A stretch of DNA of 64,000 bases from Fistulifera solaris. Its lineage: Eukaryota. The translations under genes were made by a program, and so were the position numbers. Below, in pieces: positions 1 through 64,000 of the stretch. The stretch's first letter is position 1. Each line of letters begins with the position of its first letter. The stretch covers positions 2,356,001-2,420,000 of the forward strand of contig AP026162.1 of the NCBI GenBank assembly GCA_030295235.1, written 5' to 3'. The notes beneath the pieces were generated by a model. The model was not told where the DNA came from and did no database searches. It saw only the letters and a program-made list of their open reading frames with translations.

Positions 1-423
1 TTCCGGCTTTCCAACCTCGAAGTTACCCAAGAAGCCGTAGTAGTCAACAGCACCGACAAGGAAGAAAATCTGGGCCCATCCAAGAGCAGGGATGGCCTCA
101 AGGGCGGCAACACCGTTGGGCACATCAGCGAACTTGAGTCCAGGAGCGATCTCACCAGGGAAGCGGTAGAACTCAGGGACAACGTATCCGATCACAGCAA
201 GCTGGGCAACACGTCCGTGCTTGAGCTCAGCAGTGCGATATTGGTCGAAAACCTCAGGACCGGCACCAGCCGAAAGGCGGTAAGGATCCCAGTAACCGGT
301 GGGGGCAATAACACCGGCCTCGTCTTCGTAAGCCATCTTCAAGGCCGAAGAAGTGGCCTTGCTGGCCGAGGAAGTGAAAGCAGCGGCAGAGCCGGCAAGG
401 AGGGCAGCGATAGCGAGCTTCAT
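1..423 (-). CDS. Fucoxanthin-chlorophyll a/c binding protein, Lhcf15/red-CLH-like (copy 1; 3' end runs off the window)
   Basis: Minus-strand ATG at 423 reads MKLAIAALLAGSAAAFTSSASKATSSALKM..., a bipartite plastid signal. It contains the LHC helix-1 motif RTAELKHGRVAQLAVIGY and is paralogous to the two neighbouring copies. Confidence 0.9.
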   Translation of the reverse strand, partial: MKLAIAALLAGSAAAFTSSASKATSSALKMAYEDEAGVIAPTGYWDPYRLSAGAGPEVFDQYRTAELKHGRVAQLAVIGYVVPEFYRFPGEIAPGLKFADVPNGVAALEAIPALGWAQIFFLVGAVDYYGFLGNFEVGKPE

Positions 424-1127
424 GGTTGCTTGTGTGGTCTGGAATGCAAGTTTGAGATGATGGTTCTCCGTTGAGGATGAATCGGCAGAGGACCGTCGTC
501 GTCGACGGTCTTTTCTACGCGTTTGCGTATGTGTAATAGTTGAAGCTCGATCTTTTGCGCGATCTTTCCGTTCGCTTTTCCTTTCTTCCCGCCTTCTGCA
601 TTGTCTGGCAGACAGTACATCTTACGTCATTGAACGTAAAGCACTCTGATGTATACAGTGTGTAAAAAGTAAACGGAAATGAATCGTTTAACTCGACGTC
701 GGAGCGGTTACATTACGTCGAGTTAGGTATGCGACGTGCGACGGACCAAAAGTCTAGCTTATCTAGACTAGCTACCGGTACCTGGTTTTATCTTGAATCT
801 TGAGCCTTGAGGTACTCCAAACTGAAAGAGCGCAAGCTTATAAACACAATAAATAATCTTTTCTAGCTGATATCCTCATTCGGTGTGAAGAATCGACAGA
901 AAGAGCGCCTAAAGTCGTCTGTCTTCCATAATTCGAAAAGCTACGGTATCCTAAAGGTTCTGAGTGAGTGTTTCTCAACTGTATCAAATGGCAATTCTCT
1001 GCCTGAATTTCCAATGGCCAATCCGATGATGTGAAAAACTACTAAAACACAACGGCACAAAATAATCAGCTCAACCGCATGTTAATAATCAAGGGGAGCC
1101 GAAGGCATTACATTACTAGCTCATGAC

Positions 1128-1797
1128 TTAGTAAAGGAAGGGAAGACCGGTGATCAACTTGTCAAGACCATCGAACCCCGGGCTGACCAAGTTCTGGCTA
1201 TCATGGCGCAACAATTCCAAAACAGCAAGCATGGCGAGGCGGCCGTGCTGCAACTCCTGCAACTGACGCTGCTCCAAAACTATACAAAAGCAAGAGAAGG
1301 AAAAGGTGAGTTGCTAGACCTGCAAGTGCGTAGCACAAGATAAGCAACAAGTTTCGCGTACCTTCAGGTTCAAGGTTGGGCTGACCGGAAGGGAAGTTGC
1401 CCAAGAAGCCATAGTAGTCCACGGCACCGATTAGAAAGAACATCTGAGCCCATCCAAGAGAGGGGATGGCGTCAATGGCGGCAACACCGTTGGGCACATC
1501 AGCAAACTTGAGTCCAGGGGCAATCTCACCAGGGAAACGGAACACCTCGGGAACGATGTAACCAATGACAGCAAGTTGCGCAACACGGCCGTGCTTGAGT
1601 TCCGAAGTGCGGTACGCCTCAAAGGTTTCGGCGTCAATGTTCTTGGAGAGACCCAACGGATCAAAGAATCCAGTCGGAGCGATGACACCGAGCTCGTTTT
1701 CGTACGACATCTTCAAGACCGACGAGGATGCCTTGTTGGCCGACGGGGCGAAAGCAGCGGCAGAGCCGGCGAGGATGGCAGCGATAGCGAGTTTCAT
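1128..1797 (-). CDS. Fucoxanthin-chlorophyll a/c binding protein, Lhcf15/red-CLH-like (copy 2), 2 exons
   Basis: Exon 1 is 1797-1362, a GT-AG intron spans 1361-1280, and exon 2 gives VLEQRQLQELQHGRLAMLAVLELLRHDSQNLVSPGFDGLDKLITGLPFLY* with stop at 1130-1128. Helix motifs ELKHGRVAQLA and ELQHGRLAMLA are present. The subfamily call is from recalled similarity. Confidence 0.92.
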
Positions 1798-2605
1798 GTT
1801 TGCTTCTCGTTAGGAACGCAGCTTCAACGATTTATGTCCTCGTTTTTAAGCCACTTTTGAAGGGGATTTCCGTCGATCGATTGAAACAAGTTGAAGCTCA
1901 AATCTTTTCGTGAGTCTTTTGCTTCAAGAAATCTTTCTGTCAAAGCATTCATCCCACATCTTTAAGAAAGAAGCCTAAATCATAACGATATGGAACAAAT
2001 GTGAAGCAAAGAGCAAGTGGTGTTCCAAGTTCCGACCGCTTTTCGCTTTTGATACAACAAAAATGTGAGCGAGGCGATAGAGAAAACGATGGCGGGAAAG
2101 TACTTCGCCGCTTTGTGCGCTATACTCCGCGCTTTCGTGGCCCGCCAGCTTGTGAGGACAGCTAGGAGAATCTTTCTAGCAGATCTAAGTCTAAGTACAT
2201 TGCCGCAGTTAGTATCAGTAATTTCTATAATCTGGATTAACATGTCGGAAGCGTACGTAACATCATGCTGCTATGCAACTTAAGCTTTCTTTGTCTGTTA
2301 GAAGAGAGAGGAAAATGATGAACGATGTTTCGTGGGGCTCGGTGAAGTGCATCAATGTCACTTTCTCCAAGCATAATTAAAACACTCCTCGGATTGTATT
2401 TGTGTTCAGTTCTCATGCCTACAAATCCTAAACCGGCGTAACTTTCAGCAACAGTCAGGACAAGGATGTTGAAACGCCGACGATCCTCCGCTTTCGTACA
2501 GGGAATCTATTCGAAAAGAAGTCCCCAGCTACAATTATTTGTCACTGAATAATCATCTAATCAAACGATAATACAATCGTGAGCAAACGAAAAAACTATA
2601 GTTGT

Positions 2606-3266
2606 TTAGTAAAGGAAAGGAAGACCGGTGATCAACTTGTCGTAGCCATCGAATCCAGGGCTGACGAAGTTCTGGCTATCGTGACGAAGCAATTCCAAGA
2701 TGGCAAGCATGGCAAGGCGTCCGTGCTGCAACTCCTGCAATTGGCGCTTCTCCAAAACTGCGATGGAAGGGATTTGGTAAGTAATCAAGTCATAGATACC
2801 TCAATTGAAAAGGTGAAAAGCAGTGCGTACCTTCGGGTTCGAGGTCGGGTTGACCAGCGGGGAAGCTTCCCAAGATACCGTAGTAATCCACGGCACCGAT
2901 AAGGAAGAAAATTTGGGCCCAGCCGAGGGTGGGGACAGTGTCGATAGCGGCAACACCGTTGGGGATATCCGCGAACTTGAGTCCAGGGGCGATCTCACCA
3001 GGGAACTTGTAGATCTCAGGAACGATGTATCCAATGACAGCTAGCTGGGCAACACGACCGTGTTTGAGCTCAGCGGTACGGTACTGGGCGAAAGTCTCGG
3101 CATCGATGTTCTTAGAGAGTCCCAACGGATCGAAAAAGCCAGTCGGGGAAATGGTACCGAGCTCGTTTTCGTACGACATCTTCAGGGCCGATGAGGAGGC
3201 CTTGCTGGCCGAGGAAGTGAAAGCAGCGGCAGAGCCGGCGAGGAGGGCAGCGATAGCGAGCTTCAT
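2606..3266 (-). CDS. Fucoxanthin-chlorophyll a/c binding protein, Lhcf15/red-CLH-like (copy 3), 2 exons
   Basis: Same architecture as copy 2, with the intron (2830-2758) at the identical position (LEPE/V) and the C-terminus KLITGLPFLY*. Confidence 0.92.
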
Positions 3267-3842
3267 GGTTGCAAAAGGTTATCAATAAACAATCTTTTGA
3301 ATGATCGGTTGGATTGGATAAGGGGCGACTTTCGTCTTCAACGCAGAAAGCAGACGCAAGCCGAAATAAACAGAAGTTGAAGTCATTATGGCCGCGATCT
3401 TCGTAGCACATGTCGCATAGTTACCCAGCACTACTCAACATCTTATTAACACGTATTTGTGGGTCGCGCAGTACTGGTACCAGTAGTGTCGTGAGAAACT
3501 AAGGGGTGTGCCGGACGAAGGCAAGACGATCGAGCTAAGGACGAAGCCTCTCTAGTCTCTATCGCCCATGAAATGCACACTTCACATCTTCTTACGTATA
3601 GATATATCGTTATAACGCGAACGTTGAGCGACGAATCCGGCATGCGCGACCCATTAAGATTCATGTTCGCGGCGCGCGATGAGCGACAACAAACGAGCTA
3701 CAAGTATGTCGATGTTCATAACTCATACCTGGTTAGCAGAGGAACAGAATCATCATATCAATTGATGTGCCGAAACTAGAGTATAGTCTTTATGCAACAA
3801 GTAAATAGTACGGAGAAGCAAAAATCCGGTACCTTGAGCACA

Positions 3843-4788
3843 TCACAAACCGCAAAGATCTCGGATTATGTGCTTGCCGTCTTTCGAAGAAGAAGAAGAA
3901 AGAGCCTCATAATCCATCAAATTCCACACAAATTTTACCGGCTGCGAAGATGGATCTACGGTTAGCAACTTAAGAAAAATGTTAGGAGATTCCACTTGGT
4001 GAATATCACACAGTCGACAGGCAACTTACGGAGAGCCGCCCTAAGCACACATAGGGACTAAAAGTCTTTTGATCGGAAACAAACGTTCGACACCAGAGAA
4101 CAATTCCTTCTGACGACGATTTCTCTAAATCGGCTTTCAACCCTATTGTTTTCAGCTTTTGAATCACCGGGGTGTTTTCATGCATCCGACTGCCACCAAA
4201 CCAGCTTACTTCCCGCCCGTCGTTAAAGAAATCATTTACAACATCACTGTTCGGAGCACCTAAATTGACCCAGAGAAACAAGACATTGTTACCCCATTCT
4301 TGCACGCCAGAATATTTATTGAAAGACACTTGATGAACATCATCCGCAACCGCCAATCGAGCCGATTCTTCCATGACAAATGCTTTGCCGGTGTGAGCCA
4401 TTTTCTTTCCCAGTAGGCCGGGTGAGTCGCTATCTCCATAAATGAGTTTGAGAATATTCAACTTCATTGCTCTGGCAGAGTGGGCAGGAAAAGTCTGTGG
4501 TTCTTTCGTAAAAACGACGGTTTTGGGCGATGAGCGTTTTACTTTTGCCCGGCGCGGAACCGTTTCCGGCACATTCGACAAATCCGCGGATGGAGAAGAC
4601 CGTTTCCGAGAAGAACGACGAAGTGGTACGTATTCAGCATTAAAAGATTCTTTCTTGGTTATTTTCGACACGGTGGCGCTTTGAGGAGAAAGTCGGTTTG
4701 GTTTGTCCAAACCCAATTCCTTCAGTCGCGCTTGATTCCGAGCGATCTTCTCTCTTCTTAGTCTCAGGTAGGGGTTTTCTGCCTCCAT
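3843..4788 (-). CDS. Putative nuclear protein with C-terminal DUF3427-like (SRA/PUA-type) domain
   Basis: N-terminal NPYLRLRREKIARNQARLKELGL motif, then a basic linker, then SFNKYSGVQEW..LFLWVNL..NDFFNDGREVSWFG..IVLWCR..PYVCLGRLS. A predicted intron at 4029-3969 adds LLTVDPSSQPVKFVWNLMDY, which matches the DUF3427 'P..(I/V)W.L' end. Confidence 0.6.
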
Positions 4789-5188
4789 TGGTTAATATCA
4801 GGTCTTTGATAGCTACACTAACTTTTTTAAACTCAACTCATGCGATCTTTTGAGCACTTTCTGTTCACATCAAAGCATGCGAACAAGAAATGGATCATCA
4901 CTTCCGTATAGAACGCGAAATAATTATGTTTTCGCGAAAACTGCCACCACATCTGGCCGTCAGTACATCGTCCGTCAGGCAGTTACTCCCACGAGTACTG
5001 CTACGACATCTCTTTCCGATCGAATCCGATGTTCTGCGAACAGCAAACGAGTCACGCATTCGTAGAGTGCGCACGTCAAAAAAGTACCTATACGCTATAC
5101 GAGAGGCAGATTCACGAAAACAGAATTCCTTTATTTGACACGCAACATTCATTCCGTCTCGTCATCAACTGTTTTATTACACAACAAC

Positions 5189-5746
<558 letters not shown>

Positions 5747-6347
5747 AAGAACTCATTGGAAACTGGTGGATTGCATTGGGATTCGTGCTGGGGTGCTTCA
5801 CGATGACAAAGCGCTTCACTCAATGTGTATATCGATAACGAAAATCAAAAGGATAATATTCTTTCTCAAAGAGTCAAAGAGGGTCTCTTTAGTTAATCTG
5901 CATTGCTAGAACGAGTTAGGACATATTGTTCTGCCTAGTATCGCACCCATTCACCAATCGACGATTATAGGCAAGAGTAATCCTCCTACACTTAACTTCG
6001 ACCTCAAGGAATGCATACTTGTACACGCTCAAAGGAACTGATGATAGTCGCACTATTACTCCGTTGTTCTTCTTAAAACCAAAAACGCGTAAGCTGGAGC
6101 ATGCAACACGCATGCATCGCATTGTCTTGCTCTTAAGAAAACTCACATTAGGTCTCCGTTGTGGATGAACCTCTCACGTTTGAGAATTCACAGAACGGAC
6201 GAAGATCAAACATTCCGAAAGAAGTTGTAACCTAAAACAACTGAAGCTGTAAACTACGATGCTCGGAGATAACTCATTTATTTGGTATATAAAAGACTAG
6301 CGTACCGCTTAAGTTGCTCCGCTTCACTCCGCACTTAGACAGCTAGT

Positions 6348-7604
6348 TTACTTCAGATTCGCCTCGACAGTAATTTGCGCCAGTAAACCAAAATGGTCAC
6401 TAGGAGCAACGGGAACGGAATGTACGGAACTGTTGTAAGAAGTCGTCTTAACGCAAGAAAGGCCCGGGAGTGCTTCTTTCCCCAAGATCTCGGTGCGTTG
6501 TACTTGGGACGCACTGTCGGGATACAATAGTATGCGGTCCAATCGCCGTCGAAAATTATCTCTTATCATAGGATTTAATTTGGCGTCGTAAGTATAACCA
6601 ACCGCTTTCTTGTTGTCGCCGTGCAAATGTTCCCAAGCATCCTTCCAGGGCTTTTTCAAGTGTTTTGACATCACGGGATCAGCGCTGCGTGCTCGCTCAT
6701 CATCCCAATTCAAATCACCCGTAATCACTGCACATCGTATGTTGGGATATTCGGATAGGGTCTGTAAGCAAAAATCTTCCATTTCAAGAATTTGACTTTG
6801 TCGTTCCGTCGATCCGGGACGGTCTTTCCCCAAGGGTGATTCCAAATGGGTCGTAGTAAACACGAATTCCTGCGCCGTCGACAATCGAACTCGCGCGTAC
6901 AAAATACCACGGTTCATGATCGAATGTCGGAAGGGTCGAAATCCCGAGTCAAGAATGGTAGCCACGTCATTTCGAATCGCCATGGCACATCCGTAAGGAA
7001 CCAATTGAATGGGCTGACGCACGATGGAGTATCCTTGGAGTTCTAAAGCGGGAAACAGCACCGAAGCCAGCGGTGGTATGACTTCTTGAAATCCTACCAT
7101 GACGAGTGGGCTGTCGACTTTGTCGCATTGCGATAAGATTTGGGCAATGGCTTTCATGCGTTCGGTGGGATAAAGCATTTGGAACCATAGATTGTAGGTG
7201 ACGATTTGAAAGCTAGCCAGGGACGCGGGATCTATCGACGAGAGCGCTGCCGCCGGACGTTTTCGTGAGCTAGAAGACGTCTTCAAAGATGATTGTGTGC
7301 TCTGCGCTGGTGGGACAGTAGCATAATCCATGAGATTGACACTATCATCGCTTTTATTGCTAGCGGCTTGTGTTTCGGGAATGTCATCTTTAACATCATC
7401 ATCGTCGTCGTTGCTTTCACAAAGGTCATTAGTAGGATGACGCGCAGTGGATCGACTGGAAGGAGCAGCAGTAGCAGCAGACGTTTCGGTAGAAGGTCCT
7501 ACTTGTCCGAGAGCCTCCAGTCCGCGCTGCCGCATTTCTTGTCGTGAAACTTGAGCAGTTATTGTACCACCAAGCGCTGCACCTGTGCTATTTATATTAT
7601 CCAT
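6348..7604 (-). CDS. Tyrosyl-DNA phosphodiesterase 2-like EEP-family phosphodiesterase
   Basis: 418-aa ORF with EEP motifs TYNLWF, GFQEV, TTTHLES, TGDLNWD, YTYD..N, RLDRI and PSDHFGL. Confidence 0.85.
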   Translation of the reverse strand: MDNINSTGAALGGTITAQVSRQEMRQRGLEALGQVGPSTETSAATAAPSSRSTARHPTNDLCESNDDDDDVKDDIPETQAASNKSDDSVNLMDYATVPPAQSTQSSLKTSSSSRKRPAAALSSIDPASLASFQIVTYNLWFQMLYPTERMKAIAQILSQCDKVDSPLVMVGFQEVIPPLASVLFPALELQGYSIVRQPIQLVPYGCAMAIRNDVATILDSGFRPFRHSIMNRGILYARVRLSTAQEFVFTTTHLESPLGKDRPGSTERQSQILEMEDFCLQTLSEYPNIRCAVITGDLNWDDERARSADPVMSKHLKKPWKDAWEHLHGDNKKAVGYTYDAKLNPMIRDNFRRRLDRILLYPDSASQVQRTEILGKEALPGLSCVKTTSYNSSVHSVPVAPSDHFGLLAQITVEANLK

Positions 7605-8199
7605 TCTTTTGTTCTTGCATATCTCTTGAGGAAGTAGTAGTAGTTGCTCGTGGAGAAATCGGTCGTTATTTCATGCTATACCGGAAGGAATTCTCAGAAT
7701 GGCGAATGTCAAGAGTCTCTCTATGCGCATCGACGGAGAGTTGGATCGCCAATCAACACACAAGTCTTTTTTTGGAGACTCAAGCCTTTTGAATCGATCT
7801 AGTGAGAAAACGGTGTCAATAAGTACAAGGTACAAGTACAGCAACAATGGAGATGAAGGAATAATGATAGTATATAGTGCGATGTGGAAAGATCGCAAAA
7901 TGCAAAACCCACTGCGTTCTCCGCTACAGTCTTTTCAACAGACAACTGACGTCGCACAAGCAGTCAAACGGAAATGGGAAGGTCTTGCCAAAACGCAAAC
8001 GAAGGACAAACGGTATTTATTACCAGTATCCAGTATCGTAAAGTTTACTTTACCAAACTCAATAACGGGAGGACAAAACGTGAGAGGTTATAATCCGAAG
8101 ACAAAAATGAGATTTCCCCCCTTTATTCATAAGCATCTTTTTGCACCCGACTTCATTTAGTTCATCGATTGCGACAGTCCAGATATCGAAAATCGAAGA

Positions 8200-9251
8200 A
8201 TGTTATATATCCGGTGCGGATGCGCCTGGGGTTTAGCGTGGCTTTTGAGCTTTATTGTGCAGAAAATTGACGCGTTCTCGCTCGGAAAGGTGTTGAAACA
8301 ACAACCAAACACTCGTTTACCGCTTTACTCCGACTCTTCAGAGAACAATAGGCAAGAGTCTTTCTATCCAAGCAACAATAGACGACTCTTGATTCATGAC
8401 ATAGGTGCATCATTGTTCTCTACGGCTTGTTTGGCATCAACATCGACAGTATCCAATGCAGACGAAGCTACTTCTTCGACACAATACATCGATGCATCGC
8501 AAGCGAAAATCACAAACAAAGTTTACTTCGACGTCAGAGTATCACGACAAGATGGGAGCTTTTACGTACGTGATGATTTACCTGATACGCCAGAAAATCA
8601 AGTATTCTATGGAAAGATTGTGGTTGGCCTCTTTGCCCAGAATGCACCCGCACACGTGGAGAAGTTCCTCTCCTATATCCCTTCGTCTTCCGACTCTTTG
8701 TTGGAAGAAAACCCTTACCAAGTTATGGACGGTCCCAATTTCCTCGGATCGATCAGAGCACGGGTTTGCTATGGGGCGGCAAGATACCCAGTCTTCAAGT
8801 GGCCGAGTATGGTGGTAGTTCAGCACTTCAGTATTATGGCCGCATTTTACCGGCATCGTTGTGGCTGGAACGCGACCGCGATCTGCGGCGGATTTCACAC
8901 AATCAGAAAGGATTGTTGACTCATGCAAACTTGGACCTCACTCCGGAATTTGCGATCACCACGCGACGTGACGGTACGGAGCTAGACGGTCGGTACACGG
9001 TCTTTGGCAAGATTCTGGAGGATGAGTCCTCCGATCAGTTCTTATCACTGATACAAGATCTGCCAACGTACGAAATCAACCGCCCGACTTCGACGGATGG
9101 CGTTGTGGAGGATGCGGCTTCCGTCATCTATAATGCACAACGACAGTTCTTTCGCAACACAGCAAAACGTTTTGGTGATTCGCGTTTGGACAAGACCTAC
9201 GAGGGCAAATTTTTACGACGAGTCGAAGTCACGCAAGTGGGCGTACTATGA
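8200..9251 (+). CDS. Cyclophilin-like PPIase, probably plastid/thylakoid targeted (1 frameshift near 8712)
   Basis: Signal peptide with DAF cleavage motif, AKITNKVYFDVRV..GKIVVGLFAQNAPAHVEKF, then in the second frame PEFAITT..ELDGRYTVFGKILE..RRVEVTQVGVL. Confidence 0.75.
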
Positions 9252-9331
9252 TCACAACACAGAGGACGTAAAAGCTATCTTTCTATGCGCTACTCCATTT
9301 TACATAACATTTATAGCATAGCATAATCTGC

Positions 9332-10512
9332 TTACTTCCGATCTAAGCAGGGGTCTCGTTCCCAGGAGGGCATTAGTTCATTGACAAAATAGTCGCGTGA
9401 TGATACCGTGACATCCGGTGCGTAAACAAAGTACTCCCGTATCCATCTACTGGCGTTGACGGCCTGCTCCATCAGAATAGCGCGCAGATCTTGAAATTCA
9501 TCATCGCAAATATCTATTTTCTTCAGCGACGTCTTCTCGATTACTTGTGCATCCGTATGTTTCTTCCCTGGCTTGAACCATATCATGGGCGGAATCTCCC
9601 TTTGTAATCCTAAGAAATGTTGCAAGTCTACACGAAATTGAGTCTCGTATTTCGGGTCACTCAGTTGCGAAACTTCATATAGTAATATCTGGCGATTGTT
9701 GGGTGGTAATGGTTTGATGGATCGGGGTAGCCATTGAGGCGCAACGTATTGCAGCTCTTCCTCAGTTCGATTTGTTTTTCCTAGATTGATCAATGGTATA
9801 TGAAAATTGGCTCGGAATGTACAGAGATTAAAAAATCCTTTCCGACATTTGCCGACCAGCTCATTTGGTGGGGGCATTTTGAATTCATTGTGAATACGAA
9901 AGTTATAAAAACTCTCAAACCTTTTCGAAAACACGTGAGTGGGACGATTGACCGATTACAAAGTTACGAGAGACTCACCATAAAACAGGATGTCGAATTC
10001 CGATCAAGAAACGAGTAGTGGGAAAGTATTGGAGATAGTTTGGCATACCAAGCTGCGTCGATTCGACATCCATCGGACATTTCAAACCTCGTGCATAATC
10101 CCCCCTCAGGAAACTCATTGTATAGATCTCGGATGAGTCGAGCTTGTTTGTTAAAGGCCATATCACACCGCTCGTCGGAGAATATTTGCACTTCGGGGTG
10201 GTTCTGTAAGTGAAACATGAGGGTGCTCGTTCCGCATTTCGGGAAGCCAATTATTGCGAAATTGAGGAGCCAGGAGGCATCACCAGTTACGTTATAATCG
10301 TTCACAAGCGACTCCAGGGGAGGACGAGGGCGTGGCTCGCGATAAAGGAGCTCCAAGCTCCTCTCTGTCGCGTTCGGTGAAGCAAAATAGGAAGTCGTTA
10401 GGCCTGAAGAAATGGGGCGCGTGTGCCAGTGTCCTAAGGCGATATTGATGAATGATACTATGAATGCGGCGGCAGCTAAGACCAAATACGGTAAGACACT
10501 CCGTCTGATCAT
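9332..10512 (-). CDS. Type II membrane sulfotransferase-like protein (intron and frameshift)
   Basis: N-terminal TM helix, PAPS-binding motif NFAIIGFPKCGTSTLMFHLQNHPEV, then GLKCP and FLIGIRHPVLW/FESFYNFR across frames and an intron near 9925-9980. Confidence 0.75.
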
Positions 10513-10827
10513 CGTTTTTGTGCCGTATGACAATCCATCTTCATGGTCGAAGTGGCGGTTTCATGAACTGTGTGTCATGGTCACAATGTTTTTCTCCATT
10601 TTTAATTTTGGCATCATTAAGTGCCACAAGGTGTCGTAGCGGTCTATTCGCCCCTTATGGTTCTTGTCCGTTGATTGATTCGCGGATGACAACGGTAATC
10701 GAATATCGTTTATTATGTAGATATTTTCCAATTTTTTGTACTACCAACATTCTCAACGTCTACATTTTTCGGTAGAGTGCACCGATTTCGGCCTTTACGC
10801 AAAAACCCGAAAAGACATTCCACCAAA

Positions 10828-12291
10828 ATGGCAAGCCAATTTTCCGGAAACGAGATCATTTCCACGCTTCAAGCTACCACGATGCTTATAATCATCTTAT
10901 TTCTCATATTATCCATCTCCCATGCACAACAAAATACTGAGAAAAATAGAGAACTCATCGTTGGGGGCGAGGAAACGAAAGAAGGAAGGTTTTCTTTCGC
11001 CGAGATCAGTTTGCAAATAAGACGGTCTCATCAATGCGGCGGAACGCTCATTGCACCCGATATGATACTGACAGCCGCCCATTGTCAAAGCTGGATAGAT
11101 ACGGCACACATTCATCGCTACGATTTTAAAGACAAATCGGATGTTTACATGGAAATGGATCCAGCTTTCATTCATGTACACCCAGAGTTCAACCCGTCTA
11201 CCTTTCAAGCTGATTTTTCCGTTGTGGGCTTGGGCCGGCCCGTGCCGTCGGCTCAAATAGTGAGACTGAACACTTTTGCAAGCGTACCGTCCGCAAACGA
11301 CCCCGTTGTCGTCATAGGATGGGGTGCAATCAATGTTACCGACCCTTCCAACACAATCTACCCAAATCGACTGCAAAAAGCCCACATCAATTACATTACC
11401 AACGAAGAGTGCGAAAAAGCAGAAGTGCAAGGACAAGCGTTATATACTGGTGAAATATATAGTGACATGCTGTGCGCTACCAGTCCTGGAGTCGACGCGT
11501 GTCGGGGTGATTCGGGAGGACCCTTAATCATGGAAGGTGCTGTAGAAGGTGAAGATGTGCAAGTAGGAATCGTGAGTTGGGGGAGAGGCTGCGCTCTTTT
11601 TCCGGGTGTTTATAGTCGTGTGAGCGACGGTTACGCTTGGATTCGAAAAGAGGTTTGTGCATATTCCGTGGATCCTCCAGCTTACATGAGGTGCCGCGAC
11701 GAGGAGCGTGACTCCAAATTCCTGTCACCGGGCCCTCTAGAGCAAAGCATTCCGAGTATAGCACCAGTACTCCAGCGATCCAGTGGTAGAGTGGATGTGG
11801 AAATTGTCATTCAATTGGATCAGCAAAGTCATGAAACGTCATGGACTTTGTCGGACAATGACGGCAACGTCTTGGTCAACGTGCCGTATGGAGCCTATGC
11901 CAATTTATCTGCTCAAAGTATTGACTTTACTGTGCGAGTCGATGAAGGATCGGGTTTATTGTTCGTCATAAAAGACGAGGCGTTCAACGGCATGAGTCAA
12001 GGGGTCCCTGGGTGGTATAAAGTTTATCTTCTTTCCGACCTCCAAAGAGTCGAAATTATCTCGGGGGATGGAGATTACGGACGTGTCGCGTTTCATAGAT
12101 TTACTGCCAGTTTATCATCAGCTGTCGGGGAACAGTCCAGCAATCAAAGAGACGACAACGGCCCAAACGTCTTTTCTGGAACCTTTCCAGACATTTCAGG
12201 TGATCACACGAGTGGTACCTTTACTCATACAACGGGCACTCTTCTGGCAGCATCCTTGTGCCTAATCTTTCTTGGACCAAGATGTATATAG
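10828..12291 (+). CDS. Secreted trypsin-like serine protease (S1A) with C-terminal extension
   Basis: Signal peptide, REL-IVGG activation site, HQCGGTLIAPDMILTAAHC, ADFSVV, DACRGDSGGPL, GIVSWGRGC and PGVYSRV. The C-terminal tail is hydrophobic. Confidence 0.93.
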   Translation: MASQFSGNEIISTLQATTMLIIILFLILSISHAQQNTEKNRELIVGGEETKEGRFSFAEISLQIRRSHQCGGTLIAPDMILTAAHCQSWIDTAHIHRYDFKDKSDVYMEMDPAFIHVHPEFNPSTFQADFSVVGLGRPVPSAQIVRLNTFASVPSANDPVVVIGWGAINVTDPSNTIYPNRLQKAHINYITNEECEKAEVQGQALYTGEIYSDMLCATSPGVDACRGDSGGPLIMEGAVEGEDVQVGIVSWGRGCALFPGVYSRVSDGYAWIRKEVCAYSVDPPAYMRCRDEERDSKFLSPGPLEQSIPSIAPVLQRSSGRVDVEIVIQLDQQSHETSWTLSDNDGNVLVNVPYGAYANLSAQSIDFTVRVDEGSGLLFVIKDEAFNGMSQGVPGWYKVYLLSDLQRVEIISGDGDYGRVAFHRFTASLSSAVGEQSSNQRDDNGPNVFSGTFPDISGDHTSGTFTHTTGTLLAASLCLIFLGPRCI

Positions 12292-12781
12292 GCTTTCAAT
12301 GAAATAAATTTTATAGATTGACTAGATGCCTGCCATTTCGGTTGCTGTTACCTATAGCGGTCGTCGAATTTTACTATAGGACAAAGTGTAAGTAGCATTT
12401 AACACGACTGGTCTAGCAAATTAATCACGAATGACTTTTTTAGTAAATGGTTACGCTTTGTATTGCTCGCATCCACCAAAATTTCCCTTGTTCTCGTAAC
12501 ATAATGTAGTTTGAAGTCATCATTAGTCCAGTTATGATGGATTGTAGGCTACGTCGAAAGTTTTGACCGGTTTCATATTTGACTATGTACCCAAGGTGTA
12601 GATGACGTTTTTCTGTGAGTGATTTTTTTGTTCGTGACTCATTCGACGCAAAAGCAAAACGCGGGGTGCAAAAAATAACGAGGTGCGCGTCGCGATCACG
12701 ATGATGCGGTCATCATCATCACCATTATCATCTTTTATCTCTTGTTTTACTACAAACTATACAAAATTATAGTTCTTTATC

Positions 12782-13617
12782 ATGCAAAGACCTCACAATC
12801 GAAGCATTCTGTGGAGGATAGTACTTCTTTGGCTGGGATTATGTGAAGCTTTTCCTATCGCACCGAAATCATCATCACGACAATCGACACGACGGTTCGT
12901 CTCGGAATTGCACATTCCAGCGTACCGAACTTCCAAATTACCCTTTTACCCGATTCTGCCACGCACATTCAACCCCGTACATACCAAGCGGGCCGCGATT
13001 ATACATCCTATTTAATACAGAACCATGGCGGCGGATTGGTGCATCAGACGAACTTTCCCTTGTTTTCGGATGCCGAATGTCACACGATCGTCCAAGAAGC
13101 CGAAGCAGTCGCCCGCCAACGCGATTGGACCCGGACACGGCACGGGAATTTTCCTACCACCGATTTGCCATTAACGGAATTACCCCAAACGCTCCACTTG
13201 TTGAAGGAAGCGTGGGTCGAACGATTGCAACCGTTGTTGGCGGATCAATTTCGTCACGTCTTGCCGGATCCGAGTCGCTTGCGGATTGCGGATGGGTTTG
13301 TGGTCAAATACGATGCTTCCGAACAACGCGAATTGAAACCACATCGGGATGGTGCCGTCGTGTCCTTTAACATCGCTCTCAATCCGTCCAGTGATTACGT
13401 CGGGGGTGGGACGTGGTTTGAAGCGTTAGATGCACCCATCGTGCTGCCCCAGGGGCATGTGGTCAGTCACGCGTCGGGACTGTTGCACGGAGGACAAGCC
13501 ATTACGGCAGGGCGGAGGTATATACTGGTAGCATTTTGCATTGTGGAAGGATACGACACCTGGAGCATGCGCTTCTACAATCAAGTTCGCAATGCATCGG
13601 GTGATGATTCGTCGTAA
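12782..13617 (+). CDS. 2OG-Fe(II) oxygenase (prolyl/lysyl hydroxylase-like), frameshifted near the 5' end
   Basis: FVVKYDASEQRELKPHRDGAVVSFNIALN..GGGTWF..LLHGGQAITAGRRYILVAF provides the HxD...H...R triad. A signal peptide lies in the upstream frame (CEAF). Confidence 0.8.
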
Positions 13618-13696
13618 GACTTTCGATAATTAACACAATAATATTATAACGCAGGGTCTATGACATATAGCATTTCTTTTTGTTGAATGCATCGCA

Positions 13697-14863
13697 CTAG
13701 CAATGAACATCACACGCATCCAAGGCAATCGACACTTTGTCTTTCGAACGTTCACTTTCCTTCAGCGCCTTTAAAATTAATTTGGTTTGCAACGACACGG
13801 ACGTAATTTCGCGCGCCAAATGCGTCGCCGGACAATCTGTCCACCCGTGTTTTTGGATCGATTGACAGAGCGTCCGGAACCGACGCCACATCATGACGGC
13901 GGCACTCGGACCGCCGGGGACATCAATCGCTTCCCCACGCATCATATCAAAGTCTTTGCCATTTTGCGGTGTCCGATCGTAGACCCGATAGTTGGCCAAT
14001 CCGTCCGGATGCGGAATCACAAAATCATTCAAAGTCGCGTACCGATTCTTCGAGCGCACTTCCATAATTTGACGCGTGGGGGTATGTGAATACGCCAAGC
14101 GACAATCCAAGGTCACATCGTCCGTGAACCACACGCGACACGTTGCCGCAGTGGCTTGTCCGGTCACTGGATGCCGTTCGACTTTTTGAACTTGTGCCGC
14201 CGTGGGGCGGACGCCTTTGCGGGCCCGCAAAAACATGAGCGCCGCGAGAAGAGCACATGACCGGGCCAGACGACGAATCACGCATTGTCCTTCTTGGGGA
14301 GGATCTTGCACGCCCAAGACACCGACATCGTCCATGTGAATGCTCAGTAAGACATCAATCGACTCGATTTTTCCAAAATCTTCTTCGTACAAGACGCAAT
14401 CTAAAAATGTTTGCACGCGATGTTGATTCTGGAACATGGTCGGGAATTGCAGAAATCGTTGATATTGTTTGGCATTCAGGAGTTGAATTCGAAAGTCATC
14501 AATGTACGTCGAAATGGGATCATCCAGTAAGACATGCAACGAGGCTTGCAAAGCCGGTAATACAAATTCCGTTTGCTGTAAGGTCGGTACGACAATATAA
14601 ACGGCATCAACTTCGTTCGATTGCAGCATTTCGGTGTATCCTCCGCGCGTCAATATCGCCGTCGGCGGAATGCCGTGCGAGTCGCGCCATGGCTCGGGAT
14701 CTTCATCGATGGATACGACGTAGGTGACAATCGCATTCGAAATCGGACTGGCAATCGCACGCACCGATGCTGCGGGCAGAGTTCGATCTTTGACAACAAT
14801 CCCGATGCGAAACGGCTTTACGTCCGACAGAGAGGCCATTTGCGGATTGGCATTGTCTTTCAT
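13697..14863 (-). CDS. Gfo/Idh/MocA-family oxidoreductase-like protein
   Basis: 388-aa ORF with RIGIVV, GYTEMLQSNEVDAVYIVVPT and HVLLDDPIS (degenerate HVLxEKP). Confidence 0.7.
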   Translation of the reverse strand: MKDNANPQMASLSDVKPFRIGIVVKDRTLPAASVRAIASPISNAIVTYVVSIDEDPEPWRDSHGIPPTAILTRGGYTEMLQSNEVDAVYIVVPTLQQTEFVLPALQASLHVLLDDPISTYIDDFRIQLLNAKQYQRFLQFPTMFQNQHRVQTFLDCVLYEEDFGKIESIDVLLSIHMDDVGVLGVQDPPQEGQCVIRRLARSCALLAALMFLRARKGVRPTAAQVQKVERHPVTGQATAATCRVWFTDDVTLDCRLAYSHTPTRQIMEVRSKNRYATLNDFVIPHPDGLANYRVYDRTPQNGKDFDMMRGEAIDVPGGPSAAVMMWRRFRTLCQSIQKHGWTDCPATHLAREITSVSLQTKLILKALKESERSKDKVSIALDACDVHC

Positions 14864-15517
14864 GTTGATTGTGCTTCTTCGTTAGTGAAGTAACGACTCG
14901 TTAATAAAGAGAATAATAGAAAGGGAGTCAATGGTTGTTGTTATGAAGGAAAACACGGAGTAATTATTTATTTGTCAAGTCAAAACGAACTCGTCTGCAC
15001 CGCCAAAACAAAACGTGCAACTGCAAAAAACAAAAGCCGCGTGACGACGAGGAGAACAGTGGTGTCAAGCTTTTAGTATGATAACAAAAAGTACCGATGT
15101 CGCTTATGTACATCCCCAAAACGAGAACACTTTCGCTGTTATAGCGTCTCAAATTTGTGTGACACTGCAAACAGTAAGGAACCTTCAACAACTTTCCGTT
15201 GGAAGCCGGAGGGAGAAGTGAATACCGAATGGACAAACAATCAAAAATTGTATTGTGTAAACTGTACTAGGACACGCGGAGTAGCGCTCCGCCGTTTCAT
15301 TTTTTCGTTCAAACCCAGTTGCAACGTTTCAACAAAACACTTCGAAGGAACGGAATTCCCACATGCAGAGGACGCTGCATGGCATTGCTGCGCAAGAAAG
15401 AAAGACGAGGAGAGATGCTGCATGCTTCTCCTTGAATGCAGGAGTGAGATCAGTAACTCATTGAAAGTAGTACGACACGAACGATCGATTGATTGAAGCA
15501 ACACAAACGAAGGAGAA

Positions 15518-16094
15518 TGAACTTGGAGAGTTCGTTCGAGCAATTATCAATTACAGAGGACGCGCCTCCACGTCGTCCTCATCTTGTACGGTTGAATGCA
15601 CAACGAGAAATCACCTGTCGTGATCCGACGACGACGACTCCTCGGCGTTGTGATAGCAAGGACGAGATAGTCAAAGCCAGCATTCCACCGGACAGCATTC
15701 GCGATGACGACGACAATGACGACAAAACGCTCGAAACGGTCTTTACACGCGCACAGAAACGATTCCCCCTTCCGTCACGTCTTTCCTCGCGATCGCAAAT
15801 CGGCGACGAAATGTCTTTGGCATCGATGGGAGCCCAAGAATTGAGTTTTACTGGCAACCCAACAGCACCCGGAGTCTCAATACGAACGGCAGTCGTCGCA
15901 CGCTGCAACGACACGCGACACCCCCGCATTTGTTGCGCACCTTAACATTGTCGTCGCATCGTCCGCAAAATCCCGTGGCCGGATTGTGGCGACAATCGTC
16001 CTTGTTGACGAACGATAGTAGCAATGCACCGCCCTTTTTCTCCTCCAGTCGTCCGAGTAGTACGCGGACGTTTGCCAGTACCGATACGTTGTGA
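15518..16094 (+). CDS. Hypothetical low-complexity protein (probably frameshifted)
   Basis: ORF MNLESSFEQLSITED... with a coding-like composition that continues in another frame to about 16094. No family recognised. Confidence 0.35.
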
Positions 16095-16396
16095 AGGGTG
16101 TTGTGTATCGATTGTATCATTTGAGGATGGGTGGGTTTTGAATCATAAATAGACTAGTAGTAGTGAATGTTTTTGTCAGTGAATCTTTTGTCATACAACA
16201 AGATAGAAGCTAGCGCGGCATAAAGTGCGTGTTAAAGGGAATCAGTTAAGTCAAGATTCGTTTCGTAAAAGCGTGTGTCGGAGCATTTATTAGTCTTGAT
16301 TTTCCGTGTCATTGAATTATTAGTGATGGTTGAATAAAGAAAGAATGTATCGTCGAATGATTTGCTTCTTGAATCTGTTGCGATCGTCGAACGTTC

Positions 16397-16760
16397 CTAT
16401 TTTTCCCAGAAACGGAATCCAAAATAAAAGATGGTCGCCAAGAACGGTGCTACAAAGCCACCGCCCCAGAAAATCAAATTGAAAGTATTCTTCTTTTGTT
16501 GCACTTCTTCGGCGGTGGGTATCTTTCGTTCCTGCAACGCCACGGTCGTACTACTCATATGTTGTAGAATGCCCTGTGAAAGGGGTGATACCGACTCGAT
16601 TTGACTTGACTGCGAGGGAAGAATGACCATGGGAGGAACATCGGCGTGCGCGAGCGCCATTGGCGTAATAGGGATGCGGGGTGTTTGTCGCACAGCTGTA
16701 AAGCCTGCCACTGTACTCATCCAGCAAAGGGAAGCATACGAAGGCCGTTGCTGATTTCAT
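16397..16760 (-). CDS. Small, probably plastid-targeted, single-TM protein (frameshift in the signal peptide)
   Basis: MKSATAFVCFPLL/MSTVAGF signal, transit-like region, and C-terminal KKNTFNLIFWGGGFVAPFLATIFYFGFRFWEK helix. Confidence 0.6.
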
Positions 16761-17274
16761 TTTTCAACGTCTTGCTTCTCAATCGGTCTACACAATAAGA
16801 GATGCAGTTGGTTGTTTGAATATCCAATACGGTGATTGCTCACTCAGTTACACTATTGTTGTTTATCGTCAATCGTCACACTGCAACGAGTGCCAACGCA
16901 GAAAGATCGGACTGACACCAATTCGGGACTCCATCAAAGTCTTGAGTCTTGTGCAACTACTGTATAACCCAACCTTATTAATCCTTGGTATGACCGGGTC
17001 CGATGAGTTAGAAGCTGACCGGGTCCGCCCATCGTTGTTACTGGCTTCACTTCCTTATTTCGATGCAATCAAGCGCAACAATTCAAAACGAGCAGACTGG
17101 TCCAAGTTAGACCCGTTTCAAACTTTGTATCCAGCTAAACGGGCTTGAACTCGGTTCAATACACTGTTATAGCTAATTGCGCCGAAGGCGTTGCTACACT
17201 TTTCGAGAAATGATGCAATTTCGCGGCCTTTAGCTAGGTACTACATATAGCTAAATAATTCAAATTGGGGTAAT

Positions 17275-17348
17275 GCAGGAATGGTCTAGTTGGTCATGAC
17301 GCACCCTTCACACGGGTGAGGTCGGGCGTTCGAATCGCCCTTCTTGTA
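17275..17348 (+). tRNA. tRNA-Val (anticodon CAC)
   Basis: Cloverleaf with acceptor GCAGGAA/TTCTTGT, D-arm TGGTCTAGTTGGTCATGAC, anticodon arm CACCC-TTCACAC-GGGTG and T-arm GGGCG-TTCGAAT-CGCCC. It is followed by a TTTTT Pol III terminator. Confidence 0.93.
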
Positions 17349-17820
17349 CTCTTTTTCTCACTATCCCGATTGAGGGGTCAGCTTAATGTTCCTCTTTTCA
17401 TCTTTCCCTCCTGCTGTCTTTTCTTTTGCTTTTGCAATACAATCCATCCGGTGCCGCTTCTTGTGCATCTTTTCATTTCAACATTTTTTTGCTTCGCGAG
17501 GACATCCACCAGGTTTAAGTTCGTGTGCATCTTATTAATGTTTTCATTCGCTTTCAGTCGCTTTCTTTTGACGGCAATCATCGTGTTATTTTTGGAGCGT
17601 ATCAGGATGACTGCTGAGCTCTGAGAATGTGCGAATGGGCCCTCTTTCTGATCCTAAAAAGCAAGAGTCATCAGGTTTTGGGCCACTTAGTCCGAGATGG
17701 AGACTATTAAGGTTAGAAATATTTTGCAGCACGGTCTTCCCTTCGTCCGCAAACATCAAAACATTTCTTTCTGCGCTTCTACATCGTCGTCCTACAGTGA
17801 GATCGAAACGAATGCAACAC

Positions 17821-18185
17821 GCAGTCTAGTCGGTATAAGTGGGATGGGGGGTGCGAGATGAGGATTCATCCCGGTTATAGCGACCATCCCGGTTATAATG
17901 ACCCGTCTGTCCCTCGTTGGAGCCCCCAACCACCCGGAAGTTTAGGGTCGATTCTGGCTTAGGTAAGGCCAAAGTGTCCCTTTTAAGCCTGATTATAGAG
18001 TAATTAGATGGTTAGATGTTACTTGGGCGGATATTTTATCATCAAACAGTCTCGTTGTTACGATAATGTTACAAAAGAATGATATCGAGTTAAGGTTCAG
18101 GATAAATGGGGTGCCCGTCTCGAATTCATCCCGGTAATACCGACCATCCCGGTCAATATTATCCCGGTCATAGCGACTAGACTGC
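17821..18185. mobile_element. MITE-like non-autonomous element (365 bp)
   Basis: Perfect 12-bp terminal inverted repeat GCAGTCTAGTCG / CGACTAGACTGC, extending to 21/25 matches. Five subterminal ATCCCGGT repeats and no convincing coding capacity. Confidence 0.7.
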
Positions 18186-18398
18186 ACCGCAAAGACATTT
18201 CGGCTACACCGAACAGGAAAGAAGATCGCGAACAAACTCCTCGTTCTTCATCGGCAGAGCCCGCGCTCGACAAAACTTCAACCAAGCGCACGCATGGGTG
18301 CCGTTTTTTCGCCGTCATGACACTCGACGCAAAATTCTGTTGCAAAGATCCATTGTATCTTCTCAAACAGCCAACCAATATTCTGTTTTTATCCAATC

Positions 18399-19031
18399 AT
18401 GCTGAGCCGCTTCTCTTCTCTCGCGACCCGTCGTGTGATGACCTCGACGACTCGTCTCATGTCGGCCACGGTGGCCGATGTGTCGACGGCCGACGACGCC
18501 CTCGAATTGAGTGGATACAAGGAGATTAATTTTAAGATTGATGAAGATGCCATGGTCTACGATGCGGTGCAACGATTTGCGGCCAACAACATTGGTTGCC
18601 TGGTGACTACCGATAAAGCCGGTAAGTTAATTGAGACGGAACGAGAGTCAAGATTCCTCTCTGCAAAAGTCCGATTCTCACTTCTTGTTTTACCTTGCTT
18701 CAGGAAACATGACCGGCATTATCAGTGAGCGTGACTACATCTGCAAGGTTGCCTTGTTGGGAAGAACCTCGAAAGAAACACCGATTCGCGAAATCTCGAC
18801 CCGTGGTGCCAACATTATTACCGCCAAGGGCAATGAAACCGTCGAGACGTGCATGGAAAGATGATGACCAAGGGCATTCGACATTTGCCCGTCGTCGATG
18901 ATGCGGGGAGTGTGACGGGTTTGATTTCCATCAAGGATTTGGTCAAGACGGTTGTCAGTGAAAAGAAAAAGACCATCAAGGTTCTCTCGGACTTTGCACT
19001 TGGAAAAGGTGGCCATTTTGGAAGCGAGTAA
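18399..19031 (+). CDS. CBS-domain pair protein with mitochondrial presequence (CBSX3-like)
   Basis: MLSRFSSLATRR presequence, VYDAVQRFAANNIGCLV, intron about 18622-18703, GIISERDYICKV, and GIRHLPVVD..GLISIKDLVK after a 1-bp frameshift near 18858. Confidence 0.85.
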
Positions 19032-19098
19032 CGTCGTTGTTTTTCGATCAACAACAAAACTAGCAATGTAAAGGCGAGAATCGTCTTACTAAAATAGT

Positions 19099-22000
19099 TT
19101 ACGTGAGAAAGTCAGGATTTTCGCTGAAAACCAAACTTCCAATTTGTTCGTGTAACGAAACTTCTGCCTTTTCGTCCAACTTGTCGCAATGATGGTTCAG
19201 GATGTTGCATAACTCCTGCAATGCCATTCGTGGCTGCCCCGCTTGTTTGTAGTGATTCGCCTGTTCCAACATCGTATTGATCATCGCGCTGAGTTGGGGT
19301 TCCGTTCGAACTTCGTTGCTGGGCGCGTTCTCGTTCGAATTTTCGTGACTGAGTGATACGTCTGCCATCGTCTCGTCGCCCGAAGTGGACGCAGCCTCGG
19401 TGCCGGTTGCTGATAGAGTAGAATTACTTGAGATGGTTTCAACAGAAAGGCGATGGCTGTCTCCGCCAATGTTACTGCTAGGTGCCACAGCAGGTTTGCG
19501 CTCGTCTTCGACATGACTGGAGTGGGTATCACGCTGGACACTGCTAGGAACAGGAGCAGGTTTGACATCTTCTGACTTGGGTTGACTGGCGGCGCTGACG
19601 ACAGCCTCAGATTTCATAGCTGTTGGCTCTTTTTGACAGTAGACGAGAAAACAGGCCCACCAGATAGACTGAAATCATCGTCAGAGTCGACATCAATGAT
19701 TTCTCTCGGCTTGGACACTGGAGCCGGCGGTTCATTCAGTACGAAATCATCAAACTGGAACACGGGTTTTTGGATGGACGATAGCGTAACTGCAGGTTTC
19801 GTAACAACCGGTTTCGGTTCCGTGCGCGCTGCCGGTACGTGAGGTCTCGTCTCTGTGGCGAACGGCTTTTTGTCGACAGGAGCTTGAGGCGTGTAAGAAA
19901 GATTTCTGGCGACAATTCGTTCGGCGCTTGCAAGACTCTCGAAAAGTTCGTTTCGAGAATCCGGTGGAAGAAAGCGATCATAAGGAGTCGACAATGGAAA
20001 TGAATCAGAGTCTCGCGATTTGTATCCACTCGACATGAGGTGTTCCATCCTTCCCATCATTCCAAGCCCTGCCAACTCCGGAGTCCATGACATTATCAAG
20101 AATGTGACGAGGGTTGGATACATCCGTAGGTACGGAAGAAAACGCCAGTTTTGTGCCGTCGTGACCTTCTTCGATAGCGGCAGTATCCGAAGTCTTGTAA
20201 AACACATCGTGACGCGAAAGGCCGAGGACGTTTCTGAACTCGCGAACAAAATCAAAATCACTGTGTGAACAATCGTTTCCTTCTGCTTGAGCCTTTTCTA
20301 GAGTAGGACACTCGCCTGGTGGAGCCAAGTTAAACATTTTCGAGAGCTCGCTTCGCTCAAAGTATCGTTGCACTTCATCTCCAACTGTCAACACCACGCG
20401 GCGAATGCCGTCCTTGTAAAGCTGTCGCTCGTACATTTTCTCTTCGACTGTTCCAGCCGTGATCATGCGAACGACCGTCACTTCTCGCGTTTGCCCGATG
20501 CGGTAGGCCCGACCAATAGCCTGGTCATCTTCCGATGGATTCCATGATGGGTCAAACAATATGACTCGATCGGCCCCAGTGAGTGTAATTCCGACACCTC
20601 CCGCTTTCGTCGACAACAAAAAGACTTTCTGCTGACTCTTTGGGTTATTAAAGTCATCCACCAGTCGTTGTCGCTCCCTTTCCTTTGTATCCCCGTCGAT
20701 GCGCGATACGCCAAGATGGAGCTTCTCCAGTAACGCGCGCTGAATAATGTTCAACATCTTGGTACTCTGCGAAAAGATGAGAATCTTGTGACCTCGATCC
20801 GTCATTTTCTCGACCAAGTGCAGCATAGTCTCTAGTTTCGCGCTTTGCTCGATGGTTCTGTGCAAGTCGGGCACCTCGTATTCTTCGTCGTACAGTGCTG
20901 GGTGACCACACAGCATCTTCATTCGGGTAATCGCTGCCAGTACAATGGCGGTTTCACCCTCCGAAGCGAGCGCAGAATCGATCTCTTATTCAACAAGAAC
21001 TCATTGTACAGCTCGCGTTGCTGTTCGGAAAGATGCGACCAAACAACAATCTCGGTCTTGGTCGGAAGCAACTCGCGCAGGATATCAAATTTCCGACGCT
21101 GCAGCAAGAAAGGTCGAAGAACTTCTTGCAAGTTCTTGCTCCGGTCGTCACCACGCTGAATGATGTATTCGGAGGCATTCTTGTCTCGCGCAGCATCAAT
21201 TATTTTGATGTAGGCGTATTTGAACGTCGACAAATCCCCCAAGAGTCTTCCTGCCGAAATCCAGTCAAAGATCGTCCATAATTCCTGTAATCAAATGCAA
21301 AAAGTGAGACCTGTGAACACGCTTTTTTCACATAAACTTCATGGTTTCGTACCTCCAGATTGTTCATGATCGGCGTCCCCGTGAGCATAATGCGCTTCGT
21401 CTTGGGTTTACAGATGCTTTGACAACAGGAGTGCGTTTTGGTGCGACGGTTCTTAATGGTGTGTCCTTCATCCAACACGACGTAATCCCAAACATCTTTC
21501 GCACCTCCCAAAAACAGATCGGTGCACTTTTCCACCATCCCGTAGCTGGTAATGACGAGTTGCGGTCGTTGGGATTTGCTGCGTCGGCTGAAATGGAAAA
21601 AAAGTGTCAGTCGTTGTCGTTGTTGGGCGGTTTGTCCCGTTCCAGCACACAGTATTACTTACGCCGCCAATGCCTCCGCCAAGATTCGTTTGCGTTGCAA
21701 GGGCGAATGATCGGCCGACATGACTTGCACCATGGCGATCGGTACACAGGCCAGCAACACTTTCGAGGCTTCCCGTTCCCACGACCGCAACACCGATTTG
21801 GGAGCCACCACGAGCGCATTGCAGATCGTTCCGGCGTTCATCAATCCTCCCAAACACGTCAATGTCGTGAAAGTCTTGCCCATGCCCATGTCATCGCCCA
21901 GCAATCCTCCACCGCGGTGATACAAGCTCGCCATCCAACTGACGCCTTCGACTTGATGAGCAAAGAGTTTCTGATACAGGCTGCGGGGGATGCGGAAATC

Positions 22001-22371
22001 GGGAAATTGAATTCCCTTGTGATCCGGGGCGAAATACAATTCGTTGCGTGATTTGTCGAGCATGTAGGGCAGTTCAATCGGCACCTTCTTGGAAGAAGAC
22101 GACTTGGTGCGCTGCAAAGGGACCGAATCGCGGCGGGTGTTTTCCTCTTCGTTCGGAACACTCTCGTCATTGACTTTGGGTTCAATCCCCAGTGTTTGCA
22201 AAGGTCTTTGATTTCTTCCGACGACGACGATAAGGAAGACGAAAGAGAAGAGGATCGGGAGAAGTCGGTATCATATTCTTGTGTTTTGGGTTTCTTCGAC
22301 TGCGACGAGTCACTGTCGTCACTCGAAAACCCAACGGAACGACGACGGTCGTTCGGCGTCAAATCATCCAT
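19099..22371 (-). CDS. SNF2-family helicase, ERCC6L/PICH-like (introns plus several frameshifts)
   Basis: LFAHQVEGVSWM..GGLLGDDMGMGKT, WDYVVLDEGHTIKN, MLTGTPIMNNL, LRPFLLQRRK, KILIFSQSTKML, FLLSTKAGGVGITLTGADRVILFDPSWNP and QAIGRAYRIGQ. Confidence 0.88.
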
Positions 22372-22814
22372 CTTATGCGAGACTCCCCGTGATTTGAACG
22401 GCTCAGTTAAGTGCAATGAAAGGAAGTAGTGCTGCGGCAATTCTTATTTGAGTTGAATTCGAATGATGCGCATGCACTTTTTGTGTTGAACGATAAGTGC
22501 GCCTGGCGTGTTGAGAGGTGCAAGAAAGCGGAGCGCGCGCGTCTTTGGTGTTCAAACTGCGCGCCGGTCGGTTCGCGTGACCTCGTCCTTTACATAAAAA
22601 AATATGTCCTTACGTCGTAGTGGTAGTAATTCAAACCGGGCGTTGGAGGGAGGTTTTTGCCTTCGTGAATCCCGAGGAAAACGTGACTCACCTTAACAAC
22701 GCAACAAACAAAACTCCATGCGAATACTTGGTAAAAAGGCAGACGACGGTATGCGCAATTCATCTAATTAATCCTTTTTGACTATTACTTCTTACAAAAC
22801 ACCTCAGAAGAAGT

Positions 22815-23840
22815 ATGACGTCGCTGGAAGAATGCATACAACACAACGTTCCGTTCTTTTGGCTCGACGGCGGAACGGGAGAAGAATTGTTTCGACGCAA
22901 CGTCCCTGATGATCGAAAACTGTGGAGTGCGACGGCCGTTGTGCATGCCGAATATCACGAAACACTCCGCGCGGTCCATCGTTCTTTCTTGGAGGCGGGA
23001 GCCGATGCGATTACGACCAACACGTACGGACTGGTGCCTTCGGTGGGATTTTCCGTCGATGAAATCTCTCAGTATTGTGAATTGGCGGCCCGATTGGCGC
23101 GACAAGTCGTACAAGAAACGCGAGCCGAAGCTTGGGTCTTTGGATCTTTGGGACCTTTGGTCGAATCGTATCGTCCCGATTTGATTCGAACCCACGAGGA
23201 GGGAGTCTCTCTGTATCAAAGCATGATCACGGCCATGGCATCACATATCGATGCCGTGTTGGCCGAAACCATGTCGTCGGTTGAAGAAGCTATGCAAGCG
23301 GTTGATGCTTTAGCGCTTTACAACACGGAACAGAAGAAGGAATTACCGATGCTCGTTTCTTTCACCTTACAGGCGAACGGCAATGTGCGCAGCCACGAAC
23401 CGGCCGAGTGCGCTATCGGACGCATTTTACAGTACGCCCGGGAAAAGCACGTTCGCGGTACGTACCCCTTGTTATGATTTCTTGTAAATAGCGCTCAATC
23501 ACCCGACTCATGGTAGTTTACAACGGCAGTACTCGCTGTTCTGTTCAACTGTTGTGCGCCGGAAGCCATTTCGATTGCCTTGCAGCGGGTTCATAAGACT
23601 TCGTCAGCACGATCCTGTGTGCTGGGTGCTTATCCCAATCGCTTGACAGAAATTTCACCCGACTGGACGATGGCCGAGTCGAGCGGTCCGCAACCATTTC
23701 GTGCGGATCTGGATGTGCACCATTATGCGCAACTCGTGCAGAGTTGGCGTGACCAATACCCCCTATTGCGCATCGTCGGAGGTTGTTGTGGTATTACTCC
23801 TGAGCACATTGCCTACTTGAAACAAGTCATCGTAGAGTGA
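22815..23840 (+). CDS. Homocysteine S-methyltransferase family protein, 2 exons
   Basis: LDGGTGEEL, HRSFLEAGADAITTNTY, GSLGP and LAETMS, an intron at 23458-23529, then LFNCC and IVGGCCGITPEHI. Confidence 0.9.
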
Positions 23841-24037
23841 TTCATACTTGGTGACTGAAAAGTGATGACGCTGGATGGTCACTATAATTGTTTGAACAGT
23901 GTGATTTTTGTTTCACAATTATGGAATGCAACAATTCACTTGGAAATTGCACGAGGACTACAACTGACGATCGAACAAATGTACTTTGAGATTCGAGTAT
24001 TTATTGCCGGCTATATCTAAATTATCGATTCATGGTT

Positions 24038-25012
24038 CTAAAAGGCACAGCGAGCCTTGGTAACGGCGTTTTTGACCGAGCACATGGTGCGCGAGAACCA
24101 GCTTCCCGTCTTGGAGCAGTCGTTCAATTTCAAGCAGTTGGGAGCCTGTGCACCGATCTCCTCCCTTACTGGTGCAAACCTGCGTTCCTTGAGCGTTGTA
24201 AAAGATGGCGTTGCAGCCACCGCAATAATCATCAATGCAGGAAACGTACTCCTCATCGCACGAAGTTGCTTCGCACGGTGCTTCGAAGCAGCGAACAAAA
24301 GGAGCATCATCGGGACAATCCTTGCCGCAAATTCTCTGACAAACCTTTTCTGCGTTGCATGTGATGCGCCCAGTGCATTCAATGACGGGGTAGATGTTGG
24401 ATGGGTTGAAGCAATCAACGTCTGCGCCGCAGGAGCCCAATTCGAGGCAAGTTCCATCCGCACAGTACCCGCCCTCTTTGCAATCGGCATCCGACTTGCA
24501 AATGTCGTCTGCACCGGTGTGTCCGCGTCCTCCTCAACAAGCGAAGGGACAGGCGTACTCTCATCTCCCGCCCAGCCGCCGGGGAGGTCGCCCTTAGAAT
24601 CGAAGCAAAGAGCATTGCATCCACCGCAATAGTAATCGACACAAGTAGTGGAAGCGGGGCACAGGGTAACGGAGCACGGAGAAGCCAAGCATTCGGCAAC
24701 TGGCTGGTCCTTGGGGCACACGTCAGAGCTGCATTGAACGCCGCACTGATTGTTCACACAGTCGACATATCCCACACAAAGGATCGAGTTGTAGACGTTG
24801 GAAGGGTTCAAGCAATCCGACAGATCACGACAAAAGCCGAATTCTTGACACAATCCACCGGAGCAGTACTGCGAACCGGCACGGCAGTCGTCATCTGAGC
24901 TGCACTCAGCAGCCAGAGAGGAACGGAGGAATCTCGTGGCCGACGATGACTCGGCTCGTGAGGTCGCCATCAACAAGAAGGAACTGGCGAGAACTTTCAG
25001 AATGAGCTTCAT
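24038..25012 (-). CDS. Secreted cysteine-rich repeat protein A (2 modules; frameshifts)
   Basis: Signal peptide and two ~110-aa Cys-rich modules containing DC(L/F)NPSN and CxDxYCGGCNA. The C-terminal tail is WFSRTMCSVKNAVTKARCAF. Confidence 0.8.
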   Translation of the reverse strand: MKLILKVLASSFLLMATSRAESSSATRFLRSSLAAECSSDDDCRAGSQYCSGGLCQEFGFCRDLSDCLNPSNVYNSILCVGYVDCVNNQCGVQCSSDVCPKDQPVAECLASPCSVTLCPASTTCVDYYCGGCNALCFDSKGDLPGGWAGDESTPVPSLVEEDADTPVQTTFASRMPIAKRAGTVRMELASNWAPAAQTLIASTHPTSTPSLNALGASHATQKRFVREFAARIVPMMLLLFAASKHRAKQLRAMRSTFPALMIIAVAATPSFTTLKERRFAPVREEIGAQAPNCLKLNDCSKTGSWFSRTMCSVKNAVTKARCAF

Positions 25013-25124
25013 GATTTTTTACTTTTCTTTGTTCGAATAGGAAATGAATTTTGTGAGCAGATCCATTGATCAAGATTTTGTTGGGTTGTTGCAAGTTGCA
25101 ATCAATCTTGTCAACTATTATCGT

Positions 25125-25148
25125 CAAACGTGCTCCTCCACTCGGAAG
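25125..25148. promoter_or_regulatory. Conserved upstream motif CAAACGTGCTC-N6-TCGGAA (gene A)
   Basis: The same composite motif lies 100-160 bp upstream of all three Cys-rich paralogues, while the surrounding sequence is dissimilar. Confidence 0.5.
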
Positions 25149-25899
25149 AGAAGCATTTTTGCCGTACTTCATAGCGTACTGTAGTTCATTCGTCGCAGAA
25201 CTCATGACTCAAAAATACGTAACGTTAGCAAGCTATGTTGTACCCCTTTGGGCTAGCAAGACCGAAGTGCACGTTTGCTGCTTCGGCATCACATTTCGAT
25301 CGTGTGACATCTATGGTTCGCTTTGTAGTTGTGTCGTAATGCATTACGTTTTCTGGCATATGACTAATGACTACGACCACCCTACGATTGCCGGAGACAG
25401 TATCTGCGTGTCACCTGTCAGCTGATCACTGATCACACCTTTTTGACGAACATGTCTTCCTCTAACAATGTTTGCGGAATAGTTGTCGCCTTAAATCGAT
25501 ATTTTGTTCATGCTTCAGTAGCAACGCTTTGCGTGGAAAAGTATGCACGTCTGAGCAGCTTAAAACTTGGCAAATGTCTGTGATTTGATCATCGTGTATT
25601 CTATCAAATAAACAACTTTGAACTCAATCACGTCTGGTCTTCTTGTTGGTTCTCTTTCTTTTGCGTCAGCAGTAGTTAAAAACTCGAGTTACTTGTTCTA
25701 ATAAGGAGCCTCTGGACTTCAAGCACGTTGCTCGCTGAAAGCACTAGATCTACAGAATAGGTCTTTATCACAAAAAGGTGACTATGAACAAAAGGCAGAT
25801 TTCCTTTCACTTCCGTACTTTATTGATCTTAATTTGATTGATGGCTTGCCAAAGATATGTAATGATTATTCAGAACCTTTTCAAGTGCATGGAACCCCA

Positions 25900-26760
25900 T
25901 CAGTCACTACCTTCCTTCGTGGTGCAAATTTGGCTTCCTTGAGCATCGAAGAAAATGCCTTTGCATTCGCCGCAATAATCGTAGGCGCAGGAAACGTAAT
26001 CCTCGTCGCACGGCGTTTCCTCACAAATCGAAGGGCCACAGGCGACGTTTAGCAAGTCATTGGGACAAAACGGGCCGCAAATCGTCTTACAAATCTTTTC
26101 TTCCGTGCACATGATGTGGCCAGAGCATTCGACTTTGAAAAAGATGTTGGATGGATTGAAACAATCGACCTGTGTCTCACAACTTCCCATTTCGAGACAT
26201 ACTCCATCCGCACAGTATTCATTCTCGCCACACGCATCATCGGAGCTACAACTAGTCTCATCATTGCTCGGAGGATCCACATCATTCTCCTGAGGTGCAG
26301 GATCAAGCACTCCGTCACCTTCCACCGACCCACAGGCCAGATCCCCCTTGGGGTCGAAAAAGAGAGCATTGCAGCCACCACAGTAGTAGTCAACACAGGT
26401 ACTGGGAGATTCGCACGTAGACACCGAGCATGGAGAGGCGAAGCAATCGGCGACGGGCTGACCGTCGGGACACTCGTCGGTGCTGCATTGCCTACGGCAC
26501 TGATTGTCGACACAATCGATGTAGCCATCACAACGGGCAGTGCTGTACTCGTTCGAAGGATTCAAGCAGTCGGCGAGATCACGGCAGAAACCGAATTTCT
26601 TACAAACTCCTCCAGAGCAATACTCTTTCCCGGCACGGCAGTCATCGTCCGAGGTGCATTCGAAATCGTTCGAAATGGGCTTCGACTTTTTGCCATTCAG
26701 TTTGGCATCGCACGACGCGATCAAAATGAAGGCAAGAAGGACGCGAAGAAGGATATTCAT
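25900..26760 (-). CDS. Secreted cysteine-rich repeat protein B (2 modules)
   Basis: Intact 286-aa ORF with signal peptide MNILLRVLLAFILIASCDA and two Cys-rich modules homologous to proteins A and C. Confidence 0.85.
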   Translation of the reverse strand: MNILLRVLLAFILIASCDAKLNGKKSKPISNDFECTSDDDCRAGKEYCSGGVCKKFGFCRDLADCLNPSNEYSTARCDGYIDCVDNQCRRQCSTDECPDGQPVADCFASPCSVSTCESPSTCVDYYCGGCNALFFDPKGDLACGSVEGDGVLDPAPQENDVDPPSNDETSCSSDDACGENEYCADGVCLEMGSCETQVDCFNPSNIFFKVECSGHIMCTEEKICKTICGPFCPNDLLNVACGPSICEETPCDEDYVSCAYDYCGECKGIFFDAQGSQICTTKEGSD

Positions 26761-26855
26761 GATGCTGTTGTTGTTTGCGATTAGGGAGGTGTTGCAAATT
26801 GTGATGTGAGATTAAAACAACAACACACTTTTGTGATGCATCTTCGGAACATTTT

Positions 26856-26878
26856 CAAACGTGCTCATGATTCGGAAC
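26856..26878. promoter_or_regulatory. Conserved upstream motif CAAACGTGCTC-N5-TCGGAA (gene B)
   Basis: Shared with 25125 and 32404. Confidence 0.5.
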
Positions 26879-27154
26879 CGGAACAAAACCTATTTTGTCG
26901 TTATGTTCATGGTATACCTGACGACGGACAAACGACTCGGAACTTGACGCTGCTGCACAGCGTCACAGTTCATTTCGCTCGTGAGCCGGCTAGATTGAAA
27001 ATGGCAGCTTCTCCAACACACTTGTATAGCAATCATTTAGTCGTTCAAGTCCTAAAAGACAGCTCTGGGCAATATAAGGTTTTGTCGCATGTGATCCTGT
27101 GATTCGTGTTTCCTTGTAATTCAGTAGTGACATTCGAAACCTTTCCTCTTGATT

Positions 27155-28065
27155 TCAATCCTGCAGCAGTTGTACGATATGATGAATGAACTGCTCTCGT
27201 TCTTGTTCGTGATTCGACAAGTTGTGATTGGAACTCGGCAAATACAAAGGATGCGCTATCGGGGATGAACTTCCGTGGTTCATCGCATCCACCAGGCGTT
27301 GCGTCAAGGCGGCCTTGTCGACATGATCGGGGACGTATTCATCGGCACCAGAATAAGCTACACAGCACTGAAAGCGTCGTGAGTCGCTTGTGTCGTCTGT
27401 TCTTTCACCAAACGCACTGACATGCTGTAATCGCTCGATGAGTTCCTCGGCAGAGTAATCGGACGAGAAATAATCATCTTTTCCGCCTCGTTCGTGCAAA
27501 TCCAAATAGCGTTCGGCGGTAATCGGAGCCCAAAACGCCTCTCGCGGCATCATTTCTTGCAGTTTGTTTTGATGTCGCATATCTTGGGCGAGACTCAAAA
27601 GTGTGCGTACTGCGGACTCGTTGCCGCATGTTCTCGATCCGAAACGGGGGCTTGCAATACCGCCAAGCGTAACGACTGCTTTCCAGTCTTCAGATAATGG
27701 ACGATGCATTGACAACCGGTCGAATGACCCATAAGTGTAAAAGATTCGGCGCGACGGTGCGTTTGTAAATACAGGAACAGTGTCTCTAAATCTTGTACGT
27801 CCCGATCGAGGGCACCGTGACCGAAGCCCGTATAACTGCTTTGCAGCAATGGCTGGACCAAAGACCACTGTTCCGGTAACTGTTCCGCTAATTCTTTACA
27901 ATAAGGAGTCGGCAGCAATCCGTCCGACAAGCCACCCAAGAGGATGCATTTCGAAGGTCGGGACGGAGAGGTCTCAAAGGCCACCAAATTGGTGGGTGTC
28001 ATGGTGTACGAGAACAAATCTCCGGTGAGAGTGCCGTACGGCGAAGCAGGAACAGGGAGGCGCAT
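27155..28065 (-). CDS. Alpha/beta hydrolase, DUF1749/UPF0613 family (frameshifted)
   Basis: ILLGGLSDGLLPTPY, LQSSYTGFGHGALDRDVQD, nucleophile motif LMGHSTGCQ, LQAPVSDRE, PITAERYLDL..DDYFSSD and SGADEYVP. Confidence 0.85.
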
Positions 28066-28705
28066 AATAAATCAATGATTAAAATGAGGATAAGAAAGAA
28101 CGGAGTATTGTAGACTCTATGCCTTTTTGCTTACAATGAAAGATGCGAGTGAAACGAGTGAAAAGTGCACCGCAAAAATTTGCGGTGCGCGCCAAAAGTG
28201 CGCGCGCACGACGAAGAATCTTTCCTCGTGATTGGAACCTAATTTCCAGTCATGTCACTCACAGGATGGGTCTATAGTCAAAATTAGCAAGCGATCACTG
28301 AAAAGCTTTTCAGTTCAATAATTCGACATGATGAATAGAAACCTAATTACTGAGCTTGTCAATCATCCTAGAACGTTTTTTGATGGCCTTACCAGGTATT
28401 GTACTGGTATAATCGCTCTCCCTTCCTTATTTTTCTCGTGACCGCAATCCAGCCGTGGCAAGGATCCAAGTACATTTGGGGCTATAGTAGATCTCAATAA
28501 TTGGCCACGCTGCTTCGCATTCATTTCCATCGATCTGACTCTATTCTCGCGCTGTTGCATTACCAGGTATTGATGTCAAAGTTTTTTTTATTTAAAAAAA
28601 GAAATAATAATATTCAAAGCCCTTCTCTCCCTATCTAGTTGATCCTCCCTCTTGTCATTATTTGCATTCGAGTCTCGGAGTTCGTTTGGGAATTTCGAAA
28701 GTTTC

Positions 28706-29790
28706 ATGTCGCTGAAAAGAACCGCACCTTGGTTCCTCTTTCTTTGCTGCCTCGTCTCCTGCGTTCAATCTTCTTTATCATCATATTCTGTTTCCGCTTC
28801 CGTCCCCATGGCGCTCCGTAAAACTAGGGCCGGTCGAACATCGTCTATCGTCCTTCCGCGAGGAGGAGGACAACAGCAGCTGCGACACATGGCAACGACC
28901 TTGCATGGTAGTATCTTTTGGAAATCGCAAGGCATCTTGTTGGGCGCCAATTTCCTCGGTTATCTTCTTTCGTAAGTGATTCTTTCGATATTTGATGTGC
29001 ATGTGTCGCTGCACGAGAGGTCTAAAATTGCGCCCGAATGAATCTCTTTTGTTGGATTGACAGTGGTGTATCCTCGTATCACTATCACGTGGACCTGTTG
29101 GGTACGGGTGCGTTTGCGGCGGTCGCGGCATTCACCTTCCGTCGTTCCCCCGTGAGCAGTCTTGCCGTTATGCTGTGGAGTATCAAATTGGCCAGTTTCT
29201 TGTTGTTTCGTGTCGTGCATCACGGTGGACGCGATAGTCGCTTGAATGACACTTTGGCGGATCCCGTTTCGGCGAGTGGGTTTTGGATCATTTCGTGGCT
29301 TTGGGGTGTTTTGGTATCTCTCCCGCATTGTTTGGGGGCCGCATCGGTGACGGCGAGATCCAATGCGTGGCAAAACGCCGGCCTCGTGCTCTTTGCGGTA
29401 GGCTGGATGATGGAAACAGTGGCCGATTATCAAAAGTGGATGTTCAAACAACAATACGCTTCTTCAACTGTGCCCTACTGCAATGTCGGATTGTGGTCGT
29501 GGTCGCAACATCCCAATTGGTGCGGAAATCTCTTGCTTTGGTTCGGGATATGGATGATGAATGCTCCTTGTCTAATCGCGCCGCAAGCGAAACACATTGT
29601 TGCAAAATACGGACGTTTATTACTCTCGTGTCTCGGACCATTGTTTTTGTTTGCGCTCTTTCATGGTCAAGCGACCGGCTGGATCTTGCCGTCGGCATTG
29701 GAAGCCACGAAACAGAAGTACGGGTACGGTACGGATTCGGAGTATACGAATTATGTTAATCGGACGCCCCTTTTGTTTCCATGGGTTTGA
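28706..29790 (+). CDS. DUF1295 / steroid 5-alpha-reductase-like membrane protein, 2 exons
   Basis: Intron about 28972-29063, WSIKLASFLLFRV..GRDSRL, ETVADYQKW and NVGLWSWSQHPNWCGNLLLWFG. Confidence 0.85.
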
Positions 29791-30130
29791 AATGTGTCAG
29801 AAACGACTTCATCTCAAGATAACATGGATACAGTAAAAATGCTTTGTTTGGACGTCATCGCGCCGTTCATTGTGATTGCGATACTGGTATACTGGTACAG
29901 CATCATCAATCTTCACCGTCGAACTAGAGTCCTGAGCGTGGTCGCATAACGCTCGCCTTTCAAACGCACCCCTCAGAATAGCCAGCTCCAAAAAGCAATC
30001 AAAAGTGCAGCTACAAGTTCGAGTGGAAGTGAAATTCGTTTTATTACTGTTCATGCATGTTCATCTATTATGTAACTCATTCAATTCACTACGACTGAAC
30101 GATTCTGGATCTTTCTGTTTGGAACGATGT

Positions 30131-32247
30131 CTAAAAGGCACAACGCGCTTTCTTGAAAGCTTTCTTCACAGCGCAGGTGGAGCGTGAGAACCAGCTACCG
30201 TCTGCGGGGCATGCCATTTTCTTGGAGCAATCAGAGCCAGTATCATCGGGCGCATCCGTGCTGGCGCAGACTTCCTTTCCTTCGGCGTTGAAAAGATGGA
30301 GTTGCACGCGCCGCAGTAGTTGTCGATGCAGGAAACGTAGTCTTCGTCGCACGGATTGGCTTCGCAAGGAGCTTCGAAGCAGCGGACAAGTGGTTCATTG
30401 TTCGGGCAACTGCTGCCACAAATGGTTCTGCAGGTGCCTTTTCTGCTGCATTTCACGTAGCCGATACAGTCGAGCATTGGAAACATGTTGGATGGATTGA
30501 AGCAGTCGACATCCTCGTTACACGAGCCGAATTCAAGACATGTTCCAGCTGCACAGTATTCGCCATCGCTGCAATCCGCATCGGAGCCGCAAGTGCCATC
30601 GCTCACTGGAGTGTCTGGGTCTTCTACTGGAAAGCCAGGTGCATTTCCTGTTGGATCGATGCAGATCGCATTGCATCCACCACAATAGTAGTCGACACAA
30701 ACAGAGGGAGCCAGGCATGTCGTGGCAATGCAGGGTGGGAACTCGCATTCGGTGAAAGGCTCGCCTTTGGGACAGTCGCTGTTGCTGCATTCTCGGATGC
30801 ATTGGTTGTCCACACAATCAATGTATCCGACGCACCGGACCGTTCCGTATTCGTTGGAGGGGTTCAGGCAGTCGGTGAGGTCGCGGCACGTTCCGTGGTC
30901 TCGACAGACTCCACCGGCACAGAATTGATCAACGCAATCGTCATCGCTCGAGCAAGTCTGTTCAGGAGATACTCCCGTACTGTCGTCCGGGCCGCAAACC
31001 TGACGCCCCGCCGGATCGAAATAAAGAGGAGAGCATCCATCACAGTCATTCAAAACACAGCGAGCTTCGTCACCACATTCTTTCGGATCACATGTGGCTT
31101 CACCGCATGGAACTGGATCGCCACCATTCTCAGGGCACTCGCCGCCACAGACACGGCCGCAGAACCCTTCTTGGCAAAGAACAGGACCCGTGCAGAAGAT
31201 GGTGCTGTAGATGTTGGACGGGTTATAGCAGTCGAAGTCAGACGAACAAGCGCCGAAATTGCGACATTCACCCTGGGAGCAGTACTGGTCAGTGGTGTTA
31301 CAATCTGAATCGAATTCACACAAAGTAGTCTCTGATTCAGGCAGTTCCAAAAGCGAGGGCTCGGGCGTACTGCCATCAATCATAAAGCCGGGTACGTCTC
31401 CAGTAGGATCGAAGCAGAGGGCATGGCATCCACCACAAACGTAGTCCACACACATAGCGGGAGCCATGCAAGTCGTGGCTATACAGGGTGGGAACTCGCA
31501 TTCGGCAAGAGGCTGATCCTCAGGGCATTCACTGTCACTGCATTGTCGAGTGCACTGGTTGTCGACACAGTCAATGTAGCCAACGCAAAGAATCGTGTTG
31601 TACTCGTTCGAAGGATTCAAGCAATCAACCAAGTCGCGGCACGTTCCATGATCTTGACAGACCCCACCGGCGCAGAACTGGTCCGTGCAATCATCGTCAC
31701 TTGAGCATGTCCCCTGAGGCTCAGGGACTTCTTCCGTCCTTTCGTCTTCCGGGGGCGTGGGTTCACCCGAACCGTCACCGTCGACCGAGCCGCAAGCAAG
31801 GTCTCCTTTGGGATCGAAAAAGAGAGCATTGCATCCTCCACAGTAATAGTCGACACAGGTAGTCGGAGAAATGCAGGTCGAGACTGAGCACGGTGATGCC
31901 GCGCAGCGGACGGATGGCTCGCCGCCAGGGCATATGTCGGGGCCACAAATGGTAGTGCATTGGTTATCCACACAGTCCGTGTAACCAAGGCAGAGAATGG
32001 AGTTGTACATGTTCGAAGGATTTAAACAGTCAGATAGAGAGCGGCAAAACCCAAACTCCTGGCACAGTCCACCAGAGCAATACTGCGAATCAGCCTGACA
32101 GTCATCGTCCGAGGCACATTCCAAGGCCAGGGAAATCTCCTGCAGTTTTTTCTTATCCTTGTTATTCTTCTTCTTGTCCTTCGACTTGGCATCGCACGAT
32201 GCCGAGAGCAAGAGAGAGGCGACAAAGAGACGAAGAAGGATGTTCAT
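30131..32247 (-). CDS. Secreted cysteine-rich repeat protein C (5 modules; frameshift near 30295)
   Basis: Signal peptide, Lys-rich KSKDKKKNNKDKKK segment and five tandem Cys-rich modules. The tail WFSRSTCAVKKAFKKARCAF is in the shifted frame. Confidence 0.85.
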
Positions 32248-32403
32248 GGTAGATGTTTATTGTAGTGCTTTGCTTTCTTATTATTTGGTAAAGTGAAGGT
32301 ATTCGTAAATTTTGTGAGAACTACAAAACAGCGACACCTTCGCTTTCGCTTCGACCTTATTGGCAGTCGATCGTGTGAATCTCTAATTACATCTAGCAAG
32401 ATT

Positions 32404-32427
32404 CAAACGTGCACCGTTATTCGGAAG
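32404..32427. promoter_or_regulatory. Conserved upstream motif CAAACGTGCAC-N6-TCGGAA (gene C)
   Basis: Shared with 25125 and 26856. Confidence 0.5.
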
Positions 32428-32810
32428 TAGAATATTATTGAGAAGAAGAACGAAGTCCGTCTCTACTTTTTCACACACAGTAGACCATGACAATGACTCA
32501 CTTGATTTCTGAACATCGATCCACACTTAGTATGGGCCCCTATAACCTTAGTCGTTCCTTAAACACAAAACCACAAGACACAGGACATCGTTGTTCGGAG
32601 CGCGCGGAGCATTTCAAGATTCATTCAGCTCATTATCATTTCTCTAGCTACTCCAGCTCCAGCTCTCTAGAAAATAGGGAGATAGACCAGCTAAAAGATT
32701 AGAGATTAGAGACCCCTCTAAGAATGACATACGTAAAAAAAGAATGTCTCACTCTCTCTCTAGATTCTAGATAGTACTAAACTATCTTGTCGCCGGTCGC
32801 TGGCAAGCCA

Positions 32811-33854
32811 GGTGTGCACGTTTCGTCGCCACAGTCGCACTATGTTTTCAAGAAGGTGATATCTTGTTACTTGTTACTCCGTGTGATGTAAGTCGCGCGC
32901 CTTTCCTTTGTTTTATGATATTTTGGCTTTTGTCATCAGCGGCGCGGCGGCTACTGTTTGCTGGAGATCCGCCGGCTGGCTAGGAGTCGTCTAAGAAAGT
33001 TTGACGTGCACGTTTCGATATCACGTTTGCATTTCTTTCTCACCGCTTGATTTGTAATTTGAGTGCCCGTTCAGTCGTTTCTTTGTTTCACTGCCTAATT
33101 TAGTCCCTTGATCCTGTAAAACGGCTACTGTGTGACAGCACTCCATACTTGATCTCAATCGGAAGCTCGGCGCGGTGTGCACGTTTCGTCGCCAGACTCA
33201 CACTTGCCCTGCTTCTTGATTGCTGTTCTTCCAGGCAAGCCATTCTTCGCTCCGTTCGTGTCTTTAATTCTGGATCGTGAGCGACGCCGAACAAATAATA
33301 GCCTGTCTGTCAAGTGTCGAGCAAGCGCACGTTTCGCACTTCTCGACCATTTGAGTGTGGATTGCCGGTCTTGTTGTTCTCCGATCGCTGATCATACAGA
33401 AACGACTGCATATCTTGCAAGACATCCTGCTCGATTAACTATTTTGTTGTGCACGTTTCGTCACCACACAGCCGAGATGCGTGCGATGTTCTTCTTTCGA
33501 TAAAAAAAACCATGTTCTTGCATCCGGTCACGCTTCCAAGCATCTTTTTAAGCCCGCTTAAGTATCCCTTTTGTTTAGTATGCAGTTCAGTTATTCCTTG
33601 TATGCAACAAACAACCAAACACAATTGTGTTCAATTGATGGCCGGCCATCGTCGTCCCGATTTTGACGCAATGAGATATTTTTTGCGCGTTTCTTTCGAT
33701 CGACCATCGGACGTCGGACAAACTGCTACTCCTTAGAACAGAAAAAAAGTCAAGCCAACACGTAGTAAAATAGTCAATTTTCACTGTTTAGTGTTATGTA
33801 GAATCCTTTTGTTTTTTAAGTACACGGTGCACGTTTCAACGTCGTACCGTGTAC
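32811..33854 (+). repeat. Dispersed array of six same-strand GYGCACGTTTCR motifs in an ORF-poor tract
   Basis: Copies start at 32814, 33006, 33177, 33325, 33449 and 33827, with a degenerate TGCGCGTTTC near 33684. The intervening sequences are largely unique. Confidence 0.85.
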
Positions 33855-34042
33855 CGCCTCCCAAATAATCCTCAACCCTTGCAGGAATAATGGGTGGATC
33901 CGATCTGTCGCGCGCCGCAGCTGCAACAATGACAAAATGACGACCATGACGTCGCTCCAAAATCAGGAAAAACACATAATACAAACCTATCCTCTGAAAC
34001 AACTTCTAATCGTGTCAACTTTATTAGTGGCACGCTAATAAT

Positions 34043-35764
34043 ATGAACAAGTCTTCCTTATCGTTCGCCGATGACTGGCCGGTGCAAGCCGACGATCCTC
34101 TCGAGATGGCTTTGGATCAACCTTTTTGCCGACCCACGATGCACTCAAAACGTGTTCCGGAAGCGACATTCATCTCGTCAAGGGTGCTTCGAATCCTTCC
34201 AATCGATGTTTGGCCATTTTACCCGGTTTGCTCGCCTTGCATCCGCCCAGCAACCCGAAAACTACGAGTAATAACGATCATCCTGACACATCCGAAAAAG
34301 ACACTGATGCGAAAACAGCCACCAAACCCGAAGCCATTGCTTTGGGCGAAATGACAGGTTTACTATCGACCGAAACGCCGATGCTGCGAATGGGTTGTAT
34401 GGAACTGCAGGGACAACGCGTGCGGACGTCTTCCAAATTTTTGGTACTGACCTTTCAGCCCAAAAAGAAACGAGTGATTTGCAAGCATATTTTTGATTCC
34501 GTCGTTCTGTTTGGCCAAGCACAAATCAAAGAGGCGCCCCTGGAAGCACCCGAAATACCGCAGCCCTGGGTCCATTACGGTGGATCCGCTCGGGCGGGGA
34601 CCTCGAATGTATCGTGCCGTTTGCCGAGCGTGTCGAAGGCAGCCGCTGTCAAACCCCGTTTGGATCCCATCCAATCGATCACACCCAAAGTACTCGAAAA
34701 GAGAAACAGAATAACGATTCGGATGACGATGATGATTCCGAAAGTGACGGTAGTATTTTGAAGGATGCGAAAGACGAAGACGATTTCCACATGGACATAA
34801 TGCCTTCCTCGTTGGGGCGCCGAGCAAGTTCGCAACGGAAAGTCAAAGCACCTGTCAAGTATTTAGAACGAGAACTGGAATCCAGTGAAAGTGAGAGCGA
34901 AGAAGAAACGCCCGTGAAACGAGCCCCCCGGGCTAGTAAGAAAACCACCGAGTCGATGGCTGAGAAGGACGACGATGTGGTTGTTGTTCCACCGAATAGT
35001 CAGCCATCTTCAACGCCAGCTTCCCGATATCGCGCCAAGGCATCTTCTAATAGATCATCTAGTGATAGTGAAGACGATTATGGTCCCTTGAAACGAGCCG
35101 CTCGAGCTAAGAAGACCTCGGATGGGAAGGTGGATAGAAACGCAGAGAAGGATGTTGTTGTCGTCGTTGAACCACGGCCTTCCTCGACGCGGGCAGCCTC
35201 CCAGCGCCCATCTGTTGCGAAATCAGGTGATAAGATAAACGATAAATCGAAGGCAGCGAGTTCGAAAAAGATTACCGACGAATCATCGGACAAGGAGGAC
35301 GTCGTCGAGGTACTGTCAAGTAATCCGTCAGCCCGCTCCGCGCCCCGCGAAAGCAAAATGCAGCTGACGCTGTTCGAAAGCAAAAGGAAGAATCTAAGGA
35401 TGAGGTTGTTGTAATGGATACTGATAAGTCTACTCGATCTCCACGCAAACGAAAGTCACCACCGGTTACACAATCCCAAGATGACATCGTTGACTTGGAG
35501 AATGATCCAAGCGTAGCAGAGGACAGTGATGACGATTTCGAAGCTCCGATGAAATCAAGTTTGGCAAGAAAGAGCAAAAGCGTGCCTGACTTTAAGGCAC
35601 CGCCAGCGAAACGTCCACGGGCCTCTCCAGGCGTCATGGACTCCTTGGCCTCAACTTCTACGACGCCGACTCGACGTCGTCGACGTACTGGAACTACACC
35701 ATCCCCGTCCAAAAAGGCCGTCTCAACCACTTTCTTTCAATCTTCGAATGACTTTTCATTCTAA
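34043..35764 (+). CDS. RHL1: RHL1-like DNA-binding protein (topoisomerase VI accessory subunit) with long disordered tail; frameshifted
   Basis: SGSDIHLVKG..NRCLAILPGLLA..LGEMTGLLSTETPML..MELQGQRVRTSSKFLVLTFQPKKKRVICKHIFDSVVLF matches the recalled plant RHL1 core (DII..RFLFSFPGLL..IG.L..L.T.NP.L..YLTLQF....V.CDDYFDNMIVF). An acidic/basic low-complexity tail follows. Confidence 0.6.
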
Positions 35765-36072
35765 TGTTGTAAACGTCTATATTTGAACAGTGTGGTCAAC
35801 GCTTGTCGCAGCAAATGGCGCCGCACTGACTATCTTCTTACCTTTGTCGAGCGTCCCTGCAATCGAGCTAGATGTGGCTGGAATTGCCTCTCGTCATGGC
35901 TGTTTAACAAATGAATTGACGAAACAATTCTAACTAATTTTTGTATCGATGTTCATCGCATACATTAATGTTTACATTACTAACGCTACATATTTGCATT
36001 CTTTGAATCTTATCATTTCCTCTATGATTACATTGATTCGGCCGCCTGTTCTCCTTGTTCGTACTCCTGCAA

Positions 36073-37236
36073 TCATGACGAGAGGAGAGACGGACTGTGC
36101 GTCACAGTTAAAGCCGAGCAATTGACAAAGTCGTGCAACAAAGGTGTGTAGCCCGTCAACCAACTTTGTGTCGCCTCCACTTGTTCCGGTCCGTAGGCTT
36201 GTAAGAATTGGGATTGTTTCGAAGTAGTGACGACGCCTTTGTGGAACGTTTGTGCGGCCCGGTGCAATTGACGAAAATCCGTCGGAAACAGTATATCACA
36301 GTGTTGATCGGCGTTGGGCGTTAAATAGCAAAGATGATCCCGATCGTTCATGTCGGTAATGATGGGCTCACCCGGAGCCCAAGTCGAGTGACGATGGTGA
36401 CTGTACAATCGATTGGGTTCGGGCAAATGATCAAAATCCATAATTAGCAATTGAGTAGCCGATGGATGTTCCAGAATCTGCTGCAATAAACGGAAGGCCA
36501 CGGCGGGGAACCATGTGACCGGTCTTCGGTGATGCCCGACGAACTGTGACACCATTTGCTGCAGTAAGGGATCCGTAAGAGGGACAAAAACTTCGTGCCG
36601 TGTTCCGTCTGCCATAGCATGGACTTCAGCTTGTTCGATGCTCTGTGAACCGGGTCGGAAGCGAATTTTGTCGTGCGGAAGGTTGTCGAGTACTTCCAGT
36701 GCTAATACAAACGTGGTAGTATCTGCTGTTACATCCGGAATCAACGCGGAGTTCTGCTCATTGGGCTGCTCGGCTACCTGCAATAGGTCCAGTTGACGAA
36801 AATTCATCTTGTCGTGATGCTCCTTCGCTACCGTTTCTTGTTGAAGTTCCAGCAACGTTGGAGAACTATCCACTAGTGTATATTGTATCAGTCGATCATA
36901 CACGTCCGGTGATCGTCGTTGCAGCGCTTGCAAAACGCCATTCGCATTCGTACCTCGACCTCCGCCCAGTTCGACAATTTGTAGCTTCTCAAAAGTCCCT
37001 GTATGATGCGCAATGAAATGAGCGATCGTATTCGAAAAGTACGGCTGAAAGAGTTCGACGGGTGTCAGCCATTGTCCAGCTGTTTGTCGATACAATCTTT
37101 GGTAGACATTCTGCCAATGCCATTCGCCCCAGAGGGATCGAAAATCAATGCGACGACTCGCCGCACCGACGACAGCCGCGGACGGTTGTGCGTAATACGC
37201 GGCCAGCTTTTCGGCAATGTAGTGTCGCACGAGCAT
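36073..37236 (-). CDS. NDUFAF7/MidA-like SAM-dependent methyltransferase
   Basis: WLTPVELFQPYFS, IVELGGGRGTNA, LALEVLDNLPHD and CDILFPTDF. Confidence 0.8.
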   Translation of the reverse strand: MLVRHYIAEKLAAYYAQPSAAVVGAASRRIDFRSLWGEWHWQNVYQRLYRQTAGQWLTPVELFQPYFSNTIAHFIAHHTGTFEKLQIVELGGGRGTNANGVLQALQRRSPDVYDRLIQYTLVDSSPTLLELQQETVAKEHHDKMNFRQLDLLQVAEQPNEQNSALIPDVTADTTTFVLALEVLDNLPHDKIRFRPGSQSIEQAEVHAMADGTRHEVFVPLTDPLLQQMVSQFVGHHRRPVTWFPAVAFRLLQQILEHPSATQLLIMDFDHLPEPNRLYSHHRHSTWAPGEPIITDMNDRDHLCYLTPNADQHCDILFPTDFRQLHRAAQTFHKGVVTTSKQSQFLQAYGPEQVEATQSWLTGYTPLLHDFVNCSALTVTHSPSLLSS

Positions 37237-38097
37237 GGTGTCTGTGTTTCCTATGAGTTATGGCGAGTCAACATGGTGAATAAAAGTATCATTGATTCGT
37301 CTAACTAGGCGCGTAATATTTGCCTTTGTTTATTGATGGCAAATACCGGTAAAAATAATAAATGGGGTGCGGATAGCAGCATTATGCGTAATGTCGCATT
37401 ACTACTCGAAGGACTATAAACAAAAAGAAGACGACTTTTCTCAACGACTTAATTGACTTTCAGTCCCGAAGTATTCTACTTTTATGAATCATAAAAACTT
37501 TCCTTGTCTAATGCTCTGCTTTTACGTGCCACTTTAGGTCCTCTGTTCATAATGATGAAAATAAATAACATTTGAGGCCTCCATACTGTGACTTTCGTTG
37601 TTTCGATGAAATGAAGGAAAATAATTGGCTTCAGTCACGTATATACTATGATATTAACTGTCGGACGAATTGCTGATTCAGTCCCGGAACAAACTGGAGC
37701 AAAATAGTGCGGGCGCGAGAACATTCTTTTTTGTCTGTTTGTTGTAAGGTTTGTTGATGCGACGGTTGTAATACTCTTTTCAACCTATTACCGAAACTTA
37801 TTGAGGAAAATGATTTTCGTGGATTCGCTTATAGAGCTCCTTACATCGGCAAATGTCGAATGACTGCTTTGCGGAACGGGGACCGACCGTGTAAAAGGAA
37901 TGACGGTGCGGATTTTTCAGGGACCAATGCAACACACTTTTTGAGAAAGGTCACCTTTCCTTCACCGAACAAAAGTGGATGTTCGGTTCTCTCAAAGAAC
38001 TACAAAATTCTTCGCCGGAAAAGATTCGTTGAATGCGAATATCGTTTGCGGTATCTTTCTAATTATCTTGTCGACAATTTACGAATAAAGACTCAAG

Positions 38098-38712
38098 ATG
38101 GAGTCTGTTGACACTCTTCATCAGAAAGGAAGACTTTACTGTCGTCAAATTGAAAAGTATTTGGAAAGCACCAGTGCGAACAACGATGACTTTGATCTTG
38201 GGGAGTGTCTGGAGAAGACCAAGAAAACGTTTCAACGAGGTATCGGCATGGCGTTTGAACAAGGATGCACATACTCGGGGGCAAATTTACGCCTGTCCTA
38301 TGCTTCTCTCCTTACTCGGGTGTGCAAGTCGGGACGCATATCCTCGGACGCGTATCAGGAGGAAGGATTGTCGATGCTGAACTGGATCATTACGCACGAA
38401 GGCGCAGTAGGACAAGACGTCGTAGCCAGGGCTCGCGCTGAAAAGCTGCAACTGGAAAATGCTGACCTTGTGCAGATTGTTCAGGCGATGAAGGTTGTTA
38501 CGGGATACGATTACGGCGGGCATTGGTCGGATCATTGGTACGAATGCCCCAATGGGCATCCGTATTTCATCGGCGAGTGCGGACGTGCTGCTTTTGAGTC
38601 GAACTGCATCGAGTGTGGGGCGCGGATCGGAGGACTTGGGCATAACCTACTTGAGACGAATCGCCCAGCGAACAGTTTAATATCCCGTGCTCGGGCCTCG
38701 ATTCCCAATTAG
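38098..38712 (+). CDS. Stand-alone RZ-type zinc-finger protein, homologous to the C-terminus of the adjacent ZNFX1-like gene
   Basis: 204-aa ORF with HWYECPNGHPYFIGECG....SNCIECGARIGG..H, collinear with the last ~210 aa of the 44223-45314 ORF. An in-frame TAA lies at 38086-38088 just upstream. Confidence 0.8.
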   Translation: MESVDTLHQKGRLYCRQIEKYLESTSANNDDFDLGECLEKTKKTFQRGIGMAFEQGCTYSGANLRLSYASLLTRVCKSGRISSDAYQEEGLSMLNWIITHEGAVGQDVVARARAEKLQLENADLVQIVQAMKVVTGYDYGGHWSDHWYECPNGHPYFIGECGRAAFESNCIECGARIGGLGHNLLETNRPANSLISRARASIPN

Positions 38713-39709
38713 TACGGAGTAGTTAACTGTGATGTTGATGGTATTCTACTTGATATTGTTCATTTGTAAAACGTCGTTTAACTCCAAAATAGAAGTAGTT
38801 TCATCAGAGTACGGTAATCTTTCGGGAGGTTGTCCGCTTATTAGAGAAACTCAAAGGACAGAGACTACCTTAGCTGAGATTCTAGGTTGATTATTATTTG
38901 AGTACCGATACGATACGAATGGCTTTGCGTTGCTTTGCGACTTTGCGACGCGAATGAATAAAACGCGAGACGCAAATAATGTAAATGAAGTCTTGATGTT
39001 GTGTTTCATAGTCTATATATTTTTAGCTGTATTCCCGATTCGAGCTGTTGACGTTGAATGAATAGCTCGATTTTTCGAAAGACTTAATTCGTTCTAATTG
39101 CCTATCTTCGCAGTGCAAAGAGAGCGTTTTTTATACGAGCCAATCTGAATCAGCCTAGCTTTCGTTGTTGTCTGTTCGGTTGGCAATCTAGGCAGGAAGC
39201 GAGTGACGCGAACATGAACCACGCCAGAACACACATAAAATAATGAGTACAGTTCGCACAAAAACGTTCGGCAAATTTTCGTGGACCAATCAGAAGTGAA
39301 CAAATGATATGCTGAAAGATCTTCACCTAAAAACTACACGGAGCATTCGGGGCCAGCAAGATCTTTTCTCTTTTTCGCCAAGATGTAAAGGCGACCGACG
39401 TACTCGGCACGTTGAACGCTCTGCCGCATATTCATTTCATTCGGATTTCGTTTCAATGAAATCTCAAAGGAGACAGCAACGCACGAAAAAACGTGTCTAA
39501 ATCGAGTCTACGCTATCTCATTACAAAGCTTAATTGGGCTCTCTGGCACGAGTCTATCCAATCTTTTCAGTCAAAGAGTAAACAAGGTAAACAGCTGAGC
39601 CGTCTCACGTTTGGTTTCGATTCGTGGTGGAACTGAGCTCAGTTTTCTTTTTCCACTCTTGCTCAGCATTCCATCTGCGAAGAAGCGTCCACTGACGGCG
39701 AAGGACGCC

Positions 39710-42700
39710 ATGGGAAAGAAGCATTGTGGCGGGCGTGGGCGCGGGTCCTCGAATGGTGGCAGACAAGGGGGCAGGACTTCAACCGCATCACGCACACAGT
39801 TTTCCGGTGATATGTCGTATCGTCGTAGAAGGTTTTTCGATGCTCTAGTCAAAAAGAAACAGCTACTTTCGAGGGGAAAACTCAAGTGTTACGTTTTATT
39901 GAAGGAATGGAGAGCTTCTCTTCCAAAGCTGAATTGATGGACAAGATCGAAGATCGTCGGGACCATGGCATGAAGCGTATTCGTGAAATGTTAAGCTACT
40001 TGAATTCCATTGAAGATGTCGATCAAATTCTCGTCCGCATACTTCGCTTGTTTCTCGATAAAGAGCTTGACAAGCCTATGTATCTGCCCAAACGCAACAA
40101 GATTCTCATGGCGATCTATATCTCCCCATGTTTGATGGAGACACTCGTTGCACGAGATGCCGCCTCACAGCTTCATCAAGAAGCCGCGGAATATCTTTGT
40201 CTATTCCTGCAAGAAATCTCCAAAGCTTTCATGGAGGCCAGGAAGTCTGAGTACGTCACGACGATGGCAAAGTCTTTACGAAGTCGCGGTGAGGGTAGAT
40301 GCTGCGACCCTTTGTGCAATCCTACTGGTGGATGAACAGGTCGCCATCGACGAGAATGCTTTGTACTTAAAGACTACGAATGATAAGACATCGGTTTGCT
40401 GGGTTACAGACAACATTCCGCCAGGAGGAAGACACGACAACGACGAGCGGAGTTTCCGTGACATTCAAATTCTCCCGACGACAGATGAGCTTTGTTGCGA
40501 GGCTAAACCATGGCTGCCTTTACGTGACCAAAATGCGATCATTAATGATCCTGCGACGCGCTTGCTAGACAAGCATTTTCGTCTTTTAAGAGAAGATGCT
40601 ATATCCACTATCAAGGAAAATATTGAGCAACAAACGCGGTCGTGGAAAAATGCCAGAATTGTTGATTTGGACTTCACAGGCTTCGGAAAGAGCAAGCTAT
40701 TTACCTTTCTGGTCCAGCTTGATTCTCGTCCTGGAGGCAACCCCAAGTGGGAAATTTCCCGTGCACTCATGCAAGGGTCCGTTGTCGCTTTGTGTATAGA
40801 CGGAGCACCTCATCTGATGGGCAGAATCTCCCATCGAGATCATGAGACTCGTGGCGCCTGGCTCAAAGATCCTCAAGGCCCTATTGTGGGTGTGTTCTTC
40901 GAGCCACACACGAAAGACTTCCAAAACGCGTTGATTGATGTTTTGAAGAATCTTCCTTATAGTAAGCACGAGTCTAACGAAATCATGCAGGAGGAGCCAA
41001 CTAGATCGAAACAGAAAAAGAGCAGTGGAAAGGATCAGAAGAACGATGGTGGAAATAAGGGAAAGCCGAAAAGAAGGGCGGCGGAGCGAACCATCAGAGT
41101 GACTGCGCATCATCCAAAACTTTCCATGAGTTGCAGAAGTACGACTTGGTCGAAGCGTCATCTTCCTTTTTCACCTATCAACCGATACTTGCTTCGCTTC
41201 AATCAAAATATTCACTACCATTTCTGGAAGAGCTTTGTAGCTCTTCTTCGCTGAGAATTTCTCACCCTCCCAACTATCTTCCGGATACGCTTTGCATGCC
41301 AAAGGGAAAAAGTTTTAATGGATATTGTTGCAGCATATCTTCGTGGTCGTCTGCTGATCTTGTAAGCAACACGAGCTTGGATTCAAGTCAAGCAGATGCT
41401 CTTCACCATGCATTCACGTCACGAGTCTCGCTTATACAAGGTCCGCCAGGAACAGGAAAGACTTTTATCGGGGCTTTGATTGCTCGCATGATTCGGGAGA
41501 ATACGAATCAATCCATTCTTTGCATCTGCTTTACTAATCATGCTCTGGATCAATTCCTTGAACACATGCTCGACGCAGGAGAGACTAGTATAGTTCGTTT
41601 GGGAGGAAGATCGAAATCCGAAAGATTGAGAGGATACGGTCTTCGCGATTTGGTTCACAGCAAGGCACAGAAAACCAACTTTTCTCGGATGAAACAAATC
41701 GATGGCCAGCTTCATTCTCAACGTGAACAAATCCAGCAGTGTATCAAGACGCTAAAGACCCAGATTAGTTGGCAAAGTCCCCTTGGAGGTATTCAACGAT
41801 TCCTGCAAGACGAATATCCCGATGAATATGAATGTTTTCCTGACATGTCGGAAGACGCAGATGGGTTCAAGACGGCGGGGAAGAAAGGGAAGGCATTCTA
41901 AAGGGACGAGCTCTGGATACGATGGATCAAGGGAGAAGCGTTTCCTGACTTTTTGCGAGACAGGCTTAACCCATTTGGGCCCGATATGTTCGAGGACTTC
42001 TGGGCTATGCCTCACAACGCTCGACTGGATCTTGTAGATGCATGGAAGAGTGATATGTTTGCGGAAACGGTCGAAAAATTGAAGGATGCTTTGACTGACT
42101 ACAGTGACTTGGTGCGCGAGCGGGATGCGCTAAAACAGACAGAAGACTTACAGATTCTAAAAAGTGCTCGAGTCATTGGCGCCACGACCACCGGTGCGGC
42201 CAATTTCAAGGATTTGCTAGCTTCGAAAGCGGCCGGGGTCATCATTATTGAAGAAGCAGGCGAAGTTCTTGAAAGTCACGTACTGTCGGCTCTACATGCG
42301 AACTCGACAAAGCACTTAATTATGATCGGCGATCACAAACAACTGCGTCCGAAAGTTGAAAATTATTCCCTTTCGACTGTATCAGGGCACGGCTATGATC
42401 TTGATTGTTCACTCTTTGAACGGCTTGTTTTGTCGAATCTACCTTCTGCGACACTCAACGTTCAACATAGAATGCGTCCCGAGATATCACAGTTTATACG
42501 GTCTCAGACATATCCGCAGCTACAGGATCACAGTTCGGTTCGTGAGTTTCCCCACGTGAAAGGCGTCACGCAAGACGTAGTCTTTATTAATCATACGGTC
42601 CTGGAGGACGGGGCTAGCGCGAAAGACGATGATTTGGGGAAGACTAAGTCGAATACCCACGAAGCCGAATTGTGTGTCGAGATCGTTCGATTCTTTCTGT

Positions 42701-45314
42701 TGCAGGGTTATGCACCTAGTCGAATTGCCATCTTGACACCATATCTTGGACAGCTGATGAAAATACTGAGCTTGGTGAGAAGTAGTCTCCGTGAAGCAAT
42801 AGCGTGTGTTAGTGAACAAGACCAGCGCGACCTTGAGGACATCGGAGACGAGAATGAACCTGTGAATGACGAAGTCTCTGATAGAAGTGTCAGGTGCTCC
42901 ACGGTCGATAATTTTCAAGGAGAAGAAGCTGATCTTATTGTCATCTCACTTGTAAGATCCAATAATCTTGGAAACGTCGGTTTTCTCAAGGAGCCACAAC
43001 GAGTGAACGTTCTCATGTCTCGTGCGAAGCATGGAATGTTCATTGTTGGCAACGCTTCCGCTTTGCGAAATTCGAAAGCGGCGAAGAAGGTATGGGATCC
43101 CATTCTCGACCGGTTAGAGTCGGAAGGAAGGCTACTACCGGGACTTCCTACTTACTGCTCGCTCCACCCCGATGACGATCCCATTGTTCTCTCGAAAATG
43201 GAAGATTGGAGAACATGCAGACCGAATGGTGGTTGCAGCAGGCCGTGCCACTTTCGTATGGAATGCGGTCATGAGTGCACTTCCAGCTGTCATCCAAACG
43301 ACAAGGACCACAAACTGCTTCAACGGAACTGCTGCAAACCTTGCAAGCGAGTACCATCGGAATGTCCGTTCGGTCACCAGTGTAACAAGTTGTGTAAGGA
43401 AGATTGCGGCACATGCGACGTTAATGTCGGCAACGTACGCTTGAACTGTGGCCACTCGATGGACAACGTTCGGTGTCACCAAGTTTGCAACGACAAACAA
43501 GTCGAGACGTTGACGAAGCTTTGTATGCATCCTGTGTCACACGTCTTTACTGCCTGTGGCCATACAGCTCAAACTAGTTGCGGAAACGCCAATCGTCCAA
43601 GCCCTGTATGTCCCTTAAAATGTGGTAAAGCGATCGAGCTCTGCGGTCACCCCTGTACGCGGGATTGTGGTTCCTGTGAAGGTGATCACTTCTGCGAACT
43701 GAAATGCGAGCGCGTTTTGTTTTGTGGTCATTTATGCGGACGTCAGTGTCACGGCAGCGAAGAATGCCCTCCTTGTTTTGAACGGTGTGCAGTAAAATGT
43801 AGCCATTCGGGTTGTCCAAAGAAATGCCACGCACCGGTGAGTCCACCACGTTTCCCAATGTCTATCTTGTGTTATCGTGTGTCTTACGTTAGTCGGAACA
43901 GTGTGCTTCATGTGTAGAGGACTGTGAATGGGAATGTGAACACCAAGGCCGTTGTGATGTTGTTTGTGGCGCTCCTTGTACAAGGCTGCCATGTGATAAG
44001 GTAAGAGTAACGTTCGCACCAAATGATGGCATGCGTTCAACCCATACTGAAGCTCTGTGTCGTTCTTATTCTAGCGTTGCCAGAAGAAGCTTGAATGTGG
44101 ACACATTTGCCCGTCGGTCTGCGGTGAACCATGCCCCTCGAAGAAATACTGCCAAGAATGCGGAGAAGATTGGGTCAAGTCTCATGTCCTCGATGTGATT
44201 TTACTTCAAAACTACAGAGACCATGACGTGGATGATGACCCTATCGTTGTTCTCCCCCTGCGGTCATTTCTACGCAAGTAGCACAATGGATGGGCATCTG
44301 GCGATGTCCGAGGTGTACGAGAAGTGCCAGCGAACCGGCAAGTTCATCGGATTGAAGAGTCTCATGGATGCCAACGTCAATGAAAAGCCGGCTGTTTGTC
44401 CGGACTGTCGATCAATAATTCACTCGGTACGGCTATATGGGCGGTTCCTCAACTTGAAAGGGTTGAGGAGCTTAGAGCGCAAGCACATGTTTCTTGTTCG
44501 GAACAAATTGGCAGGTCTACATCGTATTCGCGAGGAAGGTACAACGCACGATGAATCAAAGTTTTTGAAACAGTTGCGTGAGCTTGAGAAGACAATTATG
44601 AACAGTCCTATGAGAAAAGTGAAGAATGCGTGTTTGTCGTCTGCTCATTCGATGGAAGTGCCTTCGCCTCCAGTCATCCCGCTGCTGGGAACATTGGAGC
44701 TTAGAGGACAAGTGTATTCCGATCAGATAGAAAAACTATTGAAAGTGGACCGCGCAATTGCTGCAGATGAAGTGAAGAATAAAGCGATGGATATGGTCCA
44801 GGAATGTTTCGAGCTGGCAGCAGAGACGTATCGAAGAGGAATTGCGATTGCGGATGGATCCGAAAGCAAGAGATCTGGTGCTACCTTGCGACTGGCGTTT
44901 GCTTCGCTCCTTTGCGGAGTCTCCAGGTCGCGTCGTATTCCTGGAGATGGATTGAAAGAGGAAGCAGACGCAATGATGGATTGGATCGTTGCGAACGAAG
45001 CCGTTCTCGGAAATGAACTTGTGACCAGGGCCCGCAGAATGAAGCAAGATTTCGATAACCGCGACATCCTCGAGGTTGTAATGGCGATGAAAGTCGAAGG
45101 AGGTTATGACTTTGGCGGAAGTTGGTCCAGCCACTGGTTTGAATGTCCCAACGGGCACCCCTATTTCATTGGAAATTGCGGAGGCGCCATGCAGGAATCC
45201 AACTGTCTCGAGTGCGGTGCCCGAGTTGGAGGAACTAGCCACAATCTCATTGCATCAAACCGCCGAGCGAATGGTTTAATAGCGCAAATTAGAGCTGCCG
45301 CACCGCAGCTTTAA
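39710..45314 (+). CDS. ZNFX1: ZNFX1-like protein: UPF1-like SF1 RNA helicase, NF-X1 zinc fingers, RING-like region and RZ finger (2 introns, several frameshifts)
   Basis: PGGRHDND..FRDIQILPTTDEL, LLDKHFRLLRED, LIQGPPGTGKT, CFTNHALDQFLE, IIEEAGEVLESH, IGDHKQLRPKV, SLFERL, QHRMRPEIS, TVDNFQGEEAD and RVNVLMSRAKHG. These are followed by CGH.C repeats, CGHFY..CPDCR and the C-terminal HWFECPNGHPYFIGNCGGAMQESNCLECGARVGG. Confidence 0.92.
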
Positions 45315-45655
45315 ACGTAATACTTCTTAGTCTTCGACATTTGTAGTCTACGTGAGAACCTTCTGGGCTTGCTCCTTTTGATTTTATTGTTGAGTCTAAG
45401 ATGTAAATACGATTTACGTAGTCTATTGCCTTCATTCTGCTTCGCGTCGCATTCATGAAATGCCTGTCCGTCACCCGGTATTTTTTGAACCGCGGAAACA
45501 GCGTCAGAAAATTGCGACAAAAATGAAGAAGAAAAAATAATAATATAGAGAGACCGCTTATCTTGTCAATTAGAACGAATTAGGCAATAGAGGCTGCTCT
45601 TTTAGAAGAAGAAACAGATTGATAGCTTCTCGCCTGTGCGGTTCTGTTATTTAGA

Positions 45656-48436
45656 ATGAAGTGGCGAGAACGGAGGAGGAGCCTCTGCTGTAGGCTCCTT
45701 TTGATGTTTTCTCTCCTTCCCACAATGCACTCCTTTGTCGCCTTGCAGCGTTCGCAGCAGCGCGCTCTCTTGCATCCTTTGCATGGCATTCGAGGTTTTC
45801 GCACATGGCTGGAATCTACATATCCCGACGCAATTTATCCGATCCGTCGAAATCAAGACCAGGAGAACTTCGATCACGTTTTGATCGATCTGAATCAATT
45901 CTTACACATTATTGTTCGAAACAGTCGATCCGACGAACACGCCTTGTTATTACTGATGAAAGAATTAGATTTGCTAATACAAATGGCGACTCCGACTAAG
46001 TCGCTGGTCTTGGCCATTGACGGACCTCCCAGTGCCGCGAAGTTAGCCACACAACGGCAACGCCGTCTCGAGAAAATTATCAAAGTAGAACGAACCTTGA
46101 AGCGACTCAAACAACGTCCCCTTCGCGTCGCTCGCCGAAAGCGTTCCATTTTAGGGGATACGCGCGTACTGGCCTTGACGCCCTCCACAAAATTCATGAA
46201 ATCCGTAGAGCAGGCCTTGTTGTACTGGACGTGGCAACGATTGAGCAATCGCAATTCGTGTTTACCAGAGGGCGTTCATGTATATATTAGCCCGAGTTCC
46301 GCACCTGGAGAAGGAGAAGTTAAATTATTGGAATGGTTGTATCGACATGCGTCTCAACCTCATCAAATCAACGAGTCCGTGGCTTTGTTGGGAGGTGATG
46401 CCGATTTAGTAGTCGAAGGGCTGATGCTGAATCGACCCAATGTGTTTTGTTTACTACCGCATGTGAAGAAACAATTTTCCTGTGTGAGTGTGTGGCAGCT
46501 TACGCGTGATCTAGCGCGAAAAACGGGAGTACAATATGCCGACGAGCTGCCGCAGCGAAGACTCGATTGGGTCTTATTGATTCTGTTGAATGGGAATGAC
46601 TATGTCAACAAATTGCGTGGATCGAGTGGCTTCAATCGTTTAATGAAGGCGTACAGCAAAGTCCTGCGTCATTATCCCAATGGCGGTCTGGTAGTCATAG
46701 AGTCGCTGGACTTTCAGCTAGATTTTTGCATCGAGTTCTTTCAAGAATTATCACGAAATTTGCAGCCCTTTAGCGAAACATCTGCTGATGAATGTGATAC
46801 CTGCTTAAGCAAACTATATCAATTCGCGGCGACAGGCTATCTACCACAGCCGGTCAATTTCGAGATCAAGTTGGACGTCATCGATGAAAACAATGGAGTG
46901 AATACAAATAAAGAGGACGACGACGAAGCTTTCGATTACGAAGCTAATTCTCTTTTTCTTGGACTAGACGAGGAGGACGACGTTTCAGAAACCGGATTCG
47001 ATATTGGATACGATGAAAGCGACGAAAATGATACCACTGGCAAGAATGAGTTAGTGTTGCAATTGGGGGATCCTGCCTCGGATGATTATTATGAATTCTC
47101 GGCATGGGTCCCTCAAGGACATAAGTTGAAGGGGGCTAAACAACGACTGGCCTCCGTAGCTTTACGGGAGCTTTTGGTCACTGATGAGATAGAATTTGTG
47201 CTGGATGACATGAAAGTAAGAGGGAAAATGATTGAATGTGATGTGCCCTTATATTTGTACGGGCTCCTGTGGACACTACAAACTTATCAAGACGGCGCAT
47301 GTGCGGACTATGGATTCCAGTATGGCGACCGTCGCTTGGCACCGTCAGCAAAAGATTTAGTGGAATACTTCGAGCAAGCGAAAGCGGCCGGTCGGTCCAT
47401 TGGTATCTCTTCTCTCCGCAATGGCTATACACCGCCTGTTGCAGCTGGAATCGCTTGCTTGGCAGCCTTGCCCTTGCAAGCAAAAGAGTATATTGCGGAG
47501 CCGTACAAGTACCTCGATGATGAATTTGTGGAATCTACTTTTCAAAGCTGCGTAAACGAAACTTCGCTTACTTTTAATATGAAATTGTTTGCGCACCTCT
47601 GCAATGACGAAGTTAAAAAGCGCGCTCTTTCGGATGATCGATTCCATATTTCTGAACCAAAAGCACACTCTACCAACTCATTAGGGAGGGAACGGCAGAT
47701 AACAATGGGTGACGATTCCTGGACTGTGCTGACAAAAAGGGATGAAAGCCTAGTGCATCCATTTCAACCACCAGAACCTTTCTTGGATCGTCTATCGGAG
47801 TTATGGCACAACAATTATATCCAAGCGCAAAGAGTCAATGCAACCTCTTCGCCACGACCTCGCTCCGTATGGAACGAGGCAACAACTCAGGACCACCAAA
47901 GTGTTGCAAGTAAGGATCGTACAGCGAATCGTCGTGAAAACACGGATGCACCCAATTTATCTAAAGTCGGAAATGGCACACTTATTGAAGATGTCATCTA
48001 CGGCGAGGCTTACCAAAAGCCAGTGAAAATAGCTAAGGCCATAAGGAAAAGTGCTACGTCTCGAAACGACAAAACCCCGAACATAAGAGATACAAGTGCC
48101 CCGATTTCTTTAAGAGACGGGGTGACAGCGTTAGCGTGTTTGAAGCAGTTAGAAGATAAGCGCTTCATCGGTAAAATAGATTGGTCTGCAAAGCCTATTC
48201 TAGGCAACGACGCCTTAATCGAAGAGAGCTGGACACTTGTCATCGATAAGGGAGGATGTCTGAATGACAAAGCTGTGTTTCAAGGCGTACGGGAACCAAA
48301 AATGACAAAACAGTCTGTAAAGCAAGAATTATCGAGCCAAGCCCTTACTCACATACTAGGAAATGTAAATTGGGCCAACTTATCTTACCAGGAAATCCGA
48401 AGTTTGATTAAGACAAAGATGTCTGTAACTGAGTGA
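45656..48436 (+). CDS. XRN-family 5'-3' exoribonuclease-like protein with N-terminal targeting peptide
   Basis: GIRGFRTWL, FDHVLIDLNQFLH, LAIDGPPSAAKLATQRQRR, LTPSTKFM, PGEGEVKL, GGDADL, GNDY and YLYGLLWTLQTY..LAPS. A hydrophobic leader precedes the XRN start. Confidence 0.85.
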   Translation: MKWRERRRSLCCRLLLMFSLLPTMHSFVALQRSQQRALLHPLHGIRGFRTWLESTYPDAIYPIRRNQDQENFDHVLIDLNQFLHIIVRNSRSDEHALLLLMKELDLLIQMATPTKSLVLAIDGPPSAAKLATQRQRRLEKIIKVERTLKRLKQRPLRVARRKRSILGDTRVLALTPSTKFMKSVEQALLYWTWQRLSNRNSCLPEGVHVYISPSSAPGEGEVKLLEWLYRHASQPHQINESVALLGGDADLVVEGLMLNRPNVFCLLPHVKKQFSCVSVWQLTRDLARKTGVQYADELPQRRLDWVLLILLNGNDYVNKLRGSSGFNRLMKAYSKVLRHYPNGGLVVIESLDFQLDFCIEFFQELSRNLQPFSETSADECDTCLSKLYQFAATGYLPQPVNFEIKLDVIDENNGVNTNKEDDDEAFDYEANSLFLGLDEEDDVSETGFDIGYDESDENDTTGKNELVLQLGDPASDDYYEFSAWVPQGHKLKGAKQRLASVALRELLVTDEIEFVLDDMKVRGKMIECDVPLYLYGLLWTLQTYQDGACADYGFQYGDRRLAPSAKDLVEYFEQAKAAGRSIGISSLRNGYTPPVAAGIACLAALPLQAKEYIAEPYKYLDDEFVESTFQSCVNETSLTFNMKLFAHLCNDEVKKRALSDDRFHISEPKAHSTNSLGRERQITMGDDSWTVLTKRDESLVHPFQPPEPFLDRLSELWHNNYIQAQRVNATSSPRPRSVWNEATTQDHQSVASKDRTANRRENTDAPNLSKVGNGTLIEDVIYGEAYQKPVKIAKAIRKSATSRNDKTPNIRDTSAPISLRDGVTALACLKQLEDKRFIGKIDWSAKPILGNDALIEESWTLVIDKGGCLNDKAVFQGVREPKMTKQSVKQELSSQALTHILGNVNWANLSYQEIRSLIKTKMSVTE

Positions 48437-48452
48437 AAGGTCCGTCAAGACG

Positions 48453-51400
48453 TTATGTGCACTCGAAAGCCTGTGGTCTGACAGATGCATTACCTCCAAC
48501 GAGCTTAACCAGATTGTCTTTGTCAATAAACTCCTGCAAGTCTCGAAATTTTCTGAGAAAATGGATTTTATCTCTGGTCCGGGGAGACTTGATCACAACT
48601 GACGCTGCCAGAGTCCCACTCAGAACGGTCTTTATCATGGCTTTCCGGTCGTGGCCCACTACAACCAAAGCCTTGCTTAGTCTTTCAGGATAATGTTTCA
48701 TAACAATATCAATCAGACGCAAAAGCACTCTCCTGTTGCTATGCGTGTACCACTTCTCGGCGTTATGATGCACACGTGGGTTGTAATCGGCGAGGTCATT
48801 GTTTACGCCATTGACAGTAGATGCATCGTCGTCTTTCGTGTCTAAGTCTTCACCAGCTACATCATTTCCATCCGAGTGGCGTTTTCGTCGAATACCGGCG
48901 ACTATTACTACAGTGCACTGAACTCGTGGATTGTTTCTAGCAAAAAGTTCAGGCTCGCTTCCAGACGGTGTAGAACAGCTGCAATAGTCGCGTCTTCATT
49001 TTTTCTCCAAGGACCCAAGCAGATGTTACGGAAGTAGAAGACGGGATTGCCTTCCATATCTTTGCCTTGATGGAAAAATTGACCGCTTTGAAGCTCTACC
49101 CGACATGCCTTCGCGTTTATTGGAAAGGTCAAATTTCTCCAGCAGGTACTTTGAACGATGTGCACAGCTGCAAGCTTGATACTACCATCCGAGCCAATTA
49201 AGTAACGACGAATGTCATCGCGAGTTAGCATTTGTAGAATTGGTTTCTGTAAGAATCCATCAGGACTATCTTCTGGATACAGACAGTCGTCTCTACGGAC
49301 AGGAATAGTCACGTTTCTGAAGCAATCAATGACCTCACTGATAGCACGTTCGAGGAGATTAGCAGTACGTGTTGCCTCTGGATGGTTGCTTGTAGTGTGA
49401 AAACTCTCTGACAACGAAAGCTCATCGGATTGGTGATGCACCAAAGCATATTCTCTTTGTCGTTTCGCCCTTAGCGATTGAAATGCTTCCAAAATTGGGT
49501 CTACCAGCAAAATTTTGAAAAGAGTTCCGATGTCACTTGTCTTCCGCTCACAGTTTTCAATTGCTCGATACTTATCGAGGAGGATATCGTTGTCAGTGAT
49601 ATATTTCAAGGGAAGAGAACAATCTTCAAGTTTGTACGAAACAATACGAATAGACCCCACAGCTCTTTCTGGCACTTCATCGCTCTTCATCCCGGCAATT
49701 AAATACGTGAAATCAGTTACATCATTAGAAAACCCGTCGCATTCCATATAGCAGATCAGAAATCTAGCAAGTAGACTATTTTTGCGTCGAGACTTCAAAT
49801 GTGTTGAACAAGCAACATAGTTCGTTGGCATTTTCGCGTCCTCCTGTAAGGCTCCTCCAAAATGATGAGTATCACCACATTCGGAGAGATTGATTGGCGG
49901 TATCGTACTGCGCTTACGAGAGGATGATGGGGCTCCTACTGAGCTTCGCCGGCGATGGGTAATTCTCATCATGAAAGACAGAAAGGAGAGCATGAGACGA
50001 GCAAGCCACGACAAACGCTGCTGGTCAATACCCAGCTGTAAAGCACATTCGAGTCGCTGCCTACGCTCTTCGGCACTTCCTCGAACAAACCGATCGACCT
50101 GTAAAATTGTGTCTGCGTGAGAACAACTCGCATGGCAGCAGCAGAACCACCGATTGGAGACCACAATAAAACGATTTGCTTACATTCCGGTCGAACGTTG
50201 AATCAATTCCTTCGGGTAGAGATCGCACGAGTACTTGTACATTGGCAATGCTCCGCCGCCCTTCCGCGAAATAAACATGAACAAAGAAATGATGCGATGG
50301 ATGCTTTTGCACCAACTTTGTAAGGCTGGGAATGGCGGCGACAGGATCTAGGTTGGGTTGCAGCGGATAATCGCTCCAATTCGGATCCCAACGAAACGAA
50401 TGCATTCCCACCAGCGCATAGCCCTGATACTGGCTTGAGGAAAGAGGAGCGACACCGTTCAATCCCATGTGCCACCACCGTGATTCTTTCAACTGCTCCT
50501 TGGTTCTCACAGGGCACAATACATCCCGCGATACGGTGGGCTCGTAATATTCATTCTTGGCATTTACATCATGCCTTACATTTTCCTGATTCTCATCACA
50601 AGCTAATCGCTTCTTCCAATAGGGATCGATGGGTCTTTTTTCTAACTTCCATCCCAAATTGGCGACTTTTCGAGCTTCTACGTATGCTTGTACCCACCGC
50701 GCTGCTTGTGCTACCTGTTTCCGCAACTGCAGTAATTCTTCCATCCGCTCACGAGAAACCGAGGAATGAGGTGTAGCCGTTTCTTTTACAATCGGTACGA
50801 AGAGACGAAAGAAATCCACGACCCCTAATAGCATTCGTTTTCCAACATATTCTGGTTTCAATCGGGAAGATGCCTCGTCTTTAGGATCCACTGGAGCCGT
50901 CGAAGCCCCCGTTTTTCCCGACCGGCGAACCCACCACAATGCCTCCAGACGCAAGCGAATGGTCGAATGATGCATCCCCAAACAACGCATGGCATCATCC
51001 CAACAGACGCCACTGGGTTCGGTCGAAATACTGGGGAGGACTGTCGTATCGGAAGAGGGTGGCAGGTGAATGGACGCATCGTGCAGCACCACTTCCTTTC
51101 CTTCGTACGCCATACTCCCCCGATGAACCAATTCCAAGGCTTCATACAAGGCCAACAAGGGTGCTCCCACAAATTGCAGCGCCAGTAAATCGGCTTGAAA
51201 TTGCGCGGCCACGGCCGCCGAGGGGAACGTATGTTCCTTCCATTCGTCCCGGGGTGCCCCTATGCGATACAATTCCAAAATCCCACTTTCGACGGGTGTC
51301 ACGACATGAATGCCGATTTGATCCACCTCGAGGGTCCGTCCATCCTCGAACGCCATAGTGCGTTGGGGTATTTGCAAGACAACCGGTTGTTGCAAATTCC

Positions 51401-51941
51401 ATATAGTATCGGGTGGCAACAATCGACGACTGGCTTCCGTCCACGTCGGCGGTGGTACCATGGTTTCGTACCGAATGGTTTGTTGAACCGGGCCTCCGGG
51501 ATATTGAAACCGACACGCCAACGATTGTGGCATTCGTTGGTGGGAAGGATCCCAAGGATCGTCTTCGTGAGGATCTTGTTGATGTTGTAAAAAGGATCGC
51601 ATCAGATTCATGCTATCGGCACGTCGACGACGGCGATGATAAGAAGACGAAGAAGAAGAGTCCAGTTGCTTTCGTCCTCGTTTATGATAGTTCTTTCCCC
51701 AAAATAATGCAAAACATCCTACGACGAACAGCAGAAAACTACCCCCGATGACGGGCCATCCCGACACATGGTCAGCGTGTATACCGATAGCGAGGCGTCT
51801 CCAAAAGGGCAGCGAATTATCTACTGCTATCACGAGAAAAAGCTCCTGATTGTCTTCTTCTGCAAGACATGATTCAAGAAGTAGATTGCTGGATGAATGG
51901 TTGTGCATTACAGGAAAATGAGAAAGGACCGACGACGACAT
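48453..51941 (-). CDS. Membrane protein with DUF1336 (EDR2 C-terminal)-like and CRAL-TRIO/Sec14 domains
   Basis: N-terminal TM and an intron about 50181-50101. DFTYLIAGMKSDEVPERAVGSIRI resembles the DUF1336 end. DIRRYL, QFFHQGKDMEGNPVFYFR and HYPERLSKALVV..TRDKIHF..LQEFIDKDNL..LVGG mark CRAL-TRIO. Frameshift near 48910. Confidence 0.7.
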
Positions 51942-52463
51942 TCTGTATTGTATTTTGGGTCAAAACGAGCCCATAGGTATTCCTACTTCCTATCCCGTCT
52001 CCTTACAAATACAATGTTGTTATGTAGAACGATGGATCCATACAGAGACGTGATATTCTTTGGATATACTTTCTAATGAGATTATACCTGTATTATTTTA
52101 TTGTTTTGTTTTTACTTTTGTAATGCAACGGCGATCGAGGTATCGTACTCCCGGGACTGAACTATCGAATCGCGAGCTGCCTACGCTTCATTCTGTAGCT
52201 CTGGTACGCATACGTGGGATGATTCCTTCCAAACGCTGGCAACGAACTTCCACAAAATTATTACTCGAGTATCCACAAGAAGGACATTGACGCATGGCAA
52301 AGATTATGGAGATATGATGATTCGAAAAGCGCTTTTTAAACAGAAGGGAAAGCAGAGTGTCTCCTTTGGATTTTTCTGTTTAAACCTTATTGGGGTCCCG
52401 TAACCCCTACACATTACTCAGCAGTGAACTTCGATGAACTTTTTGTAACGAAACACAATGAGC

Positions 52464-53346
52464 TAAGGACGTATAAAAATGTAAGGACGTGGAGCGTTTC
52501 TGGAGGTTTTGACACCCTGAGCGCTGAATCCCAGTCCGTCATGACACCGTTTTTCAGTACATTTCTACAGCACGTCTTGATTTTCGTACATGCGATAATT
52601 ACCGGACCTGAGGAGGAGAAAACGCATCTTCATTACGTGAAATAACACGTGCAACCGACCATATTGTATTCGACTATTTTATATTGATTCTCAACTATCT
52701 TTGAATCTAATTTTTGTTTTAATCTACTTTAAATAATATTGGAATGTTGTGGTATGCTTGTTGTTCCAGGAATCAATGAAATAGCGGCTCATTAAGAAAA
52801 TTTGGCTGTTATTGCATGCACTCCTACCTTTATAAATGCACTTATTGAATCGTCTGGGGGTAAACTCCTGTATATTTTAATAGGAAAATGAAGTTTAAAA
52901 GCTATATTGTCAGTTTAATCAACTGCATCGCCATTTACCGGTTCCGCTGGTTGTGTGAACCTTGCCCATGGTCGGGGCTGGAGAATTGTTGAGAAGGCAC
53001 TAGTTCAATTGTAACCTTTTCGGTCGACCACAGAAGTATTTTCCGACCGGACCTCTCAATTGTCCTCAACTAGTGACTATAGAAGCTTTGTAGATTAAAA
53101 GATAACAATAACAATACATATTTCGATCAAAAGAGATCGTTTCTGTTGTGGTCCAAATTGCGCGCTTTTTCACGTAAATGAAGGCTCGTTTTCTCCACCG
53201 GGGTCCGGAAATTATCGCATGTACGAAAAATAACATGGGCAAAAAAACGGTGTGATAACAGACTGCGATTCAGCGCTCAGGGTGACACGGATCTATCACG
53301 GAGCTTGTGCGTGCGCCCAGCGTCCTTACATTTTTATACGTCCTTA
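52464..53346. mobile_element. Non-autonomous DNA transposon (883 bp) with ~190-bp imperfect TIRs and target-site duplication
   Basis: The ends TAAGGACGTATAAAAATGTAAGGACG / CGTCCTTACATTTTTATACGTCCTTA form a perfect 26-bp inverted repeat, and similarity continues to about 52655/53155. The flanking direct repeat CAATGAGC is at 52456-52463 and 53347-53354. The core is AT-rich and non-coding. Confidence 0.92.
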
Positions 53347-53676
53347 CAATGAGCAACAGATCGGAAAATCATCGGAATGCGTCCTCTTGACTAGTGACTC
53401 GTGACTAACAACCACGATCCCGACTGATGTACATATGGTACCCAACCGATACATTCTCACGATCTGTAGATATTACATTTCAATAACAAGGTATCCAATG
53501 TACTAGTTACAAAACATGCTCTTCATCACCTTTAAAAAGGGCTTCGCATGGGAATCTTTTACTTTTTTCTTTTGTTCGCATCCTCTTTTTAGCTCCATTG
53601 TTCGTTATAATGGAGGGGGTGTCAATGCAAGCGAACACTTGTCAAAGCAATCCTTAGCGCAAGTCGTTTGGTTAGA

Positions 53677-54576
53677 ATGCCGTTCTTGTATAACAATCAC
53701 CACAAAGTCTATAGTCGCTTCTGGCTCACCCTTCTATTTTACTCCTTTCTGTTATTACTGATTTATCCGAATCATTCCGTTTTCGCACAACCTGCTTTTC
53801 AGTTTTCCAACAGCAATAACAACAACAATATGAAAGCTTGGACGTGTCACGGTCGCAATCAACGCGAATTGGTCGATCATTTGCGACAAGCTCAGATTAT
53901 ACAATCACCGGCCGTTCAACACGTGATGGAACAAATCGATCGGGCCCATTATTGTCCCACACCGGCAGCGTATCAAGATGCACCCCAACCCATCGGACAC
54001 GGACAAACGATCAGTGCACCGCATATGCACGCACATGCCTTGGAGGAATTGTATCAGGCCTTATCGAAACGACGTCAACAGACGACCGCACCCTTGAACG
54101 TTTTAGATGTCGGATGCGGATCCGGGTATTTGACGGCCTGTTTGGGGCAGTGGATGCAATCGTCGTCGTCACTCGGTCCCGGACGTGTGTTCGGTATGGA
54201 CATTCATTCCTTTTTGGTCGAACAGACGCGTCACAATCTACAAAAACACAATGGTGATTTATTGAACAACGACATTATACAACTACAAGTCGCCAACGGT
54301 TGGGAGGGATGGCCCAGTGAAGCACCGTTTGATGCCATTCATGTCGGAGCCGCGGCCGAAACCTTTCCTTGGACATTGGCGCGACAATTGCAATCCGATG
54401 GGGGTGTCATGATTGTGCCCATTGCGTCTTCGGAAGATAACAGTGTGCAACATTTGTACCGCGTGGTGCGTTGTTCGGAGACGGATGAGTCCGGGGAGGA
54501 ATTTCGCGTCACGCAATTGTTGGGAGTCCGCTACGTTCCTTTGGTGCAGCCGCCATCCCGAGAGGAGAAATCCTAA
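53677..54576 (+). CDS. PCMT1: Protein-L-isoaspartate O-methyltransferase
   Basis: AWTCHGRNQRELVDHL, YQDAPQPIGHGQTISAPHMHA, VLDVGCGSGYLTA, APFDAIHVGAAA and GVRYVPL. The N-terminal extension is hydrophobic. Confidence 0.92.
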   Translation: MPFLYNNHHKVYSRFWLTLLFYSFLLLLIYPNHSVFAQPAFQFSNSNNNNNMKAWTCHGRNQRELVDHLRQAQIIQSPAVQHVMEQIDRAHYCPTPAAYQDAPQPIGHGQTISAPHMHAHALEELYQALSKRRQQTTAPLNVLDVGCGSGYLTACLGQWMQSSSSLGPGRVFGMDIHSFLVEQTRHNLQKHNGDLLNNDIIQLQVANGWEGWPSEAPFDAIHVGAAAETFPWTLARQLQSDGGVMIVPIASSEDNSVQHLYRVVRCSETDESGEEFRVTQLLGVRYVPLVQPPSREEKS

Positions 54577-54624
54577 TCCGGTGCATAACTGCTTATTCAA
54601 AATAACGATATCCTTTGCTTCTCT

Positions 54625-55835
54625 TTATGCACAAAAATAACGATTCGGATAAAACCGTAAACTTTCCAAAGTCTCATCTCGTACCCACGAACCGCTTCGT
54701 TCCACGAGTTTCAATTGTTCCATGGCCAATACGGCCGAAATGCGCCAATACCGACTCACATCCAGGGCCGTCAACGATGCCAACGCATGATCGTGCAACA
54801 ACTGCGTGAGACGTTCTTGCAAATGCACCGGATCCGCGTATTGATCGTTTTGTAAGACCACCAATCCACTCGGTAACGTCGCGACCGAAATTCCCAACTG
54901 CAACGAGTGACACTGTTCTGCGGCGGCCCGAAAATCATCCGGTGACAACAAATGCGTCGCCCGGGCCCGATTGTACAAGCAATAGACGTCGGTCAAGGTC
55001 ATGACCGGATGTTGGGCGGTCAAATGGGGACGCACAAAATCGGTCAATTCTCGCGCCAATTGCGTATCATTTGGCGTCAACGCCGACGTCATGCCCATGT
55101 GTTGCAACATGCCCACCAATTGTTGAGTTTCCTTGTCTTGCGCATTGCTGAATTCATGTTGTCGTTCCAATGTCGCGACATAGTGTTGAATGATCTGCAC
55201 CAACCCCTGCGCTTCTTTGAGCAAAAGTTCCGCATCCCCTTGAAAGGCTGTTTCGGCCAATTGTGCCGCATGTTCATGGCGTCGGGTATCCGAAGTCAGT
55301 AACGCATCCAATCCGACGCGACGCCGGGGTGCGGTTTGGATGGTATTCAGCGTTGGAGTCTCCCATCCTCGCCGTGACACGACTTTTTGATACGCAGAAA
55401 AACATTCGTCCCGTTTCTTGGCCGCCCCGAAAACAAGACACAATTCTCCCATGGCCGCCGTTTGTAAAATCAATTTGGGTGATTTTTGAAACAAACCTCC
55501 GGCGGATTCCGTGTTCAATTGCAACAATTGCGAATGATGCAAATACCGGCCTTGGCGTTGTTTCGACGCAGTTTCGGACCAAAAGACGGTCCGATGTGTC
55601 GTCAATTGCATCATTAGTTGTGGGGTGCGATCCTTCCAGGGTAAATTTGATTTGGCGACATCGACGTGATGTTTTTCGTTCAAAGGCACCAGGGGTTCGT
55701 CCGAGGCGCGCAATTCAATTTCAAGGACCAGTAAAACTTCGACTTCTTGGGATTCTTTTGCAACAATCCTGCGGGTGTTTGTTCGGCCACTACCAAACAA
55801 TCGAACGGTGAATAATGTTGTTGTGTAGTTGTCAT
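54625..55835 (-). CDS. VPS36: ESCRT-II subunit VPS36 (frameshift near the 5' end)
   Basis: GLUE-like LTTHRTVF..SPKLIL, VGLDAL, AFQGDAELL and VMTLTDVYCLYNRARATHLLSPDD, ending VRDETLESLRFYPNRY. Confidence 0.85.
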
Positions 55836-56139
55836 GTGATCAACTTTGGATGCTATGAATACGAATTAAGGAAGAAACATCAAGAGTGTAATCATGAGCA
55901 TGTTGGAAAAGTGAGTTGTCTTTCGTGTTTGTGTCGTGTTTTCTCTCGACGCAGCGACCAAGACGAGCGAGTACCGATACGGTTCAGTGACGATCCAAGG
56001 CTGCGATCTTCACTTCAATTTCGCTGACGTCATAACGCAGTGAGAAAAAGATCGAGGAGCCAAAATTTTGTTATTCTTTTGCGTTGCAATCGAACGAAAA
56101 CAATCCTATCCATAGAACGATCTTAACCATCCACACACA

Positions 56140-57359
56140 ATGAGATTCAAGGTATCCTTGTTACAGAAAACAAGACAGACGTTCCAGGCGGTGCAGCGTC
56201 TACAATCCACAGCTACAACTGCCGCACAACAATACACGTGGGCCGATCCGGCCCGACGGCATTACAAATTCTGGAATCGGGAAACGGATGTGACGGGACA
56301 GTATTCGTATTTGATTGGAATCAGTCCGGAATCTTTGCAAAGAGAAGCGCGCATTGTGGCGTTGGGGAGTGATGAAGCCGATGAAGCCTTGCATCAGGGT
56401 CCCTTGCCATTGGGGGCGTCTCTACTCGGTGTCGGTACTACCGTCGAAGAATTGCAGCAAAACGTCGATAAAACATCACCCAACGTCTTGTTTGTGTCAC
56501 CCAATTGTCCGCATGCGGCAACCGTCTTGCCACAAGTCTTACAAGCATTTCCCTCCATTGAATGGGTCCATTGTCGTTCGGCCGGCATTGATTTCATTGA
56601 ATCGGAAGAATTGGTGCAACTCTACACACACCGCTTGCAGTCGCCAAAACCACTGCAAATCACCAACGCCAAGGGGCAATTCAGTAGTAGTTTGGCCGAA
56701 TATGCCCTCATGGCCTGTGCGTATTTTGCCAAAAATTTACCTCTACTGTTACAAAAACAACAAGAACGATCGTGGCACAAATACAATGTCGAAGAATTGC
56801 GCCACAAAACTATGGGCATTGTTGGATACGGGGATATTGGGCGGGCCGTGGCCAAATTGGCGACGGTCTACGGGATGCGCGTGATTGCCTTGCGACGACA
56901 TCCGTTCTTGTCGCGCGATGATCCCTATTGCAATGTCGTGTACGGACGGGACCAAGAGTCCTTGCACCAATTGATGCGGGAATCGGATTATATTGTGTGT
57001 TCCGCGCCATCGACGGTGGAAACGCGGGGTATGGTCAGTGCGGAAGCCTTTCAACACATGAAACCGAATGCTGTCTTTATTAATCTAGGACGAGGCCCCG
57101 TGATTGATGAAACGGCTTTACAAAACGCCCTGCGCGAAGGAAAATTGAAAGGTGCCGCTTTGGATGTGTTTGTGGAAGAACCACTTTCGACCGACTCGCC
57201 CTGGTGGGATACTCCTCATGTTTTGATCAGTCCCCACAATATGGATCAAACGGCCACATTCATGCACGAAGCGACCGAATTCTTTTGCGCGAAAATCTGC
57301 CCCGTTTCTTGTGTGGAGAAGATTTGTTGAATCCCGTCGATCCGGTGTTGGGGTATTGA
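56140..57359 (+). CDS. D-isomer-specific 2-hydroxyacid dehydrogenase (frameshift near 57288)
   Basis: WVHCRSAGID, SLAEYAL, MGIVGYGDIG, FINLGRGPVIDE, GAALDVFVEEPL and SPHNMD. The shifted frame ends ENLPRFLCGEDLLNPVDPVLGY*. Confidence 0.9.
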
Positions 57360-57649
57360 GTGGTTGGATGTTTTATGATAGACTATAGTGGAAACGGAAA
57401 GTGTTGATTCCAAGACGCTAGCGGTTTAATCTAGCATTGCGTTTATGTAAAAAGTTTACTGTGATCATTAATTTTCTTTATAGTGCAGGAAGAAAAGCAA
57501 TGAGGCAGAGATCCAGTCGAAAGCTCCATTGAGACACAGGTCTGTTGCTTATAAAGCCGATCTGAGCCTTTTAAGGCGATTTCCAGCTTAAAGGCTAGCC
57601 GAACGGGAAACAAAATTTGAAAAATTTCATCCCGGGCCCGGCGATCGAT

Positions 57650-58554
57650 TCACAAAGCTGCGTTTTCGGCATTTTTAGATCGTGCTAATTCGTCCATGAC
57701 ATACAAAAGAGAGAGGCTATGGAGGTGATGTTTCGACTTCCACATCAAAAACGGCAGGGCAAAATTAAGACATTCCTCGTCGTGGGGTCTTTCGCATTGA
57801 TGATCCAACATGTCGATCTCCGGTAAATCATCTCGAGAAATCCACATTCGAGATCGCAGCTGGGTTCCTTCGGCGGAGTAATGCAGCTTTAAAGATTGTG
57901 GATGATGCACCAGACTGACCAACGTTACACGCAAACCAGCGGTCACATGATCTTGTGTGACATTCGTGACATGGCTCGCATTAAGATGAATTAAAACATC
58001 CGTCGAGTCGTCGTTCATTTTCCGAATCCAATCATGACCCCATCGGACGAGAAGGCCCAAGTCAGCGTCATCCGGTTCTCCGTCGATGGCAAGGTCACCG
58101 GCGGGATGGCTAGAACCGGTTGGTGAAATATAATCCGCAAGAAAGCCTTGCCATAAGAGCTCGTTATTGCAAGCAAATTGAGCAAAAAGAGATACTTCTT
58201 TCCGCCGCGAAGCCCGTCTACTAGATAGGGAATGTTCCAATGAAGATGAGGATAGTGACAATCGTTGCAGAAAACGCCCAGATTTTCATGTTGTTCTGCC
58301 TGTCGCGTCATTTCGGTAGCGAATCGACGGCATCGCTCGAACGCCAGAACTCGTTGACGCAGAGGGTACATCCATTGCTGCGGCTGCTGCAAGGCTTCTC
58401 GTTCTTCAAATTCACGTTGAAGAACATTGCATTCCGCATTTGGATCATGTAGATTGCGACACACGAGACCCACTCGCCACAGATCGTCTGTCGTCAGGAA
58501 TTTCAGGATACCAGCTTTCAATAGATGGTCGGGCAAATCCAGCAAAATCATCAT
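57650..58554 (-). CDS. F-box domain protein (frameshift near 58230)
   Basis: N-terminal LLDLPDHLLKAGILKFLTTDDLWRVGLVCRNLH F-box pattern, continuing into ORF 57650-58261. Confidence 0.6.
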
Positions 58555-59472
58555 TGTTGTATTGCGCGGATGAGCCGCGGAAACAAGCGAAAGAGAAAGT
58601 ATCGCATACAATAACGGCTGTACGGCTCCCCCCGGTTGTAAGGCCTTTGTGAGCCTTCGTAACGTAGATAGTCAGCTGAATGATTGCTTCCGGCGCTTTT
58701 TGCGGGAAAATAGTTTGGATTTTGGATGCAATGAAAGCAATAATAAAAATTGCACGGAGGAAATTACAGAATTTTACTCTACGGTAAAATGTAGAGGTGA
58801 CGCGACTCAACCCAGTCCCTGTCCCGGAGTAGCCTCTACATACAGTACTTCGTATCTCGACTGAATCGATCCCTCTTGATCAGGAGACCCAGCATTAAGT
58901 GGAACCGCAATGTAAACAACAATAATGATCCTAGCGTTGAAGATCGAGGGAGTTGTTATTATTCATGTTTGGTTAGAGTTTATCACGCCGGGTGGCTTCG
59001 CTTGAAACAAGCTCGACGCGAAATAACCCCACGAATCGGAGTCCCGTGTTTAACACATTGATTAATAGGTTATGGCCTATGTCTAAAAAAGACTTTTACG
59101 TAGCTGCACATCCGCTGATCTTGGCGCACCTAGAGGCACACGTAGAGGAAAGGGCCGTAAGTTATCCGAAGGAGTCCCAAAGACGGAGGCGACTTTTTTC
59201 CCAGTGGACTAATTTTAATTAAAGTTGCGCGCAAATTTCAAACAAAGATATTTGTATTCAACGCGACAAGCCTAGTAATTGCTGCGGTGAACTCACTTTT
59301 CTTGGTAGAATGATTGTCGTGTTGCGTCGAAGCTAAAATACAAGCCAGTTTCGATCTAACTAATCAGCACCCCGTAAACCATATTCTGACTTACTAATCA
59401 CGTAATTACTGTATTGTATTCTTGACCTAGAGTAGTATGATAATTCCTCACTTATTTATTTTCCACAGTTGT

Positions 59473-61289
59473 TTAACCGCCACCACGTCCTTTCATGTAA
59501 CTGACACCGGGCGCCAATTTACCCGATCGTGGCCCATTGCTTTGTGCCGTTTGCATGGCCGTATTCATCATATTGCTCATGGTGGGTGCTCCACCACCGC
59601 CCATCATACCCGTCGCTTGTGCACCCGGATCTTGTGACGGTGCCGCAATGACTGTTTCATCAATGGACAAGATGACACAGGCAGCTTCGGTCGCCGCATC
59701 CAACGAGTGAATCTTGTTGTCGCTGGGTTCCCATACACCCGATTCCATCGTATCACACGTCCCACCGTTCGTCAAATCAACTCCGTACCAACTCACTGCC
59801 CCGACATTCGCATGTTGACGACGCAAATCAGCCAAGACTTCGGTCGGATCAAATCCCGCATTATCGCACAACTGTCGCGGAATGACTTCCAAGGCCTTGG
59901 CAAAGGCCAAATAAATCAATTGTCCTTTTCCCGCAATTTTCAGTGCTTCTTGTCGCAAAATGCTGGCCACGTGCATTTCCACGGCTCCACCACCGGCCAC
60001 GACCGTCTGTGACACAATGGCGCGTTTGACCACCTCCAACGCGTCATGGACACTGCGTTCCGATTCCGCAATGAATTGTTCCGTCCCACCCCGTAACACA
60101 ATTGTCGAAGTCAATTGGACGGGACATTCGGTCAATACATTGAAACGGGCGTCACCGACTTGTTTTTCCTCAAATACTCCGCACGTTCCCAACACGGCAC
60201 TCGACAATCCCTGCGTCGTGGTTTGAATGGCACCACCGGTCGCTTTTGCGACGCGTTTCAAATCGGCATCGGGCACGCGTCCGGCACAAAAGAGACCGCG
60301 ATCCAAAAATACTGCGTCGCCAAATCCCCAATGGGCAATTTGGACAAGACAATGTTGGCGCCCGTGGCGACACAATGTTCCAATTTTTCAAAAATCACGT
60401 CCCATTCGGCATCGACAATGGCTTGATAATCGGCGGGACTACTGATGCGGACTTCGGCATTTTCTTTTTCGGCCTTGAGTTCCAATTCGACATTGAGCAG
60501 CAAGAGACGCGCGGGCGCAAAGCGTTTCGTCATTTGTTCAAAGCCCGCATACGAAAACGTCTTGGCAAAGGCGACGCCGCCTTGGACCAAAAACGATTGA
60601 CGGACATCGCCGCCGGGAATTTGTTTGATGGTGATGTACTGATCCATTTCGTCCAAGGCACCGGCGTCATGTAAAGTCGTCACGGCATCGACGACCATGG
60701 GAGCGAACAAATCTTGATGATTGGCAATGAGTTTGGAATTGAGGGCCGTGGAAGCAGTTTTGAGTAACGTTTCGCGGGGATTGGATGGTTGGACGGCCAT
60801 GGCTCGGACCGTCTCGACGGCGAGACGTCCCGCTTGTTGGAGATACCGCACCAACAATTGCGGATGGACTCCTTCTTCTATCAAAGGCTTCAATTGCGAC
60901 AACAATTCGGCCGCCAACAAGACAACACTGGTGGTTCCATCCCCGACTTGGACATCTTGACTGATACTGATATCCACCAACGTCTTGGCGGCGGGATGTT
61001 GGATTTCCAACAATCGCATCAAGGTGGCGCCATCGTTGCTGATCGTAACTTTGTTTGCGTGTGCAATCAATTTATCCCGGCCGGCGGGGCCCAAGGTCGT
61101 TTTGACGGTATCTGCCACGACTTGACAGGCATTAATATTCGAAATCAGTTGGGGAATTCCCTACAGAAGAATGTGAGTCAAAAATTGGATCAAAGATGCC
61201 AGCGAAGACGCTCTGTGCGAACGCACCTGTGAAGTATCCGTTCCTTCTCGTAACAGAATAATACCGGGTCTCATTCCCATATAATTCAT
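59473..61289 (-). CDS. CCT7: T-complex protein 1 subunit eta, 2 exons, frameshift near 60305
   Basis: IILLREGTDTSQG(intron)IPQLISNINACQVVADTVKTTLGP, SNDGAT, GDGTTSVV, KTFSYAGFEQ, LELKAEKENAEVR and VLSKLPIGDLATQY. Confidence 0.95.
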
Positions 61290-61623
61290 GTTGATTACTA
61301 GTAGTAGGAGAAATTATTAGAGAGGATAAAGGGAAAAGGAATGAATAAATATTCGAACAGCAACAAGAATGAAGGAAAAAAGTGTTGTTGTGTTTTTTGT
61401 TTTTGCGGAGAGCGCAAGGACCGAGGACGCTCGAAATGGCGATGGAATCTGGAATCTTTTTGTCCCAAAGAAGCGAAATTTCTATGTGTCTGTACGTGGT
61501 ACGTCGAAGAAACGTCACTTTCGCATCAACTGCACCTATAACTCATTGACTGCAACAACAAGCAACCGGCCATCACCATGGCGCCATTCTTCGAAACAAT
61601 AAGAATAATTCCTATCTACCAAA

Positions 61624-62454
61624 ATGATTCACAAACCAACTATTTTATTACTGGTGTTAGTGCAATGGAGCGACGCGTTCTTGATGCCCCATGCTTCTAC
61701 CGCCACGACGGTTCTTTTCAATACTCGAGACGACGACGATGTTCCACCCCGCCGTCGTCGTCGGTCCCAGCGCTACGAAGAAGATTATGAGGATTATGAG
61801 GATGACTATTATAACAACAATCGACCCTACGATGACTTGGGTCTGCAAGTCCCTTCGTCGTTCGGACGCCGCACCGGCTGGCGGTTGCCGGAATCGGTCT
61901 CCAAGTCGTTGTTGGCGGGTGTCTTTGTGTTGGGCGTCGGATTGGGTGTCACCATTGATTCGCAAGTCAATACGAATCCCAAAGATCTTGCTTCAAGAGA
62001 TGCCATTGATCAAGCGGCTCCCAATCCGACCCTCTGTGCCAAATTGGGAGCGTCCGCCATGGCCTTTGATCAACGTGTCTTTGTTTCCTTCAATCCTTTT
62101 AATGTCTATGTCTCACAAGCAGATGTGAAACCTGCCTGTGTGTTGCGGGAAGCCAATGTGGTGCCCGTCTTACGGGCGAAAGGTCTGATCAATGATCAAG
62201 AAGTCCGGGCGTGCAAACAAAATATGAATACGTGGGCCTTTGTTGGAAATTTAGAAGATACACCCCAATTGAGTTGTGTGTACAAATCACAAGATGCGCA
62301 AAACGAATTCTTGTCCAATCCCAAACTGGGAATTGGAGAAGATTATTTAGACGATGATCGGGCGTTGGGCAAGAACATCAAAGGGACCATGACGGAAGGA
62401 CAAGTGGCGCGGAAACTGAACAATGCGGGGGCATTTGAATTTCCGATTCAATAA
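61624..62454 (+). CDS. DUF3172 family protein, plastid-targeted
   Basis: Signal peptide with DAF, LAGVFVLGVGLGV, ASRDAIDQAAPNPTLCAKLGASA..RVFVSFNPFNVYVSQ..PACVLR and CKQNMNTWAF. Confidence 0.8.
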   Translation: MIHKPTILLLVLVQWSDAFLMPHASTATTVLFNTRDDDDVPPRRRRRSQRYEEDYEDYEDDYYNNNRPYDDLGLQVPSSFGRRTGWRLPESVSKSLLAGVFVLGVGLGVTIDSQVNTNPKDLASRDAIDQAAPNPTLCAKLGASAMAFDQRVFVSFNPFNVYVSQADVKPACVLREANVVPVLRAKGLINDQEVRACKQNMNTWAFVGNLEDTPQLSCVYKSQDAQNEFLSNPKLGIGEDYLDDDRALGKNIKGTMTEGQVARKLNNAGAFEFPIQ

Positions 62455-62512
62455 TAAGAGTAGTATGAAAGAAATAAGAAGGAAGAGACAATTCTTTTAT
62501 GATTTGTGGCCT

Positions 62513-63181
62513 CTACTTCAATTGATATCGTTCTACAGCTACGACTTGTCGTTTACTTCCTCCTTCGGCGCCGGCCGATGGATCAAAGCGGCGCCATTGA
62601 TACAGAAACGAGGTAGATACGCTCCCCGACCGGGGGTCCGTCACAGGACTTTTTTGCAAAACATCGGCAGAAACAGTTTCGGGACGAGGACCATCCATAA
62701 AGACATGACCCAAATGGGACGAACACCTCCGACAGCGACATTCCAAACGATTGTCCCATTCTCGTTTGTACGACACCGATGTTTCTTCGAACGAACGCCA
62801 AAACGAAGGCCATCCGGAACCGGAATCGTATTTTGCATTCGCCGCAAAAGAGGTGCTCCGCAATACGCGCACGCAAAAATATCGTCGGGTGCATATTTGC
62901 CGTAATTGAGGGGGGGACGTCATGGCCAGTTCTGTGAGACCCAATCGTAAGACCAACAATCGCAGAGGATTCCATGTTTGTACTTCATAATCGTCCTTTG
63001 TATTTACATTTTCGCTGCTTTTCGGCGAAAACATGGGAAGACAGGGCATGGTCTTATTATTTGAACGAGTGTTTCGATGCGCCAGGGGAAAGGAATTTGA
63101 AAGGGTAGCCAAAACGAAAACGAAAATCAATAACGATAGCACACTTCTTGTTCGTTTGCTGAGGTGAGCACAGGGATTCAT
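62513..63181 (-). CDS. MSRB: Peptide methionine-R-sulfoxide reductase MsrB/SelR-like (frameshifts; 3' end approximate)
   Basis: KYDSGSGWPSFW, RLECRCRRCSSHLGHVFMDGP, and RFCINGAAL in a shifted frame. Confidence 0.8.
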   Translation of the reverse strand: MNPCAHLSKRTRSVLSLLIFVFVLATLSNSFPLAHRNTRSNNKTMPCLPMFSPKSSENVNTKDDYEVQTWNPLRLLVLRLGLTELAMTSPPQLRQICTRRYFCVRVLRSTSFAANAKYDSGSGWPSFWRSFEETSVSYKREWDNRLECRCRRCSSHLGHVFMDGPRPETVSADVLQKSPVTDPRSGSVSTSFLYQWRRFDPSAGAEGGSKRQVVAVERYQLK

Positions 63182-63767
63182 GGCTAAACAACTATGTCAA
63201 AATCGTTATGATGAGATGAAATGAAGAGAAAAAGGAAAGTGTTATAACAAGAATGAATCATCATCATCATCATCGTCCTCATTCTTTTCATCATCATCGT
63301 CAGTCGCATCGATCTTTACCGTTGTATATTTCACACTGTAGTCCGATACCGGACAGACGAACAGTTATACTTTCTGCACCCGGATCCTTTTCTCAACAAC
63401 AGAAAACGAAAAGCAACACCGGAGACAAAAGCAACGCTCTACACGAACCGAACTTCGCCGCTCACCAATTCAACTTGCCGCAAAATTTAATTCCTATGAA
63501 CATGTAGGTGATTGATGAAAAGAAAAAAGAATATACTGGTACGGAGTATTATAAAAACGCACTCGCCGTGCGGTGCGCTGTTATATGGCGTGATTGTGAC
63601 GTACGACGGTTAGACGGACCGCGACCGCGCGATGCGATATCGCCGCCTTTTTTCGTTGAAGATCGCCAGACGCCGAAATTCTTGCCCGTGGTGAGCGGGA
63701 ATAAGCACACTCTTTTCGTCGATCGAATGAATAGAATGAATCATCATCATCATCATCCAACAGAATC

Positions 63768-64000
63768 ATGTCGATGACTCTTCCTTCGAAACAAAACAAG
63801 ACTTCACTCATGGAACTCATTCATCGCTCGCGACTTGAGCCGCAACAAATTGCCGTGCGCAAGGGCGAAGAGTTACCGACCTACAAGTTGTTGCGGACGC
63901 CCGAGACACTCGACGAGTTGAATTCGGACACCGCAATTTGGATGGAGAACGGGACACTGGTGGTCGTGGGTGGCTTTTTTCATGCCATCCATGGCGACTA
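63768..64000 (+). CDS. 5' end of an unidentified gene running off the window
   Basis: Open frame MSMTLPSKQNKTSLMELIHRSRLEPQQIAVRKGEELPTYKLL... extends to the window end. Confidence 0.4.
   Translation, partial: MSMTLPSKQNKTSLMELIHRSRLEPQQIAVRKGEELPTYKLLRTPETLDELNSDTAIWMENGTLVVVGGFFHAIHGD

Follow-up and report, generated by a model that had tools for sequence, protein, structure and literature searches.

The 64-kb stretch of Fistulifera solaris DNA analysed here (the window) holds an ORF-less tract in which one short motif recurs six times on the same strand. The question raised by this locus is whether the copies belong to an RNA or are sites in the DNA. The original prediction favored an RNA with many hairpins that would act as a protein sponge or scaffold, and named as its alternative the control of nearby Cys-rich genes by clustered bZIP/bHLH sites with an ACGT core. 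We found that the alternative is the better fit. The tract is probably a homotypic cluster of putative ACGT-core transcription-factor sites in the divergent promoter of FisN_12Lh089 and FisN_12Lh088.

The divergent intergenic region and its flanking genes

The motif tract occupies a 1,795-bp divergent intergenic region between Cys-rich gene C, whose ATG lies at 32247 on the - strand, and a right-hand gene, whose ATG lies at 34043 on the + strand. The genes that matter for the argument are as follows.

24038 to 25012, - strand: Cys-rich gene A
25900 to 26760, - strand: Cys-rich gene B
30166 to 32247, - strand: Cys-rich secreted-protein gene C (FisN_12Lh089), promoter toward the tract
34043 to 35764, + strand: right-hand gene (FisN_12Lh088), hypothetical protein, introns present, promoter toward the tract

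The product of gene C is 693 amino acids long, with a signal-peptide-like N-terminus followed by five Cys-rich repeats. Its best database match was FisN_12Lh089 of F. solaris, which has an identical N-terminus; overall identity is only 95% because the ORF used here reads through a 3' intron. By tblastn, the family has no members in the window beyond genes A, B, and C, and no remnant of a family gene was found in the tract. We found no Pfam family and no Atlas match for the Cys-rich protein, and its top PDB match had an E value of 0.09. The right-hand gene was 100% identical to FisN_12Lh088 over the compared part. It had been called RHL1-like; we found no Pfam family for it, and its database name is just "hypothetical protein." Its homoeologue, FisN_12Hh088, is 81% identical, and a study of homoeolog bias describes F. 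solaris as allodiploid (PMC5935921). Proteins with 67 to 90% identity point to the existence of close Fistulifera relatives.

The numbers FisN_12Lh088 and FisN_12Lh089 are consecutive, and therefore no annotated protein-coding gene lies between the two. As had been claimed, the tract is without a long ORF: the largest encode 53 to 74 amino acids, with no Pfam match below an E value of 0.2. The reported T-richness of the + strand was also borne out between 32760 and 33860 (T, 32.7%; A, 21.3%). The AT skew of this segment is -0.22, about 3 standard deviations off the window mean. Upstream of 23 other ORFs, the skew averaged 0.01 (standard deviation, 0.12), so T-richness is not a general promoter trait.

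Contigs from four sequencing runs touch the locus. In one run, a single contig of even depth matches 32100 to 34102 without a difference; this run resembles DNA and does not bear on expression. In that run, no second contig at least 90% alike, as a possible homoeologue might be, falls on the tract, which proves nothing. Two further runs gave contig pieces on gene C only and none on the tract, which has no bearing on expression. Nor does a run labeled metagenomic RNA-Seq, described as "probably DNA," which gave an identical 151-nt contig at 33790 to 33940 with a depth of 2.

The motif in the tract and at other promoters

All six predicted + strand copies of GYGCACGTTTCR were present, starting at 32814, 33006, 33177, 33325, 33449, and 33827, with gaps of 192, 171, 148, 124, and 378 nt between successive copies. 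The 7-nt core CACGTTT is invariant among them. The copies and the further sites with the 8-nt core GCACGTTT are listed below.

32402 to 32417, - strand: seventh copy, inverted, ACGGTGCACGTTTGAA on the - strand, with the gene C ATG 158 nt downstream
32814 to 32825, + strand: copy 1, GTGCACGTTTCG, pattern GYGCACGTTTCR, extended type TGTGCACGTTTCGTCGCCA
33006 to 33028, + strand: copy 2, GTGCACGTTTCG, with an additional CACGTTT core at 33022 to 33028
33177 to 33188, + strand: copy 3, extended type, 31 nt shared with copy 1 at 90% identity
33325 to 33336, + strand: copy 4, GCGCACGTTTCG, within the GTCGAG/CTCGAC inverted repeat at 33316 to 33347
33449 to 33460, + strand: copy 5, extended type TGTGCACGTTTCGTCACCA
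33820 to 33854, + strand: copy 6, GTGCACGTTTCA at 33827 to 33838, within a 35-nt dyad
25126 to 25133, - strand: proximal GCACGTTT, read as GAGCACGTTTGA in the sense of gene A, whose ATG is 114 nt downstream
25267 to 25278, + strand: distal GTGCACGTTTGC upstream of gene A, within a CCGAAG/CTTCGG inverted repeat
26857 to 26864, - strand: proximal GCACGTTT, read as GAGCACGTTTGA in the sense of gene B, whose ATG is 97 nt downstream
15011 to 15018, - strand: sense-oriented GCACGTTT, 148 nt upstream of an ORF at 13697 to 14863 (- strand)

Several of these had not been noted before. The additional CACGTTT at 33022 lies 13 nt past copy 2. The 12-mer of the inverted seventh copy, at 32403 to 32414, reads GTGCACGTTTGA on the - strand, and its 16-nt context agrees with the copy-6 context in 15 positions. 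The 8-nt cores upstream of genes A and B and of one further ORF were new as well. Eight CACGTTT cores thus lie between 32405 and 33836. Copy 6 sits between perfect 9-bp dyad arms, and the end of its core is 207 nt from the ATG of the right-hand gene. The longer block said to be common to copies 1, 3, and 5 was there too: copies 1 and 3 agree at 90% over 31 nt, and copy 5 shares 21 to 22 nt with them at 91 to 95%.

We compared these counts with background. GYGCACGTTTCR occurs 6 times in the window against a mean of 0.06 in dinucleotide-preserving shuffles, and none of 100 shuffles reached 6; the count is well above chance. On both strands together, we found 11 sites for GCACGTTT, whereas Markov models predict 2.6 to 3.3. 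All 11 fall outside ORFs of at least 150 amino acids, although such ORFs make up 57.7% of the window (P = 0.006 when the sites are counted as 6 independent loci). The canonical G-box/E-box CACGTG was ruled out as the repeated word, as the six copies and the five other core sites all read CACGTT; GCACGTG is itself scarcer in the window than expected (2 sites versus 5.8 to 8.6).

Of the 11 GCACGTTT sites, 7 lie on the + strand. The 4 on the - strand are all in sense with a - strand gene, at 97, 114, 148, and 158 nt upstream of its ATG. Altogether, sense-oriented proximal copies stand 97 to 207 nt upstream of the ATG of five genes or ORFs, including all three Cys-rich paralogs. In the tract itself, six copies are + and one is -. 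The distal copy at 25267 has the same orientation as the six, so that gene A has one distal + strand copy and gene C has six. We found no helical phasing of the six copies at 10, 10.5, or 11 bp.

The upstream regions of the paralogs also share the core. When 300 nt upstream of genes A, B, and C were aligned, a single long invariant run emerged, GCACGTTTGA, which holds GCACGTTT and is preceded by an invariant TTCCG. By blastn, 32403 to 32432 matched 25124 to 25152. Between copies 5 and 6, there are two perfect 14-nt palindromes without a spacer (33618 to 33631 and 33637 to 33650); such palindromes suit dimeric DNA-binding proteins better than RNA, in which they give no stable hairpin.

The tract shows three features of a cis-regulatory module: multiple copies beyond chance, recurrence in the promoters of related genes, and occurrence in both orientations. 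The DNA-site alternative fits these results, as the core is present in all three paralog promoters and, across the window, in both orientations and in noncoding DNA alone. The likely members of the cluster are the six copies, the inverted seventh one (32403), and the second core that follows copy 2 (33022), with GCACGTTT as the common core. We propose that a sequence-specific transcription factor would bind the GCACGTTT sites. Because of the ACGT core, this binder may be a bZIP-type dimer; a bHLH protein is a less likely candidate, since the hexamer reads CACGTT, an imperfect E-box, in place of palindromic CACGTG. According to one source, ACGT cores are bound by stramenopile bZIPs and CANNTG by bHLHs (PMC11267843). 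The multiplicity of sites could raise occupancy and so give strong, cooperative, or switch-like activation of gene C, the largest member of the Cys-rich family. The right-hand gene might be cocontrolled via copy 6, which is proximal to it and mirrors the proximal copy of gene C.

Several observations count against a site cluster. The 6-to-1 orientation bias of the tract and its T-rich + strand are not explained by a plain enhancer. Since the 23 other upstream regions have no such skew, a strand-specific process, such as transcription, could act on the tract. The motif falls short of a perfect palindrome, which is less typical of homodimeric bZIP or bHLH sites. A very stable hairpin at copy 6 and a mild tendency of the core toward unpaired positions also count against it. 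We also looked for GCACGTTT near distant Cys-rich homologues (27 to 53% identity) and found it at 0 of 16 metagenome loci, which offered 11.3 kb of upstream DNA, with most loci having none. This result carries little weight, given how distant the relatives are and how little of their upstream DNA there is.

Other readings of the tract

The orientation bias and the T-richness keep three other readings alive. The first, which we consider unlikely, is that the copies have no function and are leftovers of short-segment duplication, or the decayed cargo of a mobile element bounded by the repeat at 32763 to 32782 and 33786 to 33805. The 21 to 31 nt shared at 90 to 95% among copies 1, 3, and 5 could mean recent copying, and the bounding repeat, a 20-nt inverted repeat matching at 17 of 20 positions, encloses copies 1 to 5. 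However, no target-site duplication lies alongside it, and neither the repeat nor the tract has another copy in the 64-kb window, where blastn of the tract against the rest matched the motif copies alone. TRF found no tandem array with a period of 120 to 380 nt, just four tiny repeats with periods of 6 to 13 nt. When the inter-motif stretches of the six copies were compared, no pair was similar beyond shuffles (all z < 2.4), and thus the flanks are unrelated beyond the shared 21 to 31 nt. A duplication origin needs fully decayed flanks around a perfect motif, which implies selection. The core also lies within the invariant block common to the three paralog promoters. Because the flanks are unrelated and there is neither an array nor similarity in the window, we regard the motif as a conserved island and not a young repeat.

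The second reading, which we consider quite unlikely, is that transcription of the right-hand gene takes in the tract, as a noncoding exon upstream followed by a long intron in the 5' UTR. A consensus-like donor, GTAAGT, is found at 32888 to 32893, and a pyrimidine-rich run ends in TGCAG at 33880 to 33884, 159 nt before the ATG. Both signals are short, however, and a stretch of 1.8 kb could contain them by chance. A T-rich sense strand is typical of introns, but a length of about 1 kb would be long for an intron in a diatom. The annotated protein begins at the ATG at 34043 and implies no upstream exon. No spliced contig was seen, and the sole run that spans the whole tract is the DNA-like one. 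If such an intron existed, which is just as doubtful, the motifs would be intronic or UTR elements acting via the DNA or the pre-mRNA.

The third reading is a + strand long noncoding RNA (lncRNA) over 32.8 to 33.9 kb whose six CACGUUU sites serve as a sponge or scaffold for an RNA-binding protein. We consider it very unlikely, although six of the seven tract copies share one strand, that strand is T-rich with a skew some 3 standard deviations from the mean, and the tract has no annotated or detectable protein-coding gene. CsrB/RsmZ and NORAD are protein-sponge RNAs with repeated binding motifs, and the tract resembles them in carrying a short motif every ~120 to 380 nt on one strand of an ORF-less stretch. 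Unlike them, it is known from DNA alone and has no common hairpin display, excess stability, or covariation, and its motif is also a promoter-proximal DNA word on the other strand.

We examined the structural claims on which an RNA of this kind would depend. The stems named in the original prediction are present: GTCGAG/CTCGAC at 33316 to 33347, GTACACGGT/ACCGTGTAC at 33820 to 33854, and ACGTG/CACGT at 33004/33022. Of the 11 core sites, 3 had perfect enclosing stems of at least 6 bp (background, 0.093 per position); this is a mild excess, and the enclosing stems were not confirmed as more than chance. The stem-loop covariation did not hold up. It amounts to a 2-bp helix in which one pair is invariant and the other varies on one side only, so that neither of the two pairs changes on both sides, and 410 of 500 shuffles scored equally high. 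Since one position is Y and its partner R, three of the four combinations pair regardless. When the six copies were anchored on the motif, RNAalifold found 0 common pairs.

Folding energies likewise failed to bear out an excess of structure. The 721-nt tract was no more stable than its shuffles (z of +0.30 for the + strand and +0.41 for the - strand). Local folds of 61 nt around copies 1 to 6 gave z values of +0.47, +0.23, +0.03, -1.45, -0.17, and -6.39; only the copy-6 hairpin, which speaks for an RNA, beat its shuffles (0 of 200 as stable), and the other five lie between -1.45 and +0.47. In a partition-function fold, the probabilities that the core is unpaired were 0.53, 0.76, 0.60, 0.85, 0.17, and 0.31 for copies 1 to 6. 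The mean of 0.54 compares with a background of 0.41 (standard deviation, 0.21), and four of the six copies are at or above the 70th percentile, which again favors an RNA. Copies 5 and 6, however, are buried in stems. The motif is therefore not consistently displayed in single-stranded hairpin loops, as just the other four copies lean toward an open state. Searching the whole window against Rfam gave 0 matches at the gathering score, and the best match in 31500 to 35000 had an E value of 2, at under half its gathering score.

With no consensus structure, compensatory change, excess folding energy, or Rfam match, the tract has none of the defining features of a structured multi-hairpin RNA with covarying stem-loops. 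Nor does an RNA motif explain why the core also occupies the opposite strand at four promoter positions close to genes. We consider it highly improbable that a + strand lncRNA with six GYGCACGUUUCR sites, some of them in hairpin loops, titrates or scaffolds an RNA-binding protein; this is favored solely by the strand bias (six of seven) and the strong + strand T-richness. It would require, no more plausibly, that the promoter-proximal DNA copies be a separate use of the motif or that the same protein act on nascent RNA.

Known promoter elements and the proposed site cluster

Having weighed these readings, we compared the proposed site cluster with promoter elements described in diatoms. The closest is in the METE promoter of Phaeodactylum tricornutum, in which four copies of an enhancer-like motif, GAAGCACGTGCTTC, lie within 674 bp (PMC12538271). 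The authors of that study describe an enhancer-like effect and suggest that a bHLH or bZIP protein binds the motif (PMC12538271). Both cases involve a diatom and a repeated ACGT-core motif within a few hundred base pairs upstream, and the half-site GCACGT is common to the two. The two also differ. GAAGCACGTGCTTC is centered on a G-box, whereas GCACGTTT is nonpalindromic, with CACGTT and not CACGTG. Here, six to eight copies, six of them in the same orientation, extend over 1.4 kb between a divergent gene pair. METE has a reported enhancer-like effect, whereas the cluster described here is known from its sequence.

A second comparison is with the diatom iron-response motif ACACGTGC, which lies about 200 nt before the start codon, with a preferred distance of 150 to 250 nt (PMC3491386). 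This ACGT-core 8-mer includes ACGTGC, which reads GCACGT on the other strand, and its preferred distance resembles the 97 to 207 nt of the sense-oriented proximal copies here. Unlike our sites, none of which has it, ACACGTGC holds the full CACGTG palindrome. The flanking genes here are not known iron-response genes.

In the literature searched, GCACGTT(T) was nowhere described as a cis-element of diatoms or algae; the matches were primers and unrelated papers. One promoter-motif table of the F. solaris homoeolog-bias study has no ACGT-core motif (PMC5935921), and the Aureochrome 1a paper gave no ACGT text.

The motif cluster bears on no long-standing open question. Characterized diatom cis-regulatory elements are few, and we found none described for F. 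solaris, an oil producer. A 12-nt word that is perfect at six to eight places in a divergent promoter, and common to a tandem Cys-rich family, is a well-defined testable element. It may also serve as a compact block for engineered promoters, a use to which the METE motif has been put in Phaeodactylum.

Cysteine-rich paralogs and their promoters

We found that the three minus-strand genes A, B, and C (24038-25012, 25900-26760, and 30166-32247) form a tandem family encoding secreted cysteine-rich repeat proteins, whose motifs include DC.NPSN and CVDYYCGGC. These proteins had no Pfam family, no PDB match, and no Atlas match. Relatives with 27 to 53% identity are carried on metagenome contigs, and two matches are labeled Cylindrotheca fusiformis. 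We also found that the proximal promoters of all three genes have a two-part footprint in common, in the order TTCCG, 7 to 15 variable nucleotides, and G[A/T]GCACGTTTGA. The TTCCG element may be the site of a second factor.

25013-25312, minus strand: proximal promoter region with the footprint, gene A
26761-27060, minus strand: proximal promoter region with the footprint, gene B
32248-32547, minus strand: proximal promoter region with the footprint, gene C

Arrangement of the motif copies and neighboring palindromes

Among the six same-strand copies of the CACGTTT-core motif, the spacings of copies 1 to 5 (32814-33460) shrink by near-constant steps (192, 171, 148, and 124 nt, with successive differences of 21, 23, and 24 nt). 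We observed no helical phasing at 10 to 11 bp among the copies in 32814-33460. Between copies 5 and 6 lie two perfect, spacer-less palindromes separated by 5 nt:

33618-33631: 14-nt palindrome, AACACAATTGTGTT
33637-33650: 14-nt palindrome, GATGGCCGGCCATC

A simple calculation puts the number of such palindromes expected in 1.8 kb at about 0.1. Both palindromes are candidates for binding by other dimeric DNA-binding proteins. A 20-nt inverted repeat (32763-32782 and 33786-33805, 17/20 complementary) encloses copies 1 to 5; it is without a target-site duplication and has no further copy within the 64-kb window.

Strand composition and other signals

The plus strand of 32751-33750 has an AT skew of -0.22, about 3 standard deviations off the window mean; the one other stretch to match it, 28251-29750, overlaps with a gene for a membrane protein. 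No general AT skew was seen in the regions upstream of 23 other ORFs.

The 10-nt word [A/T]G[G/T]CAAGCCA occurs three times (32801-32810, 33233-33242, and 33748-33757), once immediately upstream of motif copy 1; these copies may be due to chance. A splice-donor-like GTAAGT (32888-32893) and a TGCAG ending a pyrimidine-rich stretch (33880-33884) could border a putative intron of about 1 kb upstream of the right-hand gene, FisN_12Lh088. The sole tRNA gene in the 64-kb window is a plus-strand tRNA-Val (anticodon CAC) at 17275-17349.

What the first reader, a model, noticed from the sequence alone, without database searches (positions are those of the whole stretch)
38098..45314. ZNFX1-like RNA-sensing helicase/E3 ligase paired with a stand-alone duplicate of its RZ-finger module
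Seen: the 204-aa ORF at 38098-38712 aligns end to end with the C-terminal ~210 aa of the ZNFX1-like gene 1 kb downstream on the same strand. Examples are QIEKYL/QIEKLL, SGANLRLSYASLL/SGATLRLAFASLL and GYDYGGHWSDHWYECPNGHPYFIGECG/GYDFGGSWSSHWFECPNGHPYFIGNCG. It is strongly diverged yet uninterrupted, keeps all RZ Cys/His residues, and has no helicase, NF-X1 fingers or RING. Known: ZNFX1 proteins act in antiviral RNA sensing and small-RNA inheritance, and the RZ finger shared with RNF213 mediates non-canonical ubiquitylation. Inference: this may be a two-gene innate-immunity unit in a diatom, with the mini-RZ protein acting as a trans-acting catalytic partner, regulator or viral decoy.
Basis: partly seen in the sequence, partly recalled or inferred. 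Interest (0 to 1): 0.72.

Follow-up and report, generated by a model that had tools for sequence, protein, structure and literature searches.

The report
Stand-alone RZ ubiquitin-ligase module beside ZNFX1
A diatom carries a small, conserved gene that encodes only the ubiquitin-transfer end of the RNA helicase-ligase ZNFX1 next to it; it is a real gene and probably an active mini-enzyme, but whether it works with ZNFX1 or in virus defence is untested.

Summary
Observation confirmed. The 204-aa ORF (38098-38712) matches the last ~212 aa of the ZNFX1 gene 998 bp downstream at 49% identity and keeps all four Zn ligands and the Cys/His dyad at human spacing. The DNA is Fistulifera solaris-type. 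It is a real gene: the homoeologous copy is intact (dN/dS 0.23), five more same-length, Met-started relatives (49-75%) form one clade with it, an in-frame stop lies 9 nt upstream, and one RNA contig covers part of it. It folds as a TPR-like helical domain plus RZ finger, starts at a domain boundary, and lacks ZNFX1's E2-docking Z-RING. It arose once, by partial duplication in a narrow diatom lineage. Best reading: an active, uncoupled RZ transthiolation module, most likely acting in trans on the ZNFX1 pathway (about 0.4). Partnership and immunity are not shown; tandem duplication alone explains the adjacency. The scan noted the same pair on another piece of this genome (e1-7527536).

The parts
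38098..38712 (+). Stand-alone RZ gene ('mini-RZ'), 204 aa, no intron
   Evidence: homoeologue on C2 89% = FisN_12Hh086; dN/dS 0.23
38107..38457 (+). TPR-like helical domain, residues 4-120
   Evidence: AlphaFold2 model, mean pLDDT 88; TPR/solenoid matches Z up to 12.7, a level common for helical bundles
38461..38493 (+). Short helix 122-132 before the RZ finger; likely counterpart of the ubiquitin-binding helix of human RZ (inferred)
   Evidence: model; A130 and M131 at least 90% conserved in 73 aligned sequences; human helix described
38527..38664 (+). RZ finger: Zn ligands C150, H154, C170, C173; nucleophile C161; base H182
   Evidence: PF20173 E 4.6e-22; RNF213 PDB chains E 1e-10; spacing as in human ZNFX1
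38086..38088 (+). In-frame TAA three codons before the ATG, also in the C2 copy
37914..37928 (+). CCAAT-containing word shared with the ZNFX1 upstream region (39276-39290); suggestive only
   Evidence: 8 matches in the genome, 4 of them at these two genes on C1 and C2 (pattern chosen after seeing the sites); independent footprint test not significant
39242..39340 (+). Non-coding block conserved upstream of all three ZNFX1 copies (promoter footprint)
   Evidence: local alignment C1 vs C19 score 68, 0 of 200 shuffles as high
39710..45314 (+). ZNFX1 gene (SF1 helicase, NFX1-type Cys/His stalk, Z-RING/Miz-like domain, helical domain, RZ); = FisN_12Lh085
   Evidence: introns 43837-43901 (from the annotation) and 44001-44074 (spliced contig)
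41899..41901 (+). TAA in the ZNFX1 frame, before Walker B; probably a real nonsense allele of this homoeologue in this strain
   Evidence: NCBI model P0229 skips it with a 99-nt predicted intron; 99.9%-identical environmental copies P0340, P0343 and run X2 read Lys; homoeologue P0342 reads through
44259..44411 (+). Z-RING/Miz-like E2-docking domain of ZNFX1 (C-x-H ... C-x2-C-R), absent from the mini gene
   Evidence: C26, H28, C72, C75, R76 conserved in alignment A3; pattern as described
44676..45314 (+). Part of ZNFX1 that the mini gene duplicates; begins right after a Pro-rich linker

Best explanation
The small gene is a maintained partial duplicate of the ZNFX1 C-terminus that encodes a self-contained TPR-like domain plus RZ finger (shown; about 0.93). 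It most likely still works as a transthiolating ubiquitin-transfer module: ubiquitin passes from an E2 to C161, with H182 as base, and on to a substrate (inferred from conserved residues and from human RZ biochemistry; about 0.7). Having lost helicase, stalk and Z-RING, it cannot sense RNA or dock E2 as ZNFX1 does, so it is uncoupled from RNA control. The most likely use is as a free extra RZ arm for the ZNFX1 pathway: loaded by E2 held on a ZNFX1 Z-RING or by free E2, it would shift flux towards the RZ route, which in human ZNFX1 makes K48 chains and drives ZNFX1 turnover (inferred; about 0.55 given activity).
For: All six RZ residues kept in 7 of 7 family members at 49-88% identity. dN/dS 0.23 overall and 0.13 in the RZ part, Fisher p 2e-7 and 6e-4. 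One clade, support 100/99, grouped at 100/100 with the ZNFX1 tails of its own lineage among 81 rows. Start falls at the first helix after a Pro-rich linker in the ZNFX1 model; model pLDDT 88. One 158-base contig with no mismatch in a run that also holds a spliced ZNFX1 junction. In human ZNFX1 an isolated RZ fragment auto-ubiquitylates with UBCH5B, and ubiquitylation occurs in trans between molecules; the RZ route makes K48 chains and drives turnover. The neighbouring ZNFX1 keeps a Z-RING with an Arg at the linchpin position. Pair kept on both homoeologues.
Against: Adjacency needs no explanation beyond tandem duplication and was seen only in this genome; 0 of 38 JGI loci show the pair and the DNA of the five outside relatives could not be read. 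The Met four residues after the catalytic Cys, present in 177 of 200 other RZ sequences, is absent from 7 of 7 family members, so catalysis may be altered. Family-specific changes in the helical domain (Arg-Ser-Gly-Ala to Tyr/His-Ser/Ala-Gly-Ala, F53/E54, C57) suggest a new binding surface. One member, P0107, has an eroded RZ region. One paper found all full-length activity to depend on the Z-RING E2 site. The ZNFX1 next to this copy is probably truncated in this strain. Expression evidence is a single short contig.
Confidence: 0.4

Rival explanations
1. Independent small E3: after duplication the helical domain took on its own substrate or E2 contact, and the protein now works apart from ZNFX1; the neighbourhood is only a trace of its birth.
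For: Family-fixed changes cluster in one helix pair (residues 53-59) and differ from residues fixed in ZNFX1 tails; long stem branch (0.3) then slower change; isolated human RZ is active without a Z-RING; the third ZNFX1 has no mini neighbour.
Against: No substrate motif found; the fold match is generic; linkage kept on both homoeologues; a similar upstream word (weak).
Confidence: 0.28
2. Brake or sink: it binds ubiquitin, E2~Ub or a ZNFX1 partner, accepts ubiquitin poorly or does not pass it on, and so dampens ZNFX1.
For: Loss of the conserved Met beside the catalytic Cys in 7 of 7; no E2-docking domain; eroded member P0107. Truncated paralogues often act as dominant-negative regulators (general knowledge, not from a call).
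Against: Nucleophile and base are both kept in 7 of 7 and the RZ part is the most constrained (dN/dS 0.13); a pure sink would not obviously need the base.
Confidence: 0.17
3. Decoy for a viral antagonist of the ZNFX1 C-terminus, or a guard in a two-gene antiviral unit.
For: Human ZNFX1 restricts RNA virus through its E3 activity; nothing direct in diatoms.
Against: No sign of fast change: dN/dS 0.23; 49% identity to the supposed target is low for a mimic; the genome has RdRP genes, so ZNFX1 may serve small-RNA silencing instead (Hrr1 and C. elegans links).
Confidence: 0.08
4. Not an independent gene: a decaying fragment or the last exon of a longer gene.
For: Short RZ 'proteins' in databases are mostly last-exon calls of ZNFX1; L030 is a real truncated RZ tail with an in-frame stop and no start; AG/GG precedes the ATG.
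Against: dN/dS 0.23 at dS 0.25; seven same-length members with a shared Met-Glu start; in-frame stop upstream in both copies, and the C2 copy has GG, not AG, before the ATG; no ZNFX1 remnant in 8 kb upstream.
Confidence: 0.05

Closest known systems
RZ finger of human ZNFX1 (bioRxiv 10.1101/2025.10.14.682297; 10.1101/2025.09.05.674436)
   Same: Zn ligands and Cys/His dyad at identical spacing; short helix before the finger; derived from a ZNFX1 C-terminus
   Different: Separate 204-aa gene; no helicase, NFX1 stalk or Z-RING/Miz domain; Met after the catalytic Cys lost
RZ finger of RNF213 (PMC12075652; PDB 9jw1, 8s24, 7oik)
   Same: Sequence match over about 39 residues, E 1e-10; same dyad
   Different: RNF213 is about 5,000 aa, ATP-controlled, with its own E2-docking CTD; nothing outside the finger matches
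Diatom ZNFX1 (FisN_12Lh085, FisN_12Hh085, Epithemia ACA910_008397)
   Same: The last ~212 aa are homologous end to end, 47-52% identity to the window protein
   Different: Full-length 1,780-1,820 aa; keeps the Met and the Arg-Ser-Gly-Ala motif

Membership tests
RZ-finger transthiolating E3 modules (PF20173) | Profile match above the curated cut-off | tested here: met
   77.8 bits against cut-off 27
RZ-finger transthiolating E3 modules (PF20173) | Four Zn ligands C-x3-H ... C-x2-C | tested here: met
   C150, H154, C170, C173; 7 of 7 members
RZ-finger transthiolating E3 modules (PF20173) | Catalytic Cys (+11) and His base (+32) | tested here: met
   C161, H182; spacing as human C1860/H1881 and mouse RNF213 C4462/H4483
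RZ-finger transthiolating E3 modules (PF20173) | Ubiquitin-binding helix before the finger (human I1835) | tested here: inconclusive
   Hydrophobic helix 122-132 present, but no human ZNFX1 sequence came back, so the residue could not be mapped
RZ-finger transthiolating E3 modules (PF20173) | Ubiquitin thioester formation and discharge | not testable with these tools
   needs biochemistry
ZNFX1 family (small gene) | SF1 helicase, NFX1 fingers and Z-RING/Miz in the same chain | tested here: not met
   Only PF20173 in 204 aa; no remnant upstream. It is a derivative, not a member
ZNFX1 family (large gene) | SF1 helicase with Walker A and EEA-type Walker B | tested here: met
   AAA_11/AAA_12; motifs at P0229 578 and 815; human EEAA
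ZNFX1 family (large gene) | Cys/His stalk, Z-RING/Miz-like domain, C-terminal RZ | tested here: met
   the stalk was read from the sequence, Pfam gave no NFX1 hit; the E2-contact Phe (human F1575) was not mapped
ZNFX1 family (large gene) | Intact reading frame | tested here: inconclusive
   Four frameshifts absent from the NCBI model; TAA at 41899 probably real in this copy; homoeologue P0342 intact, 1820 aa
Two-gene antiviral unit | Conserved linkage across species, co-expression, physical or functional coupling | tested here: inconclusive
   Linked on both homoeologues only; 0 of 38 JGI loci show the pair; promoter test not significant

The most novel reading that the evidence does not exclude
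A natural split of the ZNFX1 ubiquitin circuit: a free RZ protein, separately regulated, that is loaded in trans by the ZNFX1 Z-RING and sets the balance between RNA-trapping K63 chains and K48-driven turnover in a diatom's RNA defence. It would be the smallest natural transthiolating RZ ligase and a handle on a domain that stays unresolved in RNF213 and ZNFX1 structures.
Probability: 0.25. Interest if true: 0.75.

Novelty: new variant of a known kind. Interest (0 to 1): 0.46.

Why it matters
In the papers read, the RZ finger is described only inside the very large ATP-driven proteins RNF213 and ZNFX1, and it is unresolved in their cryo-EM maps. A 204-aa natural protein with a well-predicted fold, kept by selection, offers a small system to solve the RZ active site and to test whether RZ can work apart from its own E2-docking domain. 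It also gives an entry to RNA defence or silencing in diatoms. The reach is limited: the family is small, confined to a narrow lineage, already in NCBI as a hypothetical RZ-type protein, and without functional data.

Tried and rejected
Complex prediction of the small protein with the 376-aa ZNFX1 C-terminal module: no answer, score 0.00, alignments not used; not evidence either way. JGI metagenome scan with the single protein: 109 pattern matches, none confirmed; with alignment A1: 38 loci, none in the mini clade; 28 of 38 have upstream ZNFX1 parts, 10 do not, and only L030 of those 10 was read. IMG/VR scan: 47 pattern matches, none confirmed. Foldseek against PDB: no match at E 0.001; VIA rows cover residues 1-135, so the RZ part was barely tested. 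ESM Atlas: best score 0.84, a lead only. No RNA holder on record; X1 covers all 30 bins including intergenic DNA and was treated as DNA; the two 151-base X4 pieces were not counted as expression. Shared promoter: whole-region alignments not above shuffles (55-145 of 200 as high); a profile built from the three ZNFX1 upstream blocks alone gave E 0.94 and 8.3 upstream of the small gene, and the matrix score tied for about 6th-8th of 127,964 positions; the other genome matches lie at unrelated genes or inside a retroelement, so no regulon is claimed. The roughly 340-aa RZ proteins were first taken for a stand-alone family and rejected: they begin at the Z-RING and are last-exon calls of ZNFX1. 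My first reading that all ZNFX1 breaks are assembly errors was withdrawn for the TAA. Literature searches (listings only) showed no paper on a stand-alone RZ protein or on diatom ZNFX1; the paper that defined RZ was not read and bioRxiv supplements are closed, so a mention there is not excluded.
Full report
1. The ORF at 38098-38712 gives 204 aa without a break and aligns with the end of the downstream gene at 49% identity over 205 columns, E 3e-70. Pfam finds only the RZ finger in it. Its C150, H154, C161, C170, C173 and H182 repeat the spacing of the human ZNFX1 Zn ligands, nucleophile and base (10.1101/2025.10.14.682297, parts 1-3 of 6 read) and of mouse RNF213 (PMC12075652, 12 passages read).

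2. Where it lies. The window is G000 C1:2356001-2420000. The genome search found five RZ fingers among 8 candidates: this gene, its copy on C2 (89%), a ZNFX1 behind each, and a third ZNFX1 on C19 with no small neighbour. Named NCBI records place the DNA in the diatom Fistulifera solaris: the C2 copy is FisN_12Hh086, the large genes FisN_12Lh085 and FisN_12Hh085. C1 and C2 are about 88% alike over 14.7 kb, as homoeologues of a hybrid genome would be (that the species is allodiploid is recalled, and fits the H/L gene names).

3. It is a maintained gene. Between the two copies dS is 0.25 and dN 0.058 (ratio 0.23, Fisher p 2e-7); the RZ part gives 0.13, the helical part 0.27; the matching ZNFX1 codons give 0.15 and the upstream methyltransferase 0.17. 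Five further proteins of 198-209 aa from Logan assemblies (P0002-P0005, P0107) are 49-75% identical and start Met-Glu at the same column; their DNA could not be read, so that they stand alone is inferred from length, start and clade. Both genomic copies have an in-frame TAA ending 9 nt before the ATG; the upstream gene runs the other way 861 bp off, and no ZNFX1 remnant was found in 8 kb upstream. Expression evidence is thin: run X6, which holds the spliced 44001-44074 junction, has one 158-base contig inside the small gene with no mismatch, and covers 9 of 30 bins, all in the two genes.

4. Origin. In a tree of 81 rows (7 small proteins, the 3 ZNFX1 tails of this genome, 71 tails from P0001-P0130 chosen for an upstream Z-RING motif; fragments and the duplicates of C19 left out; midpoint root) the small proteins form one group, 100/99, joined at 100/100 with five ZNFX1 tails of the same lineage. 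One partial duplication in a narrow diatom lineage, older than the split of the C1/C2 and C19 ZNFX1 genes, is the simplest reading; direction is inferred from nesting. The start Met sits where P0071 has an internal Met, just after the Pro-rich linker that precedes the first duplicated helix. Of 38 JGI loci with a related tail, none belongs to this group or shows the pair; 28 have upstream ZNFX1 parts.

5. Anatomy. The model (73 sequences, pLDDT 88, pTM 0.74) shows helices 4-120, a short helix 122-132, the RZ finger and a closing helix. The helical part matches TPR-like solenoids at Z up to 12.7, rmsd about 2.6 over 107-123 residues, which is not specific. What is missing is the helicase, the Cys/His stalk and the Z-RING/Miz-like domain, which the large gene keeps (C-x-H, C-x2-C, Arg at the linchpin position). 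Family-specific changes: the Met at catalytic Cys+4 is in 177 of 200 other RZ sequences with this spacing (near-duplicates included) and in RNF213 but in 0 of 7 members; an Arg found in 31 of 39 scored outside sequences is Tyr or His in 7 of 7; residues 53-57 are also remodelled.

6. The neighbouring ZNFX1 in this assembly. It has 1-nt breaks near 39850, 40293, 41069 and 44254 and a TAA at 41899. The NCBI model P0229 runs through all four breaks in frame; contigs of runs X1 and X2 correct three of them in the rows shown, and the 6.9-kb X2 contig has four gaps in all. These are assembly errors; the downstream gene shows similar indels. The TAA is different: P0229 avoids it with a 99-nt predicted intron that removes 33 codons kept in the homoeologue and in relatives, the X1 contig with A carries the C2 alleles, and two 99.9%-identical environmental copies and X2 read Lys. 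So this copy is probably a nonsense allele of the cultured strain, with the C2 copy (1820 aa) intact. This is recent and does not explain the small gene, which is far older.

7. How it most likely works. Shown: gene, fold prediction, residues, selection. From human work: an isolated RZ fragment auto-ubiquitylates with UBCH5B and needs the Zn site, the catalytic Cys and the helix before the finger; ZNFX1 ubiquitylates in trans; the RZ route builds K48 chains and drives turnover, the Z-RING route K63 chains that trap RNA (10.1101/2025.09.05.674436, 12 passages and the Discussion read). Inferred: the small protein is an RZ transthiolation module freed from RNA control, most likely adding RZ capacity to the ZNFX1 pathway in trans (0.40). 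Rivals: independent small E3 (0.28), brake or sink (0.17), viral decoy (0.08), fragment or exon (0.05). Whether diatom ZNFX1 is antiviral is itself unknown; the genome has RdRP genes on four contigs, and ZNFX1 relatives act in RNAi. A CCAAT-containing word upstream of both genes hints at shared control or a duplicated promoter, but the independent test was not significant.

8. Novelty. It works like an RZ E3 module and meets the sequence tests for one; it is not a ZNFX1. Six literature searches (listings only) showed no report of a stand-alone RZ protein or of diatom ZNFX1; closed bioRxiv supplements and the unread paper that defined RZ could bear on this. Short RZ entries are common in databases, mostly as fragments, so other true cases may exist. 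The scan noted this pair before on another piece of the same genome (e1-7527536), probably the C2 copy; that is not independent support. Verdict: real, new variant of a known kind, function untested; interest 0.46.

Noticed in passing
window 41899-41901: Probable strain-specific nonsense codon in one ZNFX1 homoeologue, hidden in the NCBI model by a predicted 99-nt intron; environmental copies read through.
   Followed up: yes
window 44195-44215: At the start of the Z-RING the C1 copy reads VILLQNY where C2 reads MIEFHDY, the pattern usual in the family; may touch the E2-contact surface.
   Followed up: partly
G000 C19:944285-949812 (L009): Third ZNFX1 paralogue, about 71% DNA identity, with several frame breaks and about 170 bases fewer in a low-complexity insert; NCBI lists its last part as a separate 367-aa gene (FisN_6Hu037). 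No homoeologue with an RZ finger was found.
   Followed up: partly
L030 3420-3957: An independent truncated ZNFX1 tail in another diatom-like contig, with an in-frame TGA and no start codon, between unrelated genes: such fragments arise repeatedly and usually decay.
   Followed up: partly
P0107: Divergent member of the small family with the aromatic-glycine linker and the residues before the catalytic Cys eroded and a 5-aa deletion after the His base.
   Followed up: partly
window 45656-48436: Gene with an XRN 5'-3' exonuclease N-terminal domain directly downstream of ZNFX1 on the same strand, also on C2; not next to the C19 copy.
   Followed up: no
window 36073-37236 (-): SAM-dependent methyltransferase (PF02636) divergently transcribed from the small gene.
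   Followed up: no
window 24000-32300: Several related repeats of one gene family (66-78% DNA identity among copies) seen in the C1/C2 comparison; not identified.
   Followed up: no
P0165: A 272-aa database protein with five tandem partial RZ-like repeats.
   Followed up: no
P0167, P0205: About 200-aa RZ proteins from amoebozoan transcriptome assemblies; could be unrelated stand-alone cases or fragments.
   Followed up: no
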